Assembly: GCA_913041865.1 (NCBI GenBank)
Contig: CAJWIW010000001.1
Coordinates: 4,862-36,861, forward strand
From: an uncultured Gammaproteobacteria bacterium
Lineage (GTDB): Bacteria; Pseudomonadota; Gammaproteobacteria; GCA-002705445; GCA-002716945
DNA: 32,000 nt
Reading direction: 5' to 3'
Positions 1-32,000 of this stretch are shown here, piece by piece (position 1 is the stretch's first letter; each line of letters begins with the position of its first letter). A program made the position numbers and the translations under genes. Under the pieces are notes generated by a model, which saw nothing but the letters and a program-made list of their open reading frames with translations, ran no database searches and was not told the DNA's origin.

Positions 1-1573
1 AGAGGACTATCTTGGTCAAGAGGTCACAGAAGCTGTAATCACTGTTCCAGCTTACTTCAACGATGATCAAAGAAAAGCAACTAAAGATGCAGGTAAGATT
101 GCTGGCTTAGATGTCAAAAGAATCATAAACGAGCCTACAGCGGCTGCACTAGCTTACGGTTTGGATAAACAAAAGAATGAGCAAAAGATTGTTGTATTTG
201 ATTTAGGAGGAGGAACTTTTGATGTCTCTATCATAGAAATTTCAAACCTTGATGGAGAGCAATCGTTTGATGTCTTGTCAACAAATGGAGACACATTTCT
301 TGGTGGAGAAGATTTTGATCTCCGCTTAATTGATCACCTAGCAGATGAGTTTAAAAAAGAGCAAGGTGTAAACTTAAAAAATGACCCAATGGCGATTCAG
401 AGACTTAAGGAGGCAGCTGAAAAAGCAAAGATAGAGCTTTCATCAAGTACTCAAACAGATATTAATCTACCTTATGTTACAGCAGACGCATCAGGACCAA
501 AGCATCTTAATATGAAGCTAACACGAGCGAAATTAGAATCTTTGGTCGATGACTTGGTATCAAGGACATTGGACCCATGTAAACAAGCACTAAGTGATGC
601 TGGCTTAAATGCTAGTGATATAAATGAAGTAATTCTAGTTGGCGGGCAGACAAGAATGCCGAAAGTACAGGAAGCTGTTCAAAATTTTTTTGGTAAGGAG
701 CCAAAAAAAGAGGTTAACCCTGATGAGGCTGTTGCAATGGGAGCTGCAATCCAGGCAGGAGTTCTTGGAGGAGACGTGAAGGACGTTCTTCTGCTTGATG
801 TAACTCCATTAACACTTGGTATCGAAACTATGGGAGGTGTTAGAACTCCATTAATTGAGAAGAACTCTACTATCCCCACAAAAAAATCTCAGGTTTTCTC
901 TACAGCAGAAGATAATCAACCCGCAGTTACAGTCCATGTTCTCCAGGGAGAAAGAGAGATGGCATCAGGTAACAAATCTCTTGGAAGATTCGACCTAACA
1001 GACATACCACCAGCACCTAGAGGCACACCACAAATTGAAGTAACATTTGATATCGATGCAAATGGTATTCTAAACGTGTCTGCAAAAGATAAAGCTACTG
1101 GTAAAGAGCAGTCAATCGTTATCAAGGGGTCAAGTGGCCTATCAGATGAAGAGATAGAGAAAATGAAAAAAGATGCAGAAGTTCATGCGGACGAAGATAG
1201 AAAGGCTAAAGAATTAGTTGATGCTAAAAATCAGGCCGAAGCAATGATTCATGCTTCTGAGAAATCTATTAAAGATCTTGGCGATAAGGCAGACAAGGCA
1301 GAAGTTGATAAAGTTAATGACGCAGTTGGTAAATTAAAGGAAACTTTGAAAACAGACGACGTGGAGAAAATAAAAGAAGATACAATGAAACTAACTGAGG
1401 TAGCTGGAAAAATTGCAGAACAAGTTTACAAAGAGCAAGCAGAGAATTCTCAGCAAAATACATCTAGTGAGACTTCAGGTAATGAAGAAGAGTCCAATAA
1501 AGACAATGTAGTCGATGCAGACTTCACAGAAGTCAAAGAAGATAAAGAAGAGAACAAAAAGGCTAATCAATAA
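1..1573 (+). CDS. dnaK: Molecular chaperone DnaK (Hsp70), 5'-truncated by window edge
   Basis: Frame 2 is open from nt 2 ([53 protein letters not shown]) and runs into the listed ORF ([32 protein letters not shown], acidic C-terminus). The track's 'M' at 161 is an internal TTG. Confidence 0.97.
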
Positions 1574-2697
1574 TGTCAAAAGCTGACTATTATCAGACAC
1601 TTGGCGTGAGTCGAGATGCATCTGCTGCTGAAATCAAAAAAGCTTACAAAAAACTGGCTATGAAATATCATCCTGACCGTAACGCAGGAGATAAAGCATC
1701 CGAAGAAAAATTTAAAGAACTTTCCGAAGCATATGAAGTATTGAGCGATCCTAATAAAAAGCAAACTTATGATCAATTTGGTCATGAGGGAATGAATTCA
1801 CGATTCGGCCAAGGCGCTGGCGGCTATACTTATTCAGGTGAAAGCTTCAATGATATTTTTGGCGACATATTTGGCGACATATTTGGTGGTAGTGCTTCGT
1901 CAAGAAGCCGCCAAAGAAGGGGAAGAGATCTAGAATACCAATTATCATTATCATTAGAAGATGCAATCTCTGGCAAAGAAGTTAATATATCGATCCCTAC
2001 ATTAGTATCATGCACGGATTGTAACGGCACAGGTGCACACAAGGGAAAATCTTTCTCCAAATGCCCACAGTGTGACGGTGTTGGTCAGGTGAGAATGTCC
2101 CAAGGTTTTTTTTCTGTCCAACAAACATGCCCTCAATGTAGGGGGAGAGGGAATATAATTGATAGACCTTGTTCAAAATGTTCTGGTGCTGGAAGATATG
2201 AGAAGACAAAAAAACTATCTGTAAAAATTCCAGCGGGTGTAGACACGGATGATCGTATAAGACTATCTGGAGAGGGTGAGGCTGGAGGAAGTGGTGCAGT
2301 ATCCGGTGATTTGTATGTAACGGTTAATGTTAAACCTCATAAAATCTTCCAAAGAGATGGAAATGATTTGCTCTGCGAAGTTCCACTTAATTTCACATCT
2401 GCAATACTTGGCGATGATGTAGTTGTTCCGACACTTGATGGCAAAGTTGAACTTAAAATACCAAAAGGAACTCAGTCTGGTAAAACGTTTCGTGTCAAAC
2501 AAAAAGGCGTCCAATCCGTTCGATCTAGAGAAAAAGGTGATCTATATTGTAGAGTGCACATAGAAACTCCAGTTAATTTGACAAAAGAACAAGAGGAGCT
2601 TATAAAAAAACTAGATGAATCATTTGGGAGAAGTAAATCAAAACATAGTCCAAGACAAAGAAACTGGTATGATAGTATTAAAAACTTTTTTGAGTAA
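1573..2697 (+). CDS. dnaJ: Co-chaperone DnaJ (Hsp40)
   Basis: J-domain with YHPDRN (HPD), G/F region ([13 protein letters not shown]), four CxxCxGxG zinc-finger repeats ([32 protein letters not shown]). ATG overlaps the dnaK TAA by 1 nt. Confidence 0.97.
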
Positions 2698-2703
2698 AGC
2701 AAT

Positions 2704-3447
2704 ATGACAAACATCGCTATCAATGGTTTTTTCGGCAAGATGGGACAAGCAATTTTGCTAGAATCTCATAATTTGAATTCTTGCATAGTTACTGTCGGAT
2801 CTGATAAAGAGGAACTAGTTAATAAAAATTCCATAGATAATATTGTACTAACAACTGATATTTCAAAATGTGCCGATAATTTTGATGTAGTAATTGATTT
2901 TTCTCTGCCAAACTCCTCGTTAGTGGTTGCAAAAGTTTGCTCAGATCTTAACAAACCACTTGTAATAGGCACAACAGGTTTTACTGAGAAGGAGTTCGAA
3001 TTAATATCAAATTACTCAAAAAAAACCCCCATTTTGATTGCTCCTAACATGAGTATTGGTGTTAATGCTAGTTTTGATGCAATCGCAACTTTATCTAAAT
3101 TGCTTCCAGACTACAAAGTCAATATTTCAGAGACCCATCACAAGAATAAAGTCGATAGTCCATCAGGTACGGCATTAAAATTTGCAAATGTTGTATGCGA
3201 TGCAAGAGGAGAGAGTCTCGGTGATATAACTAATGAAAATTGTCCAATCACTTTTCAGTCATTTAGAAAAGATACAGAAATAGGTTTGCACACTATCACA
3301 TTTAAAGGTTCAGCAGATCAAATTGTATTTACACACACAGCAGATAATAGAAACATTTTCGCAAACGGTGCCTTAAGAACAGCAGAGTGGCTCGCTCAAC
3401 AAAAGCCTGGATATTATAATTATCAAAACTACATGGAGTCTATATAG
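2704..3447 (+). CDS. dapB: 4-hydroxy-tetrahydrodipicolinate reductase
   Basis: N-terminal GFFGKMG dinucleotide fold and the DapB signature ETHHKNKVDSPSGTAL. The dnaJ-dapB order matches Pseudomonas-type gammaproteobacteria. Confidence 0.92.
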   Translation: MTNIAINGFFGKMGQAILLESHNLNSCIVTVGSDKEELVNKNSIDNIVLTTDISKCADNFDVVIDFSLPNSSLVVAKVCSDLNKPLVIGTTGFTEKEFELISNYSKKTPILIAPNMSIGVNASFDAIATLSKLLPDYKVNISETHHKNKVDSPSGTALKFANVVCDARGESLGDITNENCPITFQSFRKDTEIGLHTITFKGSADQIVFTHTADNRNIFANGALRTAEWLAQQKPGYYNYQNYMESI

Positions 3448-4376
3448 TGAGAGATTACGCAGTTATATTTCCTGGGCAAGGCTCACAAAATGCTTCAATG
3501 CTTCAAGAATATTCGAGTAATAAAGAGTTCAATAATACCATTGATGAAGCCTCTGAGATCCTCGGTTATAATATAAGGAAAATTGTTTTAGACGAAAAAC
3601 TTAACAATACTCTTTACACACAACCTGTGCTACTTGCAGTATCAATTTCTATCTGGAATGCTTTGCGATCTAAGTTAGCAACGTTACCAAAAGCAGCTGC
3701 TGGACACAGTCTTGGAGAATATAGTGCACTCGTAGCCGCTAATGCGCTCAGTCTTAAGGATGGCCTAGAACTCGTCTCTTATAGAGCCTCTCTAATGGTA
3801 GAGCACTCTAAAAATAATCCTACGTCAATGGCTGCAGTTATTGGATTGGATCAGAACAAAATAATTAAGCTCTGTGAATCGATATCAGAGCAAAATTCTG
3901 TCATAGAGGCAGTGAACTTTAATTCACCTCAACAAACAGTTGTAGGAGGCCATGCCGATGCAGTAAATAGAGCTATTGATATTTTTAAAAAAGAGGGCGC
4001 AAAACTAGTAAAAAAACTATCTGTGAGCCTTGCCTCGCATACTTCACTTCTTAAAATGTGCTCAAAAGATCTTTCTAAATATATGAATAATATGTCATTT
4101 AACACGCCGTTATTCCCAATTATACATAATTTTGATGCATCGTCTAAAACTCAAATTAGTGATATAATTAGTTCTTTAAGTGAGCAGGTTTGCTCGCCAG
4201 TAAAATGGACAGAGTCAATGATTAGAGTTTCTGAAATGGGTATCAACACTTTTCTAGAGGTAGGTCCAGGGCAAGTATTGACAGGCCTAGGTAAAAGAAT
4301 TGATAAGAGTTTTATAACATATCCGCTATTTAAAGAGTCGGATATCACTAAAGCACTAGATGGACTCAATTCATGA
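3447..4376 (+). CDS. fabD: Malonyl-CoA:ACP transacylase
   Basis: FPGQGSQ N-terminus and GHSLGEYSAL active-site serine motif. GTG start overlaps the dapB TAG by 1 nt. Confidence 0.95.
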   Translation: MRDYAVIFPGQGSQNASMLQEYSSNKEFNNTIDEASEILGYNIRKIVLDEKLNNTLYTQPVLLAVSISIWNALRSKLATLPKAAAGHSLGEYSALVAANALSLKDGLELVSYRASLMVEHSKNNPTSMAAVIGLDQNKIIKLCESISEQNSVIEAVNFNSPQQTVVGGHADAVNRAIDIFKKEGAKLVKKLSVSLASHTSLLKMCSKDLSKYMNNMSFNTPLFPIIHNFDASSKTQISDIISSLSEQVCSPVKWTESMIRVSEMGINTFLEVGPGQVLTGLGKRIDKSFITYPLFKESDITKALDGLNS

Positions 4377-5116
4377 GTGAAGATATAGGTAATCGAGTAG
4401 TTCTAATCACAGGAGCAAATCGCGGTATAGGACTTGCAATTTTTAAGGCTTTTTACGATTCAAATTATATTGTGATCGGTACTTATCGTTCTGAATCAGG
4501 ACAAGAAATACTTAACGATATTATATCAGATGAATCTAGGGCAGCTGCTATGAGAATGGATGTTACCTCTAAAAAGGATGTTACTGATGTTTTTAAAAAA
4601 GTAAGAGAGAGATTTGGTTCTATCTCAACACTTATCAACAACGCAGGAATAACTCATGATAATCTCTTCATGCGTATGAAAGATGAAGAGTGGGATGAAG
4701 TCATTGATACCAATTTGAATTCTGTCTTTAGAATAACTAAAGAATCAATAAAAGATATGATCAAATCTAAATTCGGACGTATAATAAACATAGGATCGGT
4801 AGTAGGTCTGTCCGGCAATCCAGGACAAGTAAACTATGCATCGTCGAAATCTGCACTTTTAGGCTTTACAAAGTCACTCGCAAGAGAGCTTGCTAGTAGA
4901 AATATTACCGTTAACACGATTTCGCCAGGTTTTATCAAAACGGATATGACCAAGAAACTTACAGATGATCAGCAAACAGCAATCGCGAAATCTATACCAC
5001 TTTCAAGGCTCGGTAGTACTGATGATATTGCTAATTTAGCTATCTTCTTAGCATCAGATAAGGCTTCATATATCACTGGCGAAAATATTAATGTCAATGG
5101 TGGCTTATATATGTAA
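4373..5116 (+). CDS. fabG: 3-oxoacyl-ACP reductase
   Basis: SDR motifs TGANRGIG, NNAG and YASSK. ATGA overlap with fabD; sits in the fab cluster. Confidence 0.95.
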   Translation: MSEDIGNRVVLITGANRGIGLAIFKAFYDSNYIVIGTYRSESGQEILNDIISDESRAAAMRMDVTSKKDVTDVFKKVRERFGSISTLINNAGITHDNLFMRMKDEEWDEVIDTNLNSVFRITKESIKDMIKSKFGRIINIGSVVGLSGNPGQVNYASSKSALLGFTKSLARELASRNITVNTISPGFIKTDMTKKLTDDQQTAIAKSIPLSRLGSTDDIANLAIFLASDKASYITGENINVNGGLYM

Positions 5117-5164
5117 AATTGATCTTTTTTAAAGTAGAATAAGGCTAATTTAATAAAAACAATT

Positions 5165-5172
5165 AAGAGGAG
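5165..5172 (+). promoter_or_regulatory. Shine-Dalgarno sequence for acpP
   Basis: AAGAGGAG lies 8 nt upstream of the acpP ATG at 5181. It sits in one of the few real intergenic gaps (64 nt) of the + strand block. Confidence 0.6.
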
Positions 5173-5180
5173 CAAAATAC

Positions 5181-5417
5181 ATGAGTAACATAGATGAGAG
5201 AGTGAAAAGCATTGTTGTTAAACAGCTAGGCGTAAAAGAGGATGATGTTAAGAATGAGTCTAAATTCATAGATGATCTTGGTGCCGACTCTCTCGATACT
5301 GTTGAGCTAGTAATGGCTTTAGAGGAAGAATTCGAAACTGAAATTCCAGATGAAGAGGCCGAAAAAATTACAACAGTTCAAGAAGCTATAGATTATATAA
5401 ATAAAAATTTAAATTAA
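5181..5417 (+). CDS. acpP: Acyl carrier protein
   Basis: 78 aa with [20 protein letters not shown] (phosphopantetheine Ser in DSL). Confidence 0.97.
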
Positions 5418-5421
5418 TAAT

Positions 5422-6663
5422 ATGAGTGAGAGAAGAGTAGTAGTCACAGGATTAGGATGTATTACTCCAATCGGTAATAATAAAGAGGATTTTTGGTCTT
5501 CTCTGCTCTTGGGAAAATCCGGTGCAAAACCAATAGAACATTTTGATGTCTCCAATATGTCAGTCAAATTCTCTGCTTCAGTCAAAGATTTTGATACAGA
5601 AAAATATTTCGATACTAAGGAATTGAGGAAATATGATAAGTTTATGCAATACGGGCTTGCTGCAGGGATCGATGCAATAGATGACTCACAGCTAAAAAAT
5701 GCTGAAATCGATCCTCTTAGGGTTGGGGTATCTATCGGTTCTGGAATTGGTGGATTGCCAAATATTGAAGATACAAGAGTAACTTACGATAAATCCGGCC
5801 CAAGAAGAATTTCTCCTTTTTTTGTCCCTGCAAGTATAATTAATATGATATCTGGCAACCTCTCTATCAAATACGGATTCAAAGGTCCTAACTTATCAAT
5901 AGTAACGGCGTGTACCACCGGTACTCACAATATCGGCGAGGGATTAAGGCAAATACAATATGCACACGCCGATGTAATGATTTGCGGAGGAGCAGAAATG
6001 GCAACTAGCCCTCTTGGAGTCGGTGGTTTTGCTGCAGCTAGGGCTTTATCTACAAGGAACGATGACCCTGAGAAAGCGAGTAGACCATGGGATAGGGACA
6101 GAGATGGGTTTGTTCTTGGTGATGGTGCTGGTGTGCTTGTTTTGGAAGAGCTTGAACATGCAAAAAAAAGGAATGCAAAAATTTATGCTGAGGTTATTGG
6201 TTATGGAATGAGTGCAGACGCATATCACATGACATTACCATCTGAGAATGGCGAGGGTGCAACTAGATGTATGGAATTAGCCATCAAAGACGCAGGCATT
6301 GACCCGCAAAACATTCAATACATTAACGCTCATGGTACTTCAACTCCAGCTGGAGATGTTATTGAGGCCGCAGCTATTAAAAATCTTTTTTCAAGTAGTA
6401 GTAATCTTGTGGTAAATTCAACTAAATCAATGATAGGGCATCTACTTGGTGCCGCAGGTGGAGTTGAGGCAATTGTGACTGTCCTGTCAATTTATAATCA
6501 AATGATTCATCCAACCATTAATATTGAGAACCAAGATCCAAATTGTGATTTAGATTTTTGTAAGGATAGCTCGAGAGAACATAGCTTTGACTTTGCATTG
6601 AGTAACTCTTTTGGTTTTGGTGGCACAAATGGGTCACTCGTATTCAGTAAATACAAAGAATAG
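5422..6663 (+). CDS. fabF: 3-oxoacyl-ACP synthase II
   Basis: KAS II length (413 aa), active-site Cys in ACTTGTH, His motifs HGTSTPAGD and GHLLGAAG, C-terminal NSFGFGGTN. Confidence 0.95.
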   Translation: MSERRVVVTGLGCITPIGNNKEDFWSSLLLGKSGAKPIEHFDVSNMSVKFSASVKDFDTEKYFDTKELRKYDKFMQYGLAAGIDAIDDSQLKNAEIDPLRVGVSIGSGIGGLPNIEDTRVTYDKSGPRRISPFFVPASIINMISGNLSIKYGFKGPNLSIVTACTTGTHNIGEGLRQIQYAHADVMICGGAEMATSPLGVGGFAAARALSTRNDDPEKASRPWDRDRDGFVLGDGAGVLVLEELEHAKKRNAKIYAEVIGYGMSADAYHMTLPSENGEGATRCMELAIKDAGIDPQNIQYINAHGTSTPAGDVIEAAAIKNLFSSSSNLVVNSTKSMIGHLLGAAGGVEAIVTVLSIYNQMIHPTINIENQDPNCDLDFCKDSSREHSFDFALSNSFGFGGTNGSLVFSKYKE

Positions 6664-6666
6664 GGT

Positions 6667-7491
6667 ATGACGTCAAAGCAGTATAAGATCTATATTAATC
6701 CAAAAAATATAGACATTAAAGATAGAGGTTTCAATTTTGGAGATGGTATATTTGAAACCATTTTAGTGAAAAATAATTCTCCTAAAAATATTAATGAGCA
6801 TATTAAAAGGCTTCAACAGGGTTGTGAGTTAATAAAGATTAAACCACCATCATTTAAATTAATTCTATCGAACATCAAGAGAGCTATTTTGAGATATCCT
6901 AATTGTATTTTGAAAATATATGTGACACGTGGATTAAATGAACAAGGCTATCTTTTTGATGAGGATATAGTTCACAATATCTATTTCAGAACAATACCCA
7001 AGATCCCATCTATAATAAAAATCACAGGATTAAATCTTAAAGTTTCCAGAAATATCCTGCATCCAAATAGATTCTTTAGTGGGATTAAGCATATGAATCG
7101 TCTTGAGCAATCACTTGTAGCTCATGAGTTGCTGGATAATAAGAAATATGATGATATGCTTTTAGTAAATGAAAAAAAAGATATAATTGAGACAATATCT
7201 TCAAATATTTTTTTCGTGAAAAAGGTTAAGGCTAGATTATACTTTTATACTCCAAAAATAGATAACTATGGCGTCGAGGGAGTTATGAGAAATAAAGTAA
7301 TTAAATGGTTGAGGAAAAAAAATTATAAACTAGTTATCGGAACTATCAGTCTTAAAAAAGTGCAAGAATATGATTATTGCTTCATTACTAATTCAATTAA
7401 AGGTTTAAGGTTTGTGAATAAAATTAACTCGGTAAAGTTCAGTGATCCTGATCCTATTCTAAGAATGCTAGAGGGTTTAGTTGTATCATGA
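6667..7491 (+). CDS. pabC: Aminodeoxychorismate lyase (fold-type IV PLP enzyme)
   Basis: FNFGDGIFET and GIKHMNRLEQ (PLP-lysine motif, close to E. coli PabC GIKHLNRLEQ). Position after fabF as in E. coli. Confidence 0.85.
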   Translation: MTSKQYKIYINPKNIDIKDRGFNFGDGIFETILVKNNSPKNINEHIKRLQQGCELIKIKPPSFKLILSNIKRAILRYPNCILKIYVTRGLNEQGYLFDEDIVHNIYFRTIPKIPSIIKITGLNLKVSRNILHPNRFFSGIKHMNRLEQSLVAHELLDNKKYDDMLLVNEKKDIIETISSNIFFVKKVKARLYFYTPKIDNYGVEGVMRNKVIKWLRKKNYKLVIGTISLKKVQEYDYCFITNSIKGLRFVNKINSVKFSDPDPILRMLEGLVVS

Positions 7492-8108
7492 AAAAAGGTA
7501 AGTTTATTGTATTTGAGGGCAATGAAGGGACTGGAAAATCTACGCATATTAAGCGACTGTCCAAGCATCTTGATAGTATTAGTCACAAACATATGGTGAC
7601 TAGAGAGCCTGGAGGCACTGACTTTGGCGAAAAAGTCAGAACAATTTTACTTGATACTCAGTCGCAGCTAGATCCACTATCTGAAGCTTTGCTTTTTTAT
7701 TCATCAAGAATCATGAACTATAGGAACGTAATTCTAGAAGCAATCAACAGAGGAGAAACAGTAATATGTGATAGATTTCACTTTTCTACGTTAGTTTATC
7801 AAGGTATGTGCCAAGACTGTAAGGAGGTAACTGATTTACATATGGTGCTGGATAATTATTTTTCTAAATATATCTCATTGATAATTTATCTAGATGCTGA
7901 CGTAGAAACATGTTTATCTAGAATGGGCAGAAGAAGCACAAGTGACAAATTTGAATCACAAGGGAGAGATTTCATAACTAAAGTAAAAAGTTCTTACGAT
8001 ACTCTATTTTCAACAAATAAAAAAGTTTTTAGAGTTGATACTGCTAATAATGCAGATATTGTCTCTGATCTTATTATCGAGAGAGTTCAAGAGGTAATAA
8101 ATGAGTAA
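7488..8108 (+). CDS. tmk: Thymidylate (dTMP) kinase
   Basis: FIVFEGNEGTGKST P-loop, TREPGGT, DRF motif. ATGA overlap with pabC. Confidence 0.93.
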   Translation: MKKGKFIVFEGNEGTGKSTHIKRLSKHLDSISHKHMVTREPGGTDFGEKVRTILLDTQSQLDPLSEALLFYSSRIMNYRNVILEAINRGETVICDRFHFSTLVYQGMCQDCKEVTDLHMVLDNYFSKYISLIIYLDADVETCLSRMGRRSTSDKFESQGRDFITKVKSSYDTLFSTNKKVFRVDTANNADIVSDLIIERVQEVINE

Positions 8109-9069
8109 TCAGGAGGCTAATATAAAACTTTTTCTCGAACAATGTAATTTTGAGAAAAAGAATTACAACTATCTATTGACTGGTACTAATGGAAGTGAAA
8201 AATTAAATTTCGTTACAGAGATTATAAAAAGATACTTCTTTAATAAAGATCAGATAGATTTGAAAGATCCTTTAAATCACCCAGATGTAAAATATATCTC
8301 ATTACCGATTTATGATAAGTCATCAAAAAGAATAGGTGTTCTTCCTGAAGCAGATAGACTCCAGTATGATTATGGATTAATTGACTCACTCGATACAAAC
8401 AAAATTGGCAAGGAAATTGTGATAGATCAGATAAGAGAATTAACAGATTTTCTAAATCTGTCATCTTATCTTGATCATAAGTTCGTGATTATCAATAAAT
8501 GTGATTATTTAAATAGAGAATCAAGTGCTGCTATCCTAAAAACGCTAGAAGAGACTAATTCTAGTAGCATTTTCTTTTTGATTACGTCTGAGCTATCATC
8601 AGTATCAGATACTATTATAAGCAGATGTCAGAAATTTAATTATAAAAGAAAAGAAATAAGCGCTAATTACTGTTCCTATTATGAGTATTATATTTCCTCT
8701 CTTCCAATTGAAATAGTGACTGAACATAATTCAATTTTGTCTAAATTAGAGACTGTAGAAGATGATATATCTGCTTTGAATAAAAGAGATTTACCTGCTC
8801 TAACTTTTACTGATAAATGGTCACAATTAGATAAGCTCTTGATAGATTATCTGATAAACTTATTTTCTCTATTGTTGAAAGGCAGATATCTCGACAACAA
8901 AACAAGTGAAATATATAAACATCTCCAACAGAAAATAATCTTAGATGAAGATAAGTTAATCAATATATTAAAAACTCTACTCAAGAAAAAATCAGAGTAT
9001 CTAAATGTAAACATTAACAAGAAATTATTCTTCGATGACTTATTAATTGTTATTAATAATGAATTGTAA
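8101..9069 (+). CDS. holB: DNA polymerase III delta' subunit
   Basis: Position after tmk. Motifs NHPDVKYI and SSAAILKTLEE (AANALLKTLEEP-like), SRCQ sensor motif. The P-loop is degenerate (TGTNGSEK), as expected for delta'. Divergent overall. Confidence 0.75.
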   Translation: MSNQEANIKLFLEQCNFEKKNYNYLLTGTNGSEKLNFVTEIIKRYFFNKDQIDLKDPLNHPDVKYISLPIYDKSSKRIGVLPEADRLQYDYGLIDSLDTNKIGKEIVIDQIRELTDFLNLSSYLDHKFVIINKCDYLNRESSAAILKTLEETNSSSIFFLITSELSSVSDTIISRCQKFNYKRKEISANYCSYYEYYISSLPIEIVTEHNSILSKLETVEDDISALNKRDLPALTFTDKWSQLDKLLIDYLINLFSLLLKGRYLDNKTSEIYKHLQQKIILDEDKLINILKTLLKKKSEYLNVNINKKLFFDDLLIVINNEL

Positions 9070-9081
9070 TACTATTCGTGT

Positions 9082-10236
9082 ATGAAAAAAGATAGTAAAA
9101 ACAGAGTTATACCTTTCTTTCGTGGACAGAGTGCTGCAAATACAATGAAAATAGCAGATACTTTTGAATTCAGGAGAGGAGGAAAGCTGAAAGATGTTTC
9201 TATAGCGTACGAGACATGGGGTGAGCTAGATTCATCTAAATCGAATGTTGTGGTTATATTTACAGGACTGTCTGCTAGCTCACATGTAACCTCATCGAGT
9301 TTTAATTCAGCAGCTGGATGGTGGGAATCTATGGTTGGGCCAGGCAAATCTATTGATTCTGATAAACACTTTATAGTTTGTATTAATACACTTGGCAGCT
9401 GTTTTGGCTCCACGAGTCCAGTGAGTATGAATGCAAATACAGAACAACCATATCGACTATCTTTCCCTGAATTAACTGTCGAAGATATGGCAAAAGCATC
9501 TTACACACTACTAGAAAAACTTGGCATTAGTGACATAAAAATTTTAGTTGGTCCTTCGCTTGGTGGGATGCAGGCCCTTGCTTTTAGTATTATGTTTAAT
9601 CAGTCTGTAAAAAACACGATTTTGATTTCTACTGCAACACAAGCCACTCCTTATGCGATAGCTATTCGTTCATTGCAAAGAGAGGTTATAAGAAAAGACC
9701 CAGATTGGAACAATGGTTTTTATTCGTATGAGAATCCTCCATTAAACGGTGTAAGAATAGCACGAAAACTGGGTATGACATCATACCGATCATCTGCCGA
9801 GTGGCAACAGAGGTTTGGCAGGAAAAAATCATCCTCAGAAAAATTAACACAAAATACTTTTGGAGTTGATAATACTAGTTTTGAATATGAGATAGAATCA
9901 TATCTTGAGCATCATGCAGTAAAGTTCCAAAATGTATTTGATGCAAATTGTTATTTATATTTATCAAGAGCAATGGACTGGTTTGATGTGTCAGATCATG
10001 GGAAATCAACGCAAGATGCACTTGCTAAAACTTGCATTGAAAAAGCGTTAATTATTGGTGTTACATCAGACACACTTTTTCCCTCTTACCAGCAGAAAGA
10101 AATTGCGGAATGCTTATTGCAAGCAGGAACAAAGGTTGACTATCAAGAATTAGATTGTATACAAGGACATGATTCATTCTTGGTAGACATTGAATCTTTC
10201 GGTAAAAAAATTAGAAATTTCATTCAAAGTTTATGA
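9082..10236 (+). CDS. metX: Homoserine O-acyltransferase (MetX family alpha/beta hydrolase)
   Basis: VVIFTGLSASSH, nucleophile elbow GPSLGGMQAL and C-terminal GHDSFL catalytic His region. Acyl donor (acetyl vs succinyl) cannot be judged by eye. Confidence 0.88.
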   Translation: MKKDSKNRVIPFFRGQSAANTMKIADTFEFRRGGKLKDVSIAYETWGELDSSKSNVVVIFTGLSASSHVTSSSFNSAAGWWESMVGPGKSIDSDKHFIVCINTLGSCFGSTSPVSMNANTEQPYRLSFPELTVEDMAKASYTLLEKLGISDIKILVGPSLGGMQALAFSIMFNQSVKNTILISTATQATPYAIAIRSLQREVIRKDPDWNNGFYSYENPPLNGVRIARKLGMTSYRSSAEWQQRFGRKKSSSEKLTQNTFGVDNTSFEYEIESYLEHHAVKFQNVFDANCYLYLSRAMDWFDVSDHGKSTQDALAKTCIEKALIIGVTSDTLFPSYQQKEIAECLLQAGTKVDYQELDCIQGHDSFLVDIESFGKKIRNFIQSL

Positions 10237-10715
10237 AAATATATCACTCATTAATCTTTTTTATCATTACGTTATTTTCCATTGATATATTTTCCGAAGA
10301 ATATGAGGCTATAGTCCTAAAGGTCATTGACGGTGATACAATTTATATTAAGTCAGACAATGGTCGAAAGAAAGTAAGACTTCGTCATATTGATGCCCCT
10401 GAAATTAAACAACCATACGGTGAGCAGGCAAAAAACTTCCTCGATAATGAATTAGATGATAAAAGAATTATCGTTAATTCCGACTATAAAGATAAATACG
10501 GTCGTGATATTGGCGATATCTTTGTTTATAACAAAAATCAGGCTATCTACATTAATGCTAAATTAATTAAATCAGGAAACGCTTGGGTTTATAAATCATA
10601 TCGAAAAAATCCTTACCTCATGAATTTAGAAAATTTTGCAAAGAATAATAAACTTGGTCTTTGGAAGGGTAATTCACCAATAAAGCCATGGGAATTTAGA
10701 AAAAAAAATAAGTAA
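10233..10715 (+). CDS. Secreted thermonuclease (staphylococcal nuclease/SNase family)
   Basis: N-terminal hydrophobic signal (IFFIITLFSIDIFS), SNase motifs VIDGDTI and VRLRHIDAPE, GLW near the C-terminus. ATGA overlap with metX. Confidence 0.85.
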   Translation: MKIYHSLIFFIITLFSIDIFSEEYEAIVLKVIDGDTIYIKSDNGRKKVRLRHIDAPEIKQPYGEQAKNFLDNELDDKRIIVNSDYKDKYGRDIGDIFVYNKNQAIYINAKLIKSGNAWVYKSYRKNPYLMNLENFAKNNKLGLWKGNSPIKPWEFRKKNK

Positions 10716-10767
10716 GAATCTGTTAATTTCATTTTCAATTTCGCCTGATAATTTATAGAATTAGAGT

Positions 10768-11223
10768 ATGCGCAACAATTTGACGATATTATTTTCTCTG
10801 ATTTTTTTGGCCTCATGTTCCACGCCTAAAGCAATAGATATAATGCAATTTGGAGATGAACAAATGTCTTGTAATGAGCTTAAGCTTGCTTATGAATCAG
10901 CGGACTTGAGTGAAGATGAGGCTCATTCAAATAAGGGGGTCACGGATGAAAATATCCTATCAGCTTTATTTTTCTTTCCAGCGTATTTCGTTACCTATGG
11001 AACATCGATACACGCAGAATACAATGCTTCACAGAGAAAGGATCACCTACTGAAATTATATATTCAAAAAGATTGTGCTAAAGAGAGAGGAGAGGAATAT
11101 GAGAGGAAAATTGCAGAAAAGCTCACTGAACTAGAGGATCTTAAGAACCTTTATATAAAGGGAAACATTGATGAAGAGGAGTATCTACTGGCAAGGAAGC
11201 AAATATTAATTGAATTTGATTAA
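10768..11223 (+). CDS. Lipoprotein with C-terminal SHOCT-like domain
   Basis: Lipobox [11 protein letters not shown]-terminal [26 protein letters not shown] resembles the SHOCT short C-terminal domain. Function unknown. Confidence 0.7.
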
Positions 11224-11352
11224 TTTTTTCCTACTTTGACACCTTTTTGAACAATATCTTACCTGTTCCCAACATCGTTCCCATTTTTTTCTCCACTTAA
11301 ATTCTCGGTTACAAACCGGACAAATCTTTTGTGGCAATTCACTTTTTTTCAT
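11206..11352 (-). CDS. DUF2256-family small zinc-ribbon protein (48 aa; not in supplied ORF track)
   Basis: Hand translation of the - strand gives [48 protein letters not shown]. The pattern CxxC...F.WRKKW...W..V.YCS..C matches my memory of DUF2256. Its ATG lies inside the last codons of the upstream DCC gene, and its 3' end overlaps the convergent lipoprotein gene by 18 nt. Confidence 0.75.
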
Positions 11353-11695
11353 CTAACTGATGTTTGTTTTTAAGAAATAGAACATATGCGATAATTTCAT
11401 AGATAATTACGCTTATGTGATATATGGCTGGTAGAGTAATTATCTTACTTGCCCATCTATATTTTGGAATTTTGTCCCACATCACTATAAATGCTTTAAC
11501 ACCTGAATAGATATTTTCATCTTCTATAACATGCAGTCTTCTTAGAAGTTGTCGATGACTTTTCCCTGATATTTCTGTTGATAGAGATACATCATTTATA
11601 TCAATCCATTTAATTTGATCTGGCTTAAGTGATTTATAATGACTAATTTCCTTGGAACATATATTACAGCTATCGTTAAATAATACTTTTATCAT
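11339..11695 (-). CDS. Thiol-disulfide oxidoreductase DCC family protein (DUF393)
   Basis: N-terminal [12 protein letters not shown] (DxxCxxC motif that names the family); ~118 aa with a hydrophobic C-terminus. ATGA overlap with the upstream photolyase-related gene. Confidence 0.75.
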
Positions 11696-13176
11696 TTAGT
11701 CACCTCTGATATAAAATTATCTGCTTTTTTTATTATAGAATTTTTTTTCTGCTTATCCATTTTATCAAATAAACTCACCATCATATTAAGCCTAGGGTTA
11801 GTTTTAAAAAAAATTCTATTCTTATTAATAAATCTCCAATATAGCCCATCCATAACATCACACCACGGGCCTTTTTGGAAATTCATCATTTTAAGTATAT
11901 AATTTGAACCACATATATATGGCTTTGTGGCCATTATGCCACCATCGGCAAAAAGACCCATACTATATACATTTGGTGTCATAACCCAGTCAGAAGAATC
12001 AATATATAGTTCCATGAACCATTTATATGCATGCTTGGGATTAATTTCACACAAGTTCATTAAATTAACTTGTACCATTAATCTTTCAATATGATGTGAG
12101 TATGAATGCTTGATAGTACTTTTAATTGAGTAGTCGAGAGGATCTAGACCTGTAGTTCCCTCATACCATGCAATAGTTAATCTCCTTTTGTGGTTAAAAA
12201 AGTTACTTCTTTCCATAGTAGAGCTCTCAGCTTGATACAGACATCTCATAAATTCTCGCCAACCTATAATTTGTCTGAGAAAACCCTCATATGAATTCAT
12301 AGGAACATGATTCAGTCCCTTAATTTTTTCTAGTATGTCGTGTGGGGTTATTAGACCTAAATTAAGCGATGAGCTCAGATTAGAGTGAAACCATAAAACA
12401 GATCTACTATCAACAGCATCTTCATAATCACCAAAATTTTTAAATCTTTGATGAATGAAGTCATCTAGATTTTTTAGAGCATGGTCGCGTGTGGTTGGGT
12501 AATTAAAATCTATTGAATCTCCATAATGTTTTGTAAAATGATCATTCACAAGTTTAATTACATTCAGCGTATGCTTTGTCTTAGTAAATTGAACTAGAGG
12601 AGGAGGGGATATATTCTTCGGTATTTTCTTTCTATTTTCAGTATCAAAAGTCCATCTACCTCCCTTAGGCTTATTATTGTGTATGAGTATCCCAAGTTTT
12701 TTTCTCTGATTTATGTAAAAATCTGTCATTTTATATTTAGGTTTATTCTTTTTGGGGCACATTTGTTTAAAATCTTCTGGATTGGTCAAAAACATAGGAG
12801 TTTGTAGTACAGTTAGATCTTGTACGTATTTTTTGATTTTTTTTATATGCTTTTCAAACCATTTATCCTCAATTGAAAACATAGAAACATGACTAATTTT
12901 ATTTATCTTGATGTAATTTATTAATGAATCGACATAAGATTCTGAATCTAATGGCTTTAATTCTTCATAATGAACATCAATTTTATTTTTTTTTAATAAG
13001 TCTTTATAAGACCTCATCGCAGATAAAAAAAGAATAATTTTATGCTTATGATGTTTCTGGTATGTGCATAATTGCATGTCCTCTCTCATAAATACGCTTT
13101 CGATATTATGATTTTTTAAGTATTTGATAGGGAATAGTTGATTTCCTAAGCATATATGAAGTATTTTTTTAGACAT
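11692..13176 (-). CDS. Cryptochrome/photolyase-family protein, photolyase-related (COG3046 / FeS-BCP-like) type
   Basis: GGRWTFDTENRK, FGDYEDA, EGFLRQIIGWREFMR, HHIERLMV, DWVMTPNVYSM and ATKPYICGSNYILKM resemble prokaryotic (6-4) photolyase/CryB-PhrB-type proteins. See the finding on its missing Fe-S cysteines. Confidence 0.8.
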   Translation of the reverse strand: MSKKILHICLGNQLFPIKYLKNHNIESVFMREDMQLCTYQKHHKHKIILFLSAMRSYKDLLKKNKIDVHYEELKPLDSESYVDSLINYIKINKISHVSMFSIEDKWFEKHIKKIKKYVQDLTVLQTPMFLTNPEDFKQMCPKKNKPKYKMTDFYINQRKKLGILIHNNKPKGGRWTFDTENRKKIPKNISPPPLVQFTKTKHTLNVIKLVNDHFTKHYGDSIDFNYPTTRDHALKNLDDFIHQRFKNFGDYEDAVDSRSVLWFHSNLSSSLNLGLITPHDILEKIKGLNHVPMNSYEGFLRQIIGWREFMRCLYQAESSTMERSNFFNHKRRLTIAWYEGTTGLDPLDYSIKSTIKHSYSHHIERLMVQVNLMNLCEINPKHAYKWFMELYIDSSDWVMTPNVYSMGLFADGGIMATKPYICGSNYILKMMNFQKGPWCDVMDGLYWRFINKNRIFFKTNPRLNMMVSLFDKMDKQKKNSIIKKADNFISEVTK

Positions 13177-13178
13177 TG

Positions 13179-13934
13179 TTATTTTTTAATAATTAATCTT
13201 CCTGTATAGTCGATGCGATTGAACAAAGGGGCTTGATTTACTGACTGAAAGTACTCATCTACTGCCTTTTTCGCTCCAGCAAAGTGTCCATAATCATCTA
13301 TTATGAGGATCCCGTTATCAACAATTAATGGGTAAAGAAGCTCTAATTCTACCTTCGTAGACTCGTACCAGTCGGTGTCGAGTCTTAATAGAGCAATTTT
13401 ATGTGGTTTAGTATTCATAAGCGTATCCTCTACTTTTCCAACAATATATCTCAATTTATCAGCAGGATAACCTGTTTTCTTCATGTTATTTTTTACTTCT
13501 TCTATTGGTGAATATGCCCACATGTTATACTTATCTGTAGTTTTTTGAACTCCTGATAGTAAGTTTTTCCCCTTGATTCCTGTTTCGATCTCCACGTCAT
13601 CATCCGTTGGCTCTGTCATTCCTTCAAATGTGTCATACATCCAAATATCTCGTGACATATCATCTCTTTTGACTAATTCTTGTGCCATTATCATACATGA
13701 TCCACCTTTCCAAACACCACACTCAACAAAATCACCATTAACATTATTCTCAGTAACATATTTTACAGAATCAGCTAACGCGGCAACACGTTCTATACTA
13801 GTAGCAGTGTAGGGGCTTACATTTTCATATAAATCCACGATTTCTCTAGGTATATCAATTGGATAATCGTTCTTCTTGATTTTCTCTATTCGATAACCCA
13901 TCGCTTTTAGTATAATTTTTACAATTTTTTTCAT
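13179..13934 (-). CDS. TylF/MycF-family SAM-dependent (O-)methyltransferase
   Basis: GDFVECGVWKGGS, LRLDTDWYEST and GILIIDDY are the characteristic macrocin-O-methyltransferase-family motifs. Its stop lies 2 nt before the photolyase-related gene start. Confidence 0.8.
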   Translation of the reverse strand: MKKIVKIILKAMGYRIEKIKKNDYPIDIPREIVDLYENVSPYTATSIERVAALADSVKYVTENNVNGDFVECGVWKGGSCMIMAQELVKRDDMSRDIWMYDTFEGMTEPTDDDVEIETGIKGKNLLSGVQKTTDKYNMWAYSPIEEVKNNMKKTGYPADKLRYIVGKVEDTLMNTKPHKIALLRLDTDWYESTKVELELLYPLIVDNGILIIDDYGHFAGAKKAVDEYFQSVNQAPLFNRIDYTGRLIIKK

Positions 13935-13997
13935 ATCTCTCTATAGCTTGATTTCAGGGGATACATCTACTTTTCTATACATAACTTCGTATAATAT

Positions 13998-14025
13998 ATA
14001 TTATGTCGGATTTAGCACTGTCTAA
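13998..14025 (-). promoter_or_regulatory. Candidate sigma70-type promoter for the methyltransferase/photolyase operon
   Basis: The - strand reads TTAGAC-N16-TAATAT (14025-14020 / 14003-13998), about 60 nt upstream of the ATG at 13934. It sits in the only sizeable gap (93 nt) of the - strand block. Such matches arise easily by chance in AT-rich DNA. Confidence 0.25.
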
Positions 14026-14027
14026 CA

Positions 14028-16055
14028 TTATTGTTTCACCAAACATGTGTATATATAAGATGTTACCATTACAAAATTATGCATCAATATTGGAATCACA
14101 GGCAAAATTAGTCTAGGGAACTCGCCGTATGATGCAAATGCAATGAATAAGATATAGTAAAGTCCGAATACAGGCAAAAATAAGTGTAATACTCTGTTTG
14201 GTGCATTATTGATAAGAAATCCATAGATCATTAGGACTAAAAAGCAAACATAATACCAATAATTAATGATCATATAATAAAGCTCCTGGGATTTTGCAAA
14301 TAAGTCTTTTGATATGATTGAATTATTGTAAATTTGATAGATTCGATTGGACATCCCTGATGGAACAGGCACATAACCAGTCTGTGAAAACAAAACAATT
14401 AAACTTTGAACACTATATAGTAATGGTTTTTTTAGTGCAATTTCTGTTATGTAACGAAAATTAGAATGATAAACATATTCTTGAGTCTCTGGATGGAAGC
14501 TAGGAGCAATTTTTTGAGCCGCCACATGGTAGTAGTCATTCGATCGTATAGAGACTAGATATATCTTATTTATCTTATCAAGGACAGACAATAGACAATT
14601 TTTAGAATATAGATGTTTGTCATAAGCTGTTATAAGTTCTTTAGAGGGAGCTATATTCCACATTCTCTTATGAGAATTATTATTAAGAGTCTGAGAACAA
14701 TAACTATTAGTAGTTTTCAGATCACTAAGAACAAAAGAGTCAAAATATCGTGCATTGTCGTAATAAAAATCGTTAATTATAAGATATTTAATATCTTTTG
14801 TTATTCTATTATCATCTGAATCATTCGTCTTAAATATACCCTTTATAGTATCCGCACTAAATAATTGTATGTCAGAGTTATTTATTAAACTCTTTAAATT
14901 TTTCTTTGCTATTTCTATCTCATTATCAGTTATGAAGCTCATAAGATTGGTTTTTTGATAAATAGTTTGATAATTGGGTCTTATGAGTTTGAGAGCATCA
15001 CTATTAGCATATAGGTTTATCTCTCTCCTACTTGGTAAAATATTTTCTTGGTAAATGGAGTTAATATCAATAAGAAGTTTTTTTGCTGGTTGACTTAAGT
15101 TTGTACTTACCTCAGATATGTTTTCATTAGTTAAATACCCATATTGCATGATTTTTTGAATTAGGATCCTTTCCTTGAATAAAGATGAAAAACCATAATG
15201 TGTATTATTATAATGTGATATAGAAAGTGACGTTGCAATTACAACGATTGATGGTATGAGGATTGAAACTTTCATTCCTATGGAATCTTTTTTAAATAAA
15301 ATTAAACCTATATATAATGGGAGGAAATAAATAGTTTGTTCTCTGATAAAACATAAACAGAATAATGAAATAGTGAGCAAAGCAAGATTTTTTCTTGAAT
15401 AATTGTCATATAGAATTAATAGCAAGAGTACAGATACCGATAATATAAACATATATAGAACATCTACGCGTATCAATGTCTCTGCTGCAGTAAGTGGGAT
15501 ATAAAATAACACAAGCAATATTGTGATTAGAGATATTATACTAGATGTGTTGACTTTTTTAAAAATTAAATACCAAACACCTATTGCGAATGAACCTAAA
15601 ATAACATTAAACAAACCTAAGCTGGTGTGGAAGTTAACAAATAGTTTCGAGAAAATGCCCACAATAGTTGCATATGCTTTATATACAACAAATTCATTAC
15701 CATAGTAATGTCTTGTGAGAATCAAGTCTGCCCTATTGCCAAAATCAAAATTAAAGTCAAACATAAATGCTTTAAAAATAAAGGAAAAAATAGTAACAAT
15801 TATGGCTGTCTTGAAAGATTTGTTATTAATTGATATTGAAGATAAAATATTACTTCTCGAAAAAATATGGCTTAAAGTAAAAATGACTAAAAGTACTATA
15901 ATAAAATTAGTTAGAGTATTTAGGTTTATGTCACTATAAAATAAAGGCGCATTATAGATTTTAGGATTAGCAAAGAAATCATTTATCCGATTCATAAGAT
16001 AAAGAGAAGCTGCAACGAAAGCCATAAAATATAGGCAGATTTTCTTATTATACAT
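14028..16055 (-). CDS. Large polytopic membrane protein, GT-C-like glycosyltransferase/polymerase candidate
   Basis: 675 aa. About 9-10 hydrophobic helices in the first ~290 aa, a ~300-aa hydrophilic (probably periplasmic) region, and 3-4 C-terminal helices. This architecture resembles ArnT/PMT/GtrC-type GT-C enzymes, but no motif was confidently recognised. Confidence 0.5.
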   Translation of the reverse strand: MYNKKICLYFMAFVAASLYLMNRINDFFANPKIYNAPLFYSDINLNTLTNFIIVLLVIFTLSHIFSRSNILSSISINNKSFKTAIIVTIFSFIFKAFMFDFNFDFGNRADLILTRHYYGNEFVVYKAYATIVGIFSKLFVNFHTSLGLFNVILGSFAIGVWYLIFKKVNTSSIISLITILLVLFYIPLTAAETLIRVDVLYMFILSVSVLLLLILYDNYSRKNLALLTISLFCLCFIREQTIYFLPLYIGLILFKKDSIGMKVSILIPSIVVIATSLSISHYNNTHYGFSSLFKERILIQKIMQYGYLTNENISEVSTNLSQPAKKLLIDINSIYQENILPSRREINLYANSDALKLIRPNYQTIYQKTNLMSFITDNEIEIAKKNLKSLINNSDIQLFSADTIKGIFKTNDSDDNRITKDIKYLIINDFYYDNARYFDSFVLSDLKTTNSYCSQTLNNNSHKRMWNIAPSKELITAYDKHLYSKNCLLSVLDKINKIYLVSIRSNDYYHVAAQKIAPSFHPETQEYVYHSNFRYITEIALKKPLLYSVQSLIVLFSQTGYVPVPSGMSNRIYQIYNNSIISKDLFAKSQELYYMIINYWYYVCFLVLMIYGFLINNAPNRVLHLFLPVFGLYYILFIAFASYGEFPRLILPVIPILMHNFVMVTSYIYTCLVKQ

Positions 16056-16924
16056 TATGTATAGAATTTAATTAGATTATCAATGATCACCTCAACATCA
16101 TCAGTGAAATGATAATTATAATCATTTGAAAATTTATTTGATGACATCTGAAAGTTATATTTACTAGAATGATCCAGCTCATGAATAGTTGCTTTAGTTT
16201 TCTTTTTGACAATATTAGCAAGTGTTTCCATATTAGCGTTTATTGAACTAAGATTATATATCTGCGGTAACTTAGGTGGACTATTGAGAAGTAATTCTAT
16301 TGCATCAACGAGGTCTTCAATAAATAAAACTCCCCTATTAGCTTTCGGATTTGCTAGATAGATCTTATTTTCATTTAATGCATCTTTAACCATTTTATTC
16401 AACAAAAGCTCTTCTCTAATATGTTTCGAGCCACCATCAACAGTTCCAAATCTCAAGCTTACGAAGTCTTTATTCATTATTGACATGTAATTATCGATTG
16501 ATATTTTCGTATAATCATAAATATTTATCGGCATACCAACAGTTGTGTCCTCATCGCAAATTGCGCCAGCAATGCTTGTATAAACGCTAGCTGAACTAGC
16601 ATATATTATTTTCCCTTTAAACATATTCATAAAATTAACCAATCCTGAATAATTATTATCATAACAACCCTCAGGATCTGCTAATGATTGAGGAACACTT
16701 GAATGCCCAGCTAGCCATAGACAAATATCGAATTCATTGATTTCATTGATTTTCATCTCTCTATAGTCAATTTGATTTATATTTGGGAGTAGATCATTCT
16801 TCTTAAGGAGATTATCTATCGAATAAATATTATACTTATCCTTACAGCGTTCTAAGAATCTGCAACCAATATAACCATTTGCACCAACTAGTAAAATTTT
16901 TTGTGTTGTATATTTATTTATCAC
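16055..16924 (-). CDS. NAD-dependent nucleotide-sugar epimerase/dehydratase/reductase (extended SDR)
   Basis: ILLVGANGYIGCRF Rossmann motif and YDYTK (YxxxK). 1-nt overlaps with both neighbours. Confidence 0.8.
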   Translation of the reverse strand: MINKYTTQKILLVGANGYIGCRFLERCKDKYNIYSIDNLLKKNDLLPNINQIDYREMKINEINEFDICLWLAGHSSVPQSLADPEGCYDNNYSGLVNFMNMFKGKIIYASSASVYTSIAGAICDEDTTVGMPINIYDYTKISIDNYMSIMNKDFVSLRFGTVDGGSKHIREELLLNKMVKDALNENKIYLANPKANRGVLFIEDLVDAIELLLNSPPKLPQIYNLSSINANMETLANIVKKKTKATIHELDHSSKYNFQMSSNKFSNDYNYHFTDDVEVIIDNLIKFYT

Positions 16925-18135
16925 TATATGTATTTACCATCAGGAAATGGAATAAAAATGTCGCCGTCAAACCCAGCTTTCTTGATTCTCTTTATGAGAT
17001 CATCTTTATATGTCCAAGCTAGAATACAAGCAATATCAAAATTCTTATAATTTACTTCTTCTGGGTTCTCTATTGGTATGTTAGTACCGGGAATATTGTA
17101 ACCTTGTTTTTCAGGTGTGTCATCTATAGCGACTGCATTTTGTAGAGTTTTACAATTACAGACATTTGCAGTTATCACACCCCTAGCAGGCACTCCAACA
17201 ATTAAAACATTTTTATGAATTGCATTGGCCAAAAATCTACTTTTTATATTAAAAATTTTATGTTCAATTACCTTTGATAACTTCATATACATGGAAATAT
17301 CACTGATACCAAAGTCACGTTCTTCTTTAAGAATAACATCTATATTATCTGATACTTCCTTGTTATCATTAAGATGCTCTATCCAAATTCCTAGAGACCC
17401 ACCTTGCGTTGGTACTTTATCCACATCAACAACCATCAATTCATTCTCTTTTAGAATATTAATTAGAGATGTGAGTGTATAATTACAAAAATGCTCATGA
17501 TATATGGTATCAAAATTACCAGATAATACCGTGTCTTTCGCATATGCAACCTCTATATATGCATATCCATTGCTAGCCAGGAGATACTTTATTGCTGAAA
17601 ACATATCATTATATGTACTATTATGTGCAAATACATTCAAACCTATAATAATATCTATTTTTTCACCAACTAAATTTCGAATTTTTAATTGATTGCTAGT
17701 ATCGAAAAAAAGATTATGAATAGAAAAATTATCACTACTTTTTTTCTGATAGACATTTTTTGCTGGATCTATACCATGTGAAATAAAGTTTTTATTAATA
17801 TTTCTCAAAAATGTTCCATCATTACAACCTACTTCTAGTAAAGTCTTACGATCATTATGTTTATTGTTAATCATTTCTGCTACATTCTTAAGATGCCTCA
17901 CATTAGATGTAGATGCAGATGAAATATGGTCATACTCTAAATAAATAGAATTAAGGTCTGGCATTGATGAAAGCTGAACTAGCTTACATGATTCACACAC
18001 AGTTAATACCAAAGAGGTTCGATCATTATCTTCCTGATTACTCGAGTAATTATTCACACGAGGCATCATCCCAAAATCATAAACTTCGATTGTTTCTGTA
18101 TGATTTTTACACGAACAATATGAGGTTTTTATCAT
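16924..18135 (-). CDS. NDP-sugar C-methyltransferase-type SAM methyltransferase (TylCIII-like three-domain architecture)
   Basis: N-terminal Cys-rich putative zinc domain (CSCKN...CESCKLVQLS), SAM motif I LLEVGCNDGTF and a ~150-aa C-terminal Rossmann-like domain typical of sugar C-methyltransferases. Confidence 0.7.
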   Translation of the reverse strand: MIKTSYCSCKNHTETIEVYDFGMMPRVNNYSSNQEDNDRTSLVLTVCESCKLVQLSSMPDLNSIYLEYDHISSASTSNVRHLKNVAEMINNKHNDRKTLLEVGCNDGTFLRNINKNFISHGIDPAKNVYQKKSSDNFSIHNLFFDTSNQLKIRNLVGEKIDIIIGLNVFAHNSTYNDMFSAIKYLLASNGYAYIEVAYAKDTVLSGNFDTIYHEHFCNYTLTSLINILKENELMVVDVDKVPTQGGSLGIWIEHLNDNKEVSDNIDVILKEERDFGISDISMYMKLSKVIEHKIFNIKSRFLANAIHKNVLIVGVPARGVITANVCNCKTLQNAVAIDDTPEKQGYNIPGTNIPIENPEEVNYKNFDIACILAWTYKDDLIKRIKKAGFDGDIFIPFPDGKYI

Positions 18136-18863
18136 TTAAAAATACTTCTTCTCACTCTAAGATACTTAAACAGGATATACCAGAACAGTACAAAAAAATG
18201 TGTAATAGCATATTTTGATGCTCCCAAATATCCATGAGATGTATGTTCTGAATTATAATCACATTCTACAGGTATTTCGTCAACTTTGTAGTCATTAGCA
18301 ATAGCATAAGCAATGATTTGAAAGCTAAACAAATAATCATTAGAAAATTTGCTTTGATTTATATCTTTAAATTTTCTGCTGTAGACTCTAAATCCAGTAT
18401 GGAACTCAGAAAGATTTTTGTTTAATATTATTCTGTCAATAAAGGATAAAGCACGGTTTGCAATGTATCTCGGCAAGGGCATACCAAGCTTGAGCGCCCT
18501 TCCCTTTTCTATGAAACGAGATCCCAATATTAAATCAGTATCATTTTCAATTAATGATGACGCTTTAGATATTGCCTTTGGATCAAATTGAGCACCATCA
18601 CCATGAATTTCAAGAACATAATCAGCTCCATCATCAAATGCTACCAGTAATGCATTCTTTATGTTTGCGCCATATCCTTTATTATTTGAATTAACAACTG
18701 TGTATCCAAGACTTCTGTATTTACTAACTGAATTATCCATTGACCCATCATCAGATACTATAACTTTATCAAATGATGAATGCGGAATTCTTGAGATAGT
18801 TCTATCAATCATATGTTCACAATTATGTGATAAAATAACAGCATATATTTTTTTATTATTCAT
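18132..18863 (-). CDS. GT2 polyprenyl-phosphate sugar synthase-like glycosyltransferase (DPM1/ArnC/GtrB-like)
   Basis: YAVILSHNCEHMI...VIVSDDGSMDNS GT-A motifs, HGDGAQ, one C-terminal hydrophobic helix (HFFVLFWYILFKYL). I prefer the ATG at 18863 (MNNKKIY, 8-nt ATGAATAA overlap with the upstream stop) over the track start at 18917. Confidence 0.8.
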   Translation of the reverse strand: MNNKKIYAVILSHNCEHMIDRTISRIPHSSFDKVIVSDDGSMDNSVSKYRSLGYTVVNSNNKGYGANIKNALLVAFDDGADYVLEIHGDGAQFDPKAISKASSLIENDTDLILGSRFIEKGRALKLGMPLPRYIANRALSFIDRIILNKNLSEFHTGFRVYSRKFKDINQSKFSNDYLFSFQIIAYAIANDYKVDEIPVECDYNSEHTSHGYLGASKYAITHFFVLFWYILFKYLRVRRSIFK

Positions 18864-19521
18864 GATTGCTAAGATACTTGTAGAATAACTTTTTAAATAT
18901 AAATGGGAGTAACCCAAGTAGTGAAAGTAAAATTAATATATTTATGTCAAAAGAAATATTTGCATTCAGCATCTCATACATTTTATCCCCAGTAAGAATA
19001 ATTATAAATGTCATTGGCAACATTCCAATTTGTGTAACTAGATAGAAAATATAGGTCTTCATAGAAGTTAATCCAAAAAGAAAATTTATCATGAAATATG
19101 GAAATATAGGACTCATTCTAATAGCGTATAAATAAAATGCTCCATTTTCTCTAAAACCAGTATCAATAGATGAGTATTGTCGACTAAACTTACAAGCTAT
19201 ATAATCTCGAAAAAAGTATCGTGATATAAGAAATGCAGATGTAGCGCCAACTGAGGAGGCGAATGATACAATAATAAGAGCATCAAAAACGTCAAAAAGC
19301 ACGCCAGATAAAATACCAAGTATGAAAGCCACTGGTAATGATAACGATGTTAATAATATATAAATTAAAAAGAAAATAACCTTTGCTTCAGTTGTACTAG
19401 TATTTGCGAAGTCAATCAAAATCAAGAGATTGGTATTTATTATATTTAATAATTGCGCATCAATAATATAAAACAATAAAAGAAAAGCTATAAAAATTAT
19501 TAAATAAAATATATATTTCAA
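18856..19521 (-). CDS. TVP38/TMEM64 (DedA-superfamily, SNARE-associated) inner-membrane protein
   Basis: Polytopic. GATSAFLISRYFFRDYI and RMSPIFPYFMINFLFGLT match the SNARE_assoc/TVP38 pattern. Confidence 0.8.
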   Translation of the reverse strand: MKYIFYLIIFIAFLLLFYIIDAQLLNIINTNLLILIDFANTSTTEAKVIFFLIYILLTSLSLPVAFILGILSGVLFDVFDALIIVSFASSVGATSAFLISRYFFRDYIACKFSRQYSSIDTGFRENGAFYLYAIRMSPIFPYFMINFLFGLTSMKTYIFYLVTQIGMLPMTFIIILTGDKMYEMLNANISFDINILILLSLLGLLPFIFKKLFYKYLSNHE

Positions 19522-19541
19522 ATTAATAGTTGATATGAAAA

Positions 19542-20294
19542 TTATTTTTCTCCACTTAAGCTCTTACTAGACTTATTCTTACTATTTTTTTTATCTAGGA
19601 AGTATTGATCATAGTAAGATCCCTCTAATTGCTTCGTATAAGTATAATATAGCGTTCTTCTACTTTTGTCTGAGGTATTTTTACTAGATCTGTGTGGACA
19701 CGTATTACTAAAAATGACTACATCTCCAACATTAAGTTCGACTGACTCAAATATTAATTGTTTCTCGACAGACTCTATAATATCTGGTGTTCCATTTTTT
19801 TTTGTATTTTGTAATAATTTATCAAAGCCACCTTTATGTGCACATGACAATTCAATAGTCCCGTTTTCCTCATCACATTTATCTAATGCTATGAGGACGT
19901 TCATGAAGTAATCTGTATATTTATACCATCCTCTTTCTTGTTTATTTGATTCATTAATAAAATAAAATACCCCATCATAGTGTGCAAAAAATCCCTCGCC
20001 ATTTGGTGGTTTAGCGTTGTATTTGTCCTTGAATATGACAAAATCAAAACCGAAAATAATAGATAATATTTTTGTTATATCATTATTGAGGTTTATAAGT
20101 GATTGACCTTTATCATATAATTTCTCAATTCTTCTTAAAAAACCATTTTGATCGTAATATGTGTCAATATCTGTGGCTTTTTGAATATCTTCGATGCAGT
20201 ACTCTATAAGCTCCTTACTAATTGCTTCTGGGATTCTCACAAAGCCTTTTGTATTTATTTCCTCCCTATATTTTTTTATATCGTTATCTAGCAC
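19542..20294 (-). CDS. Fe(II)/2-oxoglutarate dioxygenase, phytanoyl-CoA dioxygenase (PhyH) family
   Basis: HxD in FFAHYDG, distal His in CPHRSSKN, Arg pair (SRRT). GTG start; 250 aa. Confidence 0.8.
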   Translation of the reverse strand: MLDNDIKKYREEINTKGFVRIPEAISKELIEYCIEDIQKATDIDTYYDQNGFLRRIEKLYDKGQSLINLNNDITKILSIIFGFDFVIFKDKYNAKPPNGEGFFAHYDGVFYFINESNKQERGWYKYTDYFMNVLIALDKCDEENGTIELSCAHKGGFDKLLQNTKKNGTPDIIESVEKQLIFESVELNVGDVVIFSNTCPHRSSKNTSDKSRRTLYYTYTKQLEGSYYDQYFLDKKNSKNKSSKSLSGEK

Positions 20295-20299
20295 AATAG

Positions 20300-21124
20300 T
20301 TACTCTGCGAAAAATAATTGTTTACCATTAATTTGATAATTATTTATGAGGTTTTTTCCTTCTGTTGAAAGGATCCAGTCATAGAAAATCATTGATGACT
20401 TTTTGTTAATATTCTTGCATTTATCGGCATTAACTAAAATTATTCCGTATTGATTTTTCATTCGTGGATCTTTTTCATATACAATTATATGATTCTGTTT
20501 ATTTTTAAAATTTAGCCATGTCGCTCTATCCACAAATGTATAAGCATTGAGTCCTACCGTGATATTGAGAGTGGAACCCATGCCTTGTCCTGTCTCTAGA
20601 TACAATTTACTTTGTTTGAACTTATTAAAATCGTCTTTGATATCCTTCCAGATTCGCATTTCAGCTTTATGAGTCCCACTATCATCTCCTCTAGAAATAA
20701 ACTTTTCTGTGCCTAATGCAATCTGTTTAGTAGCCATTTTAAGTGATTCATAGTTTAAAATATTTAAAGGATCACTTTTTGGGCCTACGATTACAAAATC
20801 ATTGTACATCAAATTTTCTCTCTTGGTTCCATAACCATCTTTAATAAAGATCTCTTCATCTTGTCTAGAATGGACGATAAGTATATCTCCATCACAGTTT
20901 CTTGCATTATTTATAGCTTGACCAGTACCTACAGCAATTACTTTGACTTTTATATTAAATTTTTCATTAAAATGAGGTATTAGATAATCGTAAAGACCAG
21001 AGTCTCTCGTAGAGGTTGTAGACTGTATGATTAACGTAGAACTACTATTATCAGAATACGTCGCACTCGCATGAGAAAAAATGATTAATAAAATGTATGC
21101 GATATTTCTAGTAATTGACTTCAC
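20300..21124 (-). CDS. tupA: Periplasmic oxyanion-binding protein, TupA-like (PBP_like_2 family)
   Basis: Signal peptide (IAYILLIIFSHASA), IIQSTTSTRDSGL and SRGDDSGTH resemble tungstate-binding TupA. GTG start overlaps the ATPase gene by 17 nt. The true ligand is uncertain. Confidence 0.65.
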   Translation of the reverse strand: MKSITRNIAYILLIIFSHASATYSDNSSSTLIIQSTTSTRDSGLYDYLIPHFNEKFNIKVKVIAVGTGQAINNARNCDGDILIVHSRQDEEIFIKDGYGTKRENLMYNDFVIVGPKSDPLNILNYESLKMATKQIALGTEKFISRGDDSGTHKAEMRIWKDIKDDFNKFKQSKLYLETGQGMGSTLNITVGLNAYTFVDRATWLNFKNKQNHIIVYEKDPRMKNQYGIILVNADKCKNINKKSSMIFYDWILSTEGKNLINNYQINGKQLFFAE

Positions 21125-21737
21125 TTAATGCACCATCCTTAATATTATATATAGAGCTACAGATATTACTTATCTCATCTTTATCTTGTGAGACGATAAG
21201 CACTTTATTAAATTTAGAGTATTCCTCTAAAAAGTCATAAAGAAGTTTTTTGTTAGCGTCATCTAGGTTATTGTTTGGTTCATCACATATAAGTAATTCT
21301 GGTTCCAAAATAATGGATCTGCAAAAAGATATCATTTGTTGCTGACCACCTGAAAGTTTCATTACATGTTTATCTATTAAATCAATAAGATTAAATTTTG
21401 TAAGCACTTTTCTTATGACTTCTACTGATTCACTGTATGTTAATTTATTTTTTGCATGCAAGGTATGTAATAAGTTCTCTTTTACTGTACGCCTCAATAA
21501 GATAGATTTTTGAAATATAAATCCTATATTTATCTTTGATAAATTGCTGATGGTACCTTTGGACGGACAAAGTAATCCGGATATTATTTTTAAAATACTT
21601 GTTTTCCCAGATCCGTTCTCTCCATAGATCAGAGTGACCCCTTTTTTATCTACATCAAAAGATATATTTCTTAGCACGCTCTGATCATCATAAGAGAAGT
21701 CTACATTTTTCAATTGGATTAAAATATTCTTATCCAT
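21108..21737 (-). CDS. tupC: ABC transporter ATP-binding protein (TupC-like, short form)
   Basis: Walker A GENGSGKTS, signature LSGGQQQ, Walker B LLICDEP. I prefer the ATG at 21737 (MDKNIL, 8-nt overlap with the permease stop); the track start at 21752 is a TTG. Confidence 0.8.
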   Translation of the reverse strand: MDKNILIQLKNVDFSYDDQSVLRNISFDVDKKGVTLIYGENGSGKTSILKIISGLLCPSKGTISNLSKINIGFIFQKSILLRRTVKENLLHTLHAKNKLTYSESVEVIRKVLTKFNLIDLIDKHVMKLSGGQQQMISFCRSIILEPELLICDEPNNNLDDANKKLLYDFLEEYSKFNKVLIVSQDKDEISNICSSIYNIKDGALSEVNY

Positions 21738-22425
21738 GAGCTCTAATCTCAAGTCTTTTAACTAGGTTTAACATTATATTTATCAAAAGTGCAATTAAAA
21801 TAAGAATGATGCCAAGTGACACAGCTCTTTGGATATCGCCTCTGGATGTCTCAAGAACAATACTAGTTGTCATTACTCTAGTCATATAGTCGATATTTCC
21901 ACCAACAATTATTACTGCGCCTACTTCTGATAGTGCTCTACTAAGTCCAGTAAGTACATTGATCATCAATGAATAGCGAGACTCCCAAAGTATTGTTTTC
22001 ATTTTCAATATAAACCCAGATTTAAGAATAAAAAGATAATCATGCAGTCTATCATATGTCTGATCTAGTGTATCTTTCGATAATGTAATTATAATTGGTG
22101 TTACTATTACAAATTGCGCTAACACCATGGCTGTTGGACTATAAAGTAAGTCAAGATGACCGAGCGGTCCACTTTGAGATAACAAGATATAGAAAAATAA
22201 TCCTACAGCAACTGGTGGAATGCTCATAAGAGAGTTTATGATTATGGTTAGCGTATTTTTACCGAAAAAATTGTATATTGTGAGAATAGATGCGGTTATA
22301 AGTGAAAATATCACAGATGTTAATAAAGCAACTAATGAGACTCCCAAAGACAATAGGATTATGTCAATTATATAAGGATCGAAGAACATATCGCTCATCA
22401 TTTTAAGAAGTTCACTAGTTTGCAT
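21730..22425 (-). CDS. tupB: ABC transporter permease (TupB-like)
   Basis: 231 aa, about 5-6 TM helices, with an EAA-like loop region (ALSEVGAVIIVGGNI). ATG overlaps the alcohol dehydrogenase stop by 11 nt. Confidence 0.75.
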   Translation of the reverse strand: MQTSELLKMMSDMFFDPYIIDIILLSLGVSLVALLTSVIFSLITASILTIYNFFGKNTLTIIINSLMSIPPVAVGLFFYILLSQSGPLGHLDLLYSPTAMVLAQFVIVTPIIITLSKDTLDQTYDRLHDYLFILKSGFILKMKTILWESRYSLMINVLTGLSRALSEVGAVIIVGGNIDYMTRVMTTSIVLETSRGDIQRAVSLGIILILIALLINIMLNLVKRLEIRAHG

Positions 22426-23557
22426 TACTTAGATCGTGGAAGATTTTTGATATAATTTTGGGGGTCAGTTTTATTGGATTATTTTTTAATCTATGAATAT
22501 TGATATTGTCCACTAGGAATTTAATGTCGGCATCATTTTTTATGCCGATATTTTTTGTATTAACTGTCAGATTTAATTTAGACATTAGTGCATACCAATA
22601 TTTTTCACAAGATTTTGCAGAATCTAATCCCATTAATTTATAGAGATTTTTCATGTTTCTCCTAATATATTTACTACCTCTTTTATCTTGAATAGCTGTG
22701 TTATTTGTTGCTTCATTAATCACAAAAAACTTACCGAGTGTTATAGCAACAGAATAACCATGTGGTATGTTATATTTTCTGCTTAACATATATGATATAG
22801 CATGTGCAGCTGTAGTTTTTGCGATATTAATTGCTCTTCCAGAATAGTTAGCAGCTCTAAACATTTCTGATTGTGCTTTTTTATCACCATTTAATGATTT
22901 AAGAATATACTTTTTTAATATTTTAATAGCTTTCCCTGAATATAACTTGCTTGACCGTGTAGAGTTTACTGACCAGTAAGATTCTATGGCTTGGCAATAT
23001 GCATCTAAAGCAGTTGAGATCCTTACAGTTTTAGACATCTTGTGTCCTAGTTCTGGTATTATTAGGGCATAGTCTGGAAGCAAGTATTGACTCTCCACTG
23101 AGTACTTTTTGTCTTTAATATATATTACTCCAAATGATGTACTCTCACTGCCAGTGCCACTAGTAGTGGGTATTGCAATAAATGGAACATTACTATTTTT
23201 AAGCGATCTTTTATTTATTATTTTATCTTCTAAATTATTATTATTCACAGAAAAAATTTTAAGATGTTTAGCCATATCAATAGTACTGCCTCCTCCTATT
23301 GCAATAATAAGATCTGGTTTAAAACTTTTAATGATTTTTAGGCCAATTTTAACATCTTCTATTGATGGATCATTTGCAAAACTATCGTAGATGTGTTTTT
23401 CATAAGAATTAATAGTTTTGTAGAACATATTACTTGCGCCTGACTGTCTAAAAGACTTCTTTCCTGTAACAATCAGTATTCTTTTTGGGTTAATAGATTT
23501 GACTAATTTGTTAAAGCTTAAAATAGCCTCATTACCAAATATAATTTTTTGCTTCAT
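22415..23557 (-). CDS. Iron-containing (group III) alcohol dehydrogenase; candidate phosphonoacetaldehyde reductase (PhpC/FomC-like)
   Basis: Fe-ADH motifs IAIGGGSTIDMAK and His-rich region (AHAISY...PHGY). ATGA overlap with the phosphonopyruvate decarboxylase gene directly upstream. The substrate assignment comes from context. Confidence 0.75.
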   Translation of the reverse strand: MKQKIIFGNEAILSFNKLVKSINPKRILIVTGKKSFRQSGASNMFYKTINSYEKHIYDSFANDPSIEDVKIGLKIIKSFKPDLIIAIGGGSTIDMAKHLKIFSVNNNNLEDKIINKRSLKNSNVPFIAIPTTSGTGSESTSFGVIYIKDKKYSVESQYLLPDYALIIPELGHKMSKTVRISTALDAYCQAIESYWSVNSTRSSKLYSGKAIKILKKYILKSLNGDKKAQSEMFRAANYSGRAINIAKTTAAHAISYMLSRKYNIPHGYSVAITLGKFFVINEATNNTAIQDKRGSKYIRRNMKNLYKLMGLDSAKSCEKYWYALMSKLNLTVNTKNIGIKNDADIKFLVDNINIHRLKNNPIKLTPKIISKIFHDLSNAN

Positions 23558-24678
23558 TTGTTTATTAATGACATTAATTGTTTTTTATTTTCAATGGGTG
23601 TCTTATCAGGTCTTGACAGATCAGATCTAGCATTTGATTTAACTAATACTTCAAGAAACGCTGTACCTTTATGGTTCAGAATTTTTTTGACTGCCTTAAT
23701 CACTTGAGTCTTAGTGTGTGCTCTTAAGGTTAGGCTATAGCCAGAATATTTGGCTATCATTGACATATCAATATCAAAACCAACAGTTGGTTGATTGCCA
23801 ACAGATTCATGAGCGCCATTATTAAAAACGATATGTTTGTAATTTTTCTTATTTATAGAGGCATTTATTGCTAACGAACCCATGTGCATTAAAACTGATC
23901 CATCGCCATCGAGGCATATAACTTCTTTCTTTTTATTTATTGAAATTCCGAGCGCAATCTGTGATGCATGCCCCATTCCGCCAACGGTATAAAAATCAGG
24001 ATTACGAGAACAATTGTTTTTACGATATTCATATAATTCTCTAGATGTAAATCCTGTAGTTGATACAATAATACTATCTTTACGGATATTCTCTAAGATA
24101 ATATGAAGCGCATCTTCACGGCTTAATTCATAACGAAATCTTTTCTTATTAATTTTATTATATTTTTTAAAGACATCTTTTTCGATAACAACGGCACATG
24201 GCATCTTCTGTATTTTTATTCGTTCTACCATTCTATTTATTTTAGTCTTGATTTGATCTTGCGAATCAGAATTTCTTATTATCTCAAATTCGATTTCCAT
24301 AGACTTCAACATGTTTAACATAACCCTTCCCTGTTTTTTATGTTGTGGCTCATCCTTTACACCAGGTTTTCCACGCCACCCAATCACTAAAAGCATCGGT
24401 ATTGAATAAACATCCTTATCCGCAAGTGATAAAAGAGGATTAATAATATTTCCTAAACCTGAATTTTGAAGATAGATCATTGGGACCTTATTTGAAGATA
24501 AATAATAACCAATCGCAAGTGCTATAGCATTGCCTTCATTCGCTGCTATGATATGTCTCTTTTTCGCATGATCAGAGATATAAAAACATAAGTTTTTAAG
24601 AAGTGAATCCGGGACACCAGTAAAAAAACTGATATCGTGTTTTAATAAATGTTCATAGAAACTTTTTGGTGAAATCAT
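23554..24678 (-). CDS. ppd: Phosphonopyruvate decarboxylase (ThDP-dependent)
   Basis: N-terminal FFTGVPDSLLKNLCFYI is typical of Ppd/AepY. ThDP motif GDGSVLMHMGSL...NNGAHESVG. ~374 aa single-chain form. 1-nt overlap (TAATG) with PEP mutase. Confidence 0.88.
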   Translation of the reverse strand: MISPKSFYEHLLKHDISFFTGVPDSLLKNLCFYISDHAKKRHIIAANEGNAIALAIGYYLSSNKVPMIYLQNSGLGNIINPLLSLADKDVYSIPMLLVIGWRGKPGVKDEPQHKKQGRVMLNMLKSMEIEFEIIRNSDSQDQIKTKINRMVERIKIQKMPCAVVIEKDVFKKYNKINKKRFRYELSREDALHIILENIRKDSIIVSTTGFTSRELYEYRKNNCSRNPDFYTVGGMGHASQIALGISINKKKEVICLDGDGSVLMHMGSLAINASINKKNYKHIVFNNGAHESVGNQPTVGFDIDMSMIAKYSGYSLTLRAHTKTQVIKAVKKILNHKGTAFLEVLVKSNARSDLSRPDKTPIENKKQLMSLINK

Positions 24679-25970
24679 TATTTAGTTCCGGGGATCAAAT
24701 CTAAAATATCATTAATTGAAATACATTTATCACTAGCCTCTAATGAGCGTTTATTTTTTAAGATTGATAGTGCTGTGCTTAACATAGCAGGATATGCGCT
24801 TCTAAGCATATGATTAGCATAGCATATTATATTTACACCTCTACTTTCCCACTCATCTTCGGTAATTGCATTATAACTTGTAGGTACGATCATTAACGGT
24901 TTGCTCTCTTTATATTTAGAGCAAAATTCGAATATTTCATCAGGATCTTTTTCTTTACTATGAATCATTATACCATCTGCACCAGCATCTATATAGCTTT
25001 TAGCTCTTTCTAACGCATCATCTAGACCTTTAGAGAGGATTAAACTCTCAATCCTAGCGATTATCATAAAATCATTAGTGACTTGAGACTTCTTACCGAG
25101 GGATATTTTCTCTTGAAAGTTTTTAATGCTGTCCTGTTCTTGATGAACACTATTACCTAAAAGAGAGTTCTTCTTAAGACCAACTTTGTCTTCAATCACA
25201 ACAGCAGAGACACCTAACCTCTCTAATGATTTTACAGTAAAAGTGAAATGCTCATTTTTTCCCCCTGTATCAGCATCAAAAATCATTGGTTTTGTCGTTA
25301 CCTCAAAAATATCATTTACTGTATTCATTCTTGACGTCATATCAATTGCCTCGATATCAGGTTTACCTTTTGCTGTTGAATCTGTCAGACTACTTGACCA
25401 CATTGCATCAAACTCAATTACGCGACCATCTTTTTCTATTTTAGCCTTCTCCGTTATTAAGCCTGATAAGCCATTATGCACCTCATTTAATCGTATTATA
25501 GATTTTGCCGATAGCATTCTTTTCAGTAGTGATAATCTAGTGTTAGGTGTAGTTCCGATCTCTCGCATATTTTTATTCAATATAGTTGATGATATATTCT
25601 CAGTATATGGTATCTCTACTAGTTCCCCATTCCATTCTTTAAGTGTTTCTATAACCTCATCCCTTACTTTCTTTTGAGGCCCTTCTCTCCAGTCATCCCC
25701 ATGAACCACATAATTAGGTCTCAGTATCAATAAGTTCTCTCTATAATTATGTGTTCTTTGTTCTATTACCTTGTCTACACCTTTAATTTGCTCAATTATC
25801 AATTTACGACTCTCGTATGGCATAAATGGAAGTCGTTTATAGCTAGATATTGCTTTATCAGTTAGCAGGCCAACCACAACATCCCCTAACTTTGATGCTT
25901 CCTTAATTATATTGATGTGACCTTTATGAATAAGGTCAACACTCATTGCAACATATACTATTTTTTTCAT
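24678..25970 (-). CDS. ppm: Bifunctional TagD-like cytidylyltransferase / phosphoenolpyruvate phosphomutase
   Basis: The C-terminal ~290 aa carry the Ppm-diagnostic EDKxxxxxNS motif ([12 protein letters not shown]) in an isocitrate-lyase-fold context. The N-terminal ~135 aa read [16 protein letters not shown] (HxGH)...VVHGDDW...YTENISST, closely paralleling glycerol-3-phosphate cytidylyltransferase TagD. Confidence 0.88.
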
Positions 25971-27172
25971 TTACTGACATCTCCATTAATAATATTAGAT
26001 AGGAACTTACTACAATTATCAATTGAGTTGTAATTCTCTAAATTATAGTATTTTTCTAATAAATTTTTTCTTTGATTGTTAAACGATAATGTATAATTTT
26101 CTGAATTTCCTAATATTTCTTTGAAAATTTTCATCAAACTATCGTATGATTCAGCTGCTTTCCCAGGTATCGTATTTTTATAGTCTTCAATAAACCCTTT
26201 TCTTTTACAATATTTATCATAGTCTGGCATACAAAAAACTTGCGGTCTATCTAGTATACTGAATTCAACAGATGTAGTGGCGTAATCGTTCAGTAAAATG
26301 TCACTTTCGAGCATCATTTCGTTTGTATCATATAAGGGATAGGACTTATTTATAAGTTTTATCCTATCTGTATTTCCTAATAATTCAGATGGCTTTCGTA
26401 CAGAGTGAACAGAATAAACAAAAAATAGATTATTCTTTTTTAAGAAATTATTAAAATCATCTACATTAAATCCAGATAGATCAAGAAGAGGAAGATTATA
26501 CTTATAGGGCCTCCATGTAGGCGTATACAAAATTACTTTAGAGTCTCTTGTGAAATTTGCAAATAGATCTTTACAAAATGATTTATCATATATTTTTTTA
26601 TTAATAATATCTTTATTGAAAAAGTTATCATTTTTTGGAAATCCCAGAATTTTCGCTTTATGAGATGGAATGCCAAATATCGTCTTCGAAATATTGTTAG
26701 CAAGGTATGGTGACGTATAATTAATATAATCAAACTTATTTATGCGATTTATTCTTAAGGCCCTTGTATTGTCATCGTCTTTCGCTGCTATTGTAGTCTT
26801 TGGGCCATATCCATGAAATAGAGATATTTTGTACGTATCCTTAGAATCACATATTTTGAATATATTAAAATAACTATCTCCGTCATTAATCACAATTTTG
26901 GCTCTCAAGGCAGTGATAATAAGTTTAAATGGATTGCTTAAAGATAGAAATTTAAATTTATTCAGAGCAAGATGATTTTTAACTTGATTTGATTTTGTAT
27001 ACCAGTATACATCATACTTATGCTCTCTCGACAGATGCTCATACAAATATCTACTATTACCATTATAGGAGTAATTATCTGTTCCACTGAAAATTATTAC
27101 ATTATTTTTTTTAACTTTATCCCTTAGAACTGAAAAAAATAACGTTAGGATTGTTTTGATAAATGATTTCAT
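25967..27172 (-). CDS. CDP-glycerol glycerophosphotransferase family protein (TagB/TagF-like)
   Basis: ILYTPTWRP and [29 protein letters not shown] match the Glyphos_transf pattern. ATGA overlap with the Ppm fusion gene. Confidence 0.78.
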
Positions 27173-27180
27173 TTTCTAGT

Positions 27181-28971
27181 CTAATTTACTATGTAACTTT
27201 TTACAGAAGATATTGATGATTTAGCATCATATTTACCAAGGATAGTATCAATATTGCTCATGTATTCTTTTTCCAGAAGCTCTTTATCTGAATTTATAAA
27301 ATAACTATAAAGAGAGTAAAGTTCGCTATAGTTAGTCACCTCACATTTGTTGATTTTACTGTAGATATTTGGAGATTTAGATGTAAACGATGACGGTCTA
27401 AATGAAATTGTAGGGATTTTGGAAAACAATGACTCATATATAGCCGATGATTTAGGTGCTGAGATAACGAGATTTGAAATTCCTATTGCCTCATAAATAG
27501 ATAAATCTAGTTCATTTACATAGATAACATTTTCTTGAGAAATTAGAAAATCCAGTATCATGATAATTTCCTTATCATTTAGCCTTTTTATCTCCTCATA
27601 AGGCTTCTTTGTTTTAAATAGGTACATGGTATCTCTAGTATTCTCAACCAGCCTAGTCATTGTCTTGATAAAATCTTTATAACTATCCAAATTCATCACG
27701 CTATACAGCCCAACTGGGGAATCAAGGATGCATGCCAATTTCATATGAGTGGGTATTTTTAAACTACTTATGTAGTCCAAACGTTTTTTAGAATAATCAC
27801 CTATTCTTTCACACATAAAAGGTGAATTGTCTATATATGTTTCTACGTCATTATTAAGTGTTTTAAACCAATCATTTGAGATATTTGACGAAATAATCGT
27901 GTCATAGCACATAAACGAGTAATCCAAGCAATGAGTGAGGTTAGGATCATTTGCATTTTCAATTATCTGCTCTGTAATTGAAAAATATAAGAATATTGTT
28001 TCAACATTATATTCTTTATGTATCTTTTGTTCTGCCAACGATCTTGGAATCATGAAGCTAATAACTTTATTGACGCTCATTTTATTATGAAACGATTGCC
28101 ATTTAAGCTTTTCTGATAAATACTTATTGGAAAAGCTAGACAAGAATCCAAATTTTATTATCAGTAATACTAATTTGTATCTTAATTTAGAATTATCTCT
28201 ATATAAATCAAGTTTTTCTCTGAAAGATAATGTCTTAAAGATAGATTTGAGACTTAGAACATTATATCTACGTGATTTATATTTTTTGGGCCATTTATTA
28301 TTTATGTTACTATCATCAATAAATAAAACATCCTCTTTTTTTATCTCTGAGTCGTCAACTATAGAATCTTGATTAACAATTTCCCAACCAATCAGTCCAT
28401 CATCCATATGAATACAATATTTATAGCTTTTCTTCAAATCAATTTTTCCAAACATAAAGACAATATATTCAAGAAAGAAAGTTACTTTAAGTGTTAGAGC
28501 TAATATTTTTAATTTTGTATATAAATAATTAATAGCATAGTAAAGCTTTGATATATTTAACTTGATATCGTTTTTTGAATATCTACAATAATAATTTAGA
28601 ATTTTTGTATTACAATATTCTGGCCATACAATTGCTATTTCATTATCTGGAACTTTGCTTACATGAATACTAGATAAAATTATTTTTTTAAATTCAAGTG
28701 AGAGACTTTTTAAGATACTTTTTTTAAAAAATTCCGTATCTTGTGATATTTTACTAATTTCTGATTCGTAATTACTATCATAATACTTTCTTGCAAGATC
28801 ACTTGCTAAATAATCAGATTCTCTGTATTCGTGCGCAACCAATATGTCATCAGGAAGAATTAGAGTATTAGTTTTTTTGTTGCTGATATGTCTTTTATGA
28901 GCTACTATCCTTCTCCAAAAATATAGCTTTTGGAATATTGATTTTCTGCAAAAAATTATTGATTTGAACAA
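27181..28971 (-). CDS. Hypothetical 596-aa protein; possible GT-B-like surface-carbohydrate transferase
   Basis: Long uninterrupted ORF in the operon, very AT-rich and Lys/Ile/Asn/Ser-rich. The C-terminal part (VIYVNELDLSIYEAIGISNLVISAPKSSAIYESL) looks like the C-terminal Rossmann half of GT-B/capsule transferases. No motif is securely recognised. Confidence 0.6.
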   Translation of the reverse strand: MFKSIIFCRKSIFQKLYFWRRIVAHKRHISNKKTNTLILPDDILVAHEYRESDYLASDLARKYYDSNYESEISKISQDTEFFKKSILKSLSLEFKKIILSSIHVSKVPDNEIAIVWPEYCNTKILNYYCRYSKNDIKLNISKLYYAINYLYTKLKILALTLKVTFFLEYIVFMFGKIDLKKSYKYCIHMDDGLIGWEIVNQDSIVDDSEIKKEDVLFIDDSNINNKWPKKYKSRRYNVLSLKSIFKTLSFREKLDLYRDNSKLRYKLVLLIIKFGFLSSFSNKYLSEKLKWQSFHNKMSVNKVISFMIPRSLAEQKIHKEYNVETIFLYFSITEQIIENANDPNLTHCLDYSFMCYDTIISSNISNDWFKTLNNDVETYIDNSPFMCERIGDYSKKRLDYISSLKIPTHMKLACILDSPVGLYSVMNLDSYKDFIKTMTRLVENTRDTMYLFKTKKPYEEIKRLNDKEIIMILDFLISQENVIYVNELDLSIYEAIGISNLVISAPKSSAIYESLFSKIPTISFRPSSFTSKSPNIYSKINKCEVTNYSELYSLYSYFINSDKELLEKEYMSNIDTILGKYDAKSSISSVKSYIVN

Positions 28972-28988
28972 AAGTACTTTTGCTTATA

Positions 28989-29786
28989 TTACCAAGAAGT
29001 TCTACCACCATCTATTGCAACTACTGCGCCATTCATATAGCTACTAGCATCACTACACATGTATACTATAGTTGCCTTGTATTCATCTTGATTTGCCATT
29101 CGATTCATTGGTATTAGCTTTTCAATTTTTGATATAAATTTATCACTTTGATCGTTTTTCATACCTCCAGGAGCAAGAGCATTACATCTTACACCCTCCC
29201 TCGCCCAATATGTAGATGTGTACTTAGTCAAACCTATAATTCCATGTTTGATTATAGAATATGATACTGGCTTATAGCTGTTTTCATAAATCTCCTGATT
29301 CGGTGCGATAAGACCTAAATCTGAGGATATATTCAATATAACACCTCCCTTGTTCTTTGCCATATCATTTCCAAATATCTTTGTACATATCACTGCACCC
29401 ACAAGACCAACGCTTATCTCTTGATATAGCGTATCAATTTTAAATGATTCAAAAGATCCAGATTCAACGTTATCTCCACTAACTTTTGGATCTATTGCTG
29501 CATTATTTATTAATACTGATGGATAATTATGAAATCTTTTTTTAATAGTATTTTTGAGTTTTAATACAGCTTTTTCATCAGTTATATCAATTTTAAAAGT
29601 ATGAAGGTTATTATGAGAACCAAGAGATGTCTCTAATGATTTTATATTTTTGCTAGAGTTATCTAAAACAATTACACTAGACCCAGCATCAAGAAGTGCC
29701 TCCGTATGTTGCCTCCCTAGTAAACCTGCTCCACCTGTTATAATTGCCAATGTGTCTCTTAAATTAAATTTATCTAATGTATTCAT
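28989..29786 (-). CDS. Short-chain dehydrogenase/reductase
   Basis: ITGGAGLLGRQH, NNAA, YSIIKHG (YxxxK). Confidence 0.85.
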   Translation of the reverse strand: MNTLDKFNLRDTLAIITGGAGLLGRQHTEALLDAGSSVIVLDNSSKNIKSLETSLGSHNNLHTFKIDITDEKAVLKLKNTIKKRFHNYPSVLINNAAIDPKVSGDNVESGSFESFKIDTLYQEISVGLVGAVICTKIFGNDMAKNKGGVILNISSDLGLIAPNQEIYENSYKPVSYSIIKHGIIGLTKYTSTYWAREGVRCNALAPGGMKNDQSDKFISKIEKLIPMNRMANQDEYKATIVYMCSDASSYMNGAVVAIDGGRTSW

Positions 29787-29788
29787 TT

Positions 29789-30961
29789 TTACTCACCAAA
29801 GTATTTGAGAGTCTTTTTTAATGCATTAATTTGTACATCTCTTTCTTTTTTGGACGATTGATTAGTTGTGAAATTCATTAGCATTTTTTGTAATTTTATA
29901 GCAGTTGGTGTTTTACCTTTCCCTATTTTATTATTCTTAAAAGCAGGCTCTTGATGTTGTAATTTAGATGCAGCATATATTCCGTCACCTCCATATGAAA
30001 TATATTTTTTTCTGAAATCTGACCATGATACTCCTCTACTCTCTCCTATATATTTAGCAGAGAATGTATAATATGTATGATAATAACCTGAAAGAACTTT
30101 TTGTGGGATAAGAAATTCTGATCCACGAAGTGTTTTAGTATATGCTAAACCCATTTTTCTTCTTAGACTAATAAACTTCTCTGCTCTTTCTGTTTGAGCG
30201 AGTGCGACAGCCGCTGCCATCTGATTCATTCTATAATTGAAACCAATTATTTCAAATCTATCCCAATTTGGATTTTGTAATTTATCTCTATCAGTTCTTA
30301 CACGTCCACTTTTTGCAGTAAGGTTTTTAAAACCTAAGCCTCCTAGTTTTCTAATATGTGTAGCAAGTCTTTTATTTTTACATGTGATGATTCCACCATC
30401 TCCACAAGTTAATTGCTTGCTATTCTCGAAACTCCAGCTTCCAACATCACCAATCGTTCCAGTAATTCTTTTTTTATCATCTCTACCCAAATGGCATTGA
30501 GCACAGTCTTCCAAAACCTGCAGCTTATATTTTCTAGCAATTTTCATTATCTCTGTCATATTACAAACACCACCATACATATGAGTTACCAGAATTACTT
30601 TTGATCTTCTAGTTATCTTTGACTCTAAATCACATGGGTCCATCAAAAAAGTTTCCTCATCGACATCAACAAAAACTGGTGTTGCGCCAGTATAATATGG
30701 GGCTAGACCGCACATCAGTGGTGTTAGAGCTGGTGTCAACACTTCATCGCCTTTACCACATCCCATAGCAAGTAATGCAGCATGCATCGTAGTTGTGCCC
30801 GAGTTAAATGCGATGGCATAAGAAACTTTGTGTTTTTTTGCAAATAGAGCTTCTAATCTTGTTGTAAATGCTCCATCTGCTCCTGCTTTGAATCCAGAAG
30901 CCAATACTTCATCGATATACTTCCTCTCGTTTCCTTTAAATCTCCAATTAGTTTTCTTCAT
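29789..30961 (-). CDS. DegT/DnrJ/EryC1/StrS-family PLP aminotransferase (SpsC-like)
   Basis: Fold-type I sugar aminotransferase pattern: FNSGTTTMHAALLA, DEVLTPALT and the PLP-lysine context SFENSKQLTCGDGG. Confidence 0.85.
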   Translation of the reverse strand: MKKTNWRFKGNERKYIDEVLASGFKAGADGAFTTRLEALFAKKHKVSYAIAFNSGTTTMHAALLAMGCGKGDEVLTPALTPLMCGLAPYYTGATPVFVDVDEETFLMDPCDLESKITRRSKVILVTHMYGGVCNMTEIMKIARKYKLQVLEDCAQCHLGRDDKKRITGTIGDVGSWSFENSKQLTCGDGGIITCKNKRLATHIRKLGGLGFKNLTAKSGRVRTDRDKLQNPNWDRFEIIGFNYRMNQMAAAVALAQTERAEKFISLRRKMGLAYTKTLRGSEFLIPQKVLSGYYHTYYTFSAKYIGESRGVSWSDFRKKYISYGGDGIYAASKLQHQEPAFKNNKIGKGKTPTAIKLQKMLMNFTTNQSSKKERDVQINALKKTLKYFGE

Positions 30962-30982
30962 ATAGTTATATTTATCAATATT

Positions 30983-31720
30983 TTATATTGGTTTTTTCGA
31001 CTGATTAGATTGTCTGGCAGCCCACTCTTCATTTCTAAATGTATTCATACTCTCAATACTAGGATTATCCACAAGAAATCTGTGCAGCTGACTCCTTGTA
31101 GCAAAATGACCTAACTGTCTTAGTATCTTACATAATTTCTGATAATCCTCCTCATAGTCTAACGTCATCCTACTTGTGATTACATCATTATCTGGGTCTG
31201 TCATTCTGTAAATTTTTATTTCATTATGATCTAAAATAAAACTCGAAATCATCTCCGTATCTGTAGTTGGCTCTATAGTATTACATATTTTGGATAAAGC
31301 GTCATTCTTAATTGAGTAGCCTACGGTAGCGCCACCAAGTAATGAAGAGGGAGAAGGATAAATAATATCATACCCTTTATCTAAAAAACTCATGCTCCTG
31401 ATAACCTCTTCAGCACAAAAATATGGATCATCGGCATCAATAGAATGAAATCTATCGATATTAAAATTGTTACAACAATCATTCCATCTCTTTAGTTTAT
31501 TTTTTTCTGATCCACAAAAATACTTTACATCATTTTTTTTAGCAATATTTACTAATTCCTTATCTGAATCTTGTTCGGTAGTACATATGATAGGATCAAT
31601 TTTAAAAAACTTAACACGATTAATAATATGCTCAATCATCATTTTACCTCCAAAATCGAGAAAACATTTTCTTGGTAATCTTGTTGATGAGCTTCTAACT
31701 GTAATGAGAGCTTTAATCAT
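30983..31720 (-). CDS. SpsF-type cytidylyltransferase (CTP_transf_3 / acylneuraminate cytidylyltransferase family)
   Basis: N-terminal ITVRSSSTRLPRKCF...GKMMIEH matches the SpsF/FlmC-type R-x-x-S-x-RLP-x-K motif. Confidence 0.75.
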   Translation of the reverse strand: MIKALITVRSSSTRLPRKCFLDFGGKMMIEHIINRVKFFKIDPIICTTEQDSDKELVNIAKKNDVKYFCGSEKNKLKRWNDCCNNFNIDRFHSIDADDPYFCAEEVIRSMSFLDKGYDIIYPSPSSLLGGATVGYSIKNDALSKICNTIEPTTDTEMISSFILDHNEIKIYRMTDPDNDVITSRMTLDYEEDYQKLCKILRQLGHFATRSQLHRFLVDNPSIESMNTFRNEEWAARQSNQSKKPI

Positions 31721-32000
31721 TTATCAGTGTAAGTAAAAGAGCATTAAATCTTCGTCCATTCGAATCTTTGTAAAAGTTTTTTAAAGTACCTTCTGTTATA
31801 AATCCTTTTTTTTGTAATGACTTTATTGATCTGATATTTTCTTGTGATGTTAGAGCTGTGATACGATACATTTTATGATATTTTACTAATTCATCTAAGC
31901 AAAGATCTAATGCTGATCCAAATATTCCTTTTCCCCAAAAATCTGGAGATATTGCATATCCTATATGACATGATTCTCTTTTACGATCTATTTTATGTAT
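31713..32000 (-). CDS. GNAT-family N-acetyltransferase (RimJ/RimL/PseH-like), 5'-truncated by window edge
   Basis: Hand translation of the - strand from nt 32000 gives IHKIDRKRESCHIGYAISPDFWGKGIFGSALDLCLDELVKYHKMYRITALTSQENIRSIKSLQKKGFITEGTLKNFYKDSNGRRFNALLLTLIND*. WGKG plus the KKGF..EG pattern is typical of GNAT. Its stop overlaps the next ATG by 8 nt (ATGATTAA). Confidence 0.75.
   Translation of the reverse strand: MHKIDRKRESCHIGYAISPDFWGKGIFGSALDLCLDELVKYHKMYRITALTSQENIRSIKSLQKKGFITEGTLKNFYKDSNGRRFNALLLTLIND

Follow-up and report, generated by a model that had tools for sequence, protein, structure and literature searches.

The 32-kb stretch of genome analysed here (the window), in which all open reading frames of at least 100 aa were given family assignments (Pfam, NCBIfam), carries three adjacent minus-strand genes: a bifunctional cytidylyltransferase-PEP mutase (24678-25970, 430 aa; PF01467 plus PF13714, TIGR02320), a phosphonopyruvate decarboxylase or Ppd (23554-24678, 374 aa; TIGR03297, TPP_enzyme_N/C) and a PhpC-type group-III (Fe/Zn) alcohol dehydrogenase or ADH (22415-23557, 380 aa; PF00465 plus PF25137). 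Their coordinates were exactly those given in a preliminary description of this DNA, as were the overlaps by which the three genes had been called coupled: 1 nt between ppm and ppd (base 24678) and 4 nt between ppd and the ADH gene (23554-23557). The start of ppm also shares 4 nt with the gene for a TagF/TarF-like CDP-alcohol phosphotransferase (25967-27172), and the ADH gene overlaps the gene for a TupB-like ABC permease (21730-22425) by 11 nt, both on the same strand.

The core lies inside one long minus-strand run of glycan genes, including legionaminic-acid-type genes and glycosyltransferases, with sugar genes on both flanks, in support of the surface-glycan operon described earlier. On one side (28989-31720, minus strand; Pfam, NCBIfam) are the nonulosonic-acid (legionaminic/pseudaminic-type) genes: a PtmA-like SDR (28989-29786; Pfam adh_short, PtmA 94 bits), a LegC/PseC-family aminotransferase (29789-30961; Pfam DegT_DnrJ_EryC1, TIGR04181 LegC 186 bits and PseC 174 bits, both under the cut-off) and a CMP-sugar synthetase-like protein (30983-31720; Pfam CTP_transf_3). 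An acetyltransferase, NeuB, a GHMP kinase and an NTP transferase lie upstream on the source contig. The downstream set (14028-19521, same strand run; Pfam, NCBIfam) encodes a VTT/DedA-family membrane protein (18856-19521; Pfam VTT_dom), a GT2 polyprenyl-phospho-sugar synthase-like protein (18132-18917; Pfam Glycos_transf_2, PpgS-like with 62.7 bits, under the cut-off), a sugar C-methyltransferase (16924-18135; Pfam Methyltransf_14/13/23), an NDP-sugar epimerase/reductase (16055-16924; Pfam Epimerase) and a polytopic membrane protein of 675 aa (14028-16055). The GC content of the island was 25-32%, and for FabF, Ppm and PhyH (see below) the closest relatives with a name were “Gammaproteobacteria bacterium” MAGs, with marine metagenomes as the source, in agreement with the low-GC gammaproteobacterium originally suggested.

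The Ppm domain (aa 149-430, window about 24681-25526) scored 399.7 bits against the NCBIfam model for PEP mutase, TIGR02320 (cut-off 319.6), matched the mussel Ppm structure (PDB 1m1b, E 1.7e-42) and carries the previously noted EDK(X)5NS motif at aa 260-269 (window 25164-25193). Ppd scored 454.8 bits against TIGR03297 (NCBIfam cut-off 312.5); the FFTGVPDSLLK stretch and ThDP motif reported for it were both present, the former beginning at aa 18 and the latter (GDG-X25-NN) at aa 258-287. Two of the HMM searches proposed in the preliminary description gave scores above the equivalog cut-offs, and according to these curated values Ppm and Ppd are true members of their families. Three other assignments of the Ppm domain within the ICL superfamily were rejected, its NCBIfam scores being far below the cut-offs for phosphonopyruvate hydrolase (142.9 bits vs. 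a cut-off of 374) and for two rivals named earlier, methylisocitrate lyase (91 vs. 354) and carboxy-PEP mutase (47.8 vs. 420).

Pfam detected CTP_transf_like in addition to PEP_mutase in the 24678-25970 product. The top match of this cytidylyltransferase (CyTase) domain (aa 1-138, window about 25557-25970) was the Fom1 CyTase (PDB 5x3d, E 6e-51), with 81 of 137 residues identical (59%). The Fom1 product is CMP-HEP, the CMP derivative of 2-hydroxyethylphosphonate (HEP), according to Cho 2017 as cited in PMC6697681, and a Fom1-type CyTase fused to Ppm would therefore imply CMP-HEP; Ppm homologues also bear the JGI label [quoted passage not shown]. Since the domain is equally close to the CyTases of AEP-type (transaminase) clusters (57-60% identity) and to Fom1, its sequence by itself does not point to HEP.

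The ADH showed the Pfam domains Fe-ADH and ADH_Fe_C and a GGGS motif at residues 88-91, as expected for the Fe-dependent alcohol dehydrogenase initially recognized. By offset, K151, T248, Y256 and R356 match the HEP-binding residues of PhpC, and D185, Q189, H252 and H266 its metal residues (PMC13576164). The protein was 40-47% identical to the ADH of sister clusters containing methylphosphonate synthase (MPnS), and scored below the cut-off of the sole phosphonate-specific NCBIfam model, TIGR03405 (135.7 vs. 423.7 bits). From these residues and the conserved gene context, we propose that it is a phosphonoacetaldehyde reductase giving 2-HEP.

The order CyT-Ppm, Ppd, Fe-ADH was found in 68 of 80 related genome loci from many phyla; the other 12 comprised 7 truncated contigs, 4 loci in which a class-V aminotransferase replaces the ADH, and one with neither. 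At the same chromosomal site, related genomes carry different cargo. In sister islands an MPnS homologue (vs. PDB 6b9s, E 1.9e-80) adjoins an orthologous core (Ppm 73-75% identical), and the MPnS islands have an extra PF12804 nucleotidyltransferase that is missing from the window. A B12-radical SAM enzyme whose family is associated with phosphonates is also found in sister islands. HEP is an obligatory intermediate in MPnS clusters, so the sister core would make HEP. As first described, the window itself contained neither MPnS/HEPD (tblastn with the sister-locus MPnS, best E > 1) nor an AEP transaminase of the PhnW / class-V aminotransferase type (tblastn with a Clostridium-locus query, best E 0.68), and every ORF of 100 aa or longer fell into some other family; these statements cover the 32 kb, and a converting enzyme could sit elsewhere in the genome. 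Because MPnS is missing from the window while PhyH and a PF27878 protein are present, the product is predicted to retain its two-carbon skeleton. The PhpC-type residues, the 68/80 gene order and the absent branch enzymes all support the earlier prediction of 2-HEP or a derivative as the end product.

Two neighbouring genes encode candidate transferases. The TagF-like protein (401 aa; PF04464 Glyphos_transf, E 4.6e-44) has TarL (8va1, E 4e-16) and TagF (3l7j) as its best solved relatives, and remained under every TarF/TarL/TarB equivalog cut-off of NCBIfam (80 vs. 550 bits). H120-G121, H256 and YTPTWR (216-221) were invariant among five phosphonate-linked homologues. Homologues with 37-51% identity adjoin the HEP core in loci L044, L087, L090 and L092, and gene and core recur together in independent arrangements; from this linkage, we propose CMP-HEP as the donor from which the enzyme moves the HEP-phosphonyl group onto a hydroxyl of a glycan. 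The adjacent protein (27181-28971, minus strand, 596 aa) is a PF27878 “PFTS_polysacc” protein in precomputed annotation, an assignment absent from our local Pfam and NCBIfam results. PF27878 is a small family, with only 119 cluster representatives in 1.84 billion proteins, whose members adjoin the core in L087 and L092 and also in L044, where a tandem pair separates the ADH gene from the TagF-like gene. Hints of kinship with TagF-like proteins were weak (hhalign E 0.03-0.07; a Glyphos_transf match in 1 of 43 members, E 0.003), and the protein is a candidate second transferase or polymerase.

A TupABC-like importer is embedded downstream of the core on the same strand. The TupB-like permease (231 aa) exceeded the cut-off of NF038017 (192.8 vs. 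100 bits) but not that of TupB NF041773 (143.8 vs. 320), and follows the ADH in L087, L088, L090 and L092. The TupC-like ATPase (21108-21752, 214 aa; PF00005) and the TupA-like periplasmic oxyanion-binding protein (20300-21124, 274 aa with signal peptide; PF12849) were likewise under their specific cut-offs (TupC NF041774, 98 vs. 400 bits; TupA NF041772, 207 vs. 400 bits). The latter keeps the motifs STTSTRDSGL and SRGDDSGTH and matched PDB 3muq (E 2e-58), the tungstate-binding 3lr1 (8e-53) and 5my5 (5e-50). An importer of this kind, dependent on a substrate-binding protein (SBP), is common to all sister islands, and is part of the conserved module.

The last gene of interest encodes a PhyH-family Fe(II)/2-oxoglutarate (2OG) dioxygenase (19542-20294, minus strand, 250 aa; PF05721). 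Its top NCBIfam match was the methylphosphonate hydroxylase PhnY* (NF052437), over the full length but with 71 bits against a cut-off of 500. H105-x-D107, H201 and R212, corresponding to the Fe/2OG triad and the 2OG-binding Arg, were invariant, and the AF2 model (pLDDT 93.5) had a PhyH fold, for which Foldseek returned generic PhyH-fold hydroxylases only. Well-flanked metagenome loci, with 2.5 kb or more on each side, numbered 15, and in 13 of them a PhyH homologue adjoined CyT-Ppm/Ppd/ADH; among 64 partly flanked metagenome loci the link with the core held in 51, and homologues were also next to it in L078, L081, L087, L092 and L094. In three metagenome loci (L095, L104 and L111) the gene is also followed by the 14028-19521 glycan set. 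From this linkage, PhyH is probably a phosphonate alpha-hydroxylase converting HEP (free, CMP-bound or glycan-bound) into 1,2-dihydroxyethylphosphonate, which makes a hydroxylated derivative likelier than plain HEP. Other homologues accompany MPnS (2 loci) or AEPT (1-2 loci), and one from Pelagibacter lies beside a sulfatase-like gene without ppm; these neighbours make substrate and direction less sure.

Taken together, this uncultured marine gammaproteobacterium is likely to carry here a HEP-type phosphonoglycan (or phosphonoglycoprotein) module, set within a hypervariable island of surface-glycan genes. Judging by curated family membership, the Ppm domain would convert PEP to phosphonopyruvate and Ppd would convert this to phosphonoacetaldehyde, drawing the unfavourable mutase equilibrium forward. 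Reduction to 2-HEP by the PhpC-type ADH is predicted from residues and conserved context, and the formation of CMP-HEP, a CDP-glycerol analogue, from HEP and CTP by the Fom1-type CyTase domain from the characterised homologue and context. Gene linkage suggests that the TagF-like enzyme, possibly with the PF27878 protein, would then pass the HEP-phosphonyl group on to a glycan hydroxyl, the glycan being made by the legionaminic-acid-type and other sugar genes nearby; CMP would leave and a phosphonate ester remain on the cell surface, on a polysaccharide, glycoprotein or lipid acceptor. Again by linkage, PhyH would probably hydroxylate the phosphonate C1, before or after attachment, to give a 1,2-dihydroxyethylphosphonate decoration. 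Polysaccharides bearing HEP esters have been described in two actinomycetes (Yu et al. 2014, as cited in PMC8942020 and PMC13576164) and also in marine high-molecular-weight DOM; given the predicted surface ester, the host of this operon could plausibly be a source of those phosphonate esters that accumulate in seawater. The preliminary description was incomplete rather than wrong: HEP and the glycan setting stood, while the CyTase domain, the role of the TagF-like protein, PhyH and the TupABC-like transporter had been missed.

The final decoration may, tentatively, be 1,2-dihydroxyethylphosphonate or another alpha-hydroxylated derivative, with HEP as the last common intermediate. The presence of PhyH beside the core in most of the well-flanked loci, its best curated match to a phosphonate C1-hydroxylase, its intact triad and confident model, and the association of a 2OG oxygenase of AEP clusters with 1-hydroxy-AEP products (PMC8942020) all point to this, but the low NCBIfam score and generic Foldseek matches weaken it, and a sugar or the completed glycan is an equally good candidate for the substrate. 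This reading refines the phosphonoglycan module without contradicting it, and fits the earlier “2-HEP or a derivative”. Attachment to a protein-linked glycan (such as flagellin, pilin or an S-layer protein carrying a legionaminic-acid-type sugar) instead of a capsule or O-antigen polysaccharide is rather unlikely: the LegC-family aminotransferase, PtmA-like SDR, NeuB and CMP-sugar synthetase do resemble the legionaminic-acid and flagellin-modification set of Campylobacter type, and the phosphonates of Prochlorococcus SB were assigned to glycoproteins (PMC8931226), but no flagellin, pilin or Maf-type gene was found in the window, and the GT2, VTT and large membrane proteins suggest polyprenyl-phosphate-linked periplasmic glycosylation, which would equally serve polysaccharide or LPS.

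A small diffusible phosphonate of the antibiotic type is very improbable. Fom1-type cytidylylation is indeed transient in fosfomycin biosynthesis, where CMP-HEP would be no glycan donor, and the B12-radical SAM enzyme of the sister islands belongs to a phosphonate-associated family; in the window, however, no radical SAM methyltransferase, epoxidase, ATP-grasp, NRPS or resistance gene was detected, and the core is translationally coupled to the TagF-like transferase with sugar genes on both sides. We give as little credit to a salvage or catabolic unit in which the transporter imports phosphonate or oxyanion and the ADH oxidizes HEP to phosphonoacetaldehyde. PhpC-type enzymes also serve HEP catabolism (PMC13576164), and the operon contains an SBP-dependent importer that all sister islands keep, but among the family assignments of the window there was no PhnX, PhnA, PhnY, PhnZ or C-P lyase gene, the ADH directly follows Ppm-Ppd in a biosynthetic arrangement, and the binding protein is nearest to tungstate-binding TupA structures.

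Each part of the predicted phosphonoglycan pathway is of an already described kind, the core being known and the accessory set a variant. Fom1-Fom2-FomC of fosfomycin biosynthesis (Streptomyces wedmorensis) carry out the same three reactions, with Ppd and a group-III ADH leading to HEP and then CMP-HEP, and Fom1 has the same N-terminal PF01467 cytidylyltransferase fused to PEP mutase. In contrast, Fom3 (B12-radical SAM methyltransferase), the Fom4 epoxidase and FomD are missing from the window, the host is a marine gammaproteobacterium with the genes in a glycan island, and the likely fate of CMP-HEP is glycan transfer instead of methylation and release. The methylphosphonate clusters (Ppm-Ppd-Pdh-MPnS) of Nitrosopumilus maritimus and marine bacteria share an identical core to HEP and the marine context, but differ in having MPnS and the extra PF12804 nucleotidyltransferase in place of PhyH and PF27878. 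PhnY*-type phosphonate alpha-hydroxylases, which include the 2-AEP dioxygenase and the Gimesia maris methylphosphonate hydroxylase, resemble the window PhyH in family, full-length NF052437 match, HxD...H triad and 2OG-binding Arg; the window protein differs in scoring well below the cut-off, in lacking a PhnZ partner and in lying beside biosynthetic Ppm-Ppd-ADH instead of catabolic genes.

The phosphonyl-tailoring (Pnt) pathways of the cell surface (Rice et al. 2019, PMC6697681) also combine a Ppm, with a nucleotidyltransferase fused to it or encoded next to it, with a CMP-phosphonate donor, a transferase and surface-glycan genes. The PntC cytidylyltransferases characterised there belong to PF12804 (LicC-like), favour 2-AEP and have LicD-like transferases as partners, whereas the window has a PF01467 domain, an ADH branch to HEP and a TagF-like candidate transferase. 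Stackebrandtia nassauensis and Glycomyces, both Actinobacteria, make phosphonoglycans (Yu et al. 2014, cited in PMC8942020 and PMC13576164) that are the only isolated examples known of HEP-exopolysaccharide esters; their likeness to the window, HEP esterified to an exopolysaccharide, is one of predicted product class. Finally, the wall teichoic acid CDP-glycerol glycerophosphotransferases TagF/TarF/TarL share with the TagF-like protein a full-length PF04464 domain and the conserved His and PTWR residues, and the latter would likewise use a CMP-leaving-group donor. The window protein falls far short of their equivalog scores and belongs to a Gram-negative host, TagD, TagB and TagO are missing from the window, and its proposed donor is a CMP-phosphonate instead of CDP-glycerol.

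The three coupled genes reported in the preliminary description were recovered in the expected place as minus-strand ORFs overlapping by 1 nt and 4 nt: the cytidylyltransferase-PEP mutase fusion CyT-Ppm (24678-25970, 430 aa; Pfam PF01467 at aa 12-131 and PF13714 PEP_mutase at aa 150-403), the phosphonopyruvate decarboxylase Ppd (23554-24678, 374 aa; Pfam TPP_enzyme_N/C) and the alcohol dehydrogenase Fe-ADH (22415-23557, 380 aa; PF00465 Fe-ADH and PF25137 ADH_Fe_C). The EDK-type motif, the FFTGVPDSLLK N-terminus and the ThDP motif described for them were all found in Ppm and Ppd, and the HMM check suggested for both proteins placed them above the NCBIfam cut-offs: Ppm scored 399.7 bits against the PEP mutase model TIGR02320 (cut-off 319.55), and Ppd 454.8 bits against the phosphonopyruvate decarboxylase model TIGR03297 (cut-off 312.5). 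The refutation named there, that Ppm would be another member of the ICL superfamily, fails: the NCBIfam models for methylisocitrate lyase (91 bits, cut-off 354) and carboxy-PEP mutase (47.8 bits, cut-off 420) were far under their cut-offs, and the phosphonopyruvate hydrolase model gave 142.9 bits (cut-off 374). The catalytic EDK(X)5NS motif occupied aa 260-269 of Ppm (window 25164-25193), with E260, D261, K262, N268 and S269 invariant in 12 homologues, and the ThDP motif GDG-X25-NN occupied aa 258-287 of Ppd (GDGSVLMHMGSLAINASINKKNYKHIVFNN).

The proposal that this branch ends at 2-hydroxyethylphosphonate (HEP) was supported by four lines of evidence (absent MPnS/HEPD and transaminase genes, gene order, ADH residues and MPnS-linked sister cores), with two caveats, the TIGR03405 score of the ADH and the similarity of the cytidylyltransferase domain to its counterparts in other clusters. 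Neither PhnW nor HEPD/MPnS was found in the window, as already stated from the sequence (tblastn E 0.68 and >1, no cupin ORF): two methylphosphonate synthase (MPnS) homologues from sister islands gave best E values of 1.2-2.4, the AEP transaminases of two Clostridium loci (L050 and L080) gave a best E of 0.68, and no class-V (PhnW-type) aminotransferase was present near Ppd. The sole aminotransferase of the window cluster was of the DegT/LegC type, and every window ORF of at least 100 aa was assigned to a family other than MPnS/HEPD or class-V aminotransferase. The orthologous core of related genomes adjoined a clear MPnS homologue (E 1.9e-80 to PDB 6b9s); the substrate of MPnS is HEP, and the MPnS-linked core therefore makes HEP.

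Among the matches listed, 80 genome loci encoded a CyT-Ppm fusion 59-68% identical to that of the window (the best listed, 68%), covering Proteobacteria, Bacteroidota, Firmicutes, Spirochaetes, Patescibacteria and archaea. In 68 of these, CyT-Ppm, Ppd and Fe-ADH followed one another in this order; the other 12 comprised seven truncated contigs, four Clostridium loci with a class-V aminotransferase replacing the ADH, and one Spirochaetia locus (L054) with neither. From this context, with the ADH after Ppd in 68 of the 80 listed loci, the ADH is predicted to be a putative phosphonoacetaldehyde reductase of the PhpC/FomC type. It carried the NAD-binding GGGS motif (aa 88-91) and, together with nine cluster-linked homologues, invariant metal ligands D185, H252 and H266; the second metal-ligand position was Q189, a glutamine also seen in sulfoacetaldehyde reductase (PMC13576164, section 2.8). 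In the same ten proteins K151, T248 and Y256 were invariant and R356 nearly so; matched by offset from the metal ligands rather than by direct alignment with the P. fungorum PhpC, they correspond to the HEP-binding residues of the PhpC model, Lys157, Thr256, Tyr264 and Arg349, of which Tyr264 is reported to be strictly conserved in PhpC enzymes (PMC13576164). The ADH fell below TIGR03405, the only phosphonate-specific NCBIfam Fe-ADH model (135.7 bits, cut-off 423.7), and other NCBIfam Fe-ADH models scored it about equally.

Residues 1-138 of the Ppm protein formed a PF01467 cytidylyltransferase domain, a feature absent from the preliminary description, with an HxGH motif at aa 15-18. Its best solved relative was the N-terminal domain of Fom1 (PDB 5x3d; E 6.2e-51, 81 of 137 residues identical, 59%), the fosfomycin biosynthesis enzyme for which PMC6697681 describes cytidylylation of HEP to CMP-HEP; a fused cytidylyltransferase domain is found on about 24% of all Ppm proteins (PMC6697681). 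Close Ppm homologues were labelled at JGI [quoted passage not shown]. The Fom1-like domain was considered as proof of HEP specificity and rejected: it shared 57-60% identity with its counterparts in transaminase-type (AEP) Clostridium clusters and 59% with Fom1, and because those AEP-type clusters carry the same fusion it is no marker of HEP. A preference of the domain for HEP would thus be predicted only from the ADH branch enzyme and its context. Four Clostridium loci (L050, L068, L080 and L083) encoded the PF01467-Ppm fusion (61-64% identical), followed by Ppd and by a class-V aminotransferase replacing the ADH.

An unbroken run of minus-strand genes, overlapping or separated by very short gaps, extended from at least 31720 to 13179. 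Upstream of the core were a TagF-like CDP-alcohol phosphotransferase (25967-27172; PF04464), overlapping the ppm start by 4 nt, and, upstream of it, a PF27878 protein (27181-28971, 596 aa); the ADH was followed downstream by three transporter genes (20300-22425), for a TupB-like permease that overlaps it by 11 nt, an ABC ATPase and a TupA-like binding protein, and then by a PhyH-family Fe/2OG dioxygenase (19542-20294; PF05721). Sugar genes were located on both sides: a LegC/PseC-family aminotransferase, a PtmA-like SDR and a CMP-sugar synthetase-like protein upstream, followed outside the window on the source contig by an acetyltransferase, NeuB, a GHMP kinase and an NTP transferase; and a DedA/VTT protein, a polyprenyl-phospho-sugar synthase-like GT2, a sugar C-methyltransferase, an epimerase and a 675-aa membrane protein downstream. 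The glycan-operon setting first proposed for the core is therefore correct, sugar genes flanking it in one minus-strand run. In a promoter and terminator scan the counts did not exceed those expected from shuffling, and no operon boundaries emerged. The GT2, the DedA/VTT membrane protein and the 675-aa polytopic protein without family assignment (14028-19521) look, by analogy, like a periplasmic glycan-modification set of the GtrB/ArnC-ArnT style; this set also followed PhyH in three related loci (L095, L104 and L111).

The TagF-like protein matched PF04464 over its whole length (151 bits, cut-off 22). H120, H256 and a PTWR motif were kept in all five phosphonate-linked homologues, and H256 aligned with the histidine of TagF “RMHYL” and of TarL “KMHPF”; we take H120 and H256 to be the counterparts of the TagF catalytic histidines. 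The protein scored below the NCBIfam equivalog cut-offs for TarF, TarL and TarB (80.6/550, 67.1/1000 and 30.2/500 bits), and no separate glycerol-3-phosphate cytidylyltransferase was present; the simplest donor would therefore be CMP-HEP supplied by the neighbouring gene. The core would convert PEP to HEP, HEP would be activated to CMP-HEP, and the TagF-like protein would transfer it onto the glycan. Transfer of the HEP-phosphonyl group would esterify a sugar hydroxyl with the phosphonate, which is how HEP is reported to be linked in marine dissolved organic matter of high molecular weight and in actinomycete phosphonoglycans.

The PF27878 “PFTS_polysacc” family was very small (119 representatives among 1.84 billion clustered proteins), and homologues recurred with the core in three related loci (L087, L092 and L044); in L044 a tandem pair (4728-6554 and 6551-8353) separated the ADH of the HEP core from a TagF-like gene. 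The 596-aa protein had no match in the local Pfam or NCBIfam sets and no solved relative in the PDB, by sequence or with a 43-sequence profile; its hhalign match to the TagF-like profile was only marginal, and a single-sequence AF2 model (pLDDT 33) gave no usable fold. A rather improbable alternative to a single pendant group is that CMP-HEP or CMP-dihydroxyethylphosphonate is the substrate of the TagF-like and PF27878 proteins, working as primase and polymerase to build a teichoic-acid-like poly(hydroxyalkylphosphonate) in which each unit would be esterified via its own hydroxyl. In a small sample, PF27878 accompanied the TagF-like gene in HEP-type islands (the window, L087, L092 and L044) and was absent from methylphosphonate-type sister islands; methylphosphonate has no hydroxyl to extend. 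If true, a Gram-negative marine cell would bear a biopolymer with a C-P backbone that has not been described before, and HEP-rich high-molecular-weight dissolved organic phosphorus would have a direct source in it.

The best curated match of the PhyH protein was NF052437, a PhnY*-type methylphosphonate hydroxylase model, matched over the full length at 71.2 bits (cut-off 500). The HxD...H triad (H105, D107 and H201) and the 2OG-binding R212 were invariant in 34 sequences; the AF2 model (pLDDT 93.5) had a generic PhyH fold, and Foldseek of this model against the PDB returned only generic PhyH-fold hydroxylases and no sharper function. A catabolic role of the PhnY*/PhnZ kind is unlikely, because no HD-domain gene that could be the PhnZ partner was present in the window. 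With the PhyH profile as the only seed, a scan of metagenomes gave 80 loci; CyT-Ppm, Ppd or ADH adjoined PhyH in 13 of the 15 whose flanks reached 2.5 kb or more on both sides and in 51 of the 64 with 1.5 kb or more on one side. The core-linked loci were mostly of the ADH type; two also had MPnS, and one or two were of the transaminase type. PhyH and MPnS never occurred together in the first 14 loci, but the two loci with both that came from the metagenome scan led us to reject strict mutual exclusion. This gene linkage is the strongest evidence that makes the PhyH family a strong candidate for an unrecognised biosynthetic phosphonate alpha-hydroxylase, widespread in the ocean; in the window, its action, on a free, CMP-bound or glycan-bound substrate, is predicted to give 1,2-dihydroxyethylphosphonate. 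A 55% identical PhyH homologue in a Candidatus Pelagibacter ubique locus (L093:8001-9990, GCA_028031255.1) was located beside a sulfatase/alkaline-phosphatase-superfamily gene with no ppm nearby, and this pair could be involved in phosphonate-ester processing rather than in biosynthesis.

The TupA-like binding protein closely resembled TupA-type tungstate-binding proteins of solved structure (E 1e-50 to 1e-58) and retained the anion-binding motifs of the TupA structures; the NCBIfam scores for TupA, TupB and TupC were below their cut-offs (207/400, 143.8/320 and 98.3/400 bits). The TupABC-like importer followed the ADH in every sister island (L087, L088, L090 and L092), in the last with radical SAM and TagF-like genes inserted between the ATPase and binding-protein genes, and this conservation indicates that the transporter belongs to the phosphonate module. 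One possibility is that the binding protein recognises a phosphonate and not tungstate. In the Spirochaetia MAG locus L054 a different PBP_like_2 binding protein (11657-12664) directly followed CyT-Ppm, which puts a periplasmic anion-binding protein next to ppm in a second, unrelated instance.

Ocean metagenomes, Tara among them, contained the exact Ppm protein on at least 16 contigs, and exact cluster proteins were seen on contigs of Tara, JGI and further ocean metagenomes. Among named relatives, those closest to FabF (76%), Ppm (78%) and PhyH (57%) were “Gammaproteobacteria bacterium” MAGs, and in our judgement the housekeeping gene order is gammaproteobacterial. A SAR86 affiliation of the host is plausible; the one SAR86 locus found (L064) had only 62% Ppm identity.

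To our knowledge, the producers and the attachment chemistry of marine HEP esters have not been shown so far. The cluster offers a complete, testable genetic route from PEP to HEP, CMP-HEP and TagF-like transfer onto a glycan, and makes both the producer and the route of seawater HEP esters directly testable. A large part of the high-molecular-weight dissolved organic phosphorus in the sea consists of methylphosphonate and HEP esterified to polysaccharide, and aerobic production of methane and ethylene feeds on these esters (Repeta 2016, cited in PMC9381506 and PMC13576164). The core pathway, the CyT-Ppm fusion and the idea of CMP-activated phosphonate decoration of surfaces are already published (PMC6697681, PMC8942020), and pepM is known in marine bacterioplankton, SAR86 included (bioRxiv 10.1101/2020.11.04.368217). 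The literature searched gave no description of the TagF-like/PF27878 pairing with an HEP core, of an ocean-wide PhyH family tied to Ppm-Ppd-ADH, of the conserved TupABC-like transporter, or of MPnS-type and PhyH-type cargo swapping at one locus.

The island was located between genes common to related metagenome contigs. The flank genes tmk, holB, alpha/beta hydrolase, SNase-like, orf151 and photolyase-related were 42-70% identical at the amino acid level to those of four metagenome contigs (L088-L091), and the O-methyltransferase (TylF) was 54% identical to that of L090 and L091. The cargo between these common flanks differed among loci: seven (L001-L006 and L095) had the window type (PF27878, TagF-like, core, TupBCA, PhyH and the VTT/GT2/C-methyltransferase set), three (L087, L092 and L097) the window type plus a B12-radical SAM enzyme, and L088-L091 an MPnS type with an extra PF12804 nucleotidyltransferase and without PhyH and PF27878. 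At the island edge (11339-13176), a photolyase-related protein (PF04244 DPRP and FAD_binding_7, 494 aa) overlapped a 118-aa CxxC-motif protein by 4 nt; DPRP was kept at the same position in L087-L089.

Shortened MPnS homologues (about 376 aa) were seen in related islands (L088:8845-9975, L090:12049-13182, L064:7808-8494 and L007:5346-5984). MPnS-bearing islands included the SAR86 SAG contig L064 and a Piscirickettsiaceae MAG, and the extra PF12804 nucleotidyltransferase adjoined their CyT-Ppm/Ppd/ADH core except in the SAR86 contig. The B12-binding radical SAM enzyme (L087:17286-18803, L092:13678-15195, L078:14597-16093 and 11 of the 80 loci L095-L174) often accompanied PhyH and the TagF-like gene, and was absent from the window. 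Its best NCBIfam match was the phosphonate-associated Sden_1168 “P-methyltransferase” family (223 bits, cut-off 575), the PhpK family being weaker; possible roles are a Fom3-like methylation of CMP-HEP and a reaction at phosphorus.

GC content was 25-32% in the glycan island (13000-32000) against 35-40% in the housekeeping half (1-13000; dnaK, dnaJ, dapB, fabD, fabG, fabF, pabC, tmk and holB), and the island boundary coincided with genes common to the sister contigs (SNase-like, orf151, DPRP and TylF). Cargo swapping at one site suggests that closely related bacterioplankton diversify their surface phosphonate. This is consistent with Prochlorococcus and SAR11, in which the phosphonate trait is island-borne, horizontally exchanged and of low frequency (PMC8931226), and the low GC of the window island matches that island-borne trait.
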